A stretch of DNA of 64,000 nt. Source: Alphaproteobacteria bacterium (GTDB lineage Bacteria > Pseudomonadota > Alphaproteobacteria > CAAGCB01 > CAG-977). Position numbers and translations under genes: made by a program. Below, piece by piece: positions 1-64,000 of the stretch. The notes beneath the pieces are model-generated. The model worked only from the letters and a program-made list of their open reading frames with translations, did not search any database and was not told the origin of the DNA. Location of the stretch: the NCBI GenBank assembly GCA_017480385.1, contig JAFVAT010000007.1:26334-90333 (forward strand), read 5' to 3'. Positions within the stretch are counted from its first letter, which is position 1; each line of letters opens with the position of its first letter.

Positions 1-119
1 TCGTAATCTTTCGCCCACGGGAAAACGCCGTTTTCGCTGCCCGGTTTGCCGAAGCTCATGCACCCCAAGCAAATTTTCGATACATCAATGCCGGAATTGC
101 CTAATTTCACATATTTCAT
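1..119 (-). CDS. Aldo/keto reductase, N-terminal part (runs off window start)
   Basis: Manual translation from ATG at 119: MKYVKLGNSGIDVSKICLGCMSFGKPGSENGVFPWAKDY, a typical AKR start (LG.SG..VS.ICLG.MSFG). Divergent from lysR. Confidence 0.85.
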   Translation of the reverse strand, partial: MKYVKLGNSGIDVSKICLGCMSFGKPGSENGVFPWAKDY

Positions 120-202
120 TTTGATTTCTCCTTATATTGCCTGTTTACAAAAACAGTAACAGGGAATAATATAAAAAATCTAATTGAAACTTTTAATATT
201 CA

Positions 203-217
203 ATAGAAAAATTCTAT
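203..217. promoter_or_regulatory. LysR-type recognition box ATAG-N7-CTAT
   Basis: ATAGAAAAATTCTAT is a T-N11-A dyad lying 1 nt before the lysR ATG, between the divergent lysR and AKR genes. Confidence 0.6.
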
Positions 218-218
218 T

Positions 219-1091
219 ATGAACACAAAGCAAATCAATGCCGTTTTAGAGCTGGCGCAAACGCTGAACTTCAACAAAGCCGCCGAAAACCTATACGTAT
301 CTCAACCGACTTTATCTTATGAGATCAAAGAATTTGAAAACGAAATCGGATTTAAAATCTTCAACCGTTCCGGCAAAGGAGCAACGTTGACGCCTGCGGG
401 AACACAGTTTTGCGCCGATTTGCGTTCCATTCGAGAAGACCTGAAAAACGCGGTGGAGCGGGGGCAAAACTTTTCTGCCGAGTATTCGGATTCTCTGACG
501 ATCGGTCTGCCCGTGCGGTCGATGCTTCGTTTTCTGCCGCAAGCAATCGTTAAGCTGAAAAAGAAATTCCATGCCGTTTCCGTCACGCCTCAATTCACAG
601 GCTTTTACGCACCGGACGCGTTTTTAAACAACCGGCAGGACGTTTTGATTGCAATGGACTTTGAGCTGAAACACGTTCCCGACATTGCGGTTTATCCGCT
701 TTATGAAAGCGGCATTTCCCTGATTACGCAAAAGGACGACCCGCTGACAAAGAAAAAAGCCATAACCGCCGAAGACTTGCACGGTCGGACGCTTCTGGTC
801 GGCGGCGGTTCCCCGCCCGCTTTGCGCAAAGTCCAACAAAGGCTGATCAAAACGGGAAAAATCCGGTATTTTAACAGCGCCGACCACGACACGACTTTGA
901 CTCACGTCGCCGCCGGTTCCGCCGTCTGCCTCGCCCCCGCTTTTTTAAACGACCACGGCGGGGAATTCGGCTGGACTCCTTTCGCCTGCCCCGAAAAATT
1001 CAACATCGTTTTATGCCGGCACGCTTCGGACAAACGGGAAAGTCTGCTGTATTTCATCAAAACCCTGCAAAAACTGCACGGCAGCGGTTGA
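219..1091 (+). CDS. LysR family transcriptional regulator
   Basis: N-terminal HTH (LNFNKAAENLYVSQPTLSYEIKEFENEIGFKIFNR) plus substrate-binding domain, 290 aa. Confidence 0.95.
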   Translation: MNTKQINAVLELAQTLNFNKAAENLYVSQPTLSYEIKEFENEIGFKIFNRSGKGATLTPAGTQFCADLRSIREDLKNAVERGQNFSAEYSDSLTIGLPVRSMLRFLPQAIVKLKKKFHAVSVTPQFTGFYAPDAFLNNRQDVLIAMDFELKHVPDIAVYPLYESGISLITQKDDPLTKKKAITAEDLHGRTLLVGGGSPPALRKVQQRLIKTGKIRYFNSADHDTTLTHVAAGSAVCLAPAFLNDHGGEFGWTPFACPEKFNIVLCRHASDKRESLLYFIKTLQKLHGSG

Positions 1092-1126
1092 TAAATTTTT
1101 TTTAACCTTTGAGGCATCGAACCGTT

Positions 1127-1699
1127 ATGATTAAAACGCACCGGCTGCAGATCAGAAAAACAAAAGCGAAAGACTGGAAATCCATAAAAGAAATATGGAC
1201 GGATTTCGATTTATCCGCATACGCGAAATATGACAGGCCGCACCATTTATCAAACGTGGCCGTCAGAACGGAAGTAAAAAAACAATGTCTGGAAAACAAG
1301 CGCAAAAATCACTTGTTTTATGTCGTTTTGTTCCGTCAAACCGTTATCGGATATTTTGATTTTCACAATACCGGCGACGGATACGACTGCGGATACTGCT
1401 TTTTATCCTCATATCACGGCAAAGGCTTTGCGCGGGAAGGGTTTCAGACGCTTCTTGAGCTGCTGAATAAAAAAGGCGTTAAAAAATTCACTGCCGGAAC
1501 TGCGCTTGACAACGCGCCCTCGGTCAAACTTCTGCTGTCATTGGGATTCAAATTGACCGGAACGGAACGCGTTTCTTTTTATAAGGACACTTCAAACGCG
1601 GAAATTTCCTTTGACGGCGGCAGGTATGAATTAACACCGGCGGAAAGGATTAGTATTTCAGCGTTCCCATCGCGTTCATCAGCGCCACATACGATTTAA
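1127..1699 (+). CDS. GNAT family N-acetyltransferase (RimJ/RimL-like)
   Basis: GYCFLSSYHGKGFARE acetyl-CoA motif and N.PS.KLL..LGF. ATG at 1127 chosen over upstream TTG. Confidence 0.85.
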   Translation: MIKTHRLQIRKTKAKDWKSIKEIWTDFDLSAYAKYDRPHHLSNVAVRTEVKKQCLENKRKNHLFYVVLFRQTVIGYFDFHNTGDGYDCGYCFLSSYHGKGFAREGFQTLLELLNKKGVKKFTAGTALDNAPSVKLLLSLGFKLTGTERVSFYKDTSNAEISFDGGRYELTPAERISISAFPSRSSAPHTI

Positions 1700-2972
1700 T
1701 CATACCGTATTCCGCGTGCGCCAAAGAAACTTTGGAATCCAACAGTTCCTGTTGGGCGTTCAAAACGTCCAGCGTCGTTCTCGACCCGTGGGCGGCTTCG
1801 TCCCGAACGCCGCTTAACGCTTTTTCATTGGCTCTGATTTGCGCCTGCGCGTAATCGATTTCCGCCTTGTGACTGCGCAGATCGTTCCACGCGATGCGGA
1901 CGCGTTCGCGCACAGCCGCTTTCATATTGTCGATTTGCGCGCGCACGACGTTCAGCTGTTCGGCGGCCTCCTCGCTTTTATAATGCGATGTCGAAGCGTC
2001 GTACAAAGGAATCGTCAGCGCCAGTTTCGCCTGATAGTTCGTATAGTCGTCCATCATCATCGGCTTTTCCTGACGACCGGCGTACAGACTTAAATCCAAA
2101 GACGGCGAAGACGTATTTTTCGATACCTTGATATTTTCCCTTGCAGCATTTTCTCGTTCGTTCAGCTCTTTGATTTTCAGGTTTTCCCGTTCCGCGGTCT
2201 GTTCGGCGGCCTCCAAAGAACGAGGCCCGTCCTTTGTCAAAGCGTAAATGAATTTTTCGTTTTCGCTTTCGGGTTTTTCCGAAATGATCGAACGAATGGA
2301 AAGCGTCTTGTCATATTCCGCCGTTTTGCCCGTCAGACGGAAGAAAGCCTCCTGCGCGTTGCTGACCGACATATCCGCCTGCGTCAACGCGGCGCGGGCG
2401 CGCTGAAGGCGGGCTTCCGCCTGCGCGACGTCGGTAGACGTACCGCGTCCCAAAGCGGCTTTGTCCCGCGTTTCGACATAGTACGCCCTTAACACGTCCG
2501 CGTTGTTGCGCCGCAACGTCTGAACGTCCACCGCGTCCATATAATCCAGATACGACCGGATGACGCGGTAAACCAGATCCGAACGCTTTTCGGCGACCGC
2601 GCTGTCTTCGGCCTTTTCGCGGTATTCGGCGGCGCGGACCGCGTAAAGGGTCTTGCCGCCTTCATACAAATTCATCTGCGCCCGAACGCCGTAAGAGTAT
2701 GGCGTTTCGTCTTCCTTGATTTCGTTCGGCGCGCCCGTCACCGTGTATTCGCGCCGTTCCGCGGCAACGTCGCCGACCAGATCGACCCGCGGTTTATAGC
2801 CTGATGAAAACCGCCCTTTCTGTGCCGAAACCGCTTTTTTCTGCGCCTGAACGGCGGCCATTTCGGGATTGCTTTGAAGCGTGTAGCCGATAATTTCGTT
2901 CAAAGAATCGGCGTGTGCCGCAAATGAGGTACAAACCAGAAACAAAACGGCCAAAAAAACATTTTTCTTCAT
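1650..2972 (-). CDS. TolC family outer membrane efflux protein
   Basis: Signal peptide; G.RTTLDVLNAQQEL and GRGTSTDVAQAEARL TolC repeats; last gene of an ABC efflux operon. Confidence 0.9.
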   Translation of the reverse strand: MKKNVFLAVLFLVCTSFAAHADSLNEIIGYTLQSNPEMAAVQAQKKAVSAQKGRFSSGYKPRVDLVGDVAAERREYTVTGAPNEIKEDETPYSYGVRAQMNLYEGGKTLYAVRAAEYREKAEDSAVAEKRSDLVYRVIRSYLDYMDAVDVQTLRRNNADVLRAYYVETRDKAALGRGTSTDVAQAEARLQRARAALTQADMSVSNAQEAFFRLTGKTAEYDKTLSIRSIISEKPESENEKFIYALTKDGPRSLEAAEQTAERENLKIKELNERENAARENIKVSKNTSSPSLDLSLYAGRQEKPMMMDDYTNYQAKLALTIPLYDASTSHYKSEEAAEQLNVVRAQIDNMKAAVRERVRIAWNDLRSHKAEIDYAQAQIRANEKALSGVRDEAAHGSRTTLDVLNAQQELLDSKVSLAHAEYGMIKSYVALMNAMGTLKY

Positions 2973-2984
2973 AAAAAAGACTCC

Positions 2985-4082
2985 CTATAAAGTCGTTTTA
3001 AACCGGCGCATACCCCACAGTCCGAAAACCAGACCGAACAGCATAACCGCGCCCATATGGCGGAAACAGTATCCCCATTCGCACCCTTTCAAAAACAAAG
3101 TGCGCGACACTTCGGAGAGGTGATACAGCGGATTGCAGTAAGACAGATAACGCAAAATAAACGGCATATTGTCCACCGGCGCCATACCGCCCGACAACAG
3201 CATCAAAACCATAATAACCATCATCGTTGCGAACATACCTTGCTTTTGCGTCGTGCATATCGTTGACAGCCAGATCGAAAAAGCGGAAAAAGACACCGAC
3301 ATCACCGTAAAGACGACAATCAGCTGTAAAATGCTGCCGACAAACGGGACGTGAAACACGATCATCGCTTCCGCCTGCAGGGACAGCATGCTCAAAAGCG
3401 CGACAATGACGGCGGGAACCGTTTTTCCGATAATGATATGACTTGTCTTGATCGGCGCGGAAATCAGCGTTTCAAAAGTGCCCTGCTCCTTTTCGCGGCA
3501 AATGGAATCGCTGACAAGAACGATGACCATAATCGCCGCCTGAAAAGCGACCAGAAACGGCAAAAGAAAGTAGTTCGTTTCCATTTCCGGATTGAACAGG
3601 ACTCTGGTTTTAAAACTGATTCCCGTCGTTTCGGGCATTGTGACAAAGCGCGTTTCCTCAAGCCCCTTTTGAACGATCGCCTGCGCGTATTGTTCCATTG
3701 CCTGCGCTTTGACAACGTTTGAAGCGTCGATCAGAACTTGCAACTCTGGTTTTTCCGATCCCAAAGAGCGCGTAAACCCTTTCGGCGGCGCGACCATAAC
3801 CATATCCGCAACCCCCGTCTGAACGGCTTTAAACGGTGTTTCCGTCGTCGGTTCGACTGCGGAAAACCATTTGGAAGCCTGAGCTTTTTCCTGAATCTTG
3901 GACAGCACATAGTCGTCCGCCTTGCCGTCAACGTACAGTTTGATGTTCTGCGCCGTGCTGGACAGGCTGGAGTTTAGAATCAGCGTCTGAATCAACGGCA
4001 TAATCAACAGAGCGACCAGCATCTGCGGATTGCGAAACAACTGAATCAATTCCTTTTTGATAAATCCCGCAATAACGTTCAT
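2985..4082 (-). CDS. ABC-2 transporter permease (YbhR-like)
   Basis: KKELIQLFRNP start, FNPEMET, REKEQGTFETLISAP motif, 6 TM. Confidence 0.9.
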   Translation of the reverse strand: MNVIAGFIKKELIQLFRNPQMLVALLIMPLIQTLILNSSLSSTAQNIKLYVDGKADDYVLSKIQEKAQASKWFSAVEPTTETPFKAVQTGVADMVMVAPPKGFTRSLGSEKPELQVLIDASNVVKAQAMEQYAQAIVQKGLEETRFVTMPETTGISFKTRVLFNPEMETNYFLLPFLVAFQAAIMVIVLVSDSICREKEQGTFETLISAPIKTSHIIIGKTVPAVIVALLSMLSLQAEAMIVFHVPFVGSILQLIVVFTVMSVSFSAFSIWLSTICTTQKQGMFATMMVIMVLMLLSGGMAPVDNMPFILRYLSYCNPLYHLSEVSRTLFLKGCEWGYCFRHMGAVMLFGLVFGLWGMRRFKTTL

Positions 4083-5191
4083 TCCAGATTCCTCTTAAAT
4101 TTGGACAGCGTGAAAGTCAGAATGACGACGCCCTGAACGGCCATCGCCGCAAACGGAATCCACAAATCGGCGAAAGCCATATCCTTCAGAAACTCGCCGC
4201 GCGCGATTTCCACATACCACCGCGCGGGGAAAATCATTGTCACATACTGCATGATTTCCGGCATATACTCGATCGGAAAAACGAATCCCGACAACATAGA
4301 CGCCGGAAGCATACCGATCAGACTGACATATTGAACGGCGACCTGCTGTTGTTTGGAAATCACGGAAACGAACAGTCCGATTCCCAGATAATCGACCGTG
4401 CACATCAGACCGGCCAGAAACAAAATCCAATGCGAACCGATGAACGGCACGTTGAAAATAAACCGCGTCGCCAGATAGATGATCATAAACGCAACGCCGC
4501 TCAACACCGTGTAAGGCCCGATTTTCCCGATCAGAATTTCTATCGGCCTGACGGGCGTTGACAGCAATAATTCCATCGAACCGAGTTCCCATTCGCGGCA
4601 AATCGTCAGCGCCGTCATCAAAATCGCGACCAGAGATAAAATCAACACCGCCAAAGCGGGCATAATGAAATTCTGCGAATTGAGTTCCGGATTGAACAGC
4701 AGACGGATTTTCAAAACGGACGGCGCCTGTTTCGTTTTCAAAATGTTTTGCGTCGCCATTTCGCTGACGCGCATCAGATAGCCCTGAACCGCGGAAACGG
4801 AGGAATTGTCCGTCCCGTCCAAAAGAACTTGCACGTCCGCGTTTCGCCCCGAGGAAAGCTCTTCGTCAAAATCGGGCGGAATGACGACGGCGGCTTTCGC
4901 CTGCCCGTTTTTAATCATACGCATCGCCTCTTCGGGGGAAGGCGCGGCAAACGTTTTAAAATAGCCGGAACTGTTCATCGTGCGCAACAGTTCCTTTGAT
5001 TCATAGGAACGGGACTGATCGACGACGGCCGTTTTGATGTCGCGCAGGTTGAATTCGACGGAATCCCCCAAAATCAACACCTGAACGAACGGCAGGACGA
5101 CCGCCAGCATCAACGTGAACGGATCGCGCAAGACGTGTTTGCATTCTTTCAGAAAGATTGCTTTCATACGGGTCAGAGAAGCGTTTTTCAT
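4079..5191 (-). CDS. ABC-2 transporter permease (YbhS-like)
   Basis: KECKHVLRDP, FNPELNS, REWELGSMELLLSTP. Start set at ATG 5191, overlapping the upstream stop (ATGA). Confidence 0.9.
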   Translation of the reverse strand: MKNASLTRMKAIFLKECKHVLRDPFTLMLAVVLPFVQVLILGDSVEFNLRDIKTAVVDQSRSYESKELLRTMNSSGYFKTFAAPSPEEAMRMIKNGQAKAAVVIPPDFDEELSSGRNADVQVLLDGTDNSSVSAVQGYLMRVSEMATQNILKTKQAPSVLKIRLLFNPELNSQNFIMPALAVLILSLVAILMTALTICREWELGSMELLLSTPVRPIEILIGKIGPYTVLSGVAFMIIYLATRFIFNVPFIGSHWILFLAGLMCTVDYLGIGLFVSVISKQQQVAVQYVSLIGMLPASMLSGFVFPIEYMPEIMQYVTMIFPARWYVEIARGEFLKDMAFADLWIPFAAMAVQGVVILTFTLSKFKRNLE

Positions 5192-6111
5192 CTGTTCGCC
5201 CCCTCCACCAGTTGCACGAACACATCTTCCAAAGACGGTTTCATTTCCGCAATCGAACCGTATTTTTGCGTGATTTCGCGACAGGCGGCGGCTTCGTCGA
5301 CACCGTCTTTGAAAATCGCGTGATAGTTCAACCCGTACGGCGTGAACATTGAAAACCGGTCGGCCTGCCACGCCAATAAACTCTCGCGCGCCGCCCCGTC
5401 CGTCGTTTTAATCAGATACATTTTTTTGGAAAACGTGTTCGTTTTCAGATTTTCGGGACTGTCCAAAGCGATCAATTCGCCCGACCGCATCAAAGCGATA
5501 CGGTTGCAGTTTTCTGCCTCGTCCATATAATGGGTCGTCACGAAAATCGTTTTGCCCTGTTGAGCCAACAACCGGATCAGGCGCCAGAACTTGTCGCGGG
5601 ACGCCGGCGCCACGCCCGCCGTCGGTTCGTCCAGAAAAACGATTTGCGGGTCATGCATCATCGACGCGACCAGCGCGATTTCCTGTTTGATTCCCCCCGG
5701 CAGTTCACGCACGACGGTCGAAGCGTCCGCGTTGAAACCGATGAAATCCAACAGCTTTTGTTTGCGTTCCAGATACGTTTCGCGCGGGATCTGACGCAAA
5801 GCGGCGGCAAATTCCAAATTCTCCCCGACAGAAATATCATCGTACAACGTGAATTTCTGCGACATATAGCCGACACGGCTCTTAATGTCGTTTTCGCGGC
5901 CTTTGACAAATTCGATTCCGTCGATCGTAACCTTGCCCTGCGACGCCCGCAAAAGCCCGCACAAGACACGGATCGTCGTCGTCTTGCCCGCGCCGTTCGC
6001 GCCCAAAAAACCGAAAATCTCGCCTTTCGGAACGGAAAAGCTGACGTCCTTGACGGCGTGGAAATCGCCGAATGTTACATATAAATGCTCGACTTTGACG
6101 ATTTCAGCCAT
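5188..6111 (-). CDS. ABC transporter ATP-binding protein
   Basis: Walker A GANGAGKTT, signature LPGG, Walker B VFLDEPT. Confidence 0.95.
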   Translation of the reverse strand: MAEIVKVEHLYVTFGDFHAVKDVSFSVPKGEIFGFLGANGAGKTTTIRVLCGLLRASQGKVTIDGIEFVKGRENDIKSRVGYMSQKFTLYDDISVGENLEFAAALRQIPRETYLERKQKLLDFIGFNADASTVVRELPGGIKQEIALVASMMHDPQIVFLDEPTAGVAPASRDKFWRLIRLLAQQGKTIFVTTHYMDEAENCNRIALMRSGELIALDSPENLKTNTFSKKMYLIKTTDGAARESLLAWQADRFSMFTPYGLNYHAIFKDGVDEAAACREITQKYGSIAEMKPSLEDVFVQLVEGANR

Positions 6112-6838
6112 TTCTCTGCGCCCGCTTGATAAAGAATTGATCAAAGTTGTCCGTGTCTTCTTTTTTCAACAGCTCCGCCGGATCGCCTTCGTCCAGAACG
6201 ACGCCGTTTTCAATCAGATGCACTTCGGCGCATCTTTCCGCTTCGTCCATATAAGCCGTCGTCATAATCACCAAAATCCCGTCCGCCGCCGATTGATTCA
6301 AAACGTCCCAGAATTCGCGGCGGCTGATCGGGTCGACGCCGTTTGTCGGTTCGTCCAACAAAATGACTCTCGGCGAACGCAGCAAAGAACACATTAGCCC
6401 CAGTTTTTTATACATTCCGCCGGACAGCTTTCCCGCGGGACGGTCTTTGAATTTATCCAGACGCGTAATTCTGTACAGCTTTCCGGCGCGTTCGGCATAC
6501 GTTTTTTTATCGATCGCGTACATATCGGCGAAAAAGCGCATATGCTCCTCAATCGACAAATCGGCGTAAAGGCTTTGCTTTTCAGGCATATAAGCGATTT
6601 CGTCCCTGATCTCTTCAAACGCGACCGGAGCGCCGTTTTCAAAGTAGGTTACGGAACCGGAATCCTTGTTCAACAATTCCAGCATAATCCGCAACATCGT
6701 CGTTTTGCCGGAACCGGCGGGTCCGATCATACCGTGCAGGCGTCCGGCGGCAAAGTTCATTGAAACGCCGTCCAACGCTTGAACATTTCCGAAACGGCGG
6801 GAAACGTTTTCGATTTTGACGGAAACCGGATTATTCAA
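6104..6838 (-). CDS. ABC transporter ATP-binding protein
   Basis: Walker A GPAGSGKTT, LSGGM, ILLDEPT. Together with the next ATPase it corresponds to the two halves of YbhF. Confidence 0.95.
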   Translation of the reverse strand: MNNPVSVKIENVSRRFGNVQALDGVSMNFAAGRLHGMIGPAGSGKTTMLRIMLELLNKDSGSVTYFENGAPVAFEEIRDEIAYMPEKQSLYADLSIEEHMRFFADMYAIDKKTYAERAGKLYRITRLDKFKDRPAGKLSGGMYKKLGLMCSLLRSPRVILLDEPTNGVDPISRREFWDVLNQSAADGILVIMTTAYMDEAERCAEVHLIENGVVLDEGDPAELLKKEDTDNFDQFFIKRAQRNG

Positions 6839-7580
6839 AGGCGGTCTCCACGGTCATACCGGATTTCAAAGTCAGGTCGTCGTTTTCAAAACGGACTTTG
6901 ACTCCGTACACCAGACGAGTACGTTCGGCGCGCGTCTGAACATTCTTCGGCGTAAATTCGGCCTCTTCATTGATTTTGATGATTTTTCCTTTAAATTGAC
7001 GGTCGGGAAGTTCCGGCAAAGTCCCGATCACTTTGTCACCGACATGCAGCGTATGGACGCGGTCGTGTTCCACATAGAAATAAGTCCAGATGTTTTTCGT
7101 GTCCGCCATCGATACCAACGGCTGACCGGGAGAGACAAATTCGCCTTTTTCCTTGAATTTTGTCAGAATCGTTCCGGAAAGAGGCGCTTTGATTTCACTC
7201 CATTCGATATGCAGGTCGTTTTCATTTTTCAGCCGTTCCGTTTTATCGAACTGGTCTTCAGAGATATGCCCTTTTTCCCGCAAACTTTTCGCCCGTTCGT
7301 AATCGTTGTTCAGCTGTTTGGACGCGACCGTGTAAATGTCGTCGTTCAGCTTGACGATAACGTCGCCTTCTTTCAGCGCATCGCCTTCCTCATACGGAAA
7401 ATCGAGAATATCCGTCGCCAGCTTGGAAGAAAGCGTCACTTTCGTGACCTCCAGCGTTCCGGCATAGCGGAATTCTTTCCGCCCGAAAAAATAAACGCCG
7501 CCGCCCGCCGCCGCGCATAACAAAATCAGAAAAACGATTGCCGCTTTGCGGCCCGATTTGGATTTTTTTGCTTCTGCCAT
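6831..7580 (-). CDS. HlyD family efflux membrane-fusion protein (YbhG-like)
   Basis: N-terminal TM, IKAPLSG, EAEFTPKNVQTRAERTRLVYGVK motif. Confidence 0.92.
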   Translation of the reverse strand: MAEAKKSKSGRKAAIVFLILLCAAAGGGVYFFGRKEFRYAGTLEVTKVTLSSKLATDILDFPYEEGDALKEGDVIVKLNDDIYTVASKQLNNDYERAKSLREKGHISEDQFDKTERLKNENDLHIEWSEIKAPLSGTILTKFKEKGEFVSPGQPLVSMADTKNIWTYFYVEHDRVHTLHVGDKVIGTLPELPDRQFKGKIIKINEEAEFTPKNVQTRAERTRLVYGVKVRFENDDLTLKSGMTVETAFE

Positions 7581-7670
7581 AATCCTCTCTCCTTTTGATT
7601 GCGAAACCAAAGGTAACGGATAGTCTTTTGATTAGCAACAGCAAATTAAAAATGAAAACAAAGTAATGGT

Positions 7671-8093
7671 TTAATCGTGACTGACCGCCAAATCCAGATG
7701 CCACCCCGTTTCCGGTATGGTCACGGAAAGAACATAGGCTTCTTTTTTGATCTCACGTGGCGGATATCCGCGCAAAATCATCGGCTGAACAATATCTTCC
7801 GGCAAAATTTTGATCAAAGAGAGCGGCGTTCTTTTTTCCTGCGCCCAATCACTGTAATAGAGGCTAATCCAACGGTTGATCGTCGTCGGCGATACACCGA
7901 CAATTTTGGCGATTTTCCGTCTGGATATGCCGACCGCATAGAAAATAACAGCTATACGCCGCTTATCCAATTCGTATCCTCGTTCCGTATCACGCGTGAA
8001 CTGATACCCGCACTTGCGGCATCTGTAACGCTGCTTTCCGCGTGCAAAGCCATATTTTTCGGCATTTCTAGAACCGCATTTCAAACACTTCAT
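7671..8093 (-). CDS. InsA-like zinc-ribbon plus helix-turn-helix protein (IS1 OrfA-related), no InsB partner
   Basis: CxxC...GKQRYRCxxCGYQFT zinc ribbon and GISRRKIAKIVGVSPTTINRWI HTH. The C-terminal third is not a DDE domain. Confidence 0.75.
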   Translation of the reverse strand: MKCLKCGSRNAEKYGFARGKQRYRCRKCGYQFTRDTERGYELDKRRIAVIFYAVGISRRKIAKIVGVSPTTINRWISLYYSDWAQEKRTPLSLIKILPEDIVQPMILRGYPPREIKKEAYVLSVTIPETGWHLDLAVSHD

Positions 8094-8255
8094 TTTCCGC
8101 CTCTACCATTACATACATTTCGCATTTTAACCACAAACGAAAAAACTTCAAGTCCGCACCGCTCTTGCGTCATAAAATAAAACGCTTTGCGACAACCGGA
8201 ACAGACAAGAGAAAAAACAACGACCAAAAAACTGCGCGGCAGGATAAACGAAGCA

Positions 8256-8302
8256 TTGACAATAGTTCAAAATCGTACTAATAATGGTTCCAAATCGGAC
8301 TA
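8256..8302 (+). promoter_or_regulatory. Sigma70 promoter with two tandem 18-bp imperfect palindromes (probable MarR operators)
   Basis: TTGACA at 8256-8261 and AATAAT at 8280-8285. TAGTTCAAAATCGTACTA (8263-8280) and TGGTTCCAAATCGGACTA (8285-8302) match at 15/18. Confidence 0.7.
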
Positions 8303-8322
8303 ATTTTAAAAAAGAGGGTTCA

Positions 8323-8766
8323 TTGAACAAACAAGAACAATTTGATCAGTTTCACAAAAGCTGGACTGAAATTAACGCCGCCTATGAACAATACGCCAGA
8401 AAGATCGGAATCAGCTATTCTCTTTTGCAAGTATTATGCGAGTTATACCATGCCAAAACTTCTATGACGCAAAAAGCCCTCTGTGAAATTTGTCATCTTC
8501 CTAAAACAACGGTGAATGCGATTATCTCAGGGCTTATCAAACAAAAACATGTCAAACTGCAGGAAATGCCGGAAGACCGCAGACAAAAATCTATCATTCT
8601 GACAGATTTAGGGCACCAATATGCCGCCCCTATTATGGAGAAAATGAGCACCAGCGAGCGACAAGCCTTTGCCATGCTTGACAATAAAACGATACAAATG
8701 ATGCTGAAAGGCATTGAAGATTATCAAAAATATTTTAATCAAAAACTTAACCAAAGCGGAGAATAG
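8323..8766 (+). CDS. MarR family transcriptional regulator
   Basis: Winged helix: MTQKALCEICHLPKTTVNAII..L...DRRQKSIILT. Likely TTG start after GAGGG. Confidence 0.92.
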   Translation: MNKQEQFDQFHKSWTEINAAYEQYARKIGISYSLLQVLCELYHAKTSMTQKALCEICHLPKTTVNAIISGLIKQKHVKLQEMPEDRRQKSIILTDLGHQYAAPIMEKMSTSERQAFAMLDNKTIQMMLKGIEDYQKYFNQKLNQSGE

Positions 8767-8769
8767 CAA

Positions 8770-9927
8770 ATGGAAAATTTTGAATTTTGCGTCCCAACCC
8801 ATATTCTGTTCGGAAAAGGACAAATTGAAAAACTGCCCGACGTAATTAACGGTTTCGGCAAAAAGGTTCTTTTGACGTATGGCGGCGGCAGTATTAAAAA
8901 AACAGGATTATATGACAAAATCAAAGAATTATTGGCAGACTGCGAAATATTCGAGCTGTCGGGTATAGCCCCGAATCCGAAAGTGGACAGCGTGCGAGAA
9001 GGTGTCGCATTATGCCGGGAACATAACATCGATGTTATTCTTGCCGTCGGCGGCGGCAGTGTTATTGATTGCTCCAAAGGTATCGCGTCCGCCCGCTATT
9101 ATGAAGGGGACGCCTGGGACATGATAGCAACGCGCGCAGAAATAACAAAAGCGCTTCCGATTGTTACGGTTCTGACGATAGCGGCTACGGGCAGTGAAGC
9201 GGATTTCGGCGCGGTCATTACCAATCCTGATACAAATGAAAAATTGGCTCTAAACGGTTTTCCGCTCTTTCCCAAAGTCTCCATTCTGGATCCGGAATAT
9301 ACATTTTCCGTTCCTGCCAAACAAACTGCCGCGGGTTCTATTGATATTTTATCTCATCTGATGGAACAATACTTTGTGCCCGCATCAACCTATATGAATG
9401 ACCTTTTGGTTGAAGCGGTCATGAAAACGGTCGTTAAATATGCTCCCATAGCCTATAAGGAACCAAATAATTACGAAGCCAGAGGGCAGCTGATGTGGGC
9501 AAGCACTCTTGCGGATAATGCCACGCTTTGTAACGGCAATCAGCTGGTTGCTTTCAGTTGTCACGGGATAGAACACGAACTTTCGGCTTATTATGACATC
9601 ACGCACGGCGTAGGTCTTGCCATTGTTACGCCCAGATGGATGGAATATGTTCTTTCAGATAAAACGGCTCCGAAATTTGCGCGTTTCGGCAGAGAAATTT
9701 TTAACGTTCAAGGCGATAATGATATGGAAAGCGCCAAGCTTACCATAAAAGTGCTTTATGACTTTTTCAGAAGCCTTGGCGTTCCGATGAGTTTCGGAGA
9801 ATTAGGCATAACTTCTGAGCATTTTGAGGAAATGGCACATCACGCCGTAGAGGCTGAAGGACTTGAATATGCTTTGCTGCCTCTTACATCTAAAGATGTT
9901 AAAGCTATCTATGAAATGTGTTTATAG
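8770..9927 (+). CDS. Iron-containing alcohol dehydrogenase (butanol dehydrogenase/YqhD-like)
   Basis: YGGGSIKK, AVGGGSVIDCSK, TIAATGSE, and metal ligands D-H...H...H (DILSH, CHGIEH, HGVGL). Confidence 0.93.
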   Translation: MENFEFCVPTHILFGKGQIEKLPDVINGFGKKVLLTYGGGSIKKTGLYDKIKELLADCEIFELSGIAPNPKVDSVREGVALCREHNIDVILAVGGGSVIDCSKGIASARYYEGDAWDMIATRAEITKALPIVTVLTIAATGSEADFGAVITNPDTNEKLALNGFPLFPKVSILDPEYTFSVPAKQTAAGSIDILSHLMEQYFVPASTYMNDLLVEAVMKTVVKYAPIAYKEPNNYEARGQLMWASTLADNATLCNGNQLVAFSCHGIEHELSAYYDITHGVGLAIVTPRWMEYVLSDKTAPKFARFGREIFNVQGDNDMESAKLTIKVLYDFFRSLGVPMSFGELGITSEHFEEMAHHAVEAEGLEYALLPLTSKDVKAIYEMCL

Positions 9928-10218
9928 TTAAAAACAAAACGATAATAACTTCGGTTTTGACGGACAAAAAATGCCTATAATCGCAGACGATTCCCTGTAC
10001 AGACCAAAACTTGCCGGACTAAACCGAAGAGCTCAAAACGTCTTGTTCAATGATCTCCCCCCTTCCCAAAAGATATCTTTTAGCGGTGGAGGCACGGTCG
10101 GAACTATGATACATTATGTTTGACAGTTGGATTTCGGACTTTATAAAGATATAAAAAAGCAGACGCCACACGGCATTCATTCTTTAATTTTATAGCCGGC
10201 TAAAAAGGATACGAACAA

Positions 10219-11079
10219 ATGACAGCAAAACTGCCCCTGATCATCGGCATCGGCGAATTGTTATGGGACATGCTCCCCGCGGGGAAAAGAGCCGGAGGTG
10301 CTCCGGCGAATTTCGTTTATCATGCAGCGCGGGCGGGGGCACAAGGATACGTTGTCAGCGCCGTTGGTCAGGACGCTTTGGGGGACGAGCTCTTACAGGA
10401 ATTGGAAAAAAACAAGATCGGACATTGTCTTTCTCGCGTTCCTTATCCGACCGGCACCGTCAAAGTCACGTTAAAAAACGGTATCCCTGATTATGAAATT
10501 GTGGAAAACGTCGCTTGGGATCACATACGGGTTTCGAAGGAAGCCGCCGCATTAATGAAAAAAGCGGACGCCGTTTGCTTCGGCACATTAGCCTCGCGTT
10601 CGCCGGAGTCACGCAGGACCATAGAAACGTTGCTGTCTTATACGCCCGAAAAGGCTCTGCGCTTTTTTGATATCAATCTGCGCGGCAATTATTATTCGTA
10701 CGGGTTAATCGATACTTTATTAAAGAAATCAAACATTTTCAAAATCAACGATGAGGAATTAACCGTTCTGCAAAACCTGTTTCATCTGCCGGCACAGGAA
10801 GAACAGGCCTGTATGGAATTGCTTCAGCGCTATGGTCTGCGCTGTGTGATCTTAACAGCCGGGGAAAGGCACAGCTGCATTTATGCTACCGATGAAAAAT
10901 CTTTTCTGCCCACGCCCAAAGTTCAGGTTGCGGATACCGTAGGGGCAGGCGATTCCTTTTCCGGCGCATTCACGACCAGTATTTTAACAGGAAAATCTTT
11001 GAAAGAAGCCCATGCCGCCGCGGTTCGAACAGCAGCTTTCGTTTCTTCCCGATCCGGCGCATGGCCGATTTATGAATAA
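10219..11079 (+). CDS. PfkB family carbohydrate kinase (fructokinase-like)
   Basis: GELLWD, GGAPANF, and PfkB signature DTVGAGDSFSG. Confidence 0.93.
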   Translation: MTAKLPLIIGIGELLWDMLPAGKRAGGAPANFVYHAARAGAQGYVVSAVGQDALGDELLQELEKNKIGHCLSRVPYPTGTVKVTLKNGIPDYEIVENVAWDHIRVSKEAAALMKKADAVCFGTLASRSPESRRTIETLLSYTPEKALRFFDINLRGNYYSYGLIDTLLKKSNIFKINDEELTVLQNLFHLPAQEEQACMELLQRYGLRCVILTAGERHSCIYATDEKSFLPTPKVQVADTVGAGDSFSGAFTTSILTGKSLKEAHAAAVRTAAFVSSRSGAWPIYE

Positions 11080-11161
11080 ATGCCGGCCTTCAATATTTTT
11101 AGTATTCAAATGATGTAAAATGGAATATCATTTTTCCAACCTTTTATATAAAGGGCGGATC

Positions 11162-13435
11162 ATGAAAAAACATATTCTTTACATACTGGCCGCTGTTGCC
11201 GCCCTTATTCTGCTGCTTCCATTTTACTATCAAAATGTTATCACGGTAATTATAAGGATATCGGCGCCTGACGGAACATATGCAGATGTTTCCTATAAAC
11301 CGGCACAAGCTTCTACATTTATTCATGCATGGAATTTTATTATTGAAAAAGAACAAACCCTTGTTGTAACGATAAATAAAAAAAGCATTTCGTCTATTAA
11401 ATTAAACATAGGACACAAAAGTTCCAAAAAAATAGAAGTCCAATATTTAAAATTTATTGGGATAAAAAAAACAACCATTACTCCCCCTTTTGATCCAAAA
11501 AATATTAACCTTGGCAAAAGGAACGATATTTTTATATTTGATGATTTTCCGCCAATTGAAGCAAAAAAAATATTCTATATTTCTTCTTTTCTTTTTTGTA
11601 CGATTGGCGTTATTCTCTTTTTCTTCGTTTTATCACAGAGCAGAAACTTTCAGCTGCTGTCAGCCGCAACAGCAGGCTATATTGGCTTTGCATTGAACAG
11701 CGATCTTAAATTTGCTCAGCTTAATCCTTTTTTGGGTATTCTTATCGTCTCTTTTCTATTTATTTTTTATCGCCGTCTGTTCTCAAAATATGAACAAACA
11801 GAACATTCTTCTCCCAAAAGCTTTTTTCCAGCTCTTTTGATTTCCGGCCTTGTTTTCGGCACGCTTAATCTTTTATCTGCGCGTTTATGCCTGTTTAATT
11901 CGTGGAAATTTGTCGTTAATTATCCTCTCCAAATGGTATTGGGCATCATCGGCCAAGCTATTTTCTTTTATGCTGTCGGAATCAGCTTTTTTAAATGGAT
12001 ATCCAACGGCAGCTTTTTTCAATCTGTCAGAACGTCCCCTATTCTTAATTCAGTCATAGACTTTTATAACCGCCGAACCGTTCTATGTTCTTTTTTGATT
12101 ATTATCCTTTTTTGGCTTCCCTATCATTTTATCTATTATCCGGGTTTTTTCCCATGGACTTCCAAAGGTCAAATAAAACAAATATGGGACTATTTGCCGA
12201 AATCTCAAAACCAACCTGTTTTATCGACACTTCTGTTCGGCCTCTTTTTCAACGCGGGAAACGAACTTAAAAACATGAATTTAGGCTTTTATTTTTATAC
12301 TGCCTTTCAGTCATGCGCCTGTGCTCTTGTTTTTGCTTTATGCATGGATCGTATTAAGCGCTTAGGTTTTAATTTTTATTATCAATCAGCATGTTTATTT
12401 TTCTTTGCTGTCTATCCGATCGGCGGATTGATTTCACTTTGGGATACAAAAGAAACGCTTTATTCCGCTGTTGTGACCTTTTTCGTCTTGCATACATTCT
12501 CTCTTGTTTATTTTCCTCAAAGATCTCTAAAAGCAAGAGTTTTTATTCTTTATGGCGTTGCTTTTCTGCTTGCTTGCCTGTTGCATCAAAGTGGCATATT
12601 CGTTACTCTTTCTACATCTCTGGCAATATTATTCCCAGCAAACATACCCTTACCTGTCAAAAAGAAAATTTTTGCTTTTTCCTTATTAAGCACCAGCCTT
12701 TTTCTGACATTGAATCAATATATTTTTCCGCTGTACGGATATGACAAAGTCTCGAAAAAAGAAGCCCTGTCCATTCCATTTCAGCAAACGGCCCGTTATT
12801 TAAAAAAATATCCCGAAGACCTTTCTGCCGAAGAAAGAAAAATCATTGAAGAGGTTTTGGATATTTCCAAAATGACAAAAAAATATTCTCCCTTTAACGC
12901 TGATTTTACAAAGAGCGCATATAAAATAAAAAATGATCCGAATGAAAACAAAAAATTGGCCGCCTATTTAAAAACAACCGTCAAAATGTTTTTCCGTCAC
13001 CCGTTAACAGCGTTACAGGCGACCATGGCGAACAGTTTTGGTTATTACGCCTTCACTCCTTATTTTATCATTGAACAAAAAGAACCTTTCGACCGTCAAT
13101 TATACACTGCATATCCCAAAAGCACACAGCCTCTCAGAGATTTTCTTGAAACATTCTATCAGGATAAAACTGTCTCCTCCCTTCTTTATACAGGACTGCG
13201 TCCTCCCGTTTATACATGGTTGCTTGTTTTACTGGGACTTTCTTTTATATCAATCAAGCGTTCCAAACATTTATTGCTGTTGGTTCCGTCCGCCATGTCT
13301 GTTTTGATTTGCATCGCCTCGCCTATAAACGGATTATTAAGATATATGCTGCCGGTAATCATGAGTATGCCGATTGTTTTTTCTTTTTGTCTCGCGGTTT
13401 ATTTTAAAGAAGAAAGGGCGACGGAAAATCAATGA
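11162..13435 (+). CDS. Polytopic membrane protein, DUF6020-like (possible GT-C fold)
   Basis: About 13 hydrophobic segments; YYPG...Q, KETLYS, KKEALSIPFQQTARY and NGLLRYMLP motifs recalled from the DUF6020 family; AT-rich. Confidence 0.65.
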   Translation: MKKHILYILAAVAALILLLPFYYQNVITVIIRISAPDGTYADVSYKPAQASTFIHAWNFIIEKEQTLVVTINKKSISSIKLNIGHKSSKKIEVQYLKFIGIKKTTITPPFDPKNINLGKRNDIFIFDDFPPIEAKKIFYISSFLFCTIGVILFFFVLSQSRNFQLLSAATAGYIGFALNSDLKFAQLNPFLGILIVSFLFIFYRRLFSKYEQTEHSSPKSFFPALLISGLVFGTLNLLSARLCLFNSWKFVVNYPLQMVLGIIGQAIFFYAVGISFFKWISNGSFFQSVRTSPILNSVIDFYNRRTVLCSFLIIILFWLPYHFIYYPGFFPWTSKGQIKQIWDYLPKSQNQPVLSTLLFGLFFNAGNELKNMNLGFYFYTAFQSCACALVFALCMDRIKRLGFNFYYQSACLFFFAVYPIGGLISLWDTKETLYSAVVTFFVLHTFSLVYFPQRSLKARVFILYGVAFLLACLLHQSGIFVTLSTSLAILFPANIPLPVKKKIFAFSLLSTSLFLTLNQYIFPLYGYDKVSKKEALSIPFQQTARYLKKYPEDLSAEERKIIEEVLDISKMTKKYSPFNADFTKSAYKIKNDPNENKKLAAYLKTTVKMFFRHPLTALQATMANSFGYYAFTPYFIIEQKEPFDRQLYTAYPKSTQPLRDFLETFYQDKTVSSLLYTGLRPPVYTWLLVLLGLSFISIKRSKHLLLLVPSAMSVLICIASPINGLLRYMLPVIMSMPIVFSFCLAVYFKEERATENQ

Positions 13436-15741
13436 AAAAGAATATTGTTTACTGCCTGATCTGCACTGTTTTGCTGATGATTTCAGCGTTTCCTCTTTAT
13501 CTCCAGCATATTATTCAGATTGAAATAACGGCTCAATCAAATAATGCTGTTTTGGTCAAATTAATAAATACCGATCAAAACATAAATATTCAGGAAAAAG
13601 TTATAAGCCCGTTTCAAAATAAAATCTATTTTAATATTCTTACAGATAATTTAAAAAACTTAAAATTATCTTTTGTACAAGAAGCAAATCCTTATCAATT
13701 TTTAACTCCACCTCGTTTTTCAAAAAGAGGTTCATTTAACCACATCAACAGCTATGCTCAAACTTTTAATTTATTTTTTCTGTTGAAGAAAAAATCAACC
13801 TTAGAAATAAGTTCTCTAAAAATTATTGGAAAGGAATCTCTGCCTTTGGAAAACAATGAAAAAATACAGCATAATTTCAAGAAAACATATGAAAATTTGA
13901 ATATACCGGCCGCGGTTCACTTTTCTTTCATCACAGCATTCATTCTTGCCCTTTCTTTTTTCACGGGATCATATCTTATTTTCCGATTCAAGACTGTTGC
14001 CGTCATCGCGGCTTCAGCAGCCGGTTATTTTTGTTTTTCTTTTTATTTTAACCATAATCTCGCGGAGCAAAGTCCTTTATTAACATGTTTTCTGATAATT
14101 TCTTTCTTCTGCCTGTATCGCCAGACATATCTTTTATCCTCTTTTCCTTTTAACCGCCCTCTTTTTATTTTCAGTATATGCTGCAGTTTACTTCATATAT
14201 CCGCTTATACAGCTGAACACACGCTTTCTTTTGATGTTTTGCCGCAAAATTATCTTATGATGATAATCGCAGCCGTTTCAGAGATCATTTTATTTTATAC
14301 TGTCTTTCTTTATGTCTTTAAATTTTTTGATTATTTAAAATTTTATCCGACACAAAAAGAAAATAATTATATAAAATTTTATAAAGAACATATTTTTATT
14401 GTTTCTTTTTGTTTTATTTTATTTATTTACCTTATTTTTGATTTAATTTATTATCCGGGTAAAATTTCTCCCAATATGGTCAATCAAATCAGACAAATGG
14501 CCCATAAATATGATCCTACTCAACATCACCCCTTTCTTTCGACTTTTATTATGTGGCTGTGCTTTAAAGTAGGTTTTGTTTTTAAAATTCAAAGTTTCGG
14601 TCTTTTCCTTTATATTTTATTGCAAAATATTGTTTGTGCCGGAGCTTTTGCCGCCAGTTTAAAAGAGTTAGATCGGTTAAAATTATCGTTCCTCTTTATT
14701 TTTGTTTCATTGTTATTTTTTTCTGTCATTCCTTTTGGTTTTTTTGCCGTTTATGGAGCAAAAGACGTCTTATACAGCGGAATTTTTGTTTTCTTTGTTT
14801 TGCAAACCATTTCTTTTCCTGCCAAAAAAACAGTGTCTGACGCCGCCTTATATATCTCAACCGCTTTATTGCTGAGCCTTCTGCGAAACAATGGTCTTTA
14901 TGTTGTTTTGCCCGCTTTTCTATTTTTATACTTTTCTTCTTCCCGAAAAAAAACAGCGATAACAGCTTTTGTCTGCACTTTTCTGCTTTTTTGGAGCTGC
15001 ACGCAAATCATTTTTCCCGCATTGGGCTTTATTCCCGGAAGCAAAAAAGAAATATTCTCTATTCCTTTTCAACAAACGGCGCTTTATGTCAAAAAACACG
15101 ATGCGCAGATAACACTGGAAGAACACCAAGCCATTGCAAATGTTTTGGAGATACAGAAATTGGCCGCTCTCTATCAAAAAGCCCTTTCTGACCCTGTCAA
15201 AGCAACATATAAGATATGGCAAGATCCGCAGGAAATCCCTTTATTAAAAAATTATCTGTTTGTTTGGGCAAAAATGTTTTTCAAACACCCGATCACATAT
15301 GTACAGGCTTTTTTAGCCCTATCAGACCAATATTATACCTTTGTCGAAAACCCGCCGAAATTTCCCGCGAAAATAACCTATAAAAAAATAATCCCCAAAG
15401 TACGGGAATTGCATGCGACTGAACCTGTAAAAAAAATAACGGACAAATTTTTTTACTCCTATTTATGGACAGTTCCCCCTTTATATCTTCTTTATTCCTG
15501 TTCTTTTTATTCAATTGCCTTTTTCTTAACCGTCATATATTTTTTCCGGCATCAAAATTGGAAAAACAGCGCTCCTTTTATTCCGGTGTTTTTCACGATT
15601 TTAATTTGCATTGCCTCACCAATGAACGGATTGCTGCGGTATGCCATGCCCCTTATGGCCGCATTTCCTTTATGCATCGGATTGGCCGCAGCTCCGGCAC
15701 TGCCTAATGTTGGAAAGGAAAAGAAAGAGGAACATGACTGA
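13432..15741 (+). CDS. Polytopic membrane protein, DUF6020-like, paralog of the upstream gene
   Basis: YYPG...QHHPFLST, KDVLYS, LRNNG, KKEIFSIPFQQTA, DPVK, NGLLRYAMP; ATGA-coupled to the previous gene. Confidence 0.7.
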   Translation: MKKNIVYCLICTVLLMISAFPLYLQHIIQIEITAQSNNAVLVKLINTDQNINIQEKVISPFQNKIYFNILTDNLKNLKLSFVQEANPYQFLTPPRFSKRGSFNHINSYAQTFNLFFLLKKKSTLEISSLKIIGKESLPLENNEKIQHNFKKTYENLNIPAAVHFSFITAFILALSFFTGSYLIFRFKTVAVIAASAAGYFCFSFYFNHNLAEQSPLLTCFLIISFFCLYRQTYLLSSFPFNRPLFIFSICCSLLHISAYTAEHTLSFDVLPQNYLMMIIAAVSEIILFYTVFLYVFKFFDYLKFYPTQKENNYIKFYKEHIFIVSFCFILFIYLIFDLIYYPGKISPNMVNQIRQMAHKYDPTQHHPFLSTFIMWLCFKVGFVFKIQSFGLFLYILLQNIVCAGAFAASLKELDRLKLSFLFIFVSLLFFSVIPFGFFAVYGAKDVLYSGIFVFFVLQTISFPAKKTVSDAALYISTALLLSLLRNNGLYVVLPAFLFLYFSSSRKKTAITAFVCTFLLFWSCTQIIFPALGFIPGSKKEIFSIPFQQTALYVKKHDAQITLEEHQAIANVLEIQKLAALYQKALSDPVKATYKIWQDPQEIPLLKNYLFVWAKMFFKHPITYVQAFLALSDQYYTFVENPPKFPAKITYKKIIPKVRELHATEPVKKITDKFFYSYLWTVPPLYLLYSCSFYSIAFFLTVIYFFRHQNWKNSAPFIPVFFTILICIASPMNGLLRYAMPLMAAFPLCIGLAAAPALPNVGKEKKEEHD

Positions 15742-16285
15742 AAAAGAAAAAATGCTGCAGGGATTACTTTATGATTCGGGTGATTCCGAATTATCTGAAG
15801 AACGCCGGCGATGCAAACAACTTTGTCAGGAATATAATTTTCTGCCTTGCGACGAAACGGAAAAGAAAGCCGACCTTCTGCGCCGGATTTTGAAAAAAAC
15901 GGGAAAGAACTGCACCATTGAACCCTTTTTCCAGTGCGATTACGGCTATAACATAAGTGTCGGAGAAAATTTTTACGCCAATCACAACTGCGTCTTTTTG
16001 GATACCGCGCCGATTACGTTCGGCGATCACGTCTTTATCGGACCGAACTGCGGTTTTTATGCGGCGGAACACCCGCTGGACGCGGCGACGCGCAATAAGG
16101 AATTGGAATCCGCCCGCCCGATTACGGTCGGAAATAACGTCTGGATCGGCGGCAATGTTTGCGTTTTGCCCGGCGTATCAATCGGAGACAACGCCGTCAT
16201 CGGCGCAGGCAGCGTCGTTGTAAAAAATATCCCTGAAAATTCGGTCGCCGTCGGAAATCCGTGCGAAGTAATCCAAAAATTATAG
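15734..16285 (+). CDS. maa: Sugar O-acetyltransferase (maltose O-acetyltransferase family)
   Basis: MTEKEKML.G.LY, PFFQCDYGYNI, hexapeptide repeats VWIGGNVCVLPGVSIGDNAVIGAGSVV. Confidence 0.9.
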   Translation: MTEKEKMLQGLLYDSGDSELSEERRRCKQLCQEYNFLPCDETEKKADLLRRILKKTGKNCTIEPFFQCDYGYNISVGENFYANHNCVFLDTAPITFGDHVFIGPNCGFYAAEHPLDAATRNKELESARPITVGNNVWIGGNVCVLPGVSIGDNAVIGAGSVVVKNIPENSVAVGNPCEVIQKL

Positions 16286-16322
16286 TAGCGCAAAATTTTA
16301 TTTTCCTATACTCCTATATTTT

Positions 16323-17708
16323 ATGAACACGAAACAGCCTCGACTGGGAACGGACCCGATTTTGAAACTGTTGCTGATATTCGCTCCGCCGGCGATTATC
16401 GGACTGCTGATCAACGCGTCCTATAATTTGATAGACCGCATTTTCGTCGGCAATGGAATCGGCGCTTTGGGGCTGGCAGCGATAACGGTTTGTTTTCCCA
16501 GCATGATTTTGCAGCTGGCTCTGGGGTTAATGGTTGGTATCGGCGGCAGCGTCAATTTCGCTGTCAGCTTGGGACAGAAAAAAATTCCCCGCGCCGAAAA
16601 AATTTTTACAAACTCGGTTATGCTGATTGTTATTCTGGCACTTCTTTTTACCATCGTTCATCTGTTTTTTGCAGAACCTTTGCTGCGGCTATACGGCGCT
16701 ACGCCGACAATTATGCCGCATGCGAAAACATATTTGAGCATTATCTGTCTCGGTTCGGTTTTCATGATGACGAACATGACGCTGAATAATTTTATCCGCG
16801 CCAGCAGCTTTCCCCGCTTTGCCATGTGCACAATGCTGATCGGAGCAATTGCAAACACGATTTTAGACGCTTTATTTATTTTCGTCTTTAAATGGGGCAT
16901 TGTCGGCGCTGCTGCCGCTACCGTCATTGCTCAGGCGGTTTCCTTTTTATGGGCCTCTTCCTTTTTCATTTCTTCCCGAGCCATTTATCGTTTCCGAAAA
17001 AAATACATAAAACTATCGCCGAAAATCGTTTCAGCGATCTGTTTTGTTGGCGCCGCGCCGTTTTTAATTCAAATCACCAACGGATTTATGCAGACGCTGA
17101 TCAACAAATCTTTGATTCAATACGGCGGAGATATTGCCGTTTCCGCTATGGGAGCGACTTTAGCCGTCACGATTTTACTGTTTATGCCCATCACCGGCTT
17201 GTGTGAAGGCATGCAGCCGGTAATTGGATTTAACCTCGGCGCGGAAAAGTACGACAGAATGTTAAAGATTTTTCGGTTAAACCTGATCGCTTCGACTGTT
17301 TTTTTCATTTTTGGTTGGGGAGTTCTTCAGCTTTTTCCCGAAACGATCATTCGTGTATTCAACAATCGGGATCAAGAATTGATTACAATAGGGACTCAAT
17401 CGTTAAAAACAATCAGTCTGCTTTATCCTTTTATCGGCCTGCCGATCGCGACGACTTTTTTTCTGCAGGCTGTCAAACATCCGTCTATGGCCGCTTTTTT
17501 AGCGGTCGGTCGCCAGCTGCTGTTTATTATTCCGTCTTTGCTGATCCTGCCGCGCTATTTCGGTCTGAACGGCGTGTTTTATGCTTTTCCGACGGCCGAT
17601 CTTTTAGGTTTTTTTGTCGCCGTGCCGATTACAGTTCAGCAGTTTAGAAAATATGGCAAAAAACAACGGGAATCTGAGACTACTTCTGTTCTTCCTGAAG
17701 CGGCTTAG
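16323..17708 (+). CDS. MATE family efflux transporter (MepA-like)
   Basis: 12 TM; YNLIDRIFVG, N.ILD.LFIFVFKWG..GAA.ATVIAQ, QPVIGFNLGA. Confidence 0.93.
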   Translation: MNTKQPRLGTDPILKLLLIFAPPAIIGLLINASYNLIDRIFVGNGIGALGLAAITVCFPSMILQLALGLMVGIGGSVNFAVSLGQKKIPRAEKIFTNSVMLIVILALLFTIVHLFFAEPLLRLYGATPTIMPHAKTYLSIICLGSVFMMTNMTLNNFIRASSFPRFAMCTMLIGAIANTILDALFIFVFKWGIVGAAAATVIAQAVSFLWASSFFISSRAIYRFRKKYIKLSPKIVSAICFVGAAPFLIQITNGFMQTLINKSLIQYGGDIAVSAMGATLAVTILLFMPITGLCEGMQPVIGFNLGAEKYDRMLKIFRLNLIASTVFFIFGWGVLQLFPETIIRVFNNRDQELITIGTQSLKTISLLYPFIGLPIATTFFLQAVKHPSMAAFLAVGRQLLFIIPSLLILPRYFGLNGVFYAFPTADLLGFFVAVPITVQQFRKYGKKQRESETTSVLPEAA

Positions 17709-19182
17709 TTTCTTGAACTGTTATTCCCATGGCCTTAAGAAGCTTACCGAACAAGGCCGTTTGCGGATAGTTTCCCATAAAGAAAAACGCGCCGTTTCCG
17801 ATAGCCGAAACAGGAACGGGAACTCCCGTTTGCCCGAAAGTGGAATACCCCAATCCGGCCCGACGCGCTAAAATCTGAGCCGGCGCAATCTGCAAAGGAT
17901 CATATTTGTCGTATTTATTCACATACGCCTCTGTTTTAGGTCTTTTGGCCGGCTCCATCATGCTGTAGCGAAATGCCTCGCGCAGACCGGAAAGTTCCGC
18001 CGCACTCAAATTCATCTCCAAAGCCTTTTTAGCTTCTTCATCACCGGCCTTCGCTTTTGCATTCAATTCCTTTTTTTGTTCTTTAGACAGTATGCGCAAA
18101 CCGAAATTTTTTTCAATTTGAGGCATAAAATCTTCTAAAACCGCTCCGGCCTGCCGACGCTGACGAAAACGGCTGATCACCGGTTTAAAGGCATCGGCGG
18201 AAATATTTTGATTTTTTAAAATATCGGCCTTTAAATCTCCGGAATTATCAACCCCCAGGGTCAGCCCTCCCGTTTCAACCGTTCCAGTCACAATGATCAA
18301 TGTTTCCTGATCGTGCGTATGATAAAAATCCCATGCGGCCTGAACGGCTTGGTCAAACGCGTTAATTTCCTTGATCAGAGCCGCCGTATCGTGCATTCCA
18401 GCGGCCTGATTCATTTTGCTGCCGATCGTGATCAGGACAAAGCCCTTCTCGCCTTGAAATTTATCTATTGCTTTTTGAACAAACATAGCCAAAGAGGGCG
18501 CTTCCGGCTTCGCATCAATTGCAAAGGGGATATTCTTCAAGGACGCGATCACCTTACCGGAGGGCAAAACTTCGTCTTTCTGCAAAGAAAACAGCTGTTT
18601 ATACCCTCCGTTTTTCAAAACGACGCCCAAATCTTCTTTTTGAAACGATTTTTGACGTTTGAAAGCCTGCCCGATCATCAAAGAAATGCCGCTGTCCTTT
18701 GTCTGAACGGCAATATCGTAATAATTCTGCTTTTTAGCGGAATGCGCATAAAAAGAAGCCGGCACGGCTCCGTCCAAAAAAGAATCCGCAATAATGCCGA
18801 CAGCATACCCTTTTTCCGCAACAACAGAAGTTATCAAGGGCAGCGCCGGCTCATTTTCCGACAGCATAGAGATCATGCCCTCCGCCCCAAGTTGTCCGGT
18901 TGCCAATGCTCCGGCAGAAGAAGCCGTATCAGCCAAATTAGACTTTGCCGATGCTGCCGTGGCCACGCCCTGCACCGGCAGCGTATTAACAAACAAATGC
19001 TTTCCTTCTGCCAATTCGGTCAATCGTCTTTGCGCATAAGAAGCACCGTCGCCGATAAATAAAAAAACATATTTCGCAAGTTTTTCTTCCTGACATGCGT
19101 TAAGGAGACAGCACATCAGACAAAAACCGCCCAACAGCAAGCGGTGTTTGGCTTTTTTAATAGAAAATAAGAAAGGAAACAT
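17680..19182 (-). CDS. Alkaline-phosphatase-family lipoprotein with degenerate active site
   Basis: KYVFLFIGDG, ALATG, PASFYAH, ETGGLTLG and TGVPVPV identify the AP fold; lipobox LNAC; most metal ligands substituted. Confidence 0.85.
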   Translation of the reverse strand: MFPFLFSIKKAKHRLLLGGFCLMCCLLNACQEEKLAKYVFLFIGDGASYAQRRLTELAEGKHLFVNTLPVQGVATAASAKSNLADTASSAGALATGQLGAEGMISMLSENEPALPLITSVVAEKGYAVGIIADSFLDGAVPASFYAHSAKKQNYYDIAVQTKDSGISLMIGQAFKRQKSFQKEDLGVVLKNGGYKQLFSLQKDEVLPSGKVIASLKNIPFAIDAKPEAPSLAMFVQKAIDKFQGEKGFVLITIGSKMNQAAGMHDTAALIKEINAFDQAVQAAWDFYHTHDQETLIIVTGTVETGGLTLGVDNSGDLKADILKNQNISADAFKPVISRFRQRRQAGAVLEDFMPQIEKNFGLRILSKEQKKELNAKAKAGDEEAKKALEMNLSAAELSGLREAFRYSMMEPAKRPKTEAYVNKYDKYDPLQIAPAQILARRAGLGYSTFGQTGVPVPVSAIGNGAFFFMGNYPQTALFGKLLKAMGITVQETKPLQEEQK

Positions 19183-19300
19183 AGTTGACTCTTTAAGGCT
19201 TCTGTAAGATAAAATTAACTTTGAGCGTATTAAAAAAACTTATGCACACAATGTCAAATAAAAAGAATCTCTTTTTGTTTTTCTAACGGAATAATGGAAA

Positions 19301-20671
19301 ATGAAAACTCATTTGCTGATCCCTTCGCTTTTATTCGGCCTGCTTGCGCTGCCGGCACATGCGGATCCGTTTGATATTGAAGGCGAAGTAACACCTGTGC
19401 CGAAAGCTCCGGTTTGCTCAACGAATGCAACGAAAGAAAAGCTGCATTTGGCAGACGTCATCAATCTGGCTTTATGCCAAAACCCGCAGACACAAAAGCT
19501 TTATATGGGGGCGTTGGCAACGGCTGCCGAATACGGCCAAACGAAATCGGATTACTTACCGACACTGGACTTCAATGCCGGCATCAATCAATCGGACACA
19601 ACCATTCATCACGGTCGAAATTCTAATTCAACAATGGCATCGGCAGGCCTTTCTTTAAACTGGCTGCTGTTTGATTTTGGCGGTCGGGAGGCGTCAACCA
19701 AAATTGTCCGGCAATCCTTGAATGCAGCTTTAGCCACTCGTTCGGATACCCTGCAAAGCTTGATTTTTGAAGCTGCCGAAGCCTATTATCAGGTTTTTGC
19801 GGCGCAGGAGGAATACAACAATTCCAATGCGACACTGGCCGCCGCTTTGTCGGCTTTTGAAGCGGCTGCCAAACGATATGAATTGGGACTGGCGGCATTA
19901 TCCGATAAACTGCAAGCGGAAACGTCTTATTCCGAAGCTCAGCTCTCCGTCACCAAAGCGGAAGAATCTTTAGCTTTAGCCAAAGGCCGCTTAGCCGTTT
20001 TATTGAATTTTTCTCCGGATCAGTCCTTGGACCTGTACGAAGAAAAATATTCCATGGACAACCTCATGGTTCCGGACAACATCACAAACCTGCTTAAAAC
20101 AGCATTGAATAACCGGTCCGACATACAAGCCAAAAAGGCCGCCGTAAAACAGGCCGAATCAACGCTTGACATGCAAAAGGCTCAAAACGCGCCGAGCTTC
20201 AACTTGTCTGCCGGTTTAAACGGTCAGGACGAACTGACCAAAAATGGTCCCAGATCTCATACCAGCTCTGTCGGATTGACAATGACAGTCCCTTTGTTTA
20301 CGGGCTTCAAAAATTCTTACAGAACCTCTCAGGCCCGTTATCAATTGGAACAAAGCAAAGCCGAACTTAAACAGCTGGAAAACAATATTCAGCAAGAAGT
20401 ATGGACAACTTATCAGAATTTTATCACAGCCAAAAAAACGTATGAAATTTCTTTAACGATGTTTGCTTCCGCCGATCAAAACGCCAAAGTCGCTTTAGGC
20501 GCTTATAAAGCCGGCAAAGGAAGTATTTTAAATGTTTTGGACGCTCAATCGAAACTGGCAGATGTGCGGACGACCAAAAGTCAATCTTTTTATGATTTAC
20601 TGATCGCAAAAACAAATATGATCCGGAAAATCGGATTGATTGATCCCTTTAAAACGAACAAAGGATTTTAA
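19301..20671 (+). CDS. TolC family outer membrane protein
   Basis: Signal peptide; LNWLLFDFG, RYELGLAA..D.LQA, YKAGKGSILNVLDAQ. Confidence 0.92.
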   Translation: MKTHLLIPSLLFGLLALPAHADPFDIEGEVTPVPKAPVCSTNATKEKLHLADVINLALCQNPQTQKLYMGALATAAEYGQTKSDYLPTLDFNAGINQSDTTIHHGRNSNSTMASAGLSLNWLLFDFGGREASTKIVRQSLNAALATRSDTLQSLIFEAAEAYYQVFAAQEEYNNSNATLAAALSAFEAAAKRYELGLAALSDKLQAETSYSEAQLSVTKAEESLALAKGRLAVLLNFSPDQSLDLYEEKYSMDNLMVPDNITNLLKTALNNRSDIQAKKAAVKQAESTLDMQKAQNAPSFNLSAGLNGQDELTKNGPRSHTSSVGLTMTVPLFTGFKNSYRTSQARYQLEQSKAELKQLENNIQQEVWTTYQNFITAKKTYEISLTMFASADQNAKVALGAYKAGKGSILNVLDAQSKLADVRTTKSQSFYDLLIAKTNMIRKIGLIDPFKTNKGF

Positions 20672-20674
20672 CCC

Positions 20675-21832
20675 ATGAAAAAAACGCTTGTTATTCTTAT
20701 CATTTTAGGACTGGCCTGCGGCGGTATCCTGTATTACAGACATTACGGCAAAAAATCCGAAATCGTTTATGATACAACGACGCCCGTCCGAGGCAGTTTG
20801 CGCGTTGATGTCACAGCTTCCGGCACGATTCAGCCCGTTAATATCGTCAGCGTCGGCACTCAGGTTTCAGGCATTATCGAAAAAGTTTTTGTGGATTACA
20901 ATTCCACGGTAAAAAAAGGCGACTTAATAGCCCAGCTGGAAACCTTTACTCTGGAAGAGGACCTGAAAGAGGCTAAAGCCGCCGTGACGGACGCCAAAGC
21001 AAAACTTGATTATGCGAAACTGAACGCCAAACGAAACAAAGAGCTGTTTGAACAAAACTTTATTGCCCGTTATGAATGGGAAGAAGCAGAGCTCAGCGCC
21101 GTCAACGCTCAGGCCACTTATGACAAAGCCATAGCGCAGCAGAAAAAAGCCAAACGCAACTTAGGTTATGCCAACATCGTTTCTCCGGTTAACGGCATTA
21201 TTGTTACCAAAGAAGTCGAAGAAGGTCAAACCGTTGCTTCCAGCTTCCAAACGCCGGAACTGTTCACTATTGCGGAAGATCTGACCAAAATGCAGATTGA
21301 AGCATCGATTTCCGAGGCTGATATCGGTCAAATCAAGACCGGTCTGCCGGTTACTTTTACGGTGGACACTTTTCCGGCCGATACCTTCAATGGAATTGTA
21401 GACCAAGTTCGTTTGCAGCCGACGGAAGATTCCAACGTTGTCATGTATACCGTTGTCATTGCGATCTCAAACGACGATCTGCGTCTGCTGCCGGGCATGA
21501 CGGCTTACGTTACGATCACGGTGGAAGAAAAACATGACATATTGAAGCTGCAAAACATGGCTTTCCAATTCCGTCCCGTAACGGGAGGCACTGTTTCCGC
21601 TAAAAAATCCAATGTGGAACGCCAGCGCATCATTCAGGAACGCAAATCCTTACAGCCGAATGAAGCAATGATTTATGTGCTTGAAGGCAACACGCCCGTA
21701 GCGCGCAAAGTTAAGAAAGGCATTTCCAATTTGCTGGAAACAGAAATAACAGAGGGCCTTTCGGCAAACGAAAAAGTTGTTTTAGAAGATTTAACAACAA
21801 AAGTCAGCGTTAAGCGCGGAGGACCTCCATGA
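20675..21832 (+). CDS. MacA-like efflux periplasmic adaptor
   Basis: VSVGTQVSG, ISPVNG.V....VEEGQTVASSFQTP, SEADIG, LLPGMTA. Confidence 0.92.
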   Translation: MKKTLVILIILGLACGGILYYRHYGKKSEIVYDTTTPVRGSLRVDVTASGTIQPVNIVSVGTQVSGIIEKVFVDYNSTVKKGDLIAQLETFTLEEDLKEAKAAVTDAKAKLDYAKLNAKRNKELFEQNFIARYEWEEAELSAVNAQATYDKAIAQQKKAKRNLGYANIVSPVNGIIVTKEVEEGQTVASSFQTPELFTIAEDLTKMQIEASISEADIGQIKTGLPVTFTVDTFPADTFNGIVDQVRLQPTEDSNVVMYTVVIAISNDDLRLLPGMTAYVTITVEEKHDILKLQNMAFQFRPVTGGTVSAKKSNVERQRIIQERKSLQPNEAMIYVLEGNTPVARKVKKGISNLLETEITEGLSANEKVVLEDLTTKVSVKRGGPP

Positions 21833-22548
21833 CCAAAAAAGTCATTGAAATCAAAGACGTCTGCAAAACCTATTTCATGGGCGGCGGCATGAAGCAGGAT
21901 GTGCTGAAACACATCAACATGACCGTGGAAGAAGGGGAGTTTGTCGCCATTATGGGCCCCTCCGGCGCGGGCAAATCCACCTTTATGAATGTGCTCGGCT
22001 GCCTGGACCGACCGACTTCCGGCCAATATATTCTGGGCGGAAAAGAAGTCTCCTCCATGAATGACAATGAGCAGGCCCATATCCGCAACCGCATGATCGG
22101 CTTCGTCTTTCAGGGCTTTAACCTGTTAATGCGGCGAACGTTGACGGACAATGTTTCTTTGCCGCTGATTTATGCCAATGATACGACCAAAGAAGAACGG
22201 ATCAAACGAGCCGTTGAAAAATTGGAACTCGTGGGGCTGAAGGGATTTACGGACCGTTATCCCAACCAAATTTCCGGCGGCATGCAGCAGCGCGTCGCTA
22301 TAGCCCGCGCGCTGATCAATGCGCCTGAAATGATTCTGGCCGACGAACCGACCGGAAACTTGGACAGCAAAACCAGTGATGAAATCATGCTTTTCCTGCA
22401 AAAATTAAACGCGGAACAGGGCATAACCATCGTTTTAGTCACGCATGAACCTGACATCGCGCTGTATGCCCGTCGCTTAGTGCGCATTGTGGACGGAACG
22501 ATCGCTTATGACGGCGCAGTTAAAGATTACAAGGAGCAGGCCAAATGA
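21829..22548 (+). CDS. MacB-type ABC ATP-binding subunit
   Basis: GPSGAGKST, ISGGMQQRVAIARAL, LADEPTGNLD, VTHEP. Confidence 0.95.
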   Translation: MTKKVIEIKDVCKTYFMGGGMKQDVLKHINMTVEEGEFVAIMGPSGAGKSTFMNVLGCLDRPTSGQYILGGKEVSSMNDNEQAHIRNRMIGFVFQGFNLLMRRTLTDNVSLPLIYANDTTKEERIKRAVEKLELVGLKGFTDRYPNQISGGMQQRVAIARALINAPEMILADEPTGNLDSKTSDEIMLFLQKLNAEQGITIVLVTHEPDIALYARRLVRIVDGTIAYDGAVKDYKEQAK

Positions 22549-23759
22549 TAAAATCCGTTTTTTATGAAGCCTGCCTGTCCATGACAGGAAACAAGCTCAG
22601 ATCGTTTTTAACCACGCTCGGCATTATCATCGGCGTATGCGCGGTTGTCATGATGGTCGCCGCCGGACAAACAGTTCAGAACATCATTCAGGAACGCTTT
22701 GTTGCAATGGGATCAAACCTGCTGATTATCCGATCCGAACGGCCCAAAGCAACCGTTAAAACATCAGGGCCGACAACGTCGATTACATTGGACGACGCAA
22801 ACGCATTAAAGACACTGCGCGGATTGGACGTGGTTGCTCCGGTGTTAAGCGCGTCAGCCCAAGCGATTAACGGAGCCAACAACTGGAGCGTTTCCATCAC
22901 CGGAACAACGCCGGATTACATGAAAACCGCCAACTGGGAAATCGCCAAAGGCCGCGGACTTGACGAACAGGACATACGCCGGGGCACAACGAATGTTGTG
23001 ATCGGACACGAAGTGATGACAGAACTTTATCCGTACGAAGACCCGATCGGCAAAACGATCCGCATCGGCAACCAACCGTTTAACATTGTCGGCGTTTTAA
23101 AAGAAAAAGGATCCAGCACGGGCGGCGCCAATCAGGACTCGGCGGTCATGATGCCTTTGCTGACGGTACAGCGGCGATTTAATCGTTACGCGAAATTAAA
23201 CGCACTGAATTTTATTGCCGTCAAATTTGCGGAAAGCGAAGATTTGAACATTGTCGAACAGCGCATTACCCGCTTTTTGCGCGGTCGCCATAAAATTAAG
23301 GACGAAGATCCTGATGACTTCCGTATTTTCAATATTGCCGAATTTGTTGAAAATATCCGCCTGATCGGAACGGTTCTGTCTATTTTATTAATGGCGATTG
23401 CCTCCATTTCCCTGATTGTCGGCGCGATCGGCATCGTCAATATGATGTTGGTATCCGTTACGGAACGAACGCGGGAAATCGGCATACGCAAAGCCTTGGG
23501 CGCTCCCAACAATTGGATTATGCTGCAATTTTTATTTGAAGCCGTCCTTATTTCCATGATCGGCGGCGTCATCGGCCTTATTTTGGGAATTGGCCTTTCT
23601 CAGCTGGGCGGATATTTTTATAAAGTCTCCGTCCCCTTCAGTCTGTGGCCGGTCGTTCTTTCCTTTACCGTTGCTCTGGTTGTCGGCGTTATTTCCGGCG
23701 TTTTCCCAGCATACAAAGCAATGAAACTGGACCCGATTGAAGCTTTGCGATATCAATAA
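22545..23759 (+). CDS. MacB-type ABC permease
   Basis: LRSFLTTLGIIIG, VSVTERTREIGIRKALGA, DPIEALRYQ. Confidence 0.95.
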   Translation: MIKSVFYEACLSMTGNKLRSFLTTLGIIIGVCAVVMMVAAGQTVQNIIQERFVAMGSNLLIIRSERPKATVKTSGPTTSITLDDANALKTLRGLDVVAPVLSASAQAINGANNWSVSITGTTPDYMKTANWEIAKGRGLDEQDIRRGTTNVVIGHEVMTELYPYEDPIGKTIRIGNQPFNIVGVLKEKGSSTGGANQDSAVMMPLLTVQRRFNRYAKLNALNFIAVKFAESEDLNIVEQRITRFLRGRHKIKDEDPDDFRIFNIAEFVENIRLIGTVLSILLMAIASISLIVGAIGIVNMMLVSVTERTREIGIRKALGAPNNWIMLQFLFEAVLISMIGGVIGLILGIGLSQLGGYFYKVSVPFSLWPVVLSFTVALVVGVISGVFPAYKAMKLDPIEALRYQ

Positions 23760-23791
23760 AAATCTCCCCGTCCAATCGAACGGGGAGATTT
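23760..23791. terminator. Bidirectional intrinsic terminator
   Basis: AAATCTCCCCGT-loop-ACGGGGAGATTT hairpin between convergent genes. Confidence 0.85.
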
Positions 23792-23803
23792 CTTTGCCTT
23801 TTA

Positions 23804-24349
23804 TCACGAGTTTGAAGCGGCTGAAGTTTTCTTTTTTATTTCTAAATACTCGGCAACCCCTAACCCTCCATATAAAACCAGATAAAATCCTAACAACGTG
23901 GAAACGGTAAAAATTCCTAACAAAGGCGATCCTAAAATCCACAAACCGAATAAAATGCCTAAGAGGCCGGAAATTAAAAGCCATTTCCAAGTGGGATTTC
24001 CTGTCGCTTTGGAATCAAGTCCAACAGAAACCTGAAGCACGGCAATGCACAAAATCCAAATTGCTAATAAAAACGGTAGAGATTCGGCTGCTATGCCCAA
24101 ATTTAAAATCAAAACCCCTCCAAGAATAAAATCCAATAGCCCCATTGCCAATAACCACCCCGAGCGTAGCGAATAAAAATCCATTAAATAACCACAGCCG
24201 CTGATGATAAACATCACTCCCAGATAAAGCGCCGCAGCTAACAATGCCGAATCCGGAAAAATCCACGCCAAAATACCGGCAATAATCATAAAAACACTGG
24301 AAAGAAGCAAACCTTTCCTGACTTTTAAATCCTTTTTCGTTTCAGTCAT
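23804..24349 (-). CDS. HdeD/DUF308 family membrane protein
   Basis: Six hydrophobic helices with G.L.II.G...P..A patterns; AGGAG RBS upstream. Confidence 0.8.
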   Translation of the reverse strand: MTETKKDLKVRKGLLLSSVFMIIAGILAWIFPDSALLAAALYLGVMFIISGCGYLMDFYSLRSGWLLAMGLLDFILGGVLILNLGIAAESLPFLLAIWILCIAVLQVSVGLDSKATGNPTWKWLLISGLLGILFGLWILGSPLLGIFTVSTLLGFYLVLYGGLGVAEYLEIKKKTSAASNS

Positions 24350-24428
24350 CATATACTCCTTTGTTTTTTTCAACATAGCAAAAAACAAAGGAAAGGCTTA
24401 TCATCTTTAAGTTTATAACTCTTTGGTT

Positions 24429-25052
24429 TTATTTATCTTTCTTCTCTCTTTGCGTTAATTCGAAATTAGCGATCTTGATCGTTTCATAATAGGGCAGCAG
24501 AACTAAAAGAATTGAAATCAAAAGCAAATAAAGCCTTTGCCCGCTTAATTCGACAACATCAAACACGTCCAAAACGAAAAAGATCAGGATAAAAATATTC
24601 AAACCGATTGTTGCAAATTTTAAATTTCCGACAGCTGTTTTTTTCCGACTGTCCAATAAAGTTTCTTTTGCATTTTTTCCCTTCTGCACTAAGTTTTTAT
24701 AATCAAAGACAGAATTTCGGACCAACTGATTTTTTCGCACATCTATTGCTTCAAAAAAGGGTTCCGTTTCTTTGGGAAAAACCAAGTAACCGACAATATC
24801 CGGATTGACTTTTTCCGCTTCAGCCGTATAGCGTCGGAGCTGCTGTTTCCCGGCTTCTTCCGTCTGAGGCGTTCTTTTTGTTTTCAGTTCGAAAATCTGC
24901 AACGGCGTATTGGTATTTGGATCGACTATTGTTAAATCGGGGCGATATTTTCCTATTTTGTAATCGACTAAAATACTTTCCTCCGGATATCCCTTTTTCA
25001 TCAGGAAATCTTGTACGCTTTCCATCAAATCCCGTTGATTTTCCTCTGTCAT
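24429..25052 (-). CDS. PD-(D/E)xK nuclease domain (HsdR N-terminal-like) with two C-terminal TM helices
   Basis: GYP..I..EY-type segment, RPDLTI (PD), IFELK (ExK), QQLRRY (QxxxY); hydrophobic helices at about aa 147-190. Confidence 0.7.
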   Translation of the reverse strand: MTEENQRDLMESVQDFLMKKGYPEESILVDYKIGKYRPDLTIVDPNTNTPLQIFELKTKRTPQTEEAGKQQLRRYTAEAEKVNPDIVGYLVFPKETEPFFEAIDVRKNQLVRNSVFDYKNLVQKGKNAKETLLDSRKKTAVGNLKFATIGLNIFILIFFVLDVFDVVELSGQRLYLLLISILLVLLPYYETIKIANFELTQREKKDK

Positions 25053-25196
25053 TTCTTGTCCCGGCTTTATTGCATCATATTATTAATCTAAAAATTCCAA
25101 AGCCGGAAACAAGACGTTCATAGACTTATTTTCTAAATAAAACCTCTCTTCCCTTTTCAAAAGGATTACCCCTTGCCGTTTGGTTAAAATTATTTT

Positions 25197-25556
25197 TTAA
25201 ATAAACAAATATTCGCTGATATTGCTTTTTTCGGTATGGATATTGTTGCGAAAATGCGGATAGGGAATATCATAGAAATCAACAGATCCGAAAGCGCTCG
25301 CTTTTTCAAGAATGTTTTCTTTTTTCAACAGTCCTTCGGAATTATAGCTTAACACAAGCGTTGAACATTGAGCTTGAGAAAAAATTATTTCCAACCCTCT
25401 TTCGGCTTTTTCCTTATTGCAAAAATCGGATTTCTGATCGGAATATTCCCTCATTCCGGTAACGCCTCGCAAGAACGGATTGTCATATTTTGCTATCGTT
25501 TCCAGTATATGATAATTTGGCGCGTATTGCCGTCCATTATATGGTGGATCAATATA
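25197..25556 (-). pseudogene. C-terminal fragment of an N6-adenine DNA methyltransferase (D12 class, NlaIII/FokI-like)
   Basis: Manual translation YIDPPYNGRQYAPNYHILETIAKYDNP...LSYNSEGLL...EYLF. DPPY motif present; N-terminal SAM-binding part absent. Confidence 0.85.
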
Positions 25557-25880
25557 ACTGATTCTGTATATATTCTGCTATTTTATAAGCGTTCTTATCC
25601 GTGGTATCGACATAGTATCCCTTGCATCAAAATTCTTTGTTGAGATATTTGAACTTTATGTTCTTCCACCGCTCATAAACCATCAAACTGCTTTTTTTCT
25701 TTCAAAAATCACATAAATCCCGCCACACTTATTTTCGGTGGTATTTCGATCAACATATGTACGTGATGTTTACAATTCCATGTCGAAAGTGATAATGTCT
25801 TTATATCATTCGTTGTTAACTCCTTAGTCTCTGTTGCAGTTGCCGGATTGCATTCTGAATTTACCTAAGGAGTTTTTTTG
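25555..25880 (-). mobile_element. IS200/IS605 family tnpA relic
   Basis: Translates to NDIKTLSLSTWNCKHH/VHMLIEIPPKISVAGFM*FLK/SSLMVYERW..KFKY.NKEF*CKGYYVDT..KN...IAEYIQNQ. ACG in place of the start codon, internal deletion, two stops and a frameshift. 5' hairpin AACTCCTTAG/CTAAGGAGTT (25818-25827/25865-25874). Confidence 0.88.
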
Positions 25881-26053
25881 TGTAGAATTATAAGCTTTTC
25901 TGAACAATGTGCCCGGTGCGCAGTTTCCGGAGTATAAAAAAGCCCCGTTTTGAATTGTCCCTTGAAAATTGGACAGTAAAAAAAGTCCCGAAGATTGCGA
26001 TAGCAATTTTCGGGATAATTTTTTAACTTTAAGCCAAAAGGAAAGGATAATTC

Positions 26054-26440
26054 GTGAAGCATCACATTTTTACCAAAGAAGAACGAGAAGGATTGGAGAA
26101 TAATCCGAACATTTCCAAAGTTCTCAACAGCAATGTGGAATATACGGAGGAGTTCAAGCAAAAAGTATTGTCTGAACATAAAGAATTAGGAAAGACAGCA
26201 AAGCAAATATTTTCAGAAGCGGGAATACCTAATTGGTTTAATTGCGGCAAATACGCAAGTAAGTGTTTGGATAGATGGAAATATCAACAGCGGCACCGTA
26301 AAATAAAGAAAAGAGATCTCTCCAAGGTTGAGGAAAACAAACTTTTGCAAGAGATGAGCAAGCAAGAGCTAATAAAAGAAATACAATTATTAAGATTGGA
26401 GAATGAATTCTTAAAAAAACTCGAACCCTTGGAACAATAA
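26054..26440 (+). CDS. IS3 transposase OrfA
   Basis: HTH-type OrfA ending LRLENEFLKKL, with A7 slippery site TTAAAAAAAC near 26411. Confidence 0.85.
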   Translation: MKHHIFTKEEREGLENNPNISKVLNSNVEYTEEFKQKVLSEHKELGKTAKQIFSEAGIPNWFNCGKYASKCLDRWKYQQRHRKIKKRDLSKVEENKLLQEMSKQELIKEIQLLRLENEFLKKLEPLEQ

Positions 26441-27301
26441 AAAAAGAAGAATTAATCAAGATTGTATCCAAAGGGCGAAAGCTTGACTTGAGTGTAAAAC
26501 AAGTTTGTCAAATAACGAAAATATCAAGGAGTTCCTTCTATTATAAGATCAAGCATAAAGATGATAAATTTTTAAAAGATAAGAGCGCGTTGCAATTTAT
26601 AAAAAACGTCAAAAAGCAGGCATTCGAACTATCGCTATGATTTTGCAAAATAAATATGGCATCATAATGAACTTGAAGAAGATCGCGCGCATAAAAAAAC
26701 AATATGGTTTGACGCCCCGAATACGCAAGAAAAATCCATATAACGTGTTGTTTAAGAACGATTTGGAGCATCGAACGGCACCAAACCTGCTACAACGGAA
26801 ATTTGATGTAAATAAGCCGGATACGATATATTCAACCGACATCAGTTACTTGCTTTATAAAGACGGACAACGCGCGTATTTAAATGCGACGAAGGACTTG
26901 GCAACCAAAGAAATCGTTGCGTTTAACATCAGCAAAAACTTATCAATACAAACAGCGTTTATTGGTTTGGAGAAGGTGTTGAAACATAAGAATTGCTCAA
27001 AATTGATGATACATTCTGATCAAGGCGTGCATTATACATATCTGCTGTACATTCAAAAACTCAAAGAGTTCGACGTGACGCAAAGTATGTCGCGAAAAGG
27101 GAATTGTTTGGATAACGCTCTGATAGAAAGCTTCTTCAGACATTTGAAAGACGATATAGACATCAAAGCCTGCCGGACTTTTGAAAAGTGAAAACTCTGG
27201 TTGAAAATTATATCGATTATTATAAGAATGAACATTGTCAGTGGAACTTAAACAAAATGACACCGGCTCAACGCCGATGCCATTTGTTAAACCTCTCCTG
27301 A
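26412..27301 (+). pseudogene. IS3 transposase OrfB (DDE integrase core), frameshifted
   Basis: STDISYL, IHSDQG, SMSRKGNCLDNALIESFF motifs. Frame breaks near 26610 (NVK/KAGIRT) and near 27187 (FEK/VKTLVENYIDYY...MTP). Confidence 0.85.
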
Positions 27302-27378
27302 TGAACTGCCACGAGACTTTTTTTACTGTCCATTTTTCAGGGGACTGTTCATTTCGGGGCTTTTTTATCGTTTGCCGA

Positions 27379-27879
27379 TTAATCGGCCAGCTGAAGAATG
27401 CCACACAATTTAACGGTAGCTTCCTGCGTATTGATTTTTTCCAAAGCAGCCAATTCATTCGCCAGACGATCCAACGCTTGTTCATAAATCTGACGTTCGC
27501 TGTAAGATTGATCCGACTGTGATTGAGAACGATATAAATCGCGTACCACTTCGGCTATTGAAATCGGATCTCCCGAATTAATTTTCGCTTCATATTCTTG
27601 TGCGCGACGGCTCCACATTGTGCGTTTTGCCTTCGATTTTCCGCGCAATGTTTCCAAAGCCGTATCCATAATATTCTTGTTGGAAAGCTTTCTTAAGCCT
27701 GAATTTTTCGCTTTTGTCATCGGAACACGCAATGTCATGCGGTCCTTGTCAAAATGAACAGCAATCAATTCTAATTCCTGTCCTGCAACGGTGTCTTTTG
27801 TAATGCTCAAAACTTTGCCGACGCCATGAGTCGGATAGACAACAAAATCACCGGTCGAAAAAGAAACTTCTTTCACCAT
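27379..27879 (-). CDS. carD: CarD/CdnL family RNA polymerase-binding regulator
   Basis: FSTGDFVVYPTHGVG, LRVPM, WSRRAQEYEAKINSGD, SYSERQIYE. Confidence 0.95.
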   Translation of the reverse strand: MVKEVSFSTGDFVVYPTHGVGKVLSITKDTVAGQELELIAVHFDKDRMTLRVPMTKAKNSGLRKLSNKNIMDTALETLRGKSKAKRTMWSRRAQEYEAKINSGDPISIAEVVRDLYRSQSQSDQSYSERQIYEQALDRLANELAALEKINTQEATVKLCGILQLAD

Positions 27880-28086
27880 TTCGCATATCCTGTGTGTCAA
27901 ACGTTCACGTCCGGTCATATAACACAACTTCCGCCTTTCTGCTTAAAATTATGCCTTTATGCCAGACGCCAAAAAAGGAAGCCGCTTGCTGCATTTTAAC
28001 ACTCAACACAGTCCTAACTTCAGCCCCCTGTAAGAGATTAATGTATCATAAAATACGGATCAGGGGTAGCATTTAGTTATAAAAAT

Positions 28087-28102
28087 TTAACAAACCATTA
28101 AC
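28087..28102 (+). promoter_or_regulatory. CtrA-binding box TTAA-N7-TTAAC
   Basis: TTAACAAACCATTAAC is an exact consensus, in the intergenic region about 208 bp upstream of carD. Confidence 0.6.
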
Positions 28103-28135
28103 AATTCAATCACTTTTTTGAAAAAAAGTCTGATA

Positions 28136-28591
28136 TTAAGAGGACGGCAAATTATCCGGAATCAAGCGCGTTTCCTGACCATATAAGACAAAAACCCGTT
28201 GTCCGACGGCGAGTCGGTTCTTCATACCCTGAATAACCGTTATCATATTTCCGTCTGCCAAACGCACAATATATTGCAGCGCTTTTTGTTCACTCAGCTC
28301 TTTTTCCGTTACACCCCCGATAAACGCGCCCAACAATGCACCGCCGACAGAGGCCAGCACACTGCCCGCCCCCCGTCCGATCGTTGAGGCCGCGACCCCT
28401 CCGGCCACTCCGCCGGTTAAAGTCCCTGCCCGGGAATTTCCTTGAATTTGTATGGAACGAACGTCAATGATAACGCCTTGGCCAACTCGATTTGCCTCGC
28501 CGACAGAAGACATTTGATAAGAATCATCGCTGATATCGCGTGCGCACGAAAACAAGAAAAAACAGAAAAGAAAAAGAACGGAAAATTTCAT
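28136..28591 (-). CDS. Outer-membrane lipoprotein with glycine-zipper 2TM (SlyB/Pcp family)
   Basis: Lipobox LFSC; glycine zipper GGVAGGVAASTIG.G.G..LASVGGALLGAFIG; YIVRL..G..ITVIQ. Confidence 0.88.
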   Translation of the reverse strand: MKFSVLFLFCFFLFSCARDISDDSYQMSSVGEANRVGQGVIIDVRSIQIQGNSRAGTLTGGVAGGVAASTIGRGAGSVLASVGGALLGAFIGGVTEKELSEQKALQYIVRLADGNMITVIQGMKNRLAVGQRVFVLYGQETRLIPDNLPSS

Positions 28592-28628
28592 CAGCCGCCT
28601 CCTTTTTCTTTCATCTTAGACGTTTTTC

Positions 28629-28664
28629 GAAAAAAAACACCCTGACTATAGGCAGATAGTCAAA
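28629..28664 (-). terminator. Terminator-like hairpin upstream of the slyB-like gene
   Basis: Minus strand TGACTAT-CTGCCT-ATAGTCA followed by GGGTG and T8. Confidence 0.5.
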
Positions 28665-28806
28665 AAGAGGCCAACTGACAAAAACGATTATTCAGCAGGA
28701 AGGGCCCGCATATCCGGCGAATGGTTTTTCCTTCTTCGAAAAACTTTTTTCCATATACCTCTATGCCTTCCCGCCCCGCGTACCGGTACGAAAGTTTCGC
28801 ATTGCA

Positions 28807-28853
28807 AAAACTGCCGCCCGCTTTGTTTCCGGAACAGGCGGCTGAGTTTTTCA
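28807..28853 (-). terminator. Intrinsic terminator of the GDH gene
   Basis: AAAAACTGCCGCCCGC...AGGCGGCTGAGTTTTT hairpin directly after the GDH stop. Confidence 0.7.
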
Positions 28854-28857
28854 TAAT

Positions 28858-31173
28858 TTAAGCAGAGAAATCCGTTTTAAATTGAGTAAATTTCTCGTCC
28901 TTATAGCCTTCCCAGCTTTTAATTTCATGAACGATGCCGTTTTCCATGCCATTACGCAGAACCGTCAGCGTCATGTTTTCTATTTCAGCAACTAAGCGGC
29001 GAAGCATATCGGCTTGTTTTTCCGCCGGCATAACACCGTCCTGCGCTTCAATTAAACCGAACAAAGCCTCCGTATCATATGCCGCAGCCACAACCAGATA
29101 GGCTTTAACAATATCAACGACAGAGGCGCTGCTTTCCGTACGCATTTTACCAATAAAGTTCACGCCGACACGATTAATTAAGTTATTAACTATCATTGTA
29201 GCGCTGATTTCACGGCGCAAAGAATGCTTGGCAATATATTCCGGCCAATTTTTCCGCAAAGCTTCCGGGAAATAAAAGGGCAGCCATTTTTCCTGAACAT
29301 ATGGATCGTCCGGCAAATCGCTGTTTAAAACGCCGTCATATAAATACAGTTTCGCATATGCCATTAAAACAGCCAAAGCAGGACGCGTCAGTCCCAACCC
29401 CTGATTAAATCCGGCGTCCATTTCCGCATCTGTCGGCAAAGATTCCAAAGCACGGTTTAATCTGTCCTCCTTTTCCAAGGCATGGATCAGCTTTTTATTG
29501 CCGGGAATACTTTTTGCGCCGCGGTGCTGCATATAAGACAATACCTGCGTTTGCAAATAATTATCCCGCAGAACCAAGGAAGCGACTTCATCTTGCATGG
29601 ATTTCAGCAGCGCGTTGCGTTCCTCCATTGTCATTTTTTTATCAGCCACAATGGAATTCAGCATAATTTTAATGTTGACTTCATGGTCGGAACAGTCCAC
29701 GCCGCCTGAATTATCAACAGCGTCCGTGTTTAACCGACCGCCCCGCAAAGCATATTCAACGCGCGCCTTTTGCGTCAGTCCCAAATTAGCCCCTTCGGCA
29801 ATGACTTTTGCCCGAATTTGAGGCGCATCAATCCGGCAGGCCGCATTTGCACTGTCCTTCGCGTCCATTTGCGTTTCGATTGAGGATTTCACATAAGTGC
29901 CAATACCGCCGAAATACAGTAAATCAACCGGCGCGGCCAGGATTGCTTTTATCAGTTCGTCCGGCGCCAATACAGTTTGAGACACACCCAACACGGCACA
30001 GGCTTCTTTTGAAATGGTAATCATCGGCTCTTTACGGCTGTATATCCCTCCGCCGGCAGATAAAACAGAACGGTCATAATCCGCCCAGCCGGCTTCGGCT
30101 TTAAACAAGCGCTGCCGTTCTTTAAAAGAAGCCGCAGGATCCGGATTCGGGTCAATAAAAATAGAAGACGAGTTAAACGCTGCTATCAGTTTACTGTGTT
30201 CGGAACATAACAAAGCGTTGCCAAAAACGTCCCCGGCCATACTGCCAACGCCGACCATTGTAAAGTCCTGTGTTTGGCAGTCGCGCCCCATTTCACGGAA
30301 ATGCCGCTTGACGCTTTCCCAAGACCCTTTGGCCGTAATCGCCATTCCTTTATGACTGAAGCCCGTTGATCCGCCGGAAGCAAAAGCGTCGCCCAGCCAA
30401 AAACCGTATTCGGCAGAAAGCGCGTTGGCAATATTGGAAAAACCGGCCGTTCCTTTATCCGCCGCAACGACAAGGTACGGATCGTCATCATCATAGCGGA
30501 CAACATCTTTCGGCGGCACGATTTTGCCGTCAACAATGTTATCCGTAATGTCCAGCAATCCGCGCATCATCGTTTTGTAGGCATTAACGGCATATTCCTG
30601 AATTTCTTCCTTTTCTTTGGGAGGATTTTTCGGGAAAAAGCCGCCTTTGGAACCAACCGGCACAATGACGACATTTTTGACCTGCTGCGTTTTCACCAAG
30701 CTTAAAATTTCCGTTCTGAAATCCTCTTTTCTGTTTGACCACCGGATCCCGCCGCGCGCGATTTTGCCAAAACGCAAATGAACGGCGTCCACATGTTCGG
30801 AAAAAACGAAAATTTCAGCCATTGGCTTAGGCTTAGGCAAATGATGAATTTCTGAGGAATTCATTTTAAAGGAGACATAATCCTTCTCACCTTGATAAAA
30901 ATTTGTACGGGTCATGGCTTTTAAAACGGAAAACACAGCCTTCAGCGCCGTATTTTTTGGAATTTTAGCCATGATTTCATTTTCCAAAGCCGTATGGGAA
31001 GCCTTTCCCGCCTGAGCCGGATTGAATTTTAAATCGAAATAACGCAAAAACTTTTCTGCAAAATCAGGGTGATCCTGATAAGCCTGCAGAACCGCCCGCT
31101 TTGTGGCAATTGTTGTTTGACGGACATAAGAAGCGAAAGCGCTGAGCAAAAATTCTTGACGTGGTGAAAACAT
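28858..31173 (-). CDS. NAD-specific glutamate dehydrogenase, large (Bac_GDH) family, shortened form
   Basis: VHLRFGKIARGGIRWS, VKNVVIVPVGSKGGF, DDDPYLVVAADKGTA, DAFASGGS, EGANLG, NTDAVDNSGGVDCSDHEVNIKI. Only 771 aa. Confidence 0.92.
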   Translation of the reverse strand: MFSPRQEFLLSAFASYVRQTTIATKRAVLQAYQDHPDFAEKFLRYFDLKFNPAQAGKASHTALENEIMAKIPKNTALKAVFSVLKAMTRTNFYQGEKDYVSFKMNSSEIHHLPKPKPMAEIFVFSEHVDAVHLRFGKIARGGIRWSNRKEDFRTEILSLVKTQQVKNVVIVPVGSKGGFFPKNPPKEKEEIQEYAVNAYKTMMRGLLDITDNIVDGKIVPPKDVVRYDDDDPYLVVAADKGTAGFSNIANALSAEYGFWLGDAFASGGSTGFSHKGMAITAKGSWESVKRHFREMGRDCQTQDFTMVGVGSMAGDVFGNALLCSEHSKLIAAFNSSSIFIDPNPDPAASFKERQRLFKAEAGWADYDRSVLSAGGGIYSRKEPMITISKEACAVLGVSQTVLAPDELIKAILAAPVDLLYFGGIGTYVKSSIETQMDAKDSANAACRIDAPQIRAKVIAEGANLGLTQKARVEYALRGGRLNTDAVDNSGGVDCSDHEVNIKIMLNSIVADKKMTMEERNALLKSMQDEVASLVLRDNYLQTQVLSYMQHRGAKSIPGNKKLIHALEKEDRLNRALESLPTDAEMDAGFNQGLGLTRPALAVLMAYAKLYLYDGVLNSDLPDDPYVQEKWLPFYFPEALRKNWPEYIAKHSLRREISATMIVNNLINRVGVNFIGKMRTESSASVVDIVKAYLVVAAAYDTEALFGLIEAQDGVMPAEKQADMLRRLVAEIENMTLTVLRNGMENGIVHEIKSWEGYKDEKFTQFKTDFSA

Positions 31174-31318
31174 ATATAAACTCTCTAATTATTTAAAACA
31201 AATTTTTAACAGAATATACTTGCGATTCAGAAACAACAAGCTTTTTTCAGAGTGTTAAAAATTCTTTTCTTTTCCCGACAAAACAGATACAAAGGAAGCG
31301 TTCAGAAAAGGATCAAAA

Positions 31319-32131
31319 ATGACTGTCCGTTTTTTTTCACGGTTAAAAAAATACATTACTTTTTTTATTAAGTACTTGTTTTTTATGTTTAATTTGGCTT
31401 TATTGGCCGGATTGAGCATCAAGACCGTAAATTTATGGATCGCAGATCCCTTCAATTTTTCCGACACATTGTCCGCTTTTCCGGAAGAACCCGAATTTTT
31501 AAACAAATATTCCGCTGAAAATCAATTTTGGATAGCCCTGTGCATTGAAACAGTTCTGTTCATCATCGGCGGCTTTTTGTGTTATGAGCTGTTAATCAAA
31601 CAAAAGACTTTCCGGCGCAGTCTGATCGCCCCTATCGCTGTTGTTTTTTTATGGACCGCGGGCGAAAGTATCCAGCTGTTTTTGCCGGCAACGGAAAAAG
31701 CTCAGCAAATCAACACGTGCAAAGCAATGGGCATTTCTTGGGATATTAAAAACCATAAATGTCATTTAATGGATTTGGAACTGAAACGTTTTGAGCAGTT
31801 AAAAACCGCCAAAAAACGTCAGACGACACGTGTTAAACCGTCAGTTCCTGCCGCGGTGCCGGCTCAAATCGGAACGAAGGCGGTTCAGTCCAAAAAAGAA
31901 ACGGCCAAATCTGTAGCCCCCATTCAGCCAAAACAAACGATACCTTCCACCCAAACGGCTGTAAAACCTGCGGTTCAGCCAAAAATAACACCGGCAAAAG
32001 TTCCTTCAAAGCCGAAGCCTTCAACGGTTCAATCCAAAAAAACACCAGCGGTTCAACCTAAAAAAACAAAAATAGCGCCAATTCCTAAAAACGAACCGCC
32101 CCAAAAAGGTTCACCCAAAAGAGCGACATAG
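31319..32131 (+). CDS. Hypothetical membrane protein with Pro/Lys/Gln-rich repetitive tail
   Basis: Three TM segments, CK.MG..W..K..KC motif, and repeated (A/T)VQ(P/S)KK units. Confidence 0.7.
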   Translation: MTVRFFSRLKKYITFFIKYLFFMFNLALLAGLSIKTVNLWIADPFNFSDTLSAFPEEPEFLNKYSAENQFWIALCIETVLFIIGGFLCYELLIKQKTFRRSLIAPIAVVFLWTAGESIQLFLPATEKAQQINTCKAMGISWDIKNHKCHLMDLELKRFEQLKTAKKRQTTRVKPSVPAAVPAQIGTKAVQSKKETAKSVAPIQPKQTIPSTQTAVKPAVQPKITPAKVPSKPKPSTVQSKKTPAVQPKKTKIAPIPKNEPPQKGSPKRAT

Positions 32132-32201
32132 CTTTCCTTGTTTTCCTTTTATCCTTTTTTTGAACATGTTATGATTTAAAAAAATAAAAAAGGAAACTTT
32201 T

Positions 32202-33041
32202 ATGGCTGCATTCATTAATCAACATTTGTCTCTTATCCTGCCGATTTTGTATAAAATCTTGTTGACAGGAGGGATATTATTCGCCTCCTCAGTCATAGCC
32301 CGTTTCATCGCCTTGTCTTTGGACAAGGGTATTCATAAAATAAAAAATATCGATGATACTTTTCTGCCCGTTGCAACCTTAATTATCCAATATGGCATTT
32401 ACGGGATCGGCGCTTTATTTATCCTTAATCTGTTCGGTATTAACACGGCCAGCATTGTCACGTTGATAGGCGTCGGCGGATTATCTATCGGTTTTGCGCT
32501 AAAAGATGCGATTTCCAACATGGCTTCCGGACTGATGCTTTTATTTTTGCGCCCGTTCAGAAACGGAGATGCCGTCGAAATCGGCGGAACTGTCGGCACC
32601 ATTAAGGCAATCGGATTATTTACAACGCGTCTGCAAACTTTTTCAGGCGTTTATGTCTGCATGCCGAACAACTTGTTCTGGACAACGGCAATTATTAACT
32701 ATTCCCGTAACAAAAAACGGCGCATTGAAGCCAAAATCAGTTTATCTTACTTTGATTCATTGGAAACCGCTGTCAACAGCTTAAAACAAATCATCAAGGA
32801 AGAACCACGCTTTTTAGAAGATCCCGCACCGCAAATTCTGGTCAAACAGCTGAACTTTTCCGCGGTGCAGCTGGAGCTGCGCGGCTGGGTCAAAACATCG
32901 GAATTTTGGGACGTGCAATGGCACATTAACGAACAAATCAAGAGATGCGTCGAAACAGGCATTTTAAAACCGCCGCTGCTGCGCAATGAAATTTATGTCA
33001 AAGAAACAACAAAAAATGAAACCGGATTATCGAACCTCTAA
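32202..33041 (+). CDS. Small-conductance mechanosensitive channel (MscS family)
   Basis: GLSIGFALKD.ISNMASG...L..RPFR.GD.VEIGG..GT; INYSR; LNFSAV. Confidence 0.93.
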   Translation: MAAFINQHLSLILPILYKILLTGGILFASSVIARFIALSLDKGIHKIKNIDDTFLPVATLIIQYGIYGIGALFILNLFGINTASIVTLIGVGGLSIGFALKDAISNMASGLMLLFLRPFRNGDAVEIGGTVGTIKAIGLFTTRLQTFSGVYVCMPNNLFWTTAIINYSRNKKRRIEAKISLSYFDSLETAVNSLKQIIKEEPRFLEDPAPQILVKQLNFSAVQLELRGWVKTSEFWDVQWHINEQIKRCVETGILKPPLLRNEIYVKETTKNETGLSNL

Positions 33042-33669
33042 CGCATTTTTTGTATCTTCTGTCGGTCGGCGGCTGCAAAAGCAAATTAAATCCGCTCTGG
33101 CCGAGGAAGATTTGCAACGCCAGTCTGCTGTCCTGATCGGTTCGATTTTTCCTTTTTTGGCTGTTTTTGAACAAAACAATCCTGACATCGTTTTGGAAAA
33201 AGAACAGATTGTCGCTGATGATCTTGTATCGCCCTTATTGCCGGTTCACAGCGTTAACATAACATTTATTGCCGCTTTAAATGAATCTGTTGCGGAAAAT
33301 CTGCCGACTTTGATCAAAGAAACAAGCCGGTTCTTAAAACCGCATGGAAGGTTGTTTCTTCTTTTTAAAAACAAAAGAAAGCCCTGCTTTCTTTCAATTA
33401 ACGAAATGCCGGATCTTTCATTTTCTTTCCTTTCAAAAGAATTAGAAGAAGCTGGATTTTCTTTGCAAAAGAGAAAAGGATTACTCCATTTCCCTTATGC
33501 TTCAAAGATGTTCGGTGCCGCTGATCAATTCTTGTTTTCACATTTAACGAGCGGAGGACACTTTACGCTGTTTATCGCACAAAAAAATCCCACCGTTCTG
33601 TCCGCAGCGGAAAATTACAGCTCCGTCCGCATCACAAAGGCGTCCGTTTTAACGTCGCCGCGCACATAA
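33016..33669 (+). CDS. Divergent class I SAM methyltransferase-like protein
   Basis: LP..SV, LIKETSRFLKPHGRLFLL..N motif of Methyltransf_11; motif I degenerate. Confidence 0.55.
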   Translation: MKPDYRTSNAFFVSSVGRRLQKQIKSALAEEDLQRQSAVLIGSIFPFLAVFEQNNPDIVLEKEQIVADDLVSPLLPVHSVNITFIAALNESVAENLPTLIKETSRFLKPHGRLFLLFKNKRKPCFLSINEMPDLSFSFLSKELEEAGFSLQKRKGLLHFPYASKMFGAADQFLFSHLTSGGHFTLFIAQKNPTVLSAAENYSSVRITKASVLTSPRT

Positions 33670-34058
33670 TAGTTCGGTCGGCGTCCGACCTGCAAAAAGC
33701 CATGGCGCCGATACAAGGCAATAGCGTGTTCGTTATTGACAGCGACTTCCAAAAAAATTTCCTCAATGCCTTTTTGTGTTAAAAGATGAAAAGATTCTTC
33801 CATTAATTCATCGGAAACATGCTTGCCGCGATAGGCCGGCAAAACGCCAAAAGTAATAATATCCGCCTGGTGCGGACTGTACGCATACATCACAATGCCC
33901 GCCGGCGTTTCCCGATCGTACGCTATCAAACCGACGGCCCCCGGCATCAGCAGCATTTGACGCATCATCGATTCATTCCACCCATGATCAAAACAAGCAC
34001 AATGGATGTCCGCATATGTTCGCGCAAAATCAGCGTCTCTGACTTTTATTTCCGACAT
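33615..34058 (-). CDS. rimI: Ribosomal-protein-alanine N-acetyltransferase
   Basis: FLEVAVNN..AIALYRRHGF..VGRRPNYY; follows tsaB. Confidence 0.9.
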   Translation of the reverse strand: MSEIKVRDADFARTYADIHCACFDHGWNESMMRQMLLMPGAVGLIAYDRETPAGIVMYAYSPHQADIITFGVLPAYRGKHVSDELMEESFHLLTQKGIEEIFLEVAVNNEHAIALYRRHGFLQVGRRPNYYVRGDVKTDAFVMRTEL

Positions 34059-34681
34059 AAGGAAACCTCCGCCTCTCGCAAATAAAGCGGTTCCGGATAT
34101 TCTTTTCGAGGGCTTTGTTTTGACGCAAACACAGCAATATCCCCCGCCGTCGGCATAGGCATGTCTATCACAATCCGTTCACCGATTTCTTCAAGCAGAC
34201 GGCCCGCGCCGTTGCCGACAAACACATATCCCTCCAATTCCGCCAGAGTTTGTGCCGACAGTACTGCTGCGGGTGCCGACGGCTGACCGTTTTCAAAACA
34301 CTGCACATAATAATCATCGCGCTTTGTTTCCAAAACAAGGCCGACTTTTTTCAGATCCGGGAATTGTGTAAAAACTTTATCCGCCAAAACGTCCAATACG
34401 GAAACGCCGATCATCGGCAATCCGGCGGCCAAAGCAATCCCATCTGCCGCCGCCAGTCCGACACGGACCCCCGTAAACGATCCCGGTCCCGTTGTAACCG
34501 CGACCGCATCAATCTTATCAAATCCGGCCTGTGCCGCGGCCAAGACCTCCTGCACCATTGGAATCAAACGTTCCGCCTGTCCGCGGTCCATTTCTTCGAT
34601 GATTTCGGAAACAACTTTTGTCCCGTTGAAAAAAGCCGCCGAACAAGCGCCGTGTGTACAATCCATTGCCAAAATATTCAT
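34046..34681 (-). CDS. tsaB: tRNA threonylcarbamoyladenosine biosynthesis protein TsaB
   Basis: ILAMDCT, GQAERLIPM, VTTGPGSFTGVRVGLAAA, PLYLR. Confidence 0.95.
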   Translation of the reverse strand: MNILAMDCTHGACSAAFFNGTKVVSEIIEEMDRGQAERLIPMVQEVLAAAQAGFDKIDAVAVTTGPGSFTGVRVGLAAADGIALAAGLPMIGVSVLDVLADKVFTQFPDLKKVGLVLETKRDDYYVQCFENGQPSAPAAVLSAQTLAELEGYVFVGNGAGRLLEEIGERIVIDMPMPTAGDIAVFASKQSPRKEYPEPLYLREAEVSLCRK

Positions 34682-35511
34682 TTCTGTGCCGCCTTTTCTT
34701 TTAACGCTTCTGTTATTTTTTCCTGCAAAATAGATTGTATCTCAGATTCGTCTGTTTCTTTTCCATTCAGCCAATTCGTCAATTGCGTTTCAAATATTCG
34801 AGCCAAAAACTTTTCATATTCTTCCGCAGAGATATTTTCCTGTTGTTCTTTCGGCAGGAACTGCTTCATATCTTTTGCCACGCTTTTCCCAACAATGGCA
34901 GAAACAGAAGAAATTAATTTCTTTTCACCGTCTTTTGTATCAACCGTTTTATGCTGCATATAGTGCAGCAAACTTTTTTTCCAATCTTGCTCTTCCGCTG
35001 TTTTCGTTTGCTCCGCAGAAGACTCATCGGCTGTTTCTTCCCTTTCTTCTTTTGAAGCTTTGGGATCAGGAAAATCAACATATCTGGAAATACCGGCATG
35101 AGACAGCGTTAAAATCCTGCTGGACCGAATAACATGCGGAGCAAAAAAGCCGAAACCGAAGCAAAGAAGAATCAATAAAACGCCGGCGCGGGCAAATCCG
35201 AAAACGCCGCCTAAAGAACGGTCCAGTTTTTTAAACCGGCTGTTTTTCACTCCCTGTACCAAAGAGGACGTAAATATTTTCAGCGTCAGCCATGCCAAAA
35301 ACGTTCCCAGCAAAACAGCCAGCGCCTTTTGCGTCGGCGCATGCGGAATAAAAGAAAAGGCCGGCTGAAGAACGGGAGCGAAAGAATATCCCAAAACACC
35401 GGAAAAAATGTATACGGCCAAACGCAGGATTTCATTTGCAAAGCCTCGGTTCAAACCAACCAGAACAGACAGTCCGATCACAATTAAAAGGATTAAATCC
35501 GTTTGTTCCAT
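34678..35511 (-). CDS. CvpA (colicin V production) family protein, second copy
   Basis: DLILLIV...S...G..RGF..E and LDRSLGGVFGFARA; long acidic C-terminal extension. Confidence 0.85.
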   Translation of the reverse strand: MEQTDLILLIVIGLSVLVGLNRGFANEILRLAVYIFSGVLGYSFAPVLQPAFSFIPHAPTQKALAVLLGTFLAWLTLKIFTSSLVQGVKNSRFKKLDRSLGGVFGFARAGVLLILLCFGFGFFAPHVIRSSRILTLSHAGISRYVDFPDPKASKEEREETADESSAEQTKTAEEQDWKKSLLHYMQHKTVDTKDGEKKLISSVSAIVGKSVAKDMKQFLPKEQQENISAEEYEKFLARIFETQLTNWLNGKETDESEIQSILQEKITEALKEKAAQK

Positions 35512-35527
35512 GTCTTAATGTCCGACC

Positions 35528-36301
35528 TTAATCAACAGCAGAGTCTGCTTCTTCAATGCTTTCCAAAAACAGCTTATCCAGCTCTTCCCGTTCTTTTTTG
35601 TTATAGCCCTGATTTTCCGGATCGACCGGCTTTTCTTCCACCTGAGGATCGTTCAAGGAATCAAACAAGCTGTTTTCCTTTTCGGGATCTTTCGGTTTTT
35701 CCGGCTGTTCCTTCTTTTTCGCCGCCTTTTTATTTTTCTTTTCAGGCGCTGTGTTCAGCTTTTCAATCAGCTCTTCGATTTCATCTGATTTTTTATCTTC
35801 GCTTTTTTCAGGATTATCAAACAAAGATTCAGGCAAATGCTCTTTAACGCTTTCGGTAATGCGTTCCAAATACGGAAAAGCCCTGCTTTTTTTCTGCATT
35901 TGCTCCAGATTCTTCGGCGCTAACGTCATCACTAAAAAATAAATCAGAACCAAAATAACGATTCCCCGAACAATCCCGAAAATAAATCCCAAGAAATGAT
36001 CCAGCCGGTTCAGAACGCTTTTGCGCACTTTTCCGGTAATTTTAGAACAAATAATCGTTAAAATAACCAACGTTAAAATCGCAACAATGGTCAACGAAAT
36101 CAAGTTGGCAAACAAAGGACGGGACACATATTTTAAAACAAACGGCTCCAGATACGGCATCGCGTAAAAACCGATAATTCCCGCAATGATCCATGATCCG
36201 ATTCCCAGCATTTCGCTGATGAAGCCGCGGAAAAAAGACAATACGGCGGAAGTTAAAAGAACCACCGCAATAAAAACGTCAAGGCCGTAAATACCGTCCA
36301 T
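35528..36301 (-). CDS. cvpA: CvpA family protein
   Basis: LDVFIAVV...S...RGFISE and LDHFLGFIFGIVRG; directly after radA. Confidence 0.88.
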   Translation of the reverse strand: MDGIYGLDVFIAVVLLTSAVLSFFRGFISEMLGIGSWIIAGIIGFYAMPYLEPFVLKYVSRPLFANLISLTIVAILTLVILTIICSKITGKVRKSVLNRLDHFLGFIFGIVRGIVILVLIYFLVMTLAPKNLEQMQKKSRAFPYLERITESVKEHLPESLFDNPEKSEDKKSDEIEELIEKLNTAPEKKNKKAAKKKEQPEKPKDPEKENSLFDSLNDPQVEEKPVDPENQGYNKKEREELDKLFLESIEEADSAVD

Positions 36302-36305
36302 TTTT

Positions 36306-37715
36306 TTAAGAATCCCGTTTGTCCGACAAACCGAACATTTCAAGCAGCGTCTTTAAATGTCCGATCTCACTTAATCTTAAAGCAGTATCCGATTCTTTTA
36401 CTGATTTTTTATTAACGCGGCGCGGCGGAATTAAGGCGCGGGCGAAACCGAGCTTGGAAGCCTCTTTTAATCTTAAATCCGGCTGAGGCACGGCGCGAAT
36501 TTCGCCCGACAGGCCGACTTCGCCGAAAACAACCGCATCCGCCGGCACGGGAATCTGCGACACGGACGATAGCAATGCCGCCGCCACTGCCAGATCCGCC
36601 GCCGGTTCCGTAATCCGCAGGCCGCCCGCCACATTTAAAAAAATATCTTTAGAGGACATTGGCAATCCGCATCGGGCTTCCAACACCGCCAACACCATAG
36701 CCAGACGCGAAGAATCCCACCCGACCACCGCACGGCGCGGAGACGTTCCCGCTGGCGCTACTAACGCCTGAATTTCAACCAACATCGGTCGCGATCCCTC
36801 TATGCCCGCGTAAACACAGCTGCCCGCCACATTGCCGCGCCGTTCTGCCAAAAACAACGCCGACGGATTCGGGACTTCGCTCAATCCCCGCTCTGTCATT
36901 TCAAAAACGCCGATTTCGTCCGTCGCGCCGAAACGATTCTTAACACCGCGCAAAATGCGGAAGTGATGCCCTCTGTCGCCTTCAAAGTAAAGGACTGTAT
37001 CAACCATGTGTTCCAAAACACGAGGTCCTGCCAAAGTGCCTTCTTTCGTCACATGACTGACCAGAAACAAAGCGAACCCGCGCCGTTTGGCCAAGCGAAT
37101 CAGTTCGTTGCCGCACGCTCTGACCTGTCCGACCGTACCGGGGGCAGAATCCATTGTGTCAACAAACATCGTCTGAATCGAATCAATCACGACAACGTCC
37201 GGCGTTTCCCCCGAATCCAAGGTCGCAACAATATCGCGCACGTTCATCGCGGTTGCCAGCTCTACATTCGCTTTGGCCAGCCCCAGACGGGCGGCGCGCA
37301 GCCGCACCTGGTCAACAGATTCTTCGCCCGAAATATAAACGCATCGAACCGGCGCGCCTTTGATATTGCAGACCGCCGACAATGCCGCAGTAACTTGTAA
37401 TAATAACGTGGACTTTCCGATTCCCGGATCGCCGCCGATCAGCAGAACGGAGCCGGCGACCAAGCCGCCGCCGCACACGCGGTCAAGCTCTTTAATGCCC
37501 GATTTTAAACGGAAAGTTGTTTCCGGCACACCGTCCAAACTGACAAAATTGATTGTCCTTCCGCCTTTGCCGCCCGTTGCTTTGGGGGCTGCAGCCGAAG
37601 CCGTTTCCTCTTCAATAATCGTGTTCCATTCGCCGCAGGCTTCACACCGCCCCGCCCAACGGGGAAAGACCGCGCCGCAGCTTTGGCAAACAAATCTGGT
37701 TGTGCTTTTTGCCAT
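36306..37715 (-). CDS. radA: DNA repair protein RadA/Sms
   Basis: C4 zinc finger, GGDPGIGKSTLLLQ, KNRFG, Lon-like C-terminus. Confidence 0.98.
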   Translation of the reverse strand: MAKSTTRFVCQSCGAVFPRWAGRCEACGEWNTIIEEETASAAAPKATGGKGGRTINFVSLDGVPETTFRLKSGIKELDRVCGGGLVAGSVLLIGGDPGIGKSTLLLQVTAALSAVCNIKGAPVRCVYISGEESVDQVRLRAARLGLAKANVELATAMNVRDIVATLDSGETPDVVVIDSIQTMFVDTMDSAPGTVGQVRACGNELIRLAKRRGFALFLVSHVTKEGTLAGPRVLEHMVDTVLYFEGDRGHHFRILRGVKNRFGATDEIGVFEMTERGLSEVPNPSALFLAERRGNVAGSCVYAGIEGSRPMLVEIQALVAPAGTSPRRAVVGWDSSRLAMVLAVLEARCGLPMSSKDIFLNVAGGLRITEPAADLAVAAALLSSVSQIPVPADAVVFGEVGLSGEIRAVPQPDLRLKEASKLGFARALIPPRRVNKKSVKESDTALRLSEIGHLKTLLEMFGLSDKRDS

Positions 37716-38488
37716 TATCCGCGGATTTCCATTTGAATAGGTCCGTCTGCCCGACCGTTGATAAACTGTTCAACATACGGATTGCCCGACCGGTCAATCT
37801 CGGCCACATCACCGTACCAGATGATTTTGCCTTTATACAGCATTGCGACTTTATCGGCGATTTTCCGCACGGAAGACATATCGTGCGTGATCGTAATGCC
37901 CGTTGCGCCCAAATCCTTGACACAAGAGCGAATCAAGTCGTTAATCACATCCGACATGATCGGATCAAGTCCCGTTGTCGGTTCGTCAAAGAAAATCAGT
38001 TCGGGATCCGCTGCAATCGCTCTGGCCAATCCGACACGTTTTTTCATACCGCCCGACACTTCATCAGGATACAGCATGCCGACATCGGCATCCAGACCGA
38101 CCTGCGCCAGTTTTTTAATCGCAATTTCCTTGGCTTCGGCACGTTTCATTTTCTTGCCCTGAATCAAGCCGAACGCCACGTTTTCCCAGATATTCAGACT
38201 GTCAAACAGCGCCGCGCCCTGAAACAGCATGCCGGTTTGCGCGTTGATTCTTTCCATTTCACGGGCGGACAGACCGACAATTTCCTCCCCGTCCACCCGA
38301 ATCGAACCGGAATCCGGCGTCAGCAATCCCTGAATACACTTGATTGTCACGGACTTTCCCGTCCCCGATCCGCCGATAATGACCAGCGATTCGCCTTTTT
38401 TGACCTCCAAAGTCACGCCGTCCAGAACGACTTTTTTGCCAAAAGTCTTGTGCACGTCCGTCATTTTGACTTTGATTTCATCGCTCAT
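37715..38488 (-). CDS. mlaF: MlaF/Mkl ABC ATP-binding protein
   Basis: GGSGTGKS, LFQGAALFDSL, VSGGMKKRVGLARA, FDEPTTGLDP. Confidence 0.92.
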   Translation of the reverse strand: MSDEIKVKMTDVHKTFGKKVVLDGVTLEVKKGESLVIIGGSGTGKSVTIKCIQGLLTPDSGSIRVDGEEIVGLSAREMERINAQTGMLFQGAALFDSLNIWENVAFGLIQGKKMKRAEAKEIAIKKLAQVGLDADVGMLYPDEVSGGMKKRVGLARAIAADPELIFFDEPTTGLDPIMSDVINDLIRSCVKDLGATGITITHDMSSVRKIADKVAMLYKGKIIWYGDVAEIDRSGNPYVEQFINGRADGPIQMEIRG

Positions 38489-38497
38489 GCCCGCCTC

Positions 38498-39271
38498 CTA
38501 TTTTGAAAAGAACAGTTCAGTCAGCATATAGTTGCTGATTAAAATCAAAATGGACGAAGCGACTACGGCGTTTGTCGTCGCCTTGCCGACGCCTTCCGCG
38601 CCGCCTTTGGAATAAAAGCCGTTATAGCACCCCATTAAAGTCACGATAAAGCCGAACACCGCCGCTTTGGTCATGCCGGAAACAATATCGACCGCCTGCA
38701 TAAAGTTCCACGTGTTGCGCAGATAGTTCACCGCGTTGAAATCCAGTTTGTAAATGCAGATCAGATAGCCGCCGTAAATCCCAATCACATCGCCGATCAG
38801 CACCAAAATCGGCAGCATAACGATTCCCGCCAGAATACGGGGAACGACCAGATACTTGAACGGATTTGTGGAAAGAGTTGTCAGCGCATCAATTTGTTCC
38901 GTCACCCGCATTGTGCCAAGCTCCGCCGCCATTGCCGCCCCAACGCGTCCGGCGACCATTAAAGCCGCCAACACCGGCCCCAATTCGCGGGTTACGGTCA
39001 GTTCGACGACCGAAGCCACCACACCTTCGGAAGACAGGCTGGACAATCCCGAATAGCTCTGCAACGCGATGACCATACCGGAAAACATTGTCGTCAGCGC
39101 GACAACCGGCAAAGAATAAAAGCCGATTTCAACCATTTGGGAAAACAGCGTTCTGAAATAGAACGGCGGACGTACACAAAACGACAAAGATTTGACCGTG
39201 AAAATTGTCAGCCGTCCGACCGAACGCAAAAAATTCAAAAACACCCGTCCGACAGGAGCAAAAATGTTCAT
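38498..39271 (-). CDS. mlaE: MlaE ABC permease
   Basis: RELGPVLAALMVAGRVG...AELGTMRVTEQIDAL; GAEGVGKATT.AVV. Confidence 0.95.
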   Translation of the reverse strand: MNIFAPVGRVFLNFLRSVGRLTIFTVKSLSFCVRPPFYFRTLFSQMVEIGFYSLPVVALTTMFSGMVIALQSYSGLSSLSSEGVVASVVELTVTRELGPVLAALMVAGRVGAAMAAELGTMRVTEQIDALTTLSTNPFKYLVVPRILAGIVMLPILVLIGDVIGIYGGYLICIYKLDFNAVNYLRNTWNFMQAVDIVSGMTKAAVFGFIVTLMGCYNGFYSKGGAEGVGKATTNAVVASSILILISNYMLTELFFSK

Positions 39272-39282
39272 TTGACCGCCTT

Positions 39283-40362
39283 TCAATCCAGATAGATGCG
39301 GTAAAACCGCCCGCTTAAATTTGTCAACACTTCATAATCTATTGTTCCGGCCAAACTTGCAACGTCTTTTAACGGCAGGGAAGATCCGAAAATTTCAGCC
39401 GTCGGCGACTGACGCAGCGCTTCAACGTCAATGTCCGTCACGTCAACGGTCGTCAAATCCATTGAAATCCGTCCGACAATCGGCGCTTTATGTCCCGCGA
39501 TTAAGACATATCCTTTGTTGGACAGACTGCGCGGGAAACCGTCCCCGTATCCGATCGCCAACGTTGCGACACGGGATTTTCCGGAAAAGACGTGCGTTGC
39601 GCCGTATCCCGCCGTTTGGCCGGCCTCCGCCTCCTGAATTTGCAGAATTTTGGCTTCCAAAGAAACGGCATTATCGTACAAAGCGATCCCCGGCCGTACA
39701 ATATCCCTGTAAAACCGTTCGTCCTCCAGCCGGCAGCCGTCCGTTGCAGACAGGCTTTCCTTAAAGTCCTTCGGCAAGATTCGGCGCAATTTTGCGCAAG
39801 CGTCCTCAAAGCGTTTCAGCTGGTCTTCGTTTTTTTCGTTTTCCGGATTATCCGCGCACGCCAGATGACTGACAACCAGTTTGATGTCCAAATATTTGCA
39901 TTGTTCCGGATTTTTTGCCAAAGCTTCAATGTGCCTTGCCGTCAGTCCCAAGCGTGTCATGCCCGTGTCAACGTGCAAAGCGGCGGGAAGAACGATGTCC
40001 TCTTTATGTCCCAGATGATTCCAGTCAGCGACCTGCCGCGGCGTGGATAAAACGGGAATCAGATTACAGCGCAGAAAATCCAGCTCCGTATGCGGCAAAA
40101 GTCCGTGCAGGACATAAATGTCCGCTTCCGGCGCGACTTCTCTTAACGCGGCTGCTTCAAAGACATAGGCCGTAAAGAACACGCGGCAGCCGGCTTCATA
40201 CAAAGCCTGCCCGACCTTTTCGGCGCCCAAGCCATACGCGTCCGTTTTCAAAACCGCCGCGGCCTGCCTTTTATCGCCGATCCGCACTTGAATCTCCCGC
40301 CAGTTGTCGGCGATTTTGTTCAAGTCGATCGTTAAAAACGCGCCCGCCTGTTCCGGAGTCAT
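39283..40362 (-). CDS. alr: Alanine racemase
   Basis: AVLKTDAYGLG (PLP lysine), HVDTGMTRLG, SHLACAD, GYGDG, GRISMD. Confidence 0.96.
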   Translation of the reverse strand: MTPEQAGAFLTIDLNKIADNWREIQVRIGDKRQAAAVLKTDAYGLGAEKVGQALYEAGCRVFFTAYVFEAAALREVAPEADIYVLHGLLPHTELDFLRCNLIPVLSTPRQVADWNHLGHKEDIVLPAALHVDTGMTRLGLTARHIEALAKNPEQCKYLDIKLVVSHLACADNPENEKNEDQLKRFEDACAKLRRILPKDFKESLSATDGCRLEDERFYRDIVRPGIALYDNAVSLEAKILQIQEAEAGQTAGYGATHVFSGKSRVATLAIGYGDGFPRSLSNKGYVLIAGHKAPIVGRISMDLTTVDVTDIDVEALRQSPTAEIFGSSLPLKDVASLAGTIDYEVLTNLSGRFYRIYLD

Positions 40363-40365
40363 CAG

Positions 40366-43002
40366 TCAAGCTCCCAACGCTTTTTCGATTTCGGCCAGTA
40401 CTTGCGCCGTTTTGCTTGCGTCCGAACCGCCCGCCTGCGCCATGTCGGGACGACCGCCGCCGCCCTTGCCGCCGGCAGCCGCCGCGCCGATGCGCACCAA
40501 ATCGACCGCATTGATTTTCGATGTAAGGTCGCTTGTTACACCAACCACAATCGACACTTTTCTGTCTGCAACACACGTCAAAGCGACAACGCCCGAACCG
40601 ATTTGCTTTTTCATTTCGTCCGCCATGCCTTTTAATTCTTTGGCGGGAACGTCGGTCAGTTCGCGTCCGATAAAGGAAACACCGTTGATTTTTTTCACTG
40701 CCTGTGCGTTGGAAGCGCCGCCGACCGCCAGTTTCTTGCGCATATCGGACAATTCGCGTTCCAGTTTCTTACGTTCGTCAATCACGCCCTGAACGCGCGC
40801 CGGAATATCCGCAACAGAGGCTTTCAGCAATTCCGCCGTCTGCGCCAATAAATCATCGCGGTTCTGCGCGTATTCCAACGCTGCCAAGCCCGTCAAAGCT
40901 TCGATACGCCGCACGCCCGCCGCCAAAGCGCTTTCGGAAACAATACGGAAAGAGCCGATGTCGCCCGTACGCTTAACATGCGTTCCGCCGCACAGCTCCA
41001 CGGACACACGGTTTTCTCCCGCGCCCATGGATACAACACGGACTTCATCGCCGTACTTTTCGCCGAACAAAGCCATTGCGCCGTCCTTAACCGCCGTTTC
41101 GGGCGACATGATACGGGTCGTGACTTCCAGATTTTTCAAGATGTTGCGGTTGACTTCGTTTTCCACCCGCCGCAATTCCTCAAACGTGATTTGGCGCGGT
41201 TGAGAAAAGTCGAAACGCATGCCGTCGGGGCGCACCGAAGACCCTTTCTGCGTCACGTGTTCACCCAAAATCTTGCGCAAAGCCGCTTGCAACAAGTGTG
41301 TCACCGAATGGTGACGCGCCGTCGCCGCCCGCCGTTCAGCATCAACCGTCATCAAAACGTTTTGACCGGCTTTTAAAGAGCCTTTTTTCAACGTTCCCAA
41401 ATGAATGAACAGGTCGCCGACTTTCTTTTGCATATCTTCCACCTCGAACAAAACGGAATCGGCAATTACAATCGTTCCCGTGTCGCCGACCTGACCGCCG
41501 GATTCCCCATAAAACGGCGTCTGATTCGTAATGACCGCCGCTTTCTGCCCTTCGGCAACAACGTCGACCACTTTGCCGTCAACCAGCAGAGAAACAATCT
41601 GTCCTTCGGCTTGCGTCATGTCGTAGCCCAGAAATTCCGTGCCATGAACCTTTTCTTTGACCTCGAACCACACAGCGTCGGTCGCCGCTTCGCCAGAACC
41701 GGCCCATGCTTTGCGCGCTTCAGCCTTCTGGCGTTCCATAGCGCTCTCAAAGCCCTGCGTATCGACCGTCATATGCTTGCCGCGCAGCACGTCCTGCGTT
41801 AAATCCAGCGGGAAACCGTACGTATCGTACAAACGAAAAGCGACTTCGCCCGATAAAACGCCGTTTTCTGCCAGCTTTCCCGTTTCCATATCCAACAGCT
41901 TCAATCCGCGTCCTAATGTTTCTTTAAAGCGGGTTTCTTCCAAACGCAGCGTTTCGGTCATCAGCGCCTCGGCACGGATTAGTTCAGGGAAGACATCGCC
42001 CATATACCGCACCAAAGCCGGCACCAGCTGCCACATCAGCGGTTCCTGACAGCCCATCATGTGCGCATGACGCATTGCTCGGCGCATAATACGGCGCAGG
42101 ACGTAGCCGCGTCCTTCGTTTGACGGCAGAACGCCGTCCGCAATCAAAAAGCAAGAAGACCGCAAATGATCGGCGATAATGCGCAAAGAGGTTTTAAATT
42201 CGCCGTAGGGTTCGACTCCGGCCATTCCCGCCGCGGCATTGATCAATCCTTTCAGCACGTCCGTTTCGTAATTGTCATTTGTTCCCATCATCACGGCGGC
42301 CATGCGTTCCAATCCCATGCCCGTATCAATACAGGGGTGAGGCAAATCGATCAGACTGCCGTCCGCCAGCTGTTCATTCTGCATAAACACAAGGTTCCAG
42401 ATTTCGACAAACCGGTCGCCGTCCTCATCGGGAGACCCCGGAGGCCCGCCCTGAATATGTTCGCCGTGGTCGTAGAAAATTTCGGAACAAGGCCCGCACG
42501 GCCCCGTATCGCCCATTGACCAGAAATTATCCTTTGTCGGAATGCGGATAATGCGTTCATCGGGCAGACCGGCGATTTTCTTCCACAAATTAAACGCTTC
42601 GTCATCAGTGTGATAGACCGTTGTCGTTAATTTTTCTTTCGGCAGTCCGAATTCTTTCGTGACTAAATTCCACGCATAATAAATCGCCTTTTCCTTGAAA
42701 TAGTCGCCGAAGCTCCAGTTGCCGAGCATTTCAAAAAACGTATGATGACGCACGGTATAGCCGACATTGTCCAGATCATTGTGCTTTCCGCCGGCGCGCA
42801 CGCATTTCTGATCGGAAGCGGCACGGACATACGGTCTTTTTTCCATACCCGTAAAGATGTTTTTAAACTGCACCATGCCGGAATTGGTAAACATCAGCGT
42901 CGGGTCGTTGTGCGGCACCAAAGAGCTGGACGGCACGATTTCATGATCGTTTTTGCGGAAATAATCCAGAAAAATGCGCCGAATTTCGCCGGTAGTCATC
43001 AT
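40366..43002 (-). CDS. alaS: Alanine--tRNA ligase
   Basis: [50 protein letters not shown]. Confidence 0.99.
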
Positions 43003-43171
43003 AAGTTTTGTGTCCTGTGGTTAAGAGTTGAACTTTTAGGCTTGAGTTATAGCTCAATTTTCATCAAGAAACACCTTTTTTTACACTCTAAAATAAAATA
43101 TTTATACGAAGTGTTGACCTTGTTTTCCAAAAACCGTATTTAAATGAAAGAGAAACTTCAAGGAAAAGGCT

Positions 43172-43705
43172 ATGGCTTTATTGAAAATTTTAGAGGTTCC
43201 GAACCCGCTTTTGAAAAAGAAAAGCGCCCCCATTATTGAAGTCACGGAAGATTTACGCCGTCTGATGAACGACATGCTGGACACGATGTACGATGCGCCG
43301 GGGGTAGGCTTGGCCGCGCCGCAGGTCGGGATTTTAAAGCGGATCGTCGTTATCGACGTTACGCGAGAAAACGAACCGAAACACCCTTATAAAATGGTGA
43401 ACCCCGTCATCATAGCGCATTCCGAAACGACAGGCGTTCACGACGAGGGTTGTCTGTCTGTTCCCGAACAGTACGCGCCGGTCGAACGCTTTGAGACCGT
43501 TACAGTCGAATACACGGATGAAAACGGCACGAAACAAACGCTCTCCGCCGACGGATTGCTGGCGATCTGCATCCAGCATGAACTGGAACATCTGGACGGC
43601 ACGCTGTTCATCGACCACTTGTCCAAAGTCAAGCGCGACATGATTGTGCGCCGTGTCGAAAAAGAACGCCGCTGGAAAAACGCTCATCCGGAGGAAGATG
43701 AATAA
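43172..43705 (+). CDS. def: Peptide deformylase
   Basis: GVGLAAPQVG, EGCLS, QHELEH. Confidence 0.98.
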   Translation: MALLKILEVPNPLLKKKSAPIIEVTEDLRRLMNDMLDTMYDAPGVGLAAPQVGILKRIVVIDVTRENEPKHPYKMVNPVIIAHSETTGVHDEGCLSVPEQYAPVERFETVTVEYTDENGTKQTLSADGLLAICIQHELEHLDGTLFIDHLSKVKRDMIVRRVEKERRWKNAHPEEDE

Positions 43706-44629
43706 ATGAAAACCGTCTTTATGGGAACGCCCGATTTCGCTTTGGAAGCGTTAAAGGCCCTGCATCATCATCATGAAATCGTCTGTGTTTATACACAACC
43801 GCCCAGACCGTCTGGACGCGGGCATAAACTGACCCCTTCCCCCGTTCAGAAATATGCCGAGGAAAACGGCATTTCCGTGCGCTGCCCGCCCTCCTTGAAA
43901 CCGCAGGAGGAAAAAGACGCTTTCCGCGCTTTAGACGCCGACATCGCTGTTGTCGCCGCTTACGGACTTTTGCTGCCAAAAGTCTGTCTGAATGCGTTTA
44001 AATACGGTTGTATCAATATTCACGGCTCATTATTACCCCGTTGGCGGGGCGCGGCACCGATTCAGAGGGCGATTATGGCGGGCGATAAGGAAACGGGCGT
44101 GACCTTAATGCAAATGGATATCGGCATGGATACCGGCGATATGCTGCTGCAAAAAAGTTTCCCGATCGAACCGAAAGACACGTCCGAAACCGTATTTGAC
44201 AAAATGGCGGCTTTAGGCGCGCAAACGATGCTTGAGGGGTTGAAATTATTGGAACAAGGCAAACTGATCGCAACCCCCCAACCGGTTGAAGGCGTGACCC
44301 ATGCGGCAAAAGTAATGAAAGACGAAGGGCTGATTTCCTTTGATATGCCCGCCAAAGAACTTGATTGCAAAATCAGGGGGCTATTGCCGTGGCCGGGGGC
44401 TTGGTTTTTCTATAATGAAGAACGGATTTCCGTTCTGGACGCCGATCCGGTGGAAAAGGATTTCAACGCTCCTGCCGGAACAGTTTGCGCCGATTTAACA
44501 ATCGCCTGCAAAACGGGCGGATTGAAATTGAATGTTCTACGCCGCGACGGCAAAAAAGCCTTATCCGCCGCCGAATTTCTGCGAGGTTTCGACTTGCCGC
44601 AAGGAGCGGTTCTGAATGCCGCGTTATAA
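43706..44629 (+). CDS. fmt: Methionyl-tRNA formyltransferase
   Basis: FMGTPDFA, NIHGSLLPRWRGAAPIQ, MDTGD. Confidence 0.98.
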   Translation: MKTVFMGTPDFALEALKALHHHHEIVCVYTQPPRPSGRGHKLTPSPVQKYAEENGISVRCPPSLKPQEEKDAFRALDADIAVVAAYGLLLPKVCLNAFKYGCINIHGSLLPRWRGAAPIQRAIMAGDKETGVTLMQMDIGMDTGDMLLQKSFPIEPKDTSETVFDKMAALGAQTMLEGLKLLEQGKLIATPQPVEGVTHAAKVMKDEGLISFDMPAKELDCKIRGLLPWPGAWFFYNEERISVLDADPVEKDFNAPAGTVCADLTIACKTGGLKLNVLRRDGKKALSAAEFLRGFDLPQGAVLNAAL

Positions 44630-45353
44630 AATCACGATCGAATACGACGGCACAAATTACGCGGGCTGGCAACAGCAAAAGGACGCGCCGTCCATTCAGG
44701 AAGAATTGCAACAAGCCGCGTTTAAATTCTTGGCCGAAGACGTTCTTATCACAGGCGCGGGACGAACGGACGCCGGCGTTCACGCGTTGGGACAGGTCGC
44801 GCATTTCGACACGGCAAAGACGCTTGACCCGTTCCGCATCTGTCAGGCCTTTAATGCGCACTTGCGCCCGCAGCCGATTTCCGTTTTAAACGCCGAGATT
44901 GTTTCCGATGACTTTCACGCCCGCTTTGATGCAAAAAAACGCTTTTATGTGTACAAGATTTTAAACCGCCGTTCCCGTCCCGCGTTGAATATCAACCGCG
45001 CATGGTGGGTGCATCAGCCTCTTGACATCGAAAGAATGCAAGACGCGGCGCAGGTCCTGATCGGCAAGCACGACTTTTCAACGTTCCGCGCCGCCGCCTG
45101 TCAAGCCAAATCTCCGATTAAGACGTTGGACGAGATTCGAATCGAGCGTTATGGCGACTTGATTTTCTTTTATTTCAGCGCGCGGTCTTTTTTGCATCAC
45201 CAAGTCCGCAATATTGTTGGCACGCTGAAACTGGTCGGCGAAGGCGTCTGGACAAAACAAAACGTCATTAACGCTTTGGAGGCCAAAGACCGCAAAGCCG
45301 GTGGTCCCACCGCCGCCGCGGAAGGGCTGTATTTCGAAAAAATCATTTATTGA
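44616..45353 (+). CDS. truA: tRNA pseudouridine(38-40) synthase
   Basis: EYDGTNYAGWQ, AGRTDAGVHALGQV, FLHHQVRNIVG. Confidence 0.98.
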   Translation: MPRYKITIEYDGTNYAGWQQQKDAPSIQEELQQAAFKFLAEDVLITGAGRTDAGVHALGQVAHFDTAKTLDPFRICQAFNAHLRPQPISVLNAEIVSDDFHARFDAKKRFYVYKILNRRSRPALNINRAWWVHQPLDIERMQDAAQVLIGKHDFSTFRAAACQAKSPIKTLDEIRIERYGDLIFFYFSARSFLHHQVRNIVGTLKLVGEGVWTKQNVINALEAKDRKAGGPTAAAEGLYFEKIIY

Positions 45354-45423
45354 TACATTCCTAATGATTTTATAGAAAAAACTTGTTATCCTATAAAGGT
45401 TTTCTAACAATAAAGGCAAACTT

Positions 45424-46119
45424 ATGGATCAGATTTCCCTTTTAAATCAGCGCAAGGCTTTGACAGATGCCGGTGATACAACGGGGCTGAAGGCTTTGGA
45501 ATCAGATGTTTTGCCTCAGGTGCATGAATTTTTGAACGGAAAAATCAGTGCGGAAGTCGAAACGGCACCCTTGTTTTTTTCCTTTTTCAAAACATTTGCC
45601 CAAACGGAAAACGAGCCCGTAAGAACGGCTTGTGAAAAAGCGCTGGAAAAGCTGCGTCCCGATTTGGACCGCTTTGATGAAGAAAACGGCCTGCTTCATT
45701 TAGACGATTTAAATAAAAGCACCATTGAACATAATTTAATGGTTCTTTCAGCCTACGAGCGTTTAAATCCCTTTGAAATTCAAAAAAATGACCAGCTGAA
45801 ATTTTCAGTTTTTTCTGATTTGTTCCGTTTAGTCAATCAAATTGATATTACCGACGCTGACAGTGAAAAAAGCAAGGCGGCACACGTTAAGTTTGTTGAA
45901 ACATTAATCGAGTCGGCCAAACTGCAAACTTTTATGGAGTTAAGCTTGGATTCGAACAAAATCACTGAAAGCTCTTATTTAAATAACGTACGTCAGAATA
46001 TGGAAAAAAATTTAGTCATGATGTTTGCCGCCGACCGCATTCCGGCAGGCGAATCGATGAATGATGAAATCAAAGACCAAATACAGTCAGAATATCAAAA
46101 GTTGTTAGACGCACTGTGA
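45424..46119 (+). CDS. Hypothetical acidic helical protein
   Basis: 231-aa ORF with plausible start; no family recognised. Confidence 0.65.
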   Translation: MDQISLLNQRKALTDAGDTTGLKALESDVLPQVHEFLNGKISAEVETAPLFFSFFKTFAQTENEPVRTACEKALEKLRPDLDRFDEENGLLHLDDLNKSTIEHNLMVLSAYERLNPFEIQKNDQLKFSVFSDLFRLVNQIDITDADSEKSKAAHVKFVETLIESAKLQTFMELSLDSNKITESSYLNNVRQNMEKNLVMMFAADRIPAGESMNDEIKDQIQSEYQKLLDAL

Positions 46120-46129
46120 GGATATAAAA

Positions 46130-47026
46130 ATGGCAACTCTCTCGTTAAAACAAGAAACCGTAGAAGCTTTTGCGGCCAGTGCCACACAAAAAGCGGCCAT
46201 GGTACAACGCCGCGTTTCCCAAAGAAAGAATGAAGCGATCGCTTCCGTTCCTTTATTGCAGCAAATGAAAGAAAAAGTTGCCTCTTTCGATCAAAAAATG
46301 ACAGAGCAGTTTGGCAAAAACTATACCAAAACACGCAATATCCTAACCGGAATCGGCAAATTCTATATTGCCGGACAAATCGGCGGTCCCGCTTTAGTCG
46401 CATTGGGCGCAATCAATACGGCAAAAGCGTTGAAACCTATGCTTAAAGAAGCCGAAAAGCAGCGTCAGGAAGGAAAAGTAACAGGGCTGATTGATTTTAT
46501 GAAGAAAAACCCCAAAGAATCGGCAAAAACAATGCTCTCTGCCTCTTTGGGCGCAGCAGTGATCACCTGCGGTTTAGCAAGCGCGGCGAATGGAAAATTT
46601 GCTGCACGGGCCGGCGTGGCCGCTATGGTCGTTGTGCCGGAAATGAGAACAGTCAAAGAAACGACAAAACAATGGGTTCGCGGACAAGCAACGTTTAAAG
46701 ACGTTGCACGCGATATCACCACGGTCGGCATCAGCATGGGCGCCTTTATTGCGGGAACAGGTTGGGGACATGACGGAACGGATCATAACGGGGGAGCTGA
46801 TCATGGCACGGCCTCTGTCTCTGCTCACAGCGATACGACCGACATCGGCGGACACAGCGTTTCCGTTCCTGTTTCAAAAGCGGATAAAGCTAATCCGCTG
46901 CGCCCGCAGCCCCCGAAATTGCAGCAGGCTCTGATAAACAAAGGACAAAGCAATGCCACCGCAGCTCAATCTCAGGTCTGTGTCGCAAAACTGGCTTTGC
47001 AGAAAAAAGAAGCGCGCGCTAAATAA
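46130..47026 (+). CDS. Hypothetical protein with Gly/Ala-rich hydrophobic helices and basic C-terminus
   Basis: 298-aa ORF with GAGGA RBS; no family recognised. Confidence 0.7.
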   Translation: MATLSLKQETVEAFAASATQKAAMVQRRVSQRKNEAIASVPLLQQMKEKVASFDQKMTEQFGKNYTKTRNILTGIGKFYIAGQIGGPALVALGAINTAKALKPMLKEAEKQRQEGKVTGLIDFMKKNPKESAKTMLSASLGAAVITCGLASAANGKFAARAGVAAMVVVPEMRTVKETTKQWVRGQATFKDVARDITTVGISMGAFIAGTGWGHDGTDHNGGADHGTASVSAHSDTTDIGGHSVSVPVSKADKANPLRPQPPKLQQALINKGQSNATAAQSQVCVAKLALQKKEARAK

Positions 47027-47041
47027 TTTCTGACACGGAAA

Positions 47042-48778
47042 TTAAACGGCAAACTGGCTGTTATATAAATTGGCGTAAAACCCTTTTTTCGCCAACAATT
47101 CTTCGTGTCTGCCCTGTTCGATGATATGACCGGAATCCATAACCACAATCAGATCCGCCTGTCTGATTGTGGACAACCGGTGCGCGACAATAAAGCTTGT
47201 CCGTCCCTGCATCATCGTATCAAACGCCTTTTGGATTCTTGCCTCCGTTCGGGTATCGATCGAGCTGGTCGCTTCGTCTAAAAGCAGCATGGACGGCAGG
47301 GAAAGCATCGCCCGCGCAATACACAACAGCTGTTTTTGACCCTGAGAAATATTGCCGCCGTCCTCCGTAATCTCCGTATCGTATCCCTTAGGCAGACGCT
47401 TGATAAAGCTGTCGGCATGCGCGGCAACGGCAGCGGAAACAATTTCATAGTCAGACGCATTCGGTTTGCCGTACGCGATATTTTCTTTGACCGTTCCGGC
47501 TTTCAGCCATGTGTCCTGCAACACCATGCCGAACGAAGACCGCAGACTGTCGCGCGTTAAATTCTGCACATCATGACCGCTGACAATAATTTTCCCTTTA
47601 TCAACGTCATAAAACCGCATCAACAAATTGATCAAGGTCGTTTTGCCGCACCCCGTCGAGCCGACGATTGCGATTTTCTGTCCTGCCTGAACGGACAGGT
47701 TCAGACCTTCAATCAACTTAACGTCCTGCACATAGGAAAAAGAAACGTTTTCCACATTAACCGAACCGTCCGCTTTGCCCAAAACAACGGCATCGGCGGA
47801 ATCCGGTGTCTGCGGCGTCGCATCTATAATTTCAAACAACCGTTTCGCCGAAGCCAGAGCGCTTTGCAGTTCGGCAATCACGCCTGAAATTTCGTTAAAA
47901 GGTTTCGTATACTGATTAGCATAACTTAAAAAGCAGGACAACTGCCCGACCGTCAAGGCACCGGCAGCCGCCGTCAAAGCCCCGACAATACTGACCAGCG
48001 TATATACAACGCCGTTGACAAAGCGCGTACAGGGATTGGTCATCGAAGAAAAAAACAGCGCTTTGACACCGCAGTCTTTTAAACGGGCATTGATTTCTTC
48101 AAACCGCTGCGAAGCCTCGTGCTCATAGCCGAACGCCTTGACCAGCTTCATATTACCGATCGTTTCTTCAATTAAAGAAGTCATTTCTCCGCGTGTTTCG
48201 GACTGCACTTTAAAGAATTTAAAGGACCGCTTCGCAATAAAATTCGCGACAAACAAAGACAAAGGCGTCACGAAAACGACCAGCAGCGTAATTTTAACGT
48301 TGATGACCGCCATGAATCCGATCGTGCCGAAAATTGTCACAATTCCCGTAAACAGTTGCGTAAAGCCCATTAACAGTCCGTCAGCGATTTGTTCCGCATC
48401 GACGATCACGCGGCTCAAGATATCGCCATGCGGATTGGAATCAATAAACTTCAAAGGAACGTTTTGCAGCTTGGCAAAAGCTTTTTCCCGAATATCGCGT
48501 ACCGTCAGATAAGCAATTTTGTTCGTGCAAAGCCCCATCAGCCATTGGGCAAAAGAAGCTCCTGCCGTCACCGCCGCAAGCCAAATCAGGAACTGTTTTA
48601 ACATTATAAAATCAACATGGCCCCTGCCGACAATCTGATCGATTGCCCGTCCCGTCAATACCGGCGCATAAAGTGTCAGGCAAACGCTGATCACGGCAAA
48701 AACTAATGCGAAAGCCAAATAGAGCAAATGAGGCCGCGTAAAGGAAAGTAAGCGTTTCAGCAAACCGGTATTCTTCAT
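47042..48778 (-). CDS. Heterodimeric ABC exporter subunit (TM288-like)
   Basis: TM domain plus GSTGCGKTT, ISQGQKQLL, LLDEATS. Confidence 0.95.
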   Translation of the reverse strand: MKNTGLLKRLLSFTRPHLLYLAFALVFAVISVCLTLYAPVLTGRAIDQIVGRGHVDFIMLKQFLIWLAAVTAGASFAQWLMGLCTNKIAYLTVRDIREKAFAKLQNVPLKFIDSNPHGDILSRVIVDAEQIADGLLMGFTQLFTGIVTIFGTIGFMAVINVKITLLVVFVTPLSLFVANFIAKRSFKFFKVQSETRGEMTSLIEETIGNMKLVKAFGYEHEASQRFEEINARLKDCGVKALFFSSMTNPCTRFVNGVVYTLVSIVGALTAAAGALTVGQLSCFLSYANQYTKPFNEISGVIAELQSALASAKRLFEIIDATPQTPDSADAVVLGKADGSVNVENVSFSYVQDVKLIEGLNLSVQAGQKIAIVGSTGCGKTTLINLLMRFYDVDKGKIIVSGHDVQNLTRDSLRSSFGMVLQDTWLKAGTVKENIAYGKPNASDYEIVSAAVAAHADSFIKRLPKGYDTEITEDGGNISQGQKQLLCIARAMLSLPSMLLLDEATSSIDTRTEARIQKAFDTMMQGRTSFIVAHRLSTIRQADLIVVMDSGHIIEQGRHEELLAKKGFYANLYNSQFAV

Positions 48779-50502
48779 GCCGCGACCTCCTTTTCCAGCT
48801 GAGAAAGACAGATCTCATGGTAAACGGAACAAGTTTCCATAAGCTCTTCATGTTTTCCCAAACCAACTATCCTGCCGTCGTCCAAAACGACAATAAAGTC
48901 CGCATTCCTGATCGTTGAAACGCGCTGAGAAACCAAAAACACCGTCATGCCCTGCGTTTCTTGCTTAATCGCCCTGCGCAGTTTTGCGTCTGTTGCAAAA
49001 TCCAATGCCGAAGCACTGTCGTCCAAAATCAGGATTTCGGGCCTTCCGACCAAAGCCCGCGCAATTGTCAGGCGCTGCCTTTGCCCGCCGGAAAGGTTCT
49101 TCCCTCCCTGCGCAATCATCGTATCAAGCTGATCCGGCTTTGATCTGACAAAATCCTCCCCCTGCGCGATTTTCAGTGCTTGCCAAAGCTCTTCATCGGA
49201 AGCCTTTTTCCTGCGCCAACGCAAATTATCCCGAATCGTTCCCTTAAATAAAACGGCCTTCTGCGGCACAATACCGATTTTTTCCCTTAAAGCGGCAAAC
49301 GAAAAATTCTTTATATCCTCTCCGTCAATCAGCACCCGACCCTGCGCCGCGTCATAAAAGCGTCCGATCAAATTCATCAGCGTTGATTTGCCTGCGCCCG
49401 TTCCGCCGATCACACCGACCGTTGCTCCTGCCGGCACATTAAAAGAAATATTTGTTAGCGCGTCTGCTTCCGATTTTTGATAAGCAAAGGAAACGTTTTC
49501 AAAGCTGAGGCGCGGCTGATCGGACCGCAAAACAATCTGCTGTTCTTTTTCGGTTAAAGATGGTAACAGCTCAAAAACCTCATTAATCCGAACGGCAGAG
49601 GCGGAAGCTTTTGTAAAAGCAATGATTAAATTGGCTAACGCCACCAGAGCCAATAAAATCTGCGACATATAGTTAACCAGTGCAATCACCTCGCCCTGAC
49701 TTAAAGAACCGGTATCAACCTGAAAACCGCCGCCCCAAATCAAAGCGATAATCGCCGCATTTACAACAACATACGTTACCGGATTCAACAGCGCTGCTAT
49801 TTTGCCGGCCAAAACCTGTTCATTCATCAAAAAATCGCACGTTTTGTTAAAATCCGCCGTTTCATCGGCCTGTTTTGAAAAAGCACGGATCACGCGCACA
49901 CCGGCCAGATTTTCACGGGTCAGCAAGGAAACGCGGTCCAAAATCGCCTGTATTCTGCGGTAATAAGGAATTGAACGCGACATCACAAAGTAAATCACGG
50001 CCCCGATTAACGGCGCGGCAATCAAAAAAATGACAGCCAGTTTAACATTGACAAAAAACGCCATAATCACAGCGCCGATCACAATAAAGGGCGAGCGCAG
50101 AAACAATCGCAGAACCAAATTAACGCCGGATTGAGTCTGATTGATATCTCCGGTTAACCGCGTCATTAAAGACGGCGTGCCGATTTCGTCAATCTCAGTA
50201 TACGACAGAACGCAGATATGGTTAAACAGAGCCGTTCTTAAAGCGGTGCCAAACCCCATGGACGCTTTAGCGGCAAAATACTGAGCGGTTAAAGAACAGA
50301 TTAATCCTGCCAATCCAAAGAAAACCATGACGCCGCCCATTTTATAAATATAGGCGATATCATGGTTTTTAATCCCCGTATCAATAATACCGGCCGTCAC
50401 TAAAGGCACGGCCAGCTCAAAGCACGCTTCCAAAAACTTAAACAGCGGCCCGATCACACATTCTTTTTTGTAGTCTTTTAAAAAACGAATCAGTTTCAGC
50501 AT
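48775..50502 (-). CDS. Heterodimeric ABC exporter subunit (TM287-like, degenerate Walker B)
   Basis: GGTGAGKST, LSGGQRQR, ILDDSASALD, VSQR in place of the H-loop. Confidence 0.95.
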   Translation of the reverse strand: MLKLIRFLKDYKKECVIGPLFKFLEACFELAVPLVTAGIIDTGIKNHDIAYIYKMGGVMVFFGLAGLICSLTAQYFAAKASMGFGTALRTALFNHICVLSYTEIDEIGTPSLMTRLTGDINQTQSGVNLVLRLFLRSPFIVIGAVIMAFFVNVKLAVIFLIAAPLIGAVIYFVMSRSIPYYRRIQAILDRVSLLTRENLAGVRVIRAFSKQADETADFNKTCDFLMNEQVLAGKIAALLNPVTYVVVNAAIIALIWGGGFQVDTGSLSQGEVIALVNYMSQILLALVALANLIIAFTKASASAVRINEVFELLPSLTEKEQQIVLRSDQPRLSFENVSFAYQKSEADALTNISFNVPAGATVGVIGGTGAGKSTLMNLIGRFYDAAQGRVLIDGEDIKNFSFAALREKIGIVPQKAVLFKGTIRDNLRWRRKKASDEELWQALKIAQGEDFVRSKPDQLDTMIAQGGKNLSGGQRQRLTIARALVGRPEILILDDSASALDFATDAKLRRAIKQETQGMTVFLVSQRVSTIRNADFIVVLDDGRIVGLGKHEELMETCSVYHEICLSQLEKEVAA

Positions 50503-50558
50503 TTTCCTATCCCGTATACAGTTTCTTCGTACACGTCGGTTGCTTTAAAAACAAGAAA

Positions 50559-50584
50559 AAAGCGGAGTTTTCCTGCTCCGCTTT
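50559..50584 (-). terminator. Intrinsic terminator after the HAD gene
   Basis: AAAGCGGAG-N8-CTCCGCTTT with an A run on the left (U tail on the minus strand). Confidence 0.75.
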
Positions 50585-50593
50585 CGTTTTCTT

Positions 50594-51709
50594 TCACCGT
50601 CCGCCGCGGGCTTTTAACATCGTTTGCGTCAAGACCGCTTCCTTGCCCGATTCTTTTACGGCGCGGGAACGGGAATGGCCGGCGACCATTTTCATCACCT
50701 GTCCCAATTCGTCGGGATCTTTAACAGCAATCGTCGGAAAACATTTGTCCGATTTATCCGTGATCCGGTTGTTTTCCCCGTTCATCACGTGAATAACAAA
50801 AACGCGGTCCAAAGCGCCTTTTTCTCGAAAATAATCGCGCACAGCCTCGACCATATCGCGGTCTGTGCCGTTTTTTGCCAGACTGTCCCCCAGCACTAAA
50901 ACGGGGCCGCCCTGCTCAAACGCTTTATCCAAAAAGCCCGACTTTTCCACACCGTTGCGCTTGCTTTGATTTTGAGAGCGAATTTCCATGGATCCCGTCG
51001 GTTCCACCGTATAAAACAGAGCGCCGTTCGGATTTTCCGGAGCGTTTTTATTAATCGTTCCGTCAGAATTTTTGCCTTCCATGACATATTTCATGCGTTG
51101 ATCGACAAAAGCGAACATTTCTTTGCCTTTTTCAGGCGATGACTCCATAAATTCAGCCAAATTCAAATAGCTCAAATGTTTTTTGTATTCCGCCAGAATA
51201 TGACCGCGCGCTTCCGGCCAACGTTCAAAGATTTCTTCTTTCAGCGCCATAACGTTTTCGCCGACATAGCGTTCGAATTTTTGTTCTTTAAAAGCATCTT
51301 CTTCAGAAGCGGAACGGCGTAGGACCGTCGTTTTTCCGTTTTCAACCAACAAACGCCCGTGCCCCGCAACGGCGGAAGCGTTTTCAAAATCTTTTACCCC
51401 GCCCAGCAAATCATGAAAAGCGCCGTCAGGAATTTTTTCGCCGGTGACATCATTGACCCGCACGTCCGCCCAATGCCGGCCCGTTACAATATAAAAAGCG
51501 CTGCCTGACTGAGGCAGATCCGTCAAAGCGCGTCTGATCTCCGGCTGCATATAACAGGCCGGCTGACCTGTTTCCGCTTTATTCTGCGCCGCATAAGAAG
51601 CATTGCCCTCCAAACAAGAAGTCTTATCCAAATCCGTAAAAACGCAGACCGGCTTTTGATCCGCTTGCTTTAACAAACGCGTTAAATTCTGACGGGAAGA
51701 AGAATCCAT
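50594..51709 (-). CDS. HAD superfamily IIB hydrolase (trehalose-6-phosphate phosphatase-like)
   Basis: Motif I FTDLDKT, motif II IVTGR, motif III EIR....SK..G, motif IV LGDS....TDRDM. Confidence 0.7.
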   Translation of the reverse strand: MDSSSRQNLTRLLKQADQKPVCVFTDLDKTSCLEGNASYAAQNKAETGQPACYMQPEIRRALTDLPQSGSAFYIVTGRHWADVRVNDVTGEKIPDGAFHDLLGGVKDFENASAVAGHGRLLVENGKTTVLRRSASEEDAFKEQKFERYVGENVMALKEEIFERWPEARGHILAEYKKHLSYLNLAEFMESSPEKGKEMFAFVDQRMKYVMEGKNSDGTINKNAPENPNGALFYTVEPTGSMEIRSQNQSKRNGVEKSGFLDKAFEQGGPVLVLGDSLAKNGTDRDMVEAVRDYFREKGALDRVFVIHVMNGENNRITDKSDKCFPTIAVKDPDELGQVMKMVAGHSRSRAVKESGKEAVLTQTMLKARGGR

Positions 51710-51765
51710 TGCAGTATCCTTTCAAATTTTGTCTAATTTTCGCACAAACGCTTAAATTTGGCAAC

Positions 51766-51781
51766 GTTAAATTTTTTTTAA
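51766..51781 (-). promoter_or_regulatory. CtrA-binding box upstream of the flagellar export genes
   Basis: GTTAA-ATTTTTT-TTAA is the reverse complement of TTAA-N7-TTAAC, about 40 bp before the ATG at 51823. Confidence 0.7.
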
Positions 51782-51822
51782 GTCAGACGAGTCAGACTCG
51801 ATCAAAACAGAACGGAGTCTTA

Positions 51823-52116
51823 ATGGCGGAAAATCATTCCAAACGAACGGCGGCGGTCGCTTTAAAACATGATCCGGAAAAAGGCGGTGTGCCGACTGTT
51901 GCGGCCAGCGGGTATGGGCATTTGGCCGAAAAAATTCTGGAAATGGCTTTTGCCGCCGGCATCAAAGTTCGTCAAGATGCCGATCTGGCTGAAATTTTAG
52001 CCGCATTGGATATGGACAGTGAAATCCCGCCGGAAGCTTTTGCGGCCGTTGCCGAAATTCTGTCTTATGTTTACGAACTCAATGTTTCCGCTGAAAAAGG
52101 ATTTGTCCTGTCATGA
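51823..52116 (+). CDS. FlhB C-terminal domain-like protein (EscU/YscU/HrcU family)
   Basis: AVAL....P.V.ASG.G.LAEKILE.A...GI.V..DADLAE.L..LD....IP.E.F.AVAEILSYVY. Confidence 0.9.
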   Translation: MAENHSKRTAAVALKHDPEKGGVPTVAASGYGHLAEKILEMAFAAGIKVRQDADLAEILAALDMDSEIPPEAFAAVAEILSYVYELNVSAEKGFVLS

Positions 52117-52382
52117 CGCAAATGCAGCATATTCAAACCGAATTGAATAAAGCCAACGCCCTTCTGAACGCGGCAATAGAACTGATCAACAGCGGACGGA
52201 TCGTCAGCATTGCCTCGTTAAGCGATATCGTAAACAACATTTGCCGTCTGATAAAAGAAGAAGGATACGCGCGCTGTCAGGCCGTCGAACCCTTGCTGAT
52301 CCGATTGTCCGACCAAATGGATCAATTCCGCCTTGTCATGGAAAATCAATTAAAAAACGACGATGAATCACCTCTTTATTAA
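52113..52382 (+). CDS. Small hypothetical helical protein in the flagellar export operon
   Basis: ATGA-coupled 89-aa ORF. Confidence 0.65.
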   Translation: MTQMQHIQTELNKANALLNAAIELINSGRIVSIASLSDIVNNICRLIKEEGYARCQAVEPLLIRLSDQMDQFRLVMENQLKNDDESPLY

Positions 52383-52392
52383 AGGATAACCG

Positions 52393-52692
52393 ATGGAACA
52401 CGAAGCTTCTTTTTTATCTGCGCTGCTCGGATTGATTTTTGTCCTAGGCGTTATTTTTCTGACCGCTTATCTGTTTAAACGGTTCGGATCACATTTGATT
52501 TCAGGCGTTCCCGTCAGCAAAAAAAAGCCGGAAATGACCATTTTGGATATCCGTGTTGTCGATCCTAAAAACCGTTTGGTTTTATTTCGGTGCCGAAACA
52601 AAGATTACCTCGCATTAACAGGAGAAACCAACTGCCTTGTTGATTCCTTTGCCGTTCAGGAAAATCAGGAGGCCGCGCATGCCGATGCTTAA
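52393..52692 (+). CDS. fliO: Flagellar biosynthesis protein FliO
   Basis: TM L.FVLG.I...AYLFKRFG, then I...R.VDPK.RLVL...L; precedes fliP. Confidence 0.8.
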   Translation: MEHEASFLSALLGLIFVLGVIFLTAYLFKRFGSHLISGVPVSKKKPEMTILDIRVVDPKNRLVLFRCRNKDYLALTGETNCLVDSFAVQENQEAAHADA

Positions 52693-53416
52693 AAAAGTTT
52701 TCTTTCCTGTTTTATTGATCCTTTTAACCGCAGCCCCGGCATGGGCCCAGAGTATCAATATTGATTTAGGCGATTCCGGCGGCTCCTCAACGGCAAGAAT
52801 CGTCCAGCTGATTCTGTTATTAACAGTCTTATCCGTCGCGCCAAGCATTTTAGTCATGGTGACGTCTTTTACCCGAATCGCGATTGTTTTTTCCATTACG
52901 CGGCAGGCGCTGGGCACATCGCAGACGCCGTCCAATATGATTCTGGTCGCGCTGGCGCTGTTCATGACCGGTTTTATCATGACGCCGACCTTTGAAAAAG
53001 CGTGGGACGCCGGCATTCACCCATTAATTGAAGAACGGATTGAAACGCAGACCGCCGTTGAACGAACCGTTCAGCCTTTTAAAGAATTCATGTTGAAAAA
53101 CGTTCGCCCGAAAGATTTGCAGCTGTTCATGGATTTTTCCAAAACGCCGCAGGTTGAAAAGCCTGAGGACACACCATTAACTGCTCTGATTCCCGCCTTT
53201 ATGGTCAGCGAGCTGCGCCGCGCTTTTGAAATCGGATTTTTAATTTTTGTTCCGTTCCTCATTATTGATATGGTTGTTGCCTCCGTTTTAATGAGCATGG
53301 GCATGATGATGCTGCCGCCTTCCATGCTGTCCATGCCGTTCAAACTGATCTTTTTTGTCGTAGCAGACGGCTGGTATATGTTAGTTGGCAGTTTGGTTAA
53401 AAGCTTCGCCGTTTAA
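52679..53416 (+). CDS. fliP: Flagellar export apparatus protein FliP
   Basis: LLTVLSVAPSILVMVTSFTRI, LIPAFMVSELRRAFEIGF, MGMMMLPP, PFKLIFFV..DGW. Confidence 0.97.
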   Translation: MPMLKKVFFPVLLILLTAAPAWAQSINIDLGDSGGSSTARIVQLILLLTVLSVAPSILVMVTSFTRIAIVFSITRQALGTSQTPSNMILVALALFMTGFIMTPTFEKAWDAGIHPLIEERIETQTAVERTVQPFKEFMLKNVRPKDLQLFMDFSKTPQVEKPEDTPLTALIPAFMVSELRRAFEIGFLIFVPFLIIDMVVASVLMSMGMMMLPPSMLSMPFKLIFFVVADGWYMLVGSLVKSFAV

Positions 53417-53418
53417 GA

Positions 53419-56400
53419 TTAAAATGAATGAATGAGAGAAACGGAAATTGTCCGCATCGACGATTTCGATCCTGTTCTTTGATTAAACAGCAAATGCAAC
53501 TGCGTTTTATCAGAAAAACGACCGTTAATGCCAACGCCGACAGAAAAGGCCGACTTTTCTTCATTGTCGTCTAAAGAATCAAATGTCGTCTGCAGCGTAT
53601 CCGCGCTGAAATACGCTTTTGTTTTCGGACTACCGCCTGTCAGCAACTGATCATAGCGGACATCAAAGAAAATATATTCCGGCTGAAAAAGGAAAAGATT
53701 CATTTCCCCCATTGTATAACCGGCGATTAAACCGGGAGAAAGCATTACAGACGTATCTGTTGACTTTTTCACTGACAGGTTAACGTCAGAACTGCCTTTT
53801 TCGTGATAGGCGTCCTGCGTCATTTGAGCGATCGTTAATCCCGCATAAGGACGCAGAGACCAGTCTCCGGCCTGTAGGGGAAGCGGCTGAATATCGTATC
53901 CGACATTTAAAGCGGCTTCAATGCTTGTGCCGTTAAACGAAGCCGTACTTTTCAATGTTTCCACCGGCAGGACGGTTGCTCGTGTCTTATCATAATTCTG
54001 CCGCCCGATCATCAAAACGCCGTCAATCGAGACAAAATCCTTTTGCCGGCTGAAATAAGCGCCGAAACGCCAATCGGTAATATCCGTGGAATCCTGGCCC
54101 TGATCAAGGGAAGCTTGCGCATATCCCGCTGTTAATCCCCACAGAAAATCGGAGGAATAAACAAAATCCCAGCCAAACATCGCGCCCATTCCTTTGCTGT
54201 CCGCATCAACCGAATTTGCAGTGCTGTCCCCTTTAAGAGTTCCCTGATGATACAAAAGCTGTCCCCAAGCCTGCTTTCGGATTCCGTAAGGCTGCCCGCC
54301 GGATCGACCGTTTGGCCTGTATCTTTGATAAACGTCCCTTTTCTTGGGCATATAATGGCGGTATTCCTGCCGCGGCGCATTGTCAGGCCGGTACTGGCGG
54401 TAAACATCATGCGGACGCGGCGCCTCATGACGGTAATTTTCCTGCGGCGTGTTACCTGGTCTGTACTGCCGGTACGGATCTCCTTTGAGAATGCGTCCTT
54501 TTGAAGAAGGCGAATAATACTGCATGCGCCCTTCGTAACGCATCGGATCTTTTTCTCTTTGACGTTCAAACAAATGCGTCTGTACGCCGCGCGTTAATTT
54601 ATTTGATAACGGCAAAGCCGAAAAACGAAGCGGGCGCACCTGATCTTTCATTTTATTGATTTGTTTTTTCAATCCGCCCTGACTGAAAAAATAAAAACCG
54701 CCCAAGTCCAATTGATCTTCCTGAAAAAGCCTGTCAATAACCGCGGCCACCTGACGTTCCGACGGCGTTAAATTCGGCGCATACGCTGTTGATGCCAACG
54801 ACTGATAATGAATCGTCATATCAATGGTATTCGTGTTTTGCTGCGCTGAAGCCGAAATAAAGTCTGTCAGCATGGATTCGCTTTCAAAATCCTGAAACGC
54901 TGTTAGCGTATCAAAGTTGATAATAGTATATGTTTGGCCGTTTTCATAAGACTTATCGATTTGTGCCAAAGCAAACTGGCCGCCGGTGATGTTTAATGTG
55001 CCCACTTGCATTGCCGTGATATCGGAATCCTTTTTTACAATGACAAGAGTGCCGGCTGAATTCAGTGTAGCAGCAGTTAAAGACGTTTCAACCGATCCCT
55101 TTTCTGTATTGATCACTGTTCCGCCAAGTGTGCCGCTGCCGCCCAAATAGCCGCTGTTGTCAACGGTTCCACCCGCTAATGTTACTCCCTGATTAACGGT
55201 CAGCGTGCCCGCGGGCAGATTATGAATGGTTCCGTTGAGCGTACTGTTTCCCGTTACGGTAACACCGGAACGGTTATTTAAAGAACCAAGATACGTTCCG
55301 CCCGTTTGAAACTCCCACTGACCGTTGTTGCTGACAGTGCCAGAAACCGTTAAATGTCCGCTTGTGACAGATCCGTTTTCTTGTACCCCTGAAACAAAGA
55401 AGGCCCCTTCATTGACAATATTTCCCGTTATCGTACCTCGAACAGCCTGAACAGTACCACTATTTGTCAAAGTGCTTTTTAACGTTCCCGCATTAATCGT
55501 TGCTTTTCCGGATTTATTAACGGTCAAAACACCGTTTAAAACTGCGGAAGAACCATTGATTGAAAATGTCCCGCCGTTGACGGTTACCCCGCCGGCCAAA
55601 GATCCGGTCAATTCAAGCGTTCCGCCTTCAACCGCCGACGTGCCCGCAAAGGTATTATTGCCGGACAAGGTCAGCGTCCCTGAACCTTTTTTCCTTAACC
55701 CGACATTTGCTTCCTCTGAAGAAGAATCGTCCGAAGAGGCCTGCACCTGTCCGATATCATTGCTCCATATGCTATCATAGCCTGCCGTATCAACGGTATA
55801 CCAATATTGCGAATCCGAATAATCCGAAGTCGTTAAGCGACCGATATCAAAGAATCCCGGCCCTTTCACCGCGTTTTCCAAATTTAAAAGCCCTTGTCCG
55901 AACACGTCCGCATAAGAAACGTCCGCACAGACAACGCCGTCAGAATCGCATGTGTATCCGCTGCCCAATTTAGACTGGACTATGGCTTCTTTTTCCTCGT
56001 CCGTCCAATCCTGACCATAGCCGTCCGAGGTTCCGAAAAATAAAAACTGTGTTTTTTCATCACCGCTTTGAATCATATAGTTGCTGAAATTTTCATAGTC
56101 TTTATCTGCCGTTGAAAACAAAACATCAGCCAACTGCTTGCCGCCCATATACGGAAAAGCGCTGGAAACAACGGCTGCCGCGCCGGAAATAATCGGTGCG
56201 GCGGCAGAGGTGCCGGCAAAACCGTCATATTGATCGTTTCCTTCGGAAGAAGCGGCGGTCAAAAAGGCAACCGGCGTCGCTAAGGACCATTCCTGCGCAT
56301 ATTGTGCCAAATTCGTATAATCCGTTAAAAAATTCGGACTGGAAGAGGAATACGACGGATTATAGGCAATCGCATTAATGAAATTATATTTCAAACCGGG

Positions 56401-57015
56401 TTCATAATACGGCAATCCTGCGGGACTTCTGCTTGGCGATAAAGACGTCTCGTTTCCGGCACTGGCAACAATTAATTTATCTTTTGCAATTAAAGCCTTC
56501 ATCGCATTTATTTCAGAAGAATTGGAGTATTCAGAAGGAAGATACAAATTCTCACCAAAACTATTATTAACAATTTTAACGCTGTCAAAAGCGCTGCCGG
56601 CTAATGTTTCCCATGCCTCAACATCAGAATAACAGGTTGAGCAATCACCCTTTGTCATCTGCACGGCAAACGCTAGAATTTGCGCATCATAGGCCACACC
56701 GTGCATGCCCTGACCGTCTTTGGCGCCGGCAATCAGGCTAGCTACCGGCGTTCCATGATTCATAACCTCCTGAACGTTATATTCCGTTTTTTGCAGCGAA
56801 CTGAATTTATTGGCAAATTCCTGATGCGTTGTCAGTGTTCCGTTATCAACAACGGCAACTGTCACGCCGGCACCAGTAAACCCCAATTCGTATGCTGCCG
56901 TCGCTCCTATGGCACTATAAGACGTTGCATTGACATCATATTCCGCATCTGTCGCTGCCGCCGCCGGCCCGCAAAGTGAAAGAGAAAGAAAGAAGAAAGA
57001 AATTCCGTTTTTCAT
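53419..57015 (-). CDS. Subtilase (S8) serine protease autotransporter
   Basis: Signal peptide; triad VVDNG, NHGTP, GTSAAAP; PATR repeat KKGSGTLTLSGNNTFAG; beta-barrel ending SLIHSF. Confidence 0.92.
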   Translation of the reverse strand: MKNGISFFFLSLSLCGPAAAATDAEYDVNATSYSAIGATAAYELGFTGAGVTVAVVDNGTLTTHQEFANKFSSLQKTEYNVQEVMNHGTPVASLIAGAKDGQGMHGVAYDAQILAFAVQMTKGDCSTCYSDVEAWETLAGSAFDSVKIVNNSFGENLYLPSEYSNSSEINAMKALIAKDKLIVASAGNETSLSPSRSPAGLPYYEPGLKYNFINAIAYNPSYSSSSPNFLTDYTNLAQYAQEWSLATPVAFLTAASSEGNDQYDGFAGTSAAAPIISGAAAVVSSAFPYMGGKQLADVLFSTADKDYENFSNYMIQSGDEKTQFLFFGTSDGYGQDWTDEEKEAIVQSKLGSGYTCDSDGVVCADVSYADVFGQGLLNLENAVKGPGFFDIGRLTTSDYSDSQYWYTVDTAGYDSIWSNDIGQVQASSDDSSSEEANVGLRKKGSGTLTLSGNNTFAGTSAVEGGTLELTGSLAGGVTVNGGTFSINGSSAVLNGVLTVNKSGKATINAGTLKSTLTNSGTVQAVRGTITGNIVNEGAFFVSGVQENGSVTSGHLTVSGTVSNNGQWEFQTGGTYLGSLNNRSGVTVTGNSTLNGTIHNLPAGTLTVNQGVTLAGGTVDNSGYLGGSGTLGGTVINTEKGSVETSLTAATLNSAGTLVIVKKDSDITAMQVGTLNITGGQFALAQIDKSYENGQTYTIINFDTLTAFQDFESESMLTDFISASAQQNTNTIDMTIHYQSLASTAYAPNLTPSERQVAAVIDRLFQEDQLDLGGFYFFSQGGLKKQINKMKDQVRPLRFSALPLSNKLTRGVQTHLFERQREKDPMRYEGRMQYYSPSSKGRILKGDPYRQYRPGNTPQENYRHEAPRPHDVYRQYRPDNAPRQEYRHYMPKKRDVYQRYRPNGRSGGQPYGIRKQAWGQLLYHQGTLKGDSTANSVDADSKGMGAMFGWDFVYSSDFLWGLTAGYAQASLDQGQDSTDITDWRFGAYFSRQKDFVSIDGVLMIGRQNYDKTRATVLPVETLKSTASFNGTSIEAALNVGYDIQPLPLQAGDWSLRPYAGLTIAQMTQDAYHEKGSSDVNLSVKKSTDTSVMLSPGLIAGYTMGEMNLFLFQPEYIFFDVRYDQLLTGGSPKTKAYFSADTLQTTFDSLDDNEEKSAFSVGVGINGRFSDKTQLHLLFNQRTGSKSSMRTISVSLIHSF
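54305..54485 (-). repeat. 72-bp (24-aa) degenerate tandem repeat within the autotransporter
   Basis: Units at 54458-54480, 54386-54408 and 54314-54336 encode DPYRQYRPG, DVYRQYRPD and DVYQRYRPN. Confidence 0.85.
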
Positions 57016-57030
57016 TTCTTTTCTCCTTTA

Positions 57031-60000
57031 TCAAAACAGGTATGCTAAAGAAAGAGAAAGATTCAAGGTTTCCGTATTCTTCGACAATCGTGTGCCGGCC
57101 CAAAAATGCGCCTGCAGGTTACGGGTCAGATTTGTTTTCAAGCCCAATCCGGCATTAAAATAGTCTTTATCCGTATCGGCGGACAGCGACGAAAAGGTTT
57201 CTTTGGCCGTATCCGCTAAAAAGTAAGCTGAGGAATGTATGGATTCGCCGCTTAAAATCCGCTGATAACCGATGTCAGCCGTTAAAACGGCCTGTGCAAA
57301 AGTATAGCCCAACGTTAATCCGGGAGAAACGCTGACAGACGTATTGTTTAAAGCATTAACGCCCAGTGCCATAAAGGAAGATCCTTTTTCTTCATAGGCT
57401 TCCTGATGAATATAGTTGACATTTGCCGACAAATAGGAACGCAGATAAAAAGAATGATCACGATACGGCAAGCGCATGAAATCGTATCCTAAATTAACAT
57501 CAAATTCTGCGGAATAACCGTTAAATTTGCCGATACTGACCGTATCATAGCCTGCCACCTGCTGATATCTGGACGATTTATACTGCTGCACCCCGCCCAT
57601 AAGCAGCGTATTCAGAGTAACGGCCCCATATCTGGAGCCGGTATAAATCCCGGCCCGATAATCTTTCAGGTTGATTTCATTGCCGTCCTGCCGCAAAGAG
57701 GCCGAGGCCATGCCCGTTGTCAATCCAATTAACAGTCTGTCGGATACTTCATAATCATAACCGATCATGGCTCCGATCGTTTTAGTTTTAATATCGCCCT
57801 GATTAACGGCTGAATCACCGTCTTCCGTTGTCCAGCCACCCAGCATTTGTCCCCATATCTTTTGATTTTGAGCCATATCGCCTCCGGACCGTCCGCGATA
57901 GTATTTTCCCTGATACTGCTGCATGGGAACATACGGCTGGTGAACAGCAGCTGCATCTCTGGTCATCATATTGGAAAACAAATGCGCGTGAACCTGTGAC
58001 GCCATAACTTTGGTTAAAGGCAACTTTTCGGTCTGAACGGGGCGCACTTTGGAACGCAGAATATTAACCTGTTCTCTTAAATTTTCGCCGCCATAATAAT
58101 AAAACAGACTGAAATCTTCTTTTTCTTCATCGATATACAGTCTGTCAAACAGGCCGAGAACCTGCCGTTCTTCAGACGAAAAATAATTTGTAGAATCCGA
58201 TTGAGTCATACGCAAATATTCAACGTCCATATCTATTCTGTTGCTTTTTTGCATCGGCGTTGCGGTAATAAACGGCGAAAGATATGTCAAAGGCTCAAAA
58301 TTATCAAAGGCCGTCAGCGTATTAAAACGAATAACCGTATACGTTTTCCCATTTCTGTAAATGTTATTTTGATCGGCCAGAGTCAATTTCCCGCCCGTAA
58401 TATTCAAAGTATCAACCGTCATTGCCGCCATTTCATTGCCGGACGCCGTTAAAACAATATTCCCCGCGGAATTCAGCGTACTTATTGACAAAGAAGTCGC
58501 CGCAGATCCCTGCGCACTGCTGTTGACAGTCCCCGCAATTGTTCCGAAGCCGGAGAGGCTGCCGTCATTTTCCACTGTTCCGGAAACATCAATCGTCGTC
58601 GTGTTCGCAACAATCATTTTTCCTGTTGAGGCATTATTCAGCGTTCCGTTTAATTGGCTGTTCCCTATGACGGAAACGGTTGCTTCGTTATCCAAAGTGC
58701 CGGAAAATACTCCGGACTCCGCAAAATTAAAAACATTCTGATTCGAAAAGGAACTGCCCGCAGTAAACGTTCCCTGTGTTACCGAAAAAGTTCCCGTATT
58801 TGTAACGTCTCCCGCTGCCGTACCGTCGACAACAACGGCTGTTCCCCGGTTCACAATCGTATTATTGACAGCACCGCCGTTTATTCGCAGTGCCCCGCCT
58901 GAATTAACCGTCAAAGCGCCGTCAATCGTTCCTCCGGTCATTGCGAACGTGCCGCCGTCCACGACAACTCCGCTCACCAAACTGCCGGACAAGGCCAGCG
59001 TGCCGGCCTCCACAACGGACACTCCAGTGAAGGTATTGCCGCCGGATAATGTTAATGTTCCTTCGCCCTTCTTTTTCAATCCGACACTTGCCGTTGTACT
59101 TCCCGATACGGATTGTTTTTCTGAAATACCATGGCTCCACGTGCTGTCATAGCCCGCCGTATCGACGCTGTAAAAGAACTGCTCCTGATCGGAATCATAA
59201 TCCGAAGAGGTCAGTCTCTGCACATCAAAATATTTCGGACCTTTAACCGCATCGCCGGCATTAACCAACCCTTGTCCGAAAACATCTTCAAAAGTCACAG
59301 AACTGCACGTTGCCTGCGAACAGTCAATGCCAGCTTCATTAACGGCTTCTTCATACGTCATTTCATCGGTATTGTCCGTAAAAAATAAAAACCGCGTGCC
59401 ATCGCTGCCTTCCTGAATCATATAGGGACTGAGTTCCAAATCGTCCTTTTTAAAGGCCGTTGAAAACAAGACATCGGCTATTTGCTTGCCGCCCATATAT
59501 GGAAAGGCCTCCTGCACCAAAGCCGCCGTACCGGAAACAATCGGCGCCGCCATGGATGTACCGTCAGCTGAAGCATACGCAGGAGTTTCGGTTTCCGTAT
59601 CATAGAGTATTGTAGAATAAAATGTTCCCGGAGCCGCTATTGTCCATTCCTGTGCCCCTGATGCCAAATTAGAAAAACTGCTGATAAAGTTTTTATCGCT
59701 AGGCAATTTGCTTGCATCATAGGCAACAACGCTGATCAGATTGCTTTTTAAAGATGAATCCTGTGCCGCGATGCCTGCCGGAAAAGCATTCGGCGCCAAA
59801 GCTGTTTCATTACCTGCACTGGCAATGATCAGCTTGTCTTTGGCGGCAAGTTTTTGAACAATGGAAACTCTTTCTTGCATTTGTTCATCTGAAAGCTCAT
59901 CAATTCCCCAGCTGTTATTAATGATTTTAACTTCATCATACTCATCTTCCAACAATGTTTCCCAAGATGTTGACCATTTCAAACAATTAGAAGAATCTTC

Positions 60001-60420
60001 ACACCCGTCTGTTAAATAAACGGCAAAAGGAAAAAGCGCCGCGTTATAAGCAACGCCATGCATGCCGACATCATTTTTTTTCGCGGCAATAATGCCTGCC
60101 GTATGTGTTCCGTGCGAACTGCTGTACTGATTAAATTCGGAATTATATAAAGCGCTCAGCTGATTGACTAAATCTATGTGATCCGCAAATGTTCCGCTGT
60201 CAACAAGGGCGACGGTCACCCCTTGCCCCGAAAATCCCGTATAAGCATTTCCGTCACTGCCCGTATATGCTTTATCCAGCCCGATTGCGCTGAACGCCGC
60301 CCCGTTAGCCGTATATTCGTCATTGTTATATTCGGCAGAAACAGTATTAGTATATTCTGCCCATGCCGGTACAGCATAGCCGCAGAACAAAAGAGCATAG
60401 AGCAATAATTGTTTTTTCAT
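57031..60420 (-). CDS. Subtilase (S8) serine protease autotransporter, paralog
   Basis: Triad LVDSG, SHGTHTAG, GTSMAAP; KKGEGTLTLSGGNTFTG; beta-barrel ending LAYLF. Confidence 0.92.
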   Translation of the reverse strand: MKKQLLLYALLFCGYAVPAWAEYTNTVSAEYNNDEYTANGAAFSAIGLDKAYTGSDGNAYTGFSGQGVTVALVDSGTFADHIDLVNQLSALYNSEFNQYSSSHGTHTAGIIAAKKNDVGMHGVAYNAALFPFAVYLTDGCEDSSNCLKWSTSWETLLEDEYDEVKIINNSWGIDELSDEQMQERVSIVQKLAAKDKLIIASAGNETALAPNAFPAGIAAQDSSLKSNLISVVAYDASKLPSDKNFISSFSNLASGAQEWTIAAPGTFYSTILYDTETETPAYASADGTSMAAPIVSGTAALVQEAFPYMGGKQIADVLFSTAFKKDDLELSPYMIQEGSDGTRFLFFTDNTDEMTYEEAVNEAGIDCSQATCSSVTFEDVFGQGLVNAGDAVKGPKYFDVQRLTSSDYDSDQEQFFYSVDTAGYDSTWSHGISEKQSVSGSTTASVGLKKKGEGTLTLSGGNTFTGVSVVEAGTLALSGSLVSGVVVDGGTFAMTGGTIDGALTVNSGGALRINGGAVNNTIVNRGTAVVVDGTAAGDVTNTGTFSVTQGTFTAGSSFSNQNVFNFAESGVFSGTLDNEATVSVIGNSQLNGTLNNASTGKMIVANTTTIDVSGTVENDGSLSGFGTIAGTVNSSAQGSAATSLSISTLNSAGNIVLTASGNEMAAMTVDTLNITGGKLTLADQNNIYRNGKTYTVIRFNTLTAFDNFEPLTYLSPFITATPMQKSNRIDMDVEYLRMTQSDSTNYFSSEERQVLGLFDRLYIDEEKEDFSLFYYYGGENLREQVNILRSKVRPVQTEKLPLTKVMASQVHAHLFSNMMTRDAAAVHQPYVPMQQYQGKYYRGRSGGDMAQNQKIWGQMLGGWTTEDGDSAVNQGDIKTKTIGAMIGYDYEVSDRLLIGLTTGMASASLRQDGNEINLKDYRAGIYTGSRYGAVTLNTLLMGGVQQYKSSRYQQVAGYDTVSIGKFNGYSAEFDVNLGYDFMRLPYRDHSFYLRSYLSANVNYIHQEAYEEKGSSFMALGVNALNNTSVSVSPGLTLGYTFAQAVLTADIGYQRILSGESIHSSAYFLADTAKETFSSLSADTDKDYFNAGLGLKTNLTRNLQAHFWAGTRLSKNTETLNLSLSLAYLF

Positions 60421-60596
60421 TATCCGTCCGAACAGAAGATATTTTTTTCATCAGTATAAAGACAAAGAATATAAAAAATCCTTAAAAATAAGACTTTCCT
60501 TCACTCTTTTGACATTTTTTCGATAAAGAGATTTCCCGATATTTTGAAAAAAAACTTGATATGGCAAAGCAAACAGTTTAAAAAATTCAGCAGAGT

Positions 60597-60673
60597 GGTC
60601 TCGTAGCTCAGCTGGATAGAGCAACAGCCTTCTAAGCTGTGGGTCCCGCGTTCGAATCGCGGCGAGATCACCA
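60597..60673 (+). tRNA. tRNA-Arg (anticodon TCT), CCA encoded
   Basis: Acceptor GGTCTCG/CGAGATC, D-arm TAGCTCAGCTGGATAGAGC, anticodon stem ACAGC-CTTCTAA-GCTGT, TTCGAAT loop. Confidence 0.97.
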
Positions 60674-60716
60674 AAAAAAACTCCCTGACGGACTTTCTTG
60701 TCAGGGTGTTTTTTTT
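60674..60716 (+). terminator. tRNA terminator
   Basis: CCCTGAC-loop-GTCAGGG followed by TG and T8. Confidence 0.8.
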
Positions 60717-60736
60717 CAGGTGAGCTCATCGTGAGA

Positions 60737-60829
60737 GAACGCGGGAGACGCGTTTGGTGAGCTTTGCGAACGACGCCGACAGGCGGGGCGCCAGCCCCGA
60801 GCGAAAGCGAACAATCGCGGCGGGATCAC
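60737..60829 (+). repeat. tRNA-derived structured element ending in a duplicated tRNA 3' end
   Basis: 60813-60829 matches tRNA 60655-60671 at 16/17; 60737-60746 is the exact reverse complement of tRNA 60644-60653. Confidence 0.7.
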
Positions 60830-60956
60830 GAAAGGACATATAAGTTTGAACACTGTTCTTTTAATCGTACCAAGAACAAGCCTTAATCTCCTTTGTACCG
60901 GTAGCAGAGCCCAATCTCTGTCAGGAAAAATTTAAGTCCGTTGCGTTGTTGTCTTG

Positions 60957-61394
60957 TCATAAAAAAGTCAGAACCTCATCGACATGACCGGCAACTTTAA
61001 CTTTTCGCCACTCTTTAACAACGGCGCCGTCGATATCTAGCAGAAACGTAGACCGGATAATGCCGAAATATTTTTTGCCATACATTGACTTTTCACCCCA
61101 GGCGCCAAACTGCTCCGCTAAAACATGATCCGGATCAGACAGCAAAATAAAATTCAGGCCATGCTTCTGTTTAAAAGACAGATGACTTTTCACACTGTCG
61201 GGACTGACGCCGATGACAACCGCTTTACCGGCAAGACGGTTCATTGAATCCCGAAAATCGCATGCTTCGCGCGTACAGCCGGACGTATTGTCTTTTGGAT
61301 AAAAATATAAAACAACGCGCTGTCCTTTAAAATCGTCCAACGCATAATCCCGTTGCGTACCATTGGCATCAATCCCCTGAAAAACAGTGTCCAT
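60957..61394 (-). CDS. bcp: Peroxiredoxin Bcp/PrxQ
   Basis: VLYFYPKDNTSGCTREACDFRD, GVSPDS, RSTFL. Confidence 0.95.
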   Translation of the reverse strand: MDTVFQGIDANGTQRDYALDDFKGQRVVLYFYPKDNTSGCTREACDFRDSMNRLAGKAVVIGVSPDSVKSHLSFKQKHGLNFILLSDPDHVLAEQFGAWGEKSMYGKKYFGIIRSTFLLDIDGAVVKEWRKVKVAGHVDEVLTFL

Positions 61395-61414
61395 TTTTTC
61401 CGCTCCTTTCCATA

Positions 61415-62569
61415 TCAATCGTCATATGCTCCCCGGCGACCGATTTGGACATCTCTGTTGACATTAACGCACTCGACCAAACCAAAAGAAAACATTAATG
61501 TCAGCATCACCGTCCCGCCGTAAGAAATCATCGGTAAAGGCACTCCGACAACCGGCAGCAATCCCATAACCATGGCGATATTAATAAATACATATAAAAA
61601 TAAGTTCATTGTCAGTCCTAACGCTAGCAGCCGCCCAAAAAAGCTGGAAGATCTGAACGCAATCACATATCCGTAAAAAATCAATGCCAGATAAAGCAGC
61701 AGCAAAGAAACCGAACCGACTAACCCGAACTCTTCCGCCAGAACGGTAAAAATAAAGTCAGTATGCTTTTCCGGCAAAAAATTTAACCGGCTTTGCGTCC
61801 CCTGCAAAAAACCTTTGCCAAAAATACCGCCGGATCCCAAGGTAATCTTGGACTGTAAAATATGATACCCTTTTCCTAACGGGTCACGTTCCGGATCTAA
61901 AAATGTAAAAACACGTTCTTTTTGATAATCATGCAGAAAACGCCACCCGATCGGAATGGAAATCAATCCCGCAGCACCTAAAGCTGCAAATTTCCACATT
62001 TGAACGCCTACCAGAAAGAATAAAGACAGCGACGCCGCTCCCATTAAAACCGCTGTTCCCAAATCGGGCTGCTTTAAAACCAATACAACCGGCAGCAAAA
62101 CCATAAAAGACGGCATAATCATATAAGAAATGCTTGTGATTTCCTGCTGAGAACTGCCATGAAAATATCGGGCAAGCGCCAAAATCAAAGCAATTTTCAT
62201 CAATTCTGACGGCTGAACTCTGATAATGCCCAAATTCAGCCACCTTTGCGCCCCCATGGCATCGTGACCGAAAAACTCAACGATGAACAGCATAATAACA
62301 GCCGCAATATAAAATAAATAAGCGTACTTCAGCCAAAAGCGCAAATCTATCATCGCTGCAGCGAAAGCCACTGCACAGCCTAGCCAAAAACGCGCAAACT
62401 GTTTGCTGGCCCAAGGATTCCAATTCCCGTTCGCAGCCGCATACAAAACAACAAATCCGGCGCCGGCAACCAAAAAAATCAAAAAGATATAGCACCAGCT
62501 TAAATGCATGAACCGTTCTTTTAACGTCATATCGGCATTGCGCATTCTGAATGGAGAAAGATTCCGCAT
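61415..62569 (-). CDS. rodA: Rod shape-determining protein RodA
   Basis: GAQRWL..G.IRVQPSE, QPDLGT, LPEKHTDFIF, PMISYGG. Confidence 0.97.
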   Translation of the reverse strand: MRNLSPFRMRNADMTLKERFMHLSWCYIFLIFLVAGAGFVVLYAAANGNWNPWASKQFARFWLGCAVAFAAAMIDLRFWLKYAYLFYIAAVIMLFIVEFFGHDAMGAQRWLNLGIIRVQPSELMKIALILALARYFHGSSQQEITSISYMIMPSFMVLLPVVLVLKQPDLGTAVLMGAASLSLFFLVGVQMWKFAALGAAGLISIPIGWRFLHDYQKERVFTFLDPERDPLGKGYHILQSKITLGSGGIFGKGFLQGTQSRLNFLPEKHTDFIFTVLAEEFGLVGSVSLLLLYLALIFYGYVIAFRSSSFFGRLLALGLTMNLFLYVFINIAMVMGLLPVVGVPLPMISYGGTVMLTLMFSFGLVECVNVNRDVQIGRRGAYDD

Positions 62570-62570
62570 G

Positions 62571-64000
62571 TCACACGCTCCCGGCTGAAATATTCTTTTT
62601 CGGATTTTTCGGCGGCTGAGAGGAAGGATCCAGTTTTAAAACAGCCTCCATAATCGATTTTGCAATCGGAGCCGCCGTTTTTGCGCCGCCGCCGCCGTGT
62701 TCGATAACAACGGCTAAAGCATAGCGCGGATTATCCGTCGGTCCGAAAGACACAAACAAAGCGTGGTTTCTTTCCTCCCACGGAATATCGTCCTGACCGC
62801 GCATGCCTTGTTCGCGTTCTTTCATCGAAATCCGCTTGACTTGCGTTGTGCCCGTTTTGCCGGCAATCAATTTGCCGCCGACATTAACGCGCGCGGGTTT
62901 TCCCGTTCCTTCGGAAGCGTTCACAACGTCAAACATACCTTCCCGCATTAATTGCAAATGTGCTTTGGAAAGATTTAAGTTTTCCCCCAAACAAACGGAA
63001 GGAGAACGATTTTCCGGCACAATTACTGTCGGCTTGACCTTATAACCGTCGTTAGCCAAAATTGCCGTCATAACCGCTAATTGAATCGGCGTTGTTAAAA
63101 TGTATCCCTGCCCGATTCCCGCATTATACGTATCTCCCTGCAGCCATTGTTCGCCTAAAATAACTTCTTTCCAACGGCGGGTCGGCATCAATCCCACCTT
63201 TTCACCGGGCAAATTAACGCCGGTTGACATTCCCAAGCCAAATCGCTTGGCCATTGCCGCAATTTTATCAATCCCTGTTCGGCGGGCGACTTCATAAAAG
63301 TAAATATCACAGGAGTGCATCAGCGCTTCTTTTAAATCGACATTGCCGTGACCGCTACCTTTCCAACAATGGAAGCGGTGCGATCCCATCATAATGTGAC
63401 CGCCGCAGAAGACTTTTGTATCAGGACGGATAACACCGGCCTCCAAAGCGGCCAAAGCAACAATCATTTTAAATGTCGAACCGGGAGAATATAAGCCGCC
63501 CAAGGCCTTATTCAACAACGCATTTTTTTCATTTGTGGAAATTTCTTTCCATTCTTCCGCCGTCAAACCCCGATTGAATTTGTTCGGATCAAAACTGGGA
63601 GTTGAAACCAAAGCCAATATTTCTCCGGTATAAATATCCAGCAAAACCGCCGCGCCGCTTTCATTTTTCATTTTTTTATAGGCGATATTCTGAATTCGCA
63701 TGTCAATCGTTAACGGCAAGGTTGTTCCGGGTATGCCTTCGTCACGTTCAATTTCGCGAATGACACGACCGACAGCATTGACTTCGACACGCTGCGCCCC
63801 CTCTTTGCCGCATAAGGCAGTATTGTATTCCAGTTCAATCCCCGATTTGCCAACGCGGAACCCCGGCAATTTCAAAAGCGGATTCCCCGAAGCGATTTCT
63901 TCTTCGGAAACAGCGCCGACATAGCCCAATAAATGGGCTGAAGCTTCTTTAAACGGATAGAAACGGCTTAACCCTTCATCAATGATGATACCCGGCAAAT
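62571..64000 (-). CDS. mrdA: Penicillin-binding protein 2 (partial, N-terminus outside window)
   Basis: SPGSTFK (SxxK), SCD (SxD), KTGT; upstream of rodA. Confidence 0.96.
   Translation of the reverse strand, partial: LPGIIIDEGLSRFYPFKEASAHLLGYVGAVSEEEIASGNPLLKLPGFRVGKSGIELEYNTALCGKEGAQRVEVNAVGRVIREIERDEGIPGTTLPLTIDMRIQNIAYKKMKNESGAAVLLDIYTGEILALVSTPSFDPNKFNRGLTAEEWKEISTNEKNALLNKALGGLYSPGSTFKMIVALAALEAGVIRPDTKVFCGGHIMMGSHRFHCWKGSGHGNVDLKEALMHSCDIYFYEVARRTGIDKIAAMAKRFGLGMSTGVNLPGEKVGLMPTRRWKEVILGEQWLQGDTYNAGIGQGYILTTPIQLAVMTAILANDGYKVKPTVIVPENRSPSVCLGENLNLSKAHLQLMREGMFDVVNASEGTGKPARVNVGGKLIAGKTGTTQVKRISMKEREQGMRGQDDIPWEERNHALFVSFGPTDNPRYALAVVIEHGGGGAKTAAPIAKSIMEAVLKLDPSSQPPKNPKKNISAGSV

Follow-up and report, generated by a model that had tools for sequence, protein, structure and literature searches.

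A lineage-specific alkaline phosphatase homologue of uncultured gut Alphaproteobacteria, stripped of its catalytic residues and probably retained for a role independent of catalysis

Results

An alkaline-phosphatase-like gene between a MATE pump and a divergent exporter

The window, by which we mean the whole stretch of 64,000 nucleotides that was analysed, contains an unbroken ORF of 500 aa that starts with ATG and encodes the protein P0001. A MATE efflux gene converges on it from one side and an exporter operon diverges from it on the other. The operon was identified with Pfam and NCBIfam and its context by position. The features are as follows:

16323..17708 (+), MATE efflux gene, convergent; its 3' end overlaps the alkaline-phosphatase-like ORF by 29 nt
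17680..19182 (-), degenerate alkaline-phosphatase homologue CDS (P0001), from the ORF, PF00245 and AlphaFold/Foldseek
19093..19182 (-), predicted signal peptide and lipobox (MFPFLFSIKKAKHRLLLGGFCLMCCLLNA, followed by C30), from translation and conservation
19183..19300 (.), divergent intergenic region of 118 bp, common to the alkaline-phosphatase-like gene and the exporter operon
19189..19194 (-), Shine-Dalgarno-like AAAGAG, 6 nt 5' of the ATG
19229..19257 (-), putative sigma-70-like promoter of the alkaline-phosphatase-like gene: -35 TTGACA (19252-19257), 17-nt spacer, -10 TTTAAT (19229-19234)
19301..23759 (+), exporter operon
19301-20671 (+), OEP/TolC-family gene
20675-21832 (+), membrane-fusion protein (MFP) gene
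21829-22548 (+), ABC ATPase gene
22545-23759 (+), MacB_PCD+FtsX permease gene

P0001 matches the Pfam family PF00245 (Alk_phosphatase) with 103.6 bits (E 1.5e-29; gathering score 24.4) and falls below the cut-off of the NCBIfam PhoA equivalog NF007810 (49.2 bits against 540). Its top PDB sequence match is the cold-active alkaline phosphatase (AP) of Shewanella, 3a52 (9.6e-29). The AlphaFold model has a pLDDT of 95.5, which in part reflects an input alignment dominated by active homologues, and a pTM of 0.92; when it was searched with Foldseek, the top 50 PDB matches were all alkaline phosphatases, sharing the AP alpha/beta core. By sequence and model, P0001 is a PF00245 homologue with a confidently predicted AP fold. 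Three gut-metagenome DNA runs contain 100% of the locus words sampled, showing that the sequence exists; none of the RNA runs searched holds the locus.

The N-terminus reads KKAKHR, LLLGGFCLMCCLL and LNA before the cysteine, and a helix is predicted at residues 4-28 in the AlphaFold model. C30 is invariant in 20/20 members of the clade described below and L27 is at least 90% conserved; Asn at lipobox position -2 is atypical and lies outside the classical lipobox pattern. P0001 is probably a Sec-exported, lipid-anchored envelope protein, and the intact ORF and the LNAC sequence that the original prediction took for a lipobox were confirmed. Upstream, a T-rich tract precedes the promoter, which our consensus scan missed because it demands A as the second base of the -10 hexamer. 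The pattern TTTGACA-N17-T(T/C)TAAT nevertheless stands upstream of 12/12 orthologues compared, catalytically live and dead alike, including the exporter-less locus L092. The Shine-Dalgarno-like element is conserved as AAAGAGTCAA(C/T) in dead loci and is found in three of the four live loci compared, as AAGAAGATACAAC (L082, L084) or GAAAAAAATTACAATC (L085); the upstream window of L004 is not comparable, coming from a tblastn match that begins inside the ORF. We searched the intergenic region between the divergent genes for a Pho box or a common regulatory motif; no Pho box was recognisable by eye, and the conserved sigma-70-like promoter was the only regulatory element seen.

Loss of catalytic and metal-binding residues

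APs are among the best-understood metalloenzymes and their catalytic residues are essentially invariant. We compared P0001 with E. coli PhoA (from NC_000913), numbering the mature protein as the precursor number minus 22. Ten of the 11 catalytic positions are substituted in P0001, with D51 alone retained (as D45). The other columns mapped align S102 with T86, D153 with G138, T155 with V140, R166 with K151, E322 with I253, D327 with N258, K328 with Q259, H331 with G262, D369 with T301, H370 with V302 and H412 with Q451. The codons concerned include:

17830..17832 (-), Q451, in place of Zn1 ligand H412; the column is Q/R/S/P in the dead clade
18277..18282 (-), T301-V302, in place of Zn2 ligands D369-H370, by alignment
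18397..18426 (-), I253...N258...G262, in place of E322 (Mg) and of D327 and H331 (Zn1)
18925..18927 (-), T86, in place of the Ser102 nucleophile; the column is T/S/N/A/gap in the dead clade

Thus all three Zn1 ligands (D327, H331, H412) are lost, as are two of three at Zn2 (D369 and H370, with D51 kept) and two of three at the Mg site (T155 and E322, D51 again remaining), while the nucleophilic Ser of the D-S-A motif has become Thr (DTA). This is not alignment noise, because the ligands all stand in these columns in 100/100 outgroup sequences and in three close orthologues. Every substitution listed in the original prediction, together with the retention of D51, proved correct on alignment, except that in the change of HATP to GAVP the first motif is the AP-subfamily consensus and not that of E. 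coli, which has D153 in 'DATP'. The replacement of the phosphate-binding Arg166 by Lys was absent from that list and is added here; in this column 15/17 dead members have K, and every live or outgroup sequence has R.

On this evidence P0001 would be expected neither to bind metal nor to hydrolyse phosphoesters, and, from the established AP mechanism, binding of phosphate or a phosphoester at the old site is unlikely because the metal ligands are lost and R166 has become Lys. The earlier suggestion that it binds a phosphorylated substrate fares badly for the same reasons. Judged from sequence alone, P0001 may still have some weak or novel activity.

A degenerate clade nested among intact enzymes

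The degenerate state is common to 17 clusters (at 90% identity), which have intact ORFs of 486-539 aa and diverge to about 52% identity. Among 266 family members scored, only these 17 clusters and one fragment are degenerate. An NJ tree recovers the 17 dead members as monophyletic with a bootstrap of 58, rising to 94 without P0014, and nests them in a grade of live lipoprotein orthologues, the node joining them to their sister P0013 having a bootstrap of 99. The intact close orthologues P0013, P0018 and P0020 are 48-57% identical to P0001, and L004 is intact also. All 17 dead members share D369->T, and a single inactivation of an intact lipoprotein AP at the same locus forms part of the explanation that we favour below. 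Since the NJ support for all 17 is only 58%, catalysis may have been lost a second time in the basal member P0014.

D45 is retained in 16/17 dead members and Thr replaces Ser in 10/17, and in P0016 and P0017 the nucleophile motif is deleted. T301 is the sole former ligand position fixed across all 17. The former ligand columns have entropies of 1.1-2.0 bits, those other than the nucleophile column holding three to five different and mostly non-coordinating residues (G/S/E/D/A, I/V/A/S/N, G/E/Q/K and Q/R/S/P). To look for a substitute catalytic constellation we listed the residues that had become fixed among the dead members, and just T301 and Q152 were found; with the ligand columns drifting, a replacement catalytic site was rejected.

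A profile built from dead members only was searched against 1.84 billion representatives, and the best 150 matches held no further dead lineage beyond a fragment of the clade. In the same matches P0121 is changed at S102A only and P0129 at H331Q, the H412 column being ignored here, since it falls in the insert state of the dead-only-profile hmmalign alignment, and its status taken from MAFFT alignments. P0121, with the nucleophile alone changed, may be an intermediate.

Purifying selection with relaxation around the old site

Most pairwise dS values are saturated (>1.5 or undefined), so that dN/dS was read for the closest pairs only. NG86 estimates were 0.086 for L089/L090 (CI 0.06-0.12), 0.30 for L091/L092 (CI 0.22-0.39), 0.11 for the window gene and L002, and 0.16 for L002/L003. 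Usable dead/dead values come from these four pairs, which are not phylogenetically independent; they span 0.09-0.30 with bootstrap upper bounds no higher than 0.39, and ML estimates agree. Neighbouring genes in the same pairs give 0.01-0.13. The dN of the AP relative to that of OEP, MFP and MATE together is 1.38 in dead/dead and 1.91 in live/live pairs, and therefore there is no overall relaxation.

Relaxation in the dead clade is localised around the old catalytic site. Of 116 ancestrally conserved positions 41 are lost, and for 29 of the 41 a catalytic residue is no more than 5 residues away on either side (Fisher p=2e-4). Live pairs have a near/far dN ratio of 0.46 and dead pairs one of 0.73, and in just one 30-residue window, residues 241-270, does variability in the dead clade exceed that in the outgroup (1.05 vs 0.64 bits). 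Elsewhere, purifying selection of roughly the strength seen in the neighbouring genes keeps the AP core, the long helical insert, the signal peptide and the promoter.

P0001 is thus, as far as its sequence can tell us, a pseudoenzyme maintained by selection. The original prediction, which had called for the same substitutions to recur with dN/dS below 1 and had read the gene as maintained and not decaying, is borne out by these ratios, by the 17 intact clusters and by the conserved promoter, Shine-Dalgarno-like element and lipobox Cys. It had also named close homologues with intact ligands and neutral decay as weighing against it; the former exist (P0013, P0018, P0020, L004), the latter is not seen.

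The neighbouring exporter and MATE pump

The 118-bp divergent region was correctly described beforehand; in the operon, described there as TolC-MacA-MacB, MacB is split, with ATPase and permease as two genes. Across the clade the divergent arrangement has an intergenic region of 60-130 bp, and the exporter is syntenic in every locus with readable upstream sequence save L092 and L098. Of the neighbours the MATE gene is kept most consistently: no clade locus with downstream sequence lacks it. Outer flanks vary by lineage (IMS, CreD, DUF308 or rplY on one side; SMR-BPL_N, DUF6020 or MFS-PfkB on the other). Among outgroup AP loci, 0/77 have an OEP or a MacB-type permease at a distance of 10 kb or less, so the exporter linkage is clade-specific, and a functional tie between P0001 and the exporter is possible for that reason.

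The dead AP might then be a dedicated accessory or cargo of the adjoining TolC-MFP-MacB-type exporter or of the MATE pump, either as a lipoprotein that the pump handles or as its periplasmic adaptor. In favour of this are the arrangement kept while outer flanks differ, its absence from outgroup loci, the convergent MATE gene throughout, and a precedent in Aat, a MacB/TolC-like system that traffics a lipoprotein (PMC7943197). However, the divergent exporter also flanks catalytically intact orthologues (L082-L086, L004, L094). Linkage must predate the loss of catalysis, because live and dead orthologues are flanked alike, and it does not explain the loss, because the closest same-locus relatives are still intact enzymes. 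Moreover, the P0019 lineage (L092 and L098, from two samples) has a dead AP with no adjoining exporter, the AP ORF being unbroken and both the promoter and the MATE gene retained. The AP of this lineage shows no acceleration over that of the exporter-bearing sister L091: dN to three reference genomes, P0019 lineage against L091, is 0.406/0.414, 0.408/0.377 and 0.474/0.475. Inherited gene order alone could hold the six-gene block together, because the genomes are fairly close (exporter permease 82-91% identical). An AatD-like acyltransferase is absent.

We regard a dedicated accessory or cargo role as unlikely, though likelier than the other alternatives to the reading favoured below. The recurrence of tolC-macAB synteny that the original prediction sought was found in most clade loci, but around live and dead APs alike and not in L092 or L098, and its proposal of a binder, sensor or accessory for the exporter does not follow from a linkage shared with live enzymes and missing from the P0019 lineage. 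The locus hints only faintly at a link of P0001 to TolC-MacAB, and it is only their position that makes the exporter and the MATE pump candidate partners.

Discussion

We think it quite probable that P0001 belongs to a lineage-specific pseudo-AP that arose by one inactivation of an intact ancestor and was kept for a catalysis-independent role in the envelope. The ancestor would have been a catalytically intact lipoprotein alkaline phosphatase at the same locus, in uncultured gut Alphaproteobacteria; catalysis would have become dispensable and then been lost, in one event, in one sub-lineage. The catalysis-independent role was probably present already in the intact ancestors, and would most likely consist in protein or ligand binding or envelope scaffolding through clade-specific conserved basic segments. 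These largely basic segments, at residues ~150-180 (FKRxKSF) and ~331-360 (KxxINRFRxRR...EDFMPQIEKNFGL), are common to live and dead members and hypervariable in other APs; windows 331-360 and 151-180 are the most conserved in dead members. Clade-specific conserved basic residues are K150, R176, K333, R338, R342, R343, R405 and K423, and the net charge of proteins in the window's sub-clade runs from +7 to +19, compared with a mean of -8 in the outgroup. Going by conservation alone, these segments of the insert domain would be the best candidate binding surface. There is a slim chance that the AP scaffold has been exapted more specifically, as a non-catalytic envelope component working with the exporter and/or MATE pump; the protein would then act through the basic insert-domain surface, for instance as a cargo lipoprotein exported to the cell surface or as an adaptor in the periplasm.

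Thr nucleophiles are found elsewhere in the AP superfamily (NPP, PafA), and P0001 might still be an enzyme, using Thr86 or other residues in a metal-independent or differently liganded new activity. The retention of D45, the fixation of T301, the frequency of Thr for Ser and a shell round the old site that is still somewhat constrained, with its near/far ratio of 0.73, would all suit such an enzyme. A conserved catalytic site would not show nucleophile and ligand columns drifting among three to five residues, nor deletion of the nucleophile motif in P0016 and P0017, and we consider this improbable. APs are obligate dimers, and pairing with an active paralogue is a common theme among pseudoenzymes. 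P0001 could accordingly be pictured as a non-catalytic subunit that modulates the activity or localisation of an active AP, and its insert/crown region, which in large APs makes up a large part of the dimer interface, is highly conserved. No second AP homologue was found in the 64-kb window, and a species-representative scan, a weak test that depends on peptide patterns, returned one locus each from the MAGs carrying L002 and L003, leaving this reading very doubtful. That P0001 is an ordinary pseudogene in slow decay, its frame open by chance, would fit the loss of catalytic residues but is scarcely credible and was rejected, since the dN/dS confidence intervals exclude 1, 17 clusters with saturated synonymous sites have unbroken ORFs, and promoter, RBS and signal peptide are conserved.

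If P0001 is indeed a maintained pseudo-AP, its clade offers a clean natural experiment in the repurposing of an enzyme scaffold, for which live same-locus sisters (48-57% identity) are usable as controls, and the finding of a binding partner would reveal a catalysis-independent function possibly already present in active enzymes. Intact relatives are named 'alkaline phosphatase' in source annotations and degenerate members carry the same Pfam domain, and because of this shared domain the phosphate-scavenging capacity of these bacteria could be overstated in metabolic reconstructions. Our search of the literature for bacterial PF00245 pseudoenzymes found nothing relevant, and for this gut alphaproteobacterial lineage only microbiome surveys; were the exaptation reading true, P0001 would be the first pseudoenzyme of PF00245 to act in transport or surface biology.

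Comparison with known systems

Aat and Cex are composite secretion systems in which a MacB-like ABC protein and a TolC-like duct export an acylated lipoprotein. Their cargo is small and glycine-acylated, and they have a dedicated N-acyltransferase. They resemble the P0001 locus in that a lipoprotein gene adjoins export genes of TolC-like and MacB-like type (PMC7943197, PMC13622617); they differ in that the P0001 locus has no such acyltransferase or cargo, and one dead lineage has no exporter. Like the MacAB-TolC pump (reviewed in PMC5985334), the neighbouring exporter combines OEP, MFP, ABC ATPase and MacB_PCD+FtsX in one operon. Its ATPase and permease are separate genes, however, and its scores fall far below the NCBIfam equivalog cut-offs (MacA 141.8 vs 342; MacB 239.6 and 223.1 vs 966).

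YejM/PbgA (LapC) has an AP-superfamily periplasmic domain in which the LtaS/EptA metal ligands are not conserved, and plays a regulatory role in the envelope (PMC12444477), although Mg-dependent phosphatase activity has been reported (PMC7576196). It belongs to an LtaS/EptA-like family and not to PF00245, is fused to a polytopic membrane domain and is essential in E. coli, so that the likeness of P0001 is one of analogy and not of family membership.

In fold, P0001 resembles the characterised bacterial APs of Shewanella (3a52), Halobacterium (2x98), Halomonas (3wbh), Vibrio (3e2d/7qow), TAB5 (2iuc) and E. coli (PhoA, 1alk), with Foldseek E values of 4e-29 to 1e-19 and target-normalised TM up to 0.87-0.89. 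All of them are metalloenzymes that carry two Zn ions and one Mg ion, at sites whose ligands, apart from D51, are lost in P0001. PDB titles record E. coli single-site mutants S102T (2g9y), D153G (1aja), T155V (3bdg), E322Y (3dyc), H331Q (1hjk), D369N (1alh) and H412Q (1hqa), and P0001 combines changes at all seven positions. The wider long-insert PF00245 subfamily (Desulfovibrio, Dethiosulfovibrio, Anaerolineae and others) is ~33-36% identical. Closest are the intact APs of the clade itself (P0013, P0018, P0020, and L004 from 'Acetobacter sp. CAG:977'), which share with P0001 the locus order (divergent exporter, AP, convergent MATE), the promoter, the LNxC lipobox, the N-terminus, the length and the insert domain, and which keep D51, S102, D153, T155, R166, E322, D327, H331, D369, H370 and H412 where P0001 keeps only D51.

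An alkaline phosphatase homologue stripped of most catalytic residues

17680–19182, minus strand: alkaline phosphatase (AP)-like ORF, intact, 500 codons

By homology the protein encoded here belongs to the alkaline phosphatase family (Pfam PF00245; 103.6 bits, gathering score 24.4), yet, judged from its sequence, each of the catalytic features that define the enzyme is missing or incomplete, and it scores 49 bits where the NCBI PhoA equivalog model requires 540. The closest solved structure is the cold-active AP of Shewanella (3a52, 9.6e-29). An AlphaFold model has a pLDDT of 95.5 and a pTM of 0.92, values to be read with the caveat that the input alignment of 120 sequences consisted mostly of active homologues. 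All 50 of the top 50 Foldseek matches of this model in the PDB are alkaline phosphatases, including 3a52 (E 4e-29, target-normalised TM 0.87). On the family score, the structural match, the model and the Foldseek result, the claims of AP homology and a predicted AP fold are sound. An antisense ORF of 249 aa inside the gene (18313–19062, plus strand) is very probably spurious, because the AP frame has strong homology and is under purifying selection.

Catalytic columns were read from an alignment of this protein and 30 homologues to E. coli phoA (from NC_000913).

Catalytic residues of E. coli PhoA and the corresponding residues of the window protein
PhoA	Window protein
D51	D45 (kept)
S102	T86
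D153	G138
T155	V140
R166	K151
E322	I253
D327	N258
K328	Q259
H331	G262
D369	T301
H370	V302
H412	Q451

Given the established AP mechanism, these substitutions imply that the Zn1 site has none of its three ligands left, that the Zn2 and Mg sites keep one of three each, and that the nucleophile and the arginine that binds phosphate are gone. The list of PhoA substitutions in the original prediction proved right column by column; R166K had been overlooked, and the 'HATP' motif quoted there is the subfamily consensus but not the E. coli sequence, which reads DATP.

A probable single origin of the degenerate state

A search of 5.8 billion proteins recovered a tight group of 20 clusters, 47–100% identical to the window protein, below which identity falls to about 36% across roughly 600 proteins whose source names, where given, are 'alkaline phosphatase'. 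Where a source is named, the relatives come from uncultured Alphaproteobacteria of the gut ('Rhodospirillaceae bacterium UMGS1296', 'Alphaproteobacteria bacterium' and 'Acetobacter sp. CAG:977'). Every ligand is present in the alignment columns of all outgroup sequences, and all are kept in three of the 20 clusters, P0013 (57% identical to the window protein), P0018 (52%) and P0020 (48%), which share their N-terminus and LNxC lipobox with the dead members; the degenerate state is found in the remaining 17. In a bootstrapped, outgroup-rooted neighbour-joining (NJ) tree these 17 dead proteins form one clade (support 58 for all 17, and 94 minus the basal P0014), nested within a grade of live proteins and joined to P0013 at a node with 99% support; D369→T is common to 17/17. 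From monophyly within a live grade and this shared substitution we conclude that the sequences record one inactivation event followed by diversification, and the loss of catalytic residues appears both single and recent.

When a dead-member profile was compared with 1.84 billion representatives, the best 150 matches included no further degenerate lineage except P0128, a fragment of the dead clade, P0129, with H331Q, and P0121 (L094:6001–7566), in which only the nucleophile is altered (S102A, IPDAASATSAF) and all metal ligands are retained. P0121 is related to the live L004/P0020 group, with 70% identity to the AP of L004; it is known from one contig only and has the same gene order around the AP as its relatives. 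The S102A allele may mark a separate path to inactivation that began with the nucleophile, or it may be a sequencing error.

Purifying selection and local relaxation

Codon alignments were made from 12 loci; dS was saturated in most pairs, and omega is given for the closest dead/dead pairs.

Omega (NG86) of AP-like genes in the closest dead/dead pairs of loci (WIN, the window's locus)
Pair	Omega	Bootstrap 95% CI
L089/L090	0.086	0.06–0.12
WIN/L002	0.11	0.07–0.15
L002/L003	0.16	0.12–0.22
L091/L092	0.30	0.22–0.39

Pairwise maximum-likelihood estimates are consistent with these values, and five neighbouring genes in the same genome pairs have omega of 0.01–0.13. Relative to three of its neighbours combined (OEP, MFP and MATE, described below), AP dN is 1.38-fold in dead/dead pairs versus 1.91-fold in live/live pairs; scaled in this way, then, the dead AP evolves no faster than the live enzyme. 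With omega of 0.086–0.30, confidence limits reaching at most 0.39 and no acceleration over the live enzyme once scaled to the neighbours, the substitution patterns give good support to a gene that is maintained and not decaying, as originally predicted for this pseudoenzyme.

Relaxation in the dead clade is confined locally. In the outgroup 116 positions are at least 90% conserved; the dead clade has lost 41 of these, and 29 of the 41 fall no more than ±5 residues from a catalytic one (Fisher OR 4.8, p = 2e-4). Entropy at the former ligand columns is 1.1–2.0 bits in the dead clade (exceptions: D45, K151 and T301), residues 241–270 are the sole 30-residue window more variable there than in the outgroup, and dN in the catalytic shell is 0.46 times that of the rest of the protein in live pairs but 0.73 times in dead pairs. 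A rebuilt active site is disfavoured, because T301 and Q152 alone are newly fixed.

Expression signals and genomic neighbourhood

19252–19257, minus strand: −35 element of the AP-like gene
19229–19234, minus strand: −10 element of the AP-like gene
19189–19194, minus strand: Shine-Dalgarno-like sequence of the AP-like gene

All orthologues compared, live or dead, are preceded by the same upstream element, made up of a T-rich tract, a TTGACA hexamer, a 17-nt spacer and TTTAAT or CTAAT; wherever the sequence read included the true start, a Shine-Dalgarno-like AAAGAG or AAGAAG follows. No Pho box was seen in these upstream regions. No RNA-seq runs containing the locus were found; all its sampled words are present in three gut-metagenome DNA runs.

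At most loci of the clade the AP gene is divergent from an exporter operon encoding a MacB-type permease, ABC ATPase, MFP and TolC-family OEP, and convergent with a MATE efflux gene. This block recurs at dead loci (WIN, L002, L003, L087/88, L089, L090, L091, L095–97, L099 and L101; the short contig of L102, also dead, shows the OEP-AP junction alone), and at live loci (L004, L082/83, L084, L085/86 and L094, the last being the locus of the S102A member), with outer flanks that vary from lineage to lineage. The original prediction read the protein as an accessory to the exporter or its phosphorylated substrate. A dedicated exporter role would agree with the specificity of the linkage, since 0/77 AP loci from other phyla have an OEP or MacB-type permease within 10 kb. 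However, the linkage is shared equally by active enzymes and, as far as gene order indicates, is clade-specific but older than inactivation. Moreover, in the lineage of the dead protein P0019, represented by two independent samples (L092:3000–5468 and L098:1–5533), the TolC-MFP-ABC-permease operon is absent beside the dead AP. Here the AP gene follows rplY (ribosomal protein L25) at a distance of 336 bp, and the ORF is retained together with its promoter and the MATE gene convergent to it. In the sister lineage L091 the operon sits between rplY and the AP gene. Measured against three references, AP dN in the P0019 lineage does not consistently exceed that in L091 (0.406 vs 0.414, 0.408 vs 0.377 and 0.474 vs 0.475), and the sole universal neighbour of clade AP genes is MATE. 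The comparative data thus lend the accessory reading no support, and we regard a dedicated exporter role as possible but improbable.

The AP-like ORF and the MATE gene overlap at their 3′ ends by 29 nt (17680–17708). Such overlaps measure 14–113 nt in L089–L092, whereas in L087, in L093 (the basal dead member) and at the live loci the two genes are separated by 7–71 nt. The C-terminal tails of dead proteins are of low confidence or disordered (pLDDT 64).

Other features of the window

219–1091, plus strand: LysR-family regulator, upstream of the following cluster
1650–7610, minus strand: second efflux-type cluster (OEP, two ABC-2 permeases, ABC ATPase and HlyD-family adaptor)
11120–15741: pair of tandem DUF6020 paralogues, both large polytopic membrane proteins (771 and 769 aa)
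24000–28000: low-GC stretch (37–38%) with an ORF lacking a Pfam match (24429–25052) and an integrase-core (rve) fragment (26637–27191)
53419–60420: two subtilase (Peptidase_S8) autotransporters in tandem (1198 and 1129 aa), carrying PATR repeats and C-terminal beta-domains

The DUF6020 pair lies in a stretch of 35–36% GC against about 46–48% around it; relatives carry at least four copies (L089 and L090), one (L087) or none (L091 and L092), and live-AP loci have SMR and BPL_N in their place. Low GC, the rve fragment and the unmatched ORF suggest an insertion-sequence remnant or small island at 24000–28000, just beyond the exporter operon and a DUF308 gene.

A catalysis-independent role and comparison with known systems

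Selection maintains the dead AP, which has a probable lipoprotein signal and an AP fold; its metal site is gone and its pocket drifts. Phosphoester hydrolysis and phosphate binding at the old site would both have been lost, and the protein is probably retained for a catalysis-independent role, likely to have been present already in its intact ancestors because the loss was followed by almost no new fixations. On the basis of conservation, the best candidate for a functional surface is a set of 34 residues conserved across the live and dead clade and rare in the outgroup (including K150, R176, K333, R338, R342, R343, R405 and K423). Such residues are concentrated at 151–180 and 331–360, the most conserved windows of the dead clade (0.71 and 0.61 bits), although other APs vary strongly there (1.51 and 2.32 bits). 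Proteins of the window's sub-clade carry a net charge of +7 to +19, where the outgroup mean is −8; this strongly basic character would fit, speculatively, a role in binding either a partner protein or some anionic ligand of the envelope or the host.

The Aat and Cex systems are precedents for the handling of lipoproteins by MacB/TolC-like machines (PMC7943197), but the acyltransferase that is their hallmark is absent at the window's AP-exporter locus. No description of a bacterial PF00245 pseudoenzyme was found in the literature searched. The nearest functional analogy is YejM/PbgA, whose AP-superfamily periplasmic domain lacks the metal ligands found in related enzymes and is retained for a part in envelope regulation (PMC12444477), although it differs in family and architecture. 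Pseudoenzymes as such are a known phenomenon; the dead AP adds a neat, well-controlled case within a textbook enzyme family.

What the first reader, a model, noticed from the sequence alone, without database searches (positions are those of the whole stretch)
24429..25052. Membrane-anchored PD-(D/E)xK nuclease next to a wrecked methylase: candidate defence effector
Seen in sequence: the N-terminal 130 aa carry PD (RPDLTI), ExK (FELK) and QxxxY (QLRRY) motifs of the HsdR-N type restriction fold, followed by two hydrophobic helices and a basic tail. Restriction-like nucleases fused to TM anchors are atypical of classic R-M systems and resemble nuclease/2TM effector architectures of abortive-infection systems (inference). 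The upstream co-oriented adenine methylase is truncated, so the intact nuclease must be harmless, regulated, or active on another target.
Basis: partly seen in the sequence, partly recalled or inferred. Interest (0 to 1): 0.62.

Follow-up and report, generated by a model that had tools for sequence, protein, structure and literature searches.

The report
Membrane-tethered restriction-type nuclease, defence-linked family
An intact 207-residue gene encodes a restriction-enzyme-type nuclease domain held at the inner face of the cell membrane by a conserved two-helix hairpin; it belongs to a rare, uncharacterised family that often sits in defence islands and type I restriction operons, so it is a good candidate for a new single-gene barrier against foreign DNA.

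Summary
ORF 24429-25052 (-) encodes 207 aa with RPD39, FE55LK57 and Q71xxxY75, then a helical stalk, two hydrophobic helices and a charged tail. AlphaFold (pLDDT 90) gives an alpha-beta-beta-beta-alpha-beta core. Its best fold and profile match is the BpuSI/HsdR-N nuclease.

The upstream gene is only the last ~120 of ~342 residues of a Dam-family methylase, cut off by an IS200 relic and an IS3 element.

- **Family.** There are 368 clusters at 50% identity, nearly all 200-230 aa with this architecture. D39 (103/104), E55 (97/104), K57 (91/104) and a C-terminal motif (P187, K193, G196, E198, R201) are conserved.
- **Distribution.** It is scattered across bacterial phyla and archaea. In the window's own order it is in 1 of 28 genomes, plus one remnant.
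- **Selection.** dN/dS is 0.06 against an 84%-identical ortholog.
- **Databases.** It has no model of its own in PADLOC 2.0 or PHROGs.
- **Context.** No relative has a Dam-like methylase neighbour, so that pairing is probably coincidental. In 7 of 38 loci (at least 4 independent origins) the gene is the last gene of a type I R-M operon. Other loci abut Hachiman, PIN or AAA_15 genes and transposases.

Best reading: a methylation-independent, membrane-sequestered nuclease working like SNIPE. A sensor-plus-pore abortive-infection reading is not excluded.

The parts
24429..25052 (-). Intact gene, 207 aa: HsdR-N-type PD-(D/E)xK domain, helical stalk, 2-TM hairpin and conserved tail
   Evidence: dN/dS 0.06 against ortholog L074
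24723..25052 (-). Residues 1-110: nuclease core (helix 2-19, strands 27-29, 40-43, 50-56, helix 62-79, strands 87-93, 100-104). Catalytic candidates are D39 (24936-24938), E55 (24888-24890) and K57 (24882-24884); also D44 and Q71/Y75
   Evidence: AlphaFold pLDDT 92-96 over this part. Foldseek top hits are BpuSI, 3ijm, BsaXI, NucS and Hjc. The family profile against PDB hits BpuSI with D and ExK aligned. Conservation is D39 103/104, E55 97/104, K57 91/104
24618..24722 (-). Residues 111-145: poorly conserved, charged helical stalk between the nuclease domain and the membrane
   Evidence: Helix 118-163 in both models; lowest conservation of any segment, 1.18 bits
24486..24617 (-). Residues 146-189: TM1 (146-167), short acidic loop (168-173), TM2 (174-189)
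   Evidence: Hydropathy and flanking charges; TM2 conservation of 2.3 bits is as high as the catalytic core; P187 is present in 103/104
24432..24485 (-). Residues 190-207: conserved cytoplasmic tail. Here it reads ETIKIANFELTQREKKDK; in the main family it reads SKLKILGIEFERL
   Evidence: K193 77/104, G196 80/104 (N here), E198 88/104, R201 71/104 (Q here)
25054..25114 (-). Hairpin in the 5' leader whose 3' arm ends 3 nt before the ATG and covers the GGGA Shine-Dalgarno-like bases
   Evidence: MFE -21.5 kcal/mol, z = -3.0. Only the inner CCGGC/GCCGG stem is kept in ortholog L074, where z = -1.2
25197..25577 (-). Stump of a Dam-family (D12 class) adenine methylase: C-terminal ~120 residues with DPPY, and no AdoMet-binding half
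   Evidence: PADLOC MTase_II E=2.4e-16 at profile positions 249-338 of 343; tblastn matches residues 219-338 of a 342-aa Roseobacter plasmid methylase
25558..25947 (-). Frameshifted IS200/IS605-type transposase relic, a multi-copy repeat that truncates the methylase
   Evidence: 75-86% identical copies (longer matches) at the ends of a dozen or more contigs of the same genome; peptide pieces HHVHMLIEIPPK and AEYIQNQLY
25934..27368 (+). IS3-family element with 57-nt imperfect terminal inverted repeats and broken orfA/orfB
   Evidence: Inverted repeat 25934-25990 / 27312-27368, 86% identity; ORFs
23804..24388 (-). Downstream DUF308/HdeD-like membrane protein. It is a core gene of the genus and marks the edge of conserved synteny (TolC-MacA-MacB-DUF308)
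   Evidence: Pfam DUF308 E=2e-19; present in 15/15 genomes of the genus; synteny

Best explanation
The gene encodes a stand-alone, membrane-tethered DNase of a rare, horizontally spread family that belongs to the prokaryotic defence gene pool.

Shown:
- The N-terminal ~110 residues adopt the HsdR-N/BpuSI-type PD-(D/E)xK fold, with the D39, E55, K57 site intact.
- A ~35-residue helical stalk leads to a C-terminal two-helix membrane hairpin with a conserved cytoplasmic tail. Predicted topology is N-in/C-in.
- The gene is intact and under purifying selection.
- The family is patchy across bacteria and archaea. It recurrently sits as the last gene of type I R-M operons and next to other defence genes and transposases.

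Inferred:
- The hairpin holds the nuclease at the inner face of the membrane, away from the nucleoid. Self DNA is spared by location rather than by methylation.
- DNA entering through the membrane (phage injection, conjugation) is cut there.
- This is the logic demonstrated for SNIPE, which uses an unrelated GIY-YIG nuclease.
- The conserved TM2 and tail probably mediate dimerisation or auto-inhibition.
- The adjacent Dam-like methylase stump is debris of the same variable, IS-ridden spot, not a partner.
For: Fold and active site. TM hairpin and topology.

Functional gene: dN/dS 0.06.

Family size and constant architecture: 368 clusters, nearly all 200-230 aa with full-length matches.

Patchy distribution:
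- 1 full copy plus 1 remnant in 28 genomes of the order.
- No further hit among the other 400 genomes sampled from the class.
- Hits in Bacillota, Bacteroidota, Fibrobacterota, Spirochaetota, Myxococcota, Methanoregula and Nanoarchaeia.

Context:
- It is the last gene of hsdR-hsdM-hsdS operons in 7/38 loci. Gaps range from an overlap to 97 nt in five loci; in L057 and L067 one or two small ORFs intervene.
- The tree needs at least 4 independent origins of this linkage.
- Other neighbours are a Hachiman HamA and helicase pair, PIN, DUF4411, DUF4145, DUF4268, AAA_15, Schlafen-AlbA2 and PLD.
- Transposases are the commonest neighbour class.
- In the window it lies at a synteny break. In relatives this spot is a tRNA-adjacent variable site that holds a toxin-antitoxin-like gene pair (RelE/HTH read from the sequences, not searched) in one genome and a decayed copy of this gene in another.

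Precedents: the functional precedent is SNIPE (PMC13190303). Embedding of independent defence genes in type I R-M loci is documented (PMC11411939; bioRxiv 10.1101/2024.01.29.577857).
Against: - There is no experimental datum for any member.
- The window protein alone is below Pfam's cut-off (20.6 against 25 bits), and Foldseek E-values are marginal (3e-3 to 5e-3).
- In the window's own alphaproteobacterial clade, 7 of 17 members have lost E55 yet keep the hairpin and tail almost invariant. Some function therefore survives without catalysis, which fits a pure nuclease model poorly.
- The TM and tail are as conserved as the active site. In SNIPE the anchor is the least conserved part.
- The close homologs sit among housekeeping genes.
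- No member was found on plasmids or phages.
- The defence-island association was counted on 38 loci only. Its significance was not tested against a genome-wide background.
Confidence: 0.4

Rival explanations
1. Sensor-plus-pore abortive-infection protein. The PD-(D/E)xK domain mainly binds invader DNA or DNA ends (or a phage protein). This drives oligomerisation of the conserved hairpin and tail, which permeabilise the inner membrane and kill or arrest the infected cell. Cleavage is dispensable or secondary.
For: TM2 and the tail are as conserved as the catalytic core (2.3 against 2.15 bits). P187 is nearly invariant, and a small residue (G178) recurs in TM2 of the main family. Seven of 17 members of the window's clade lost E55 but keep LPYYETIKVANFELTQK. 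It is a single-gene system with no partner. 2-TM modules are recurrent predicted membrane-permeabilising effectors.
Against: D39, E55 and K57 are kept in 88-99% of the wider family. There is no match to SLATT or any other known pore-forming module in 104 members. Two helices and a short tail are a minimal anchor. No toxicity data exist.
Confidence: 0.25
2. Accessory component of restriction-modification systems. It would be a membrane-docked extra HsdR-type nuclease that works with, backs up or is licensed by a type I R-M complex, in the way PrrC is held by EcoprrI. The solitary copy in this window would then be an orphan.
For: It is the last gene of hsdRMS operons in 7/38 loci, abutting the last hsd gene (overlap to 97 nt) in five of them, with at least 4 independent origins. 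The domain is homologous to the HsdR N-terminal nuclease.
Against: 31 of 38 loci have no R-M genes within 6 kb. The HsdR proteins in the linked operons keep their own HSDR_N nuclease. The family member is not a recent copy of the neighbouring HsdR. Other, unrelated defence genes are embedded in the same operons (AAA_15, Schlafen), which suggests co-location rather than a complex.
Confidence: 0.1
3. Not a defence gene. It would be a lineage-adapted membrane protein that uses a (sometimes inactive) nuclease fold for another task, such as tethering or processing DNA at the membrane. Alternatively it is a slowly decaying passenger of mobile DNA.
For: Close homologs sit among housekeeping genes (FTHFS, MutS, PriA, PBP1, SodC). 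Catalytic residues are lost in part of the clade. There are no PADLOC or PHROG models, and no copies on plasmids or phages.
Against: It is missing from 26 of 28 genomes of its own order, and one relative holds only a 45-codon remnant. That is not the pattern of a needed housekeeping gene. dN/dS of 0.06 argues against decay. The recurrent R-M and defence neighbours are unexplained by this reading.
Confidence: 0.15
4. Surviving nuclease of a former type II R-M pair with the adjacent Dam-like methylase. This is the pairing implied by the first reader.
For: The two genes are co-oriented and 145 nt apart, and the methylase is of a kind found in R-M systems.
Against: No relative has such a methylase nearby. 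The 84%-identical ortholog shows no similarity to the methylase 3' end in its 180-nt upstream flank. An active orphan restriction enzyme would be lethal, yet the gene is under strong purifying selection. The family architecture (TM hairpin) is constant with or without any methylase.
Confidence: 0.05

Closest known systems
N-terminal endonuclease domain of type I HsdR and type IIG enzymes (Pfam HSDR_N_2/HSDR_N; BpuSI, PDB 3s1s)
   Same: Same fold and same D...ExK site. BpuSI is the best hit by both profile and Foldseek. 36 of 104 relatives match HSDR_N_2.
   Different: Here the domain stands alone (207 aa) without a helicase motor, methylase or specificity domain. It is fused to a C-terminal 2-TM hairpin with its own conserved motif.
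SNIPE (PD-lambda-1), a membrane-bound nuclease that cleaves phage DNA during injection (Nature 2026, PMC13190303)
   Same: Single-gene system. [quoted passage not shown] There is no methylase, so discrimination would be by location.
   Different: The nuclease fold is unrelated (GIY-YIG against PD-(D/E)xK). There is no DUF4041. The SNIPE anchor is N-terminal, single-pass and poorly conserved; here it is a C-terminal, two-pass hairpin that is highly conserved. Activity of this family is untested.
Defence genes embedded in or appended to type I R-M operons (PrrC, TgvAB, RloC; 'guilt by embedding', Payne et al. 2024)
   Same: In 7/38 loci the family member is co-transcribed in orientation and spacing with hsdR/M/S, alongside other embedded genes such as AAA_15 and Schlafen-AlbA2.
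   Different: It has no sequence relation to those proteins. It is always the last gene rather than between hsd genes. Most family members, including the window copy, are solitary.
2-TM effector modules of CBASS/Thoeris/Pycsar-type abortive-infection systems (e.g. SLATT)
   Same: A two-helix membrane module is fused to a nucleic-acid-related domain, and the gene occurs in defence neighbourhoods.
   Different: There is no SLATT or other effector match in 104 members, and no cyclase, TIR or other signal-generating partner gene. The nuclease site is conserved.

Membership tests
PD-(D/E)xK superfamily, HSDR_N_2 (PF13588) | Score at or above Pfam's gathering threshold | tested here: inconclusive
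   The window protein scores 20.6 bits against a cut-off of 25 (E=5e-4). 36 of 104 relatives match at E<0.01, best 6.3e-9.
PD-(D/E)xK superfamily, HSDR_N_2 (PF13588) | alpha-beta-beta-beta-alpha-beta core fold | tested here: met
   AlphaFold pLDDT is 92-96 over residues 11-110. All leading Foldseek hits are PD-(D/E)xK nucleases (BpuSI probability 0.98-1.0, 3ijm, BsaXI, NucS, Hjc), although E-values are only 3e-3 to 5e-3.
PD-(D/E)xK superfamily, HSDR_N_2 (PF13588) | Catalytic D ... (D/E)xK on strands 2 and 3 | tested here: met
   D39, E55 and K57 are present. They are conserved in 103, 97 and 91 of 104 relatives and align to the D / E-x-K of BpuSI.
Type I restriction enzyme HsdR subunit | SF2 helicase/translocase motor (ResIII, Helicase_C) after the nuclease domain | tested here: not met
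   The protein has 207 aa and no such domains. Genuine HsdR proteins next to relatives have them.
Type I restriction enzyme HsdR subunit | hsdM and hsdS in the same locus | tested here: not met
   None near the gene in the window. They are present in 7 of 38 related loci only.
Type II restriction-modification pair | Intact cognate methylase adjacent | tested here: not met
   Only residues 219-338 of a ~342-aa Dam-family methylase remain. No relative has one.
SNIPE / PD-lambda-1 | GIY-YIG nuclease plus DUF4041 | tested here: not met
   No such Pfam or PADLOC matches for the window protein or for 104 relatives.
SNIPE / PD-lambda-1 | Inner-membrane anchor with a cytoplasmic nuclease; toxicity when the anchor is removed; cleavage of injected phage DNA | not testable with these tools
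   Topology is predicted only, from hydropathy and charge. The rest needs experiments.
Known anti-phage systems in PADLOC-DB 2.0 | Match to a system model | tested here: not met
   The window protein gives only Cas4 at E=0.01. Among 104 relatives there are scattered single weak hits (Tin, mad2, Cas4) and no family model.
SLATT / other 2-TM abortive-infection effectors | SLATT-type domain and a signal-generating partner gene | tested here: not met
   No SLATT hit in 104 members. No recurrent partner in 38 loci apart from type I R-M.

The most novel reading that the evidence does not exclude
This family is a second, evolutionarily independent invention of location-based self/non-self discrimination. 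It would be a PD-(D/E)xK nuclease parked at the membrane by a conserved, functionally active hairpin and tail, cutting DNA as it enters the cell in both bacteria and archaea. It would often be deployed as an add-on to type I R-M operons to catch DNA that escapes methylation-based restriction. A more unusual variant: the nuclease fold acts as a DNA sensor that gates a minimal two-helix pore.
Probability: 0.3. Interest if true: 0.75.

Novelty: new variant of a known kind. Interest (0 to 1): 0.58.

Why it matters
Membrane sequestration of a nuclease as a means of telling self from non-self was demonstrated only in 2026, for one family (SNIPE). An unrelated nuclease fold with the same layout would suggest the strategy is general and ancient, given three features found here: it occurs in archaea as well as bacteria, it has a conserved anchor motif, and it is repeatedly attached to type I R-M operons. 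It would also add a compact (~210 aa) single-gene candidate to the defence catalogue. The clade in this window, where some members have lost the catalytic glutamate but keep the membrane module, offers a natural experiment on which half of the protein carries the function.

Tried and rejected
- **Lineage core gene:** rejected. It is present in only 1 of 28 genomes of the order, plus one remnant, and no further hit was found in the other 400 genomes sampled from the class.
- **Conserved partner gene:** none found. An all-against-all comparison of 383 neighbours from 38 loci found only type I R-M as a recurrent neighbour.
- **Split HsdR whose nuclease is supplied in trans:** rejected. The neighbouring HsdR proteins keep their own HSDR_N domain.
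- **Recent duplicate of the adjacent HsdR:** rejected.
- **Phage- or plasmid-borne gene:** no hits in IMG/VR by pattern, in 50,697 phage records, in 72,556 plasmids or in PHROGs. The pattern search and the single tblastn query are of limited sensitivity.
- **Direct sequence match to a solved structure:** none for the single protein.
- **Literature:** searches for the HsdR-N plus TM architecture found no description.
- **First attempt at search for related loci:** it failed on the 104-sequence alignment, which was too diverse, and was repeated with 20 sequences.
- **Hairpin at the ribosome-binding site:** real in this genome, but only its inner stem is kept in the closest ortholog. It is not used as evidence.

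Full report
**1. The observation**

The minus-strand ORF 24429-25052 encodes 207 residues.

Pfam gives sub-threshold matches to HSDR_N_2 (E=5e-4, 20.6 bits against a cut-off of 25), HSDR_N and PDDEXK_9.

Two AlphaFold models were built. The first used 17 close homologs (pLDDT 82). The second used 35 diverse homologs (pLDDT 89.9, pTM 0.72). Both give the same layout:
- helix 2-19, strands 27-29, 40-43 and 50-56, helix 62-79, strands 87-93 and 100-104;
- then one long helix, 118-163, and a second, 171-206.

Foldseek against the PDB returns only PD-(D/E)xK nucleases at the top: BpuSI, the 3ijm restriction-fold protein, NucS, BsaXI, DrdV, Cas4 and Hjc. Probabilities reach 1.0, but E-values are modest at 3e-3 to 5e-3. 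The two long helices depress the scores.

A profile of 104 relatives hits BpuSI by sequence. Its catalytic D and E-x-K align to D39 and E55-x-K57.

Hydropathy shows two membrane-spanning segments, 146-167 and 174-189. Flanking net charges are +3, -2 and +1. This predicts that both the N-terminal domain and the C-terminal tail are cytoplasmic.

**2. The methylase and the surroundings**

The upstream co-oriented ORF matches only profile positions 249-338 of 343 of a type II methylase model. It also matches only residues 219-338 of a 342-aa Dam-family methylase from a Roseobacter plasmid, at 47% identity. The DPPY motif is present. The AdoMet-binding half is absent from the whole assembly.

The break at about 25558-25577 coincides with the start of a ~390-bp repeat. 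Copies of this repeat lie at the ends of a dozen or more contigs of the same genome. The repeat carries frameshifted pieces of an IS200-type transposase. It is itself interrupted by an IS3 element, 25934-27368, with 57-nt inverted repeats.

On the other side, TolC-MacA-MacB-DUF308 is syntenic across the genus, and DUF308 is in 15 of 15 genomes. In four relatives the far side of DUF308 is a variable spot. Three of them have a tRNA gene there and three have LexA:
- One relative has a toxin-antitoxin-like gene pair there. The RelE/HTH identity was read from the sequences and was not searched.
- One relative (G016) keeps only the last 45 codons of the gene studied here.

So the gene lies in a small, unstable, mobile-element-rich spot.

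**3. The family**

A word-based search found only 19 close homologs, all from uncultured gut or rumen Alphaproteobacteria.

The exhaustive profile search found 368 clusters (at 50% identity) with E<=1e-3, and 192 with E<=1e-10. Almost all are 200-230 aa and match end to end. The architecture is therefore the unit of conservation.

Conservation in 104 representatives:

| Position | Conserved in |
|---|---|
| D39 | 103/104 |
| E55 | 97/104 |
| K57 | 91/104, plus 4 R |
| Q71 | 76/104 |
| Y75 | 48 Y, 19 F |
| P187 | 103/104 |
| K193 | 77/104 |
| G196 | 80/104 |
| E198 | 88/104 |
| R201 | 71/104 |

The main-family tail reads P-F-A-S-K-L-K-I-L-G-I-E-F-E-R. TM2 and the tail are as conserved as the catalytic core (2.3 against 2.15 bits). 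The stalk is the least conserved part, at 1.2 bits.

36 of 104 members match HSDR_N_2, best E=6.3e-9. No member matches a PHROG. PADLOC 2.0 has no model for the family, only scattered single weak hits. One NCBI record names a member 'type I restriction enzyme HsdR N-terminal domain-containing protein'.

The window gene compared with its 84%-identical ortholog gives dN/dS 0.06, with saturated dS.

One oddity: in the window's own clade 7 of 17 proteins have lost E55, and three more have ExR. All of them keep the hairpin and tail almost unchanged.

**4. Distribution**

- In the window's own order the gene is in 1 of 28 genomes, plus one remnant.
- In a sample of 401 genomes of the class, only the window's own genome had it.
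- Related loci come from Bacillota, Bacteroidota, Fibrobacterota, Spirochaetota (two copies 10 kb apart), Myxococcota, Methanoregula and Nanoarchaeia.
- A further 26 loci come from metagenome contigs.
- None was found on plasmids, in phage genomes or in IMG/VR.

This is the pattern of an accessory gene moved by horizontal transfer.

**5. Neighbourhoods**

The five close homologs examined lie among unrelated housekeeping genes and share no neighbour.

An all-against-all comparison was made of 383 neighbours from 38 loci. The only recurrent neighbours are type I R-M subunits. In 7 loci (6 if two near-identical ones are merged) the family member is the last gene, co-oriented, after the hsd genes. 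In five loci it abuts the last hsd gene, from a 4-nt overlap to a 97-nt gap. In L057 and L067 one or two small ORFs intervene. Pfam confirms:
- an EcoEI-type HsdR with its own HSDR_N domain;
- HsdM (N6_Mtase with HsdM_N);
- HsdS;
- further embedded genes in the same operons (AAA_15/AAA_21, Schlafen-AlbA2).

On a maximum-likelihood tree this linkage needs 5 changes. Well-supported branches force at least 4. The linkage is therefore recurrent rather than inherited once. All linked members lie in the half of the tree that also holds the window's clade.

Other loci place the gene:
- directly before a Hachiman pair (HamA and a DEAD helicase);
- beside PIN, DUF4411, DUF4145, DUF4268, PDDEXK_5, IrrE/HTH, UvrD-type helicase and PLD proteins.

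Transposases are the commonest neighbour class. No related locus holds a Dam-like methylase. The closest ortholog shows no similarity to the methylase 3' end in the 180 nt available upstream.

**6. Interpretation**

The fold, the conserved active site, the constant membrane hairpin, purifying selection, patchy cross-domain distribution and repeated attachment to type I R-M operons and defence islands all point one way. This is most likely a single-gene defence-type nuclease that does not depend on a methylase.

The best current model is the one shown experimentally for SNIPE. There, membrane anchoring keeps a non-specific nuclease off the chromosome and places it where phage DNA enters. Removing the anchor makes it toxic (PMC13190303). 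Independent defence genes riding in type I R-M operons are a documented phenomenon (PMC11411939; Payne et al. 2024).

Two facts keep a rival open. The hairpin and tail are as conserved as the active site, and part of the window's clade has lost the catalytic glutamate. In that rival the nuclease fold senses DNA and the membrane module is the effector (abortive infection).

A role as a true R-M subunit is less likely. A non-defence role is also less likely.

**7. Comparison and novelty**

By membership, the N-terminal domain belongs to the HsdR-N/BpuSI branch of PD-(D/E)xK nucleases. Fold and catalytic motif are met. The Pfam threshold is met by relatives but not by this protein alone.

The protein is not:
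- an HsdR (no motor);
- a type II R-M enzyme (no cognate methylase);
- SNIPE (different nuclease, no DUF4041);
- a SLATT-type effector.

No description of this architecture was found in the searchable literature.

I class it as a new variant of a known kind: a membrane-anchored defence nuclease, or a restriction-linked accessory gene. Function is untested.

Noticed in passing
window 25558-25947: A ~390-bp repeat with frameshifted IS200-type transposase pieces. Copies at 75-86% identity (longer matches) sit at the ends of a dozen or more contigs of the same genome, so this element probably fragments the assembly.
   Followed up: partly
window 25934-27368: IS3-family element with 57-nt imperfect inverted repeats (86% identity) and a broken transposase. 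It lies between the IS200 relic and the carD gene.
   Followed up: partly
window 25054-25114 (minus strand): A 16-bp hairpin with a 28-nt loop ends 3 nt before the start codon of the nuclease gene and covers its GGGA (dG -21.5 kcal/mol, z -3.0). Only the inner CCGGC/GCCGG stem is kept in the 84%-identical ortholog L074 (z -1.2).
   Followed up: partly
L013 1519-1656 (genome G016, same genus): A 45-codon remnant (residues ~163-207, TM2 and tail) of the same gene lies between a tRNA gene and the DUF308 ortholog. The gene was once present there and has been deleted from the 5' side.
   Followed up: partly
own genome contig C39, 40551-49491: LexA and a tRNA gene are followed about 8 kb further on, at the contig end, by a second copy of the tRNA 3' part and its downstream sequence (89% over 190 nt). 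This looks like an integrated island flanked by att-like repeats. In relatives this LexA-tRNA pair is next to DUF308.
   Followed up: no
L029 8662-9370 (genome G009): At the equivalent spot beside DUF308 this relative carries what looks like a RelE-like toxin and HTH antitoxin gene pair instead of the nuclease gene. The identity was judged from the sequences only and was not searched.
   Followed up: no
A1 alignment (P0010-P0013, P0015-P0017): Seven of 17 close alphaproteobacterial homologs have replaced the catalytic E55 (A, V, I or a gap), and often K57 as well. They keep D39, R37 and the C-terminal LPYYETIKVANFELTQK almost invariant.
   Followed up: partly
L038 and L040 (Spirochaetia MAG OY764216.1, ~3.34 Mb): Two diverged copies of the family lie 10 kb apart. 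Each is followed by a 397-aa ORF on the opposite strand. Mutator-family transposases were tallied among these neighbours, and the 429-aa and 162-aa neighbours are repeated in inverted order. This is possibly a composite mobile structure.
   Followed up: no
L068 7938-12596: A family member overlaps by 4 nt the start of a HamA-like gene, which is followed by a 1045-aa DEAD-box helicase. This is a Hachiman-type pair directly downstream.
   Followed up: partly
own genome contig C24, 87691-88641: A full-length but distant (23% identity) D12-class adenine methylase homolog exists elsewhere in the genome. It is unrelated to the stump beside the nuclease gene.
   Followed up: no
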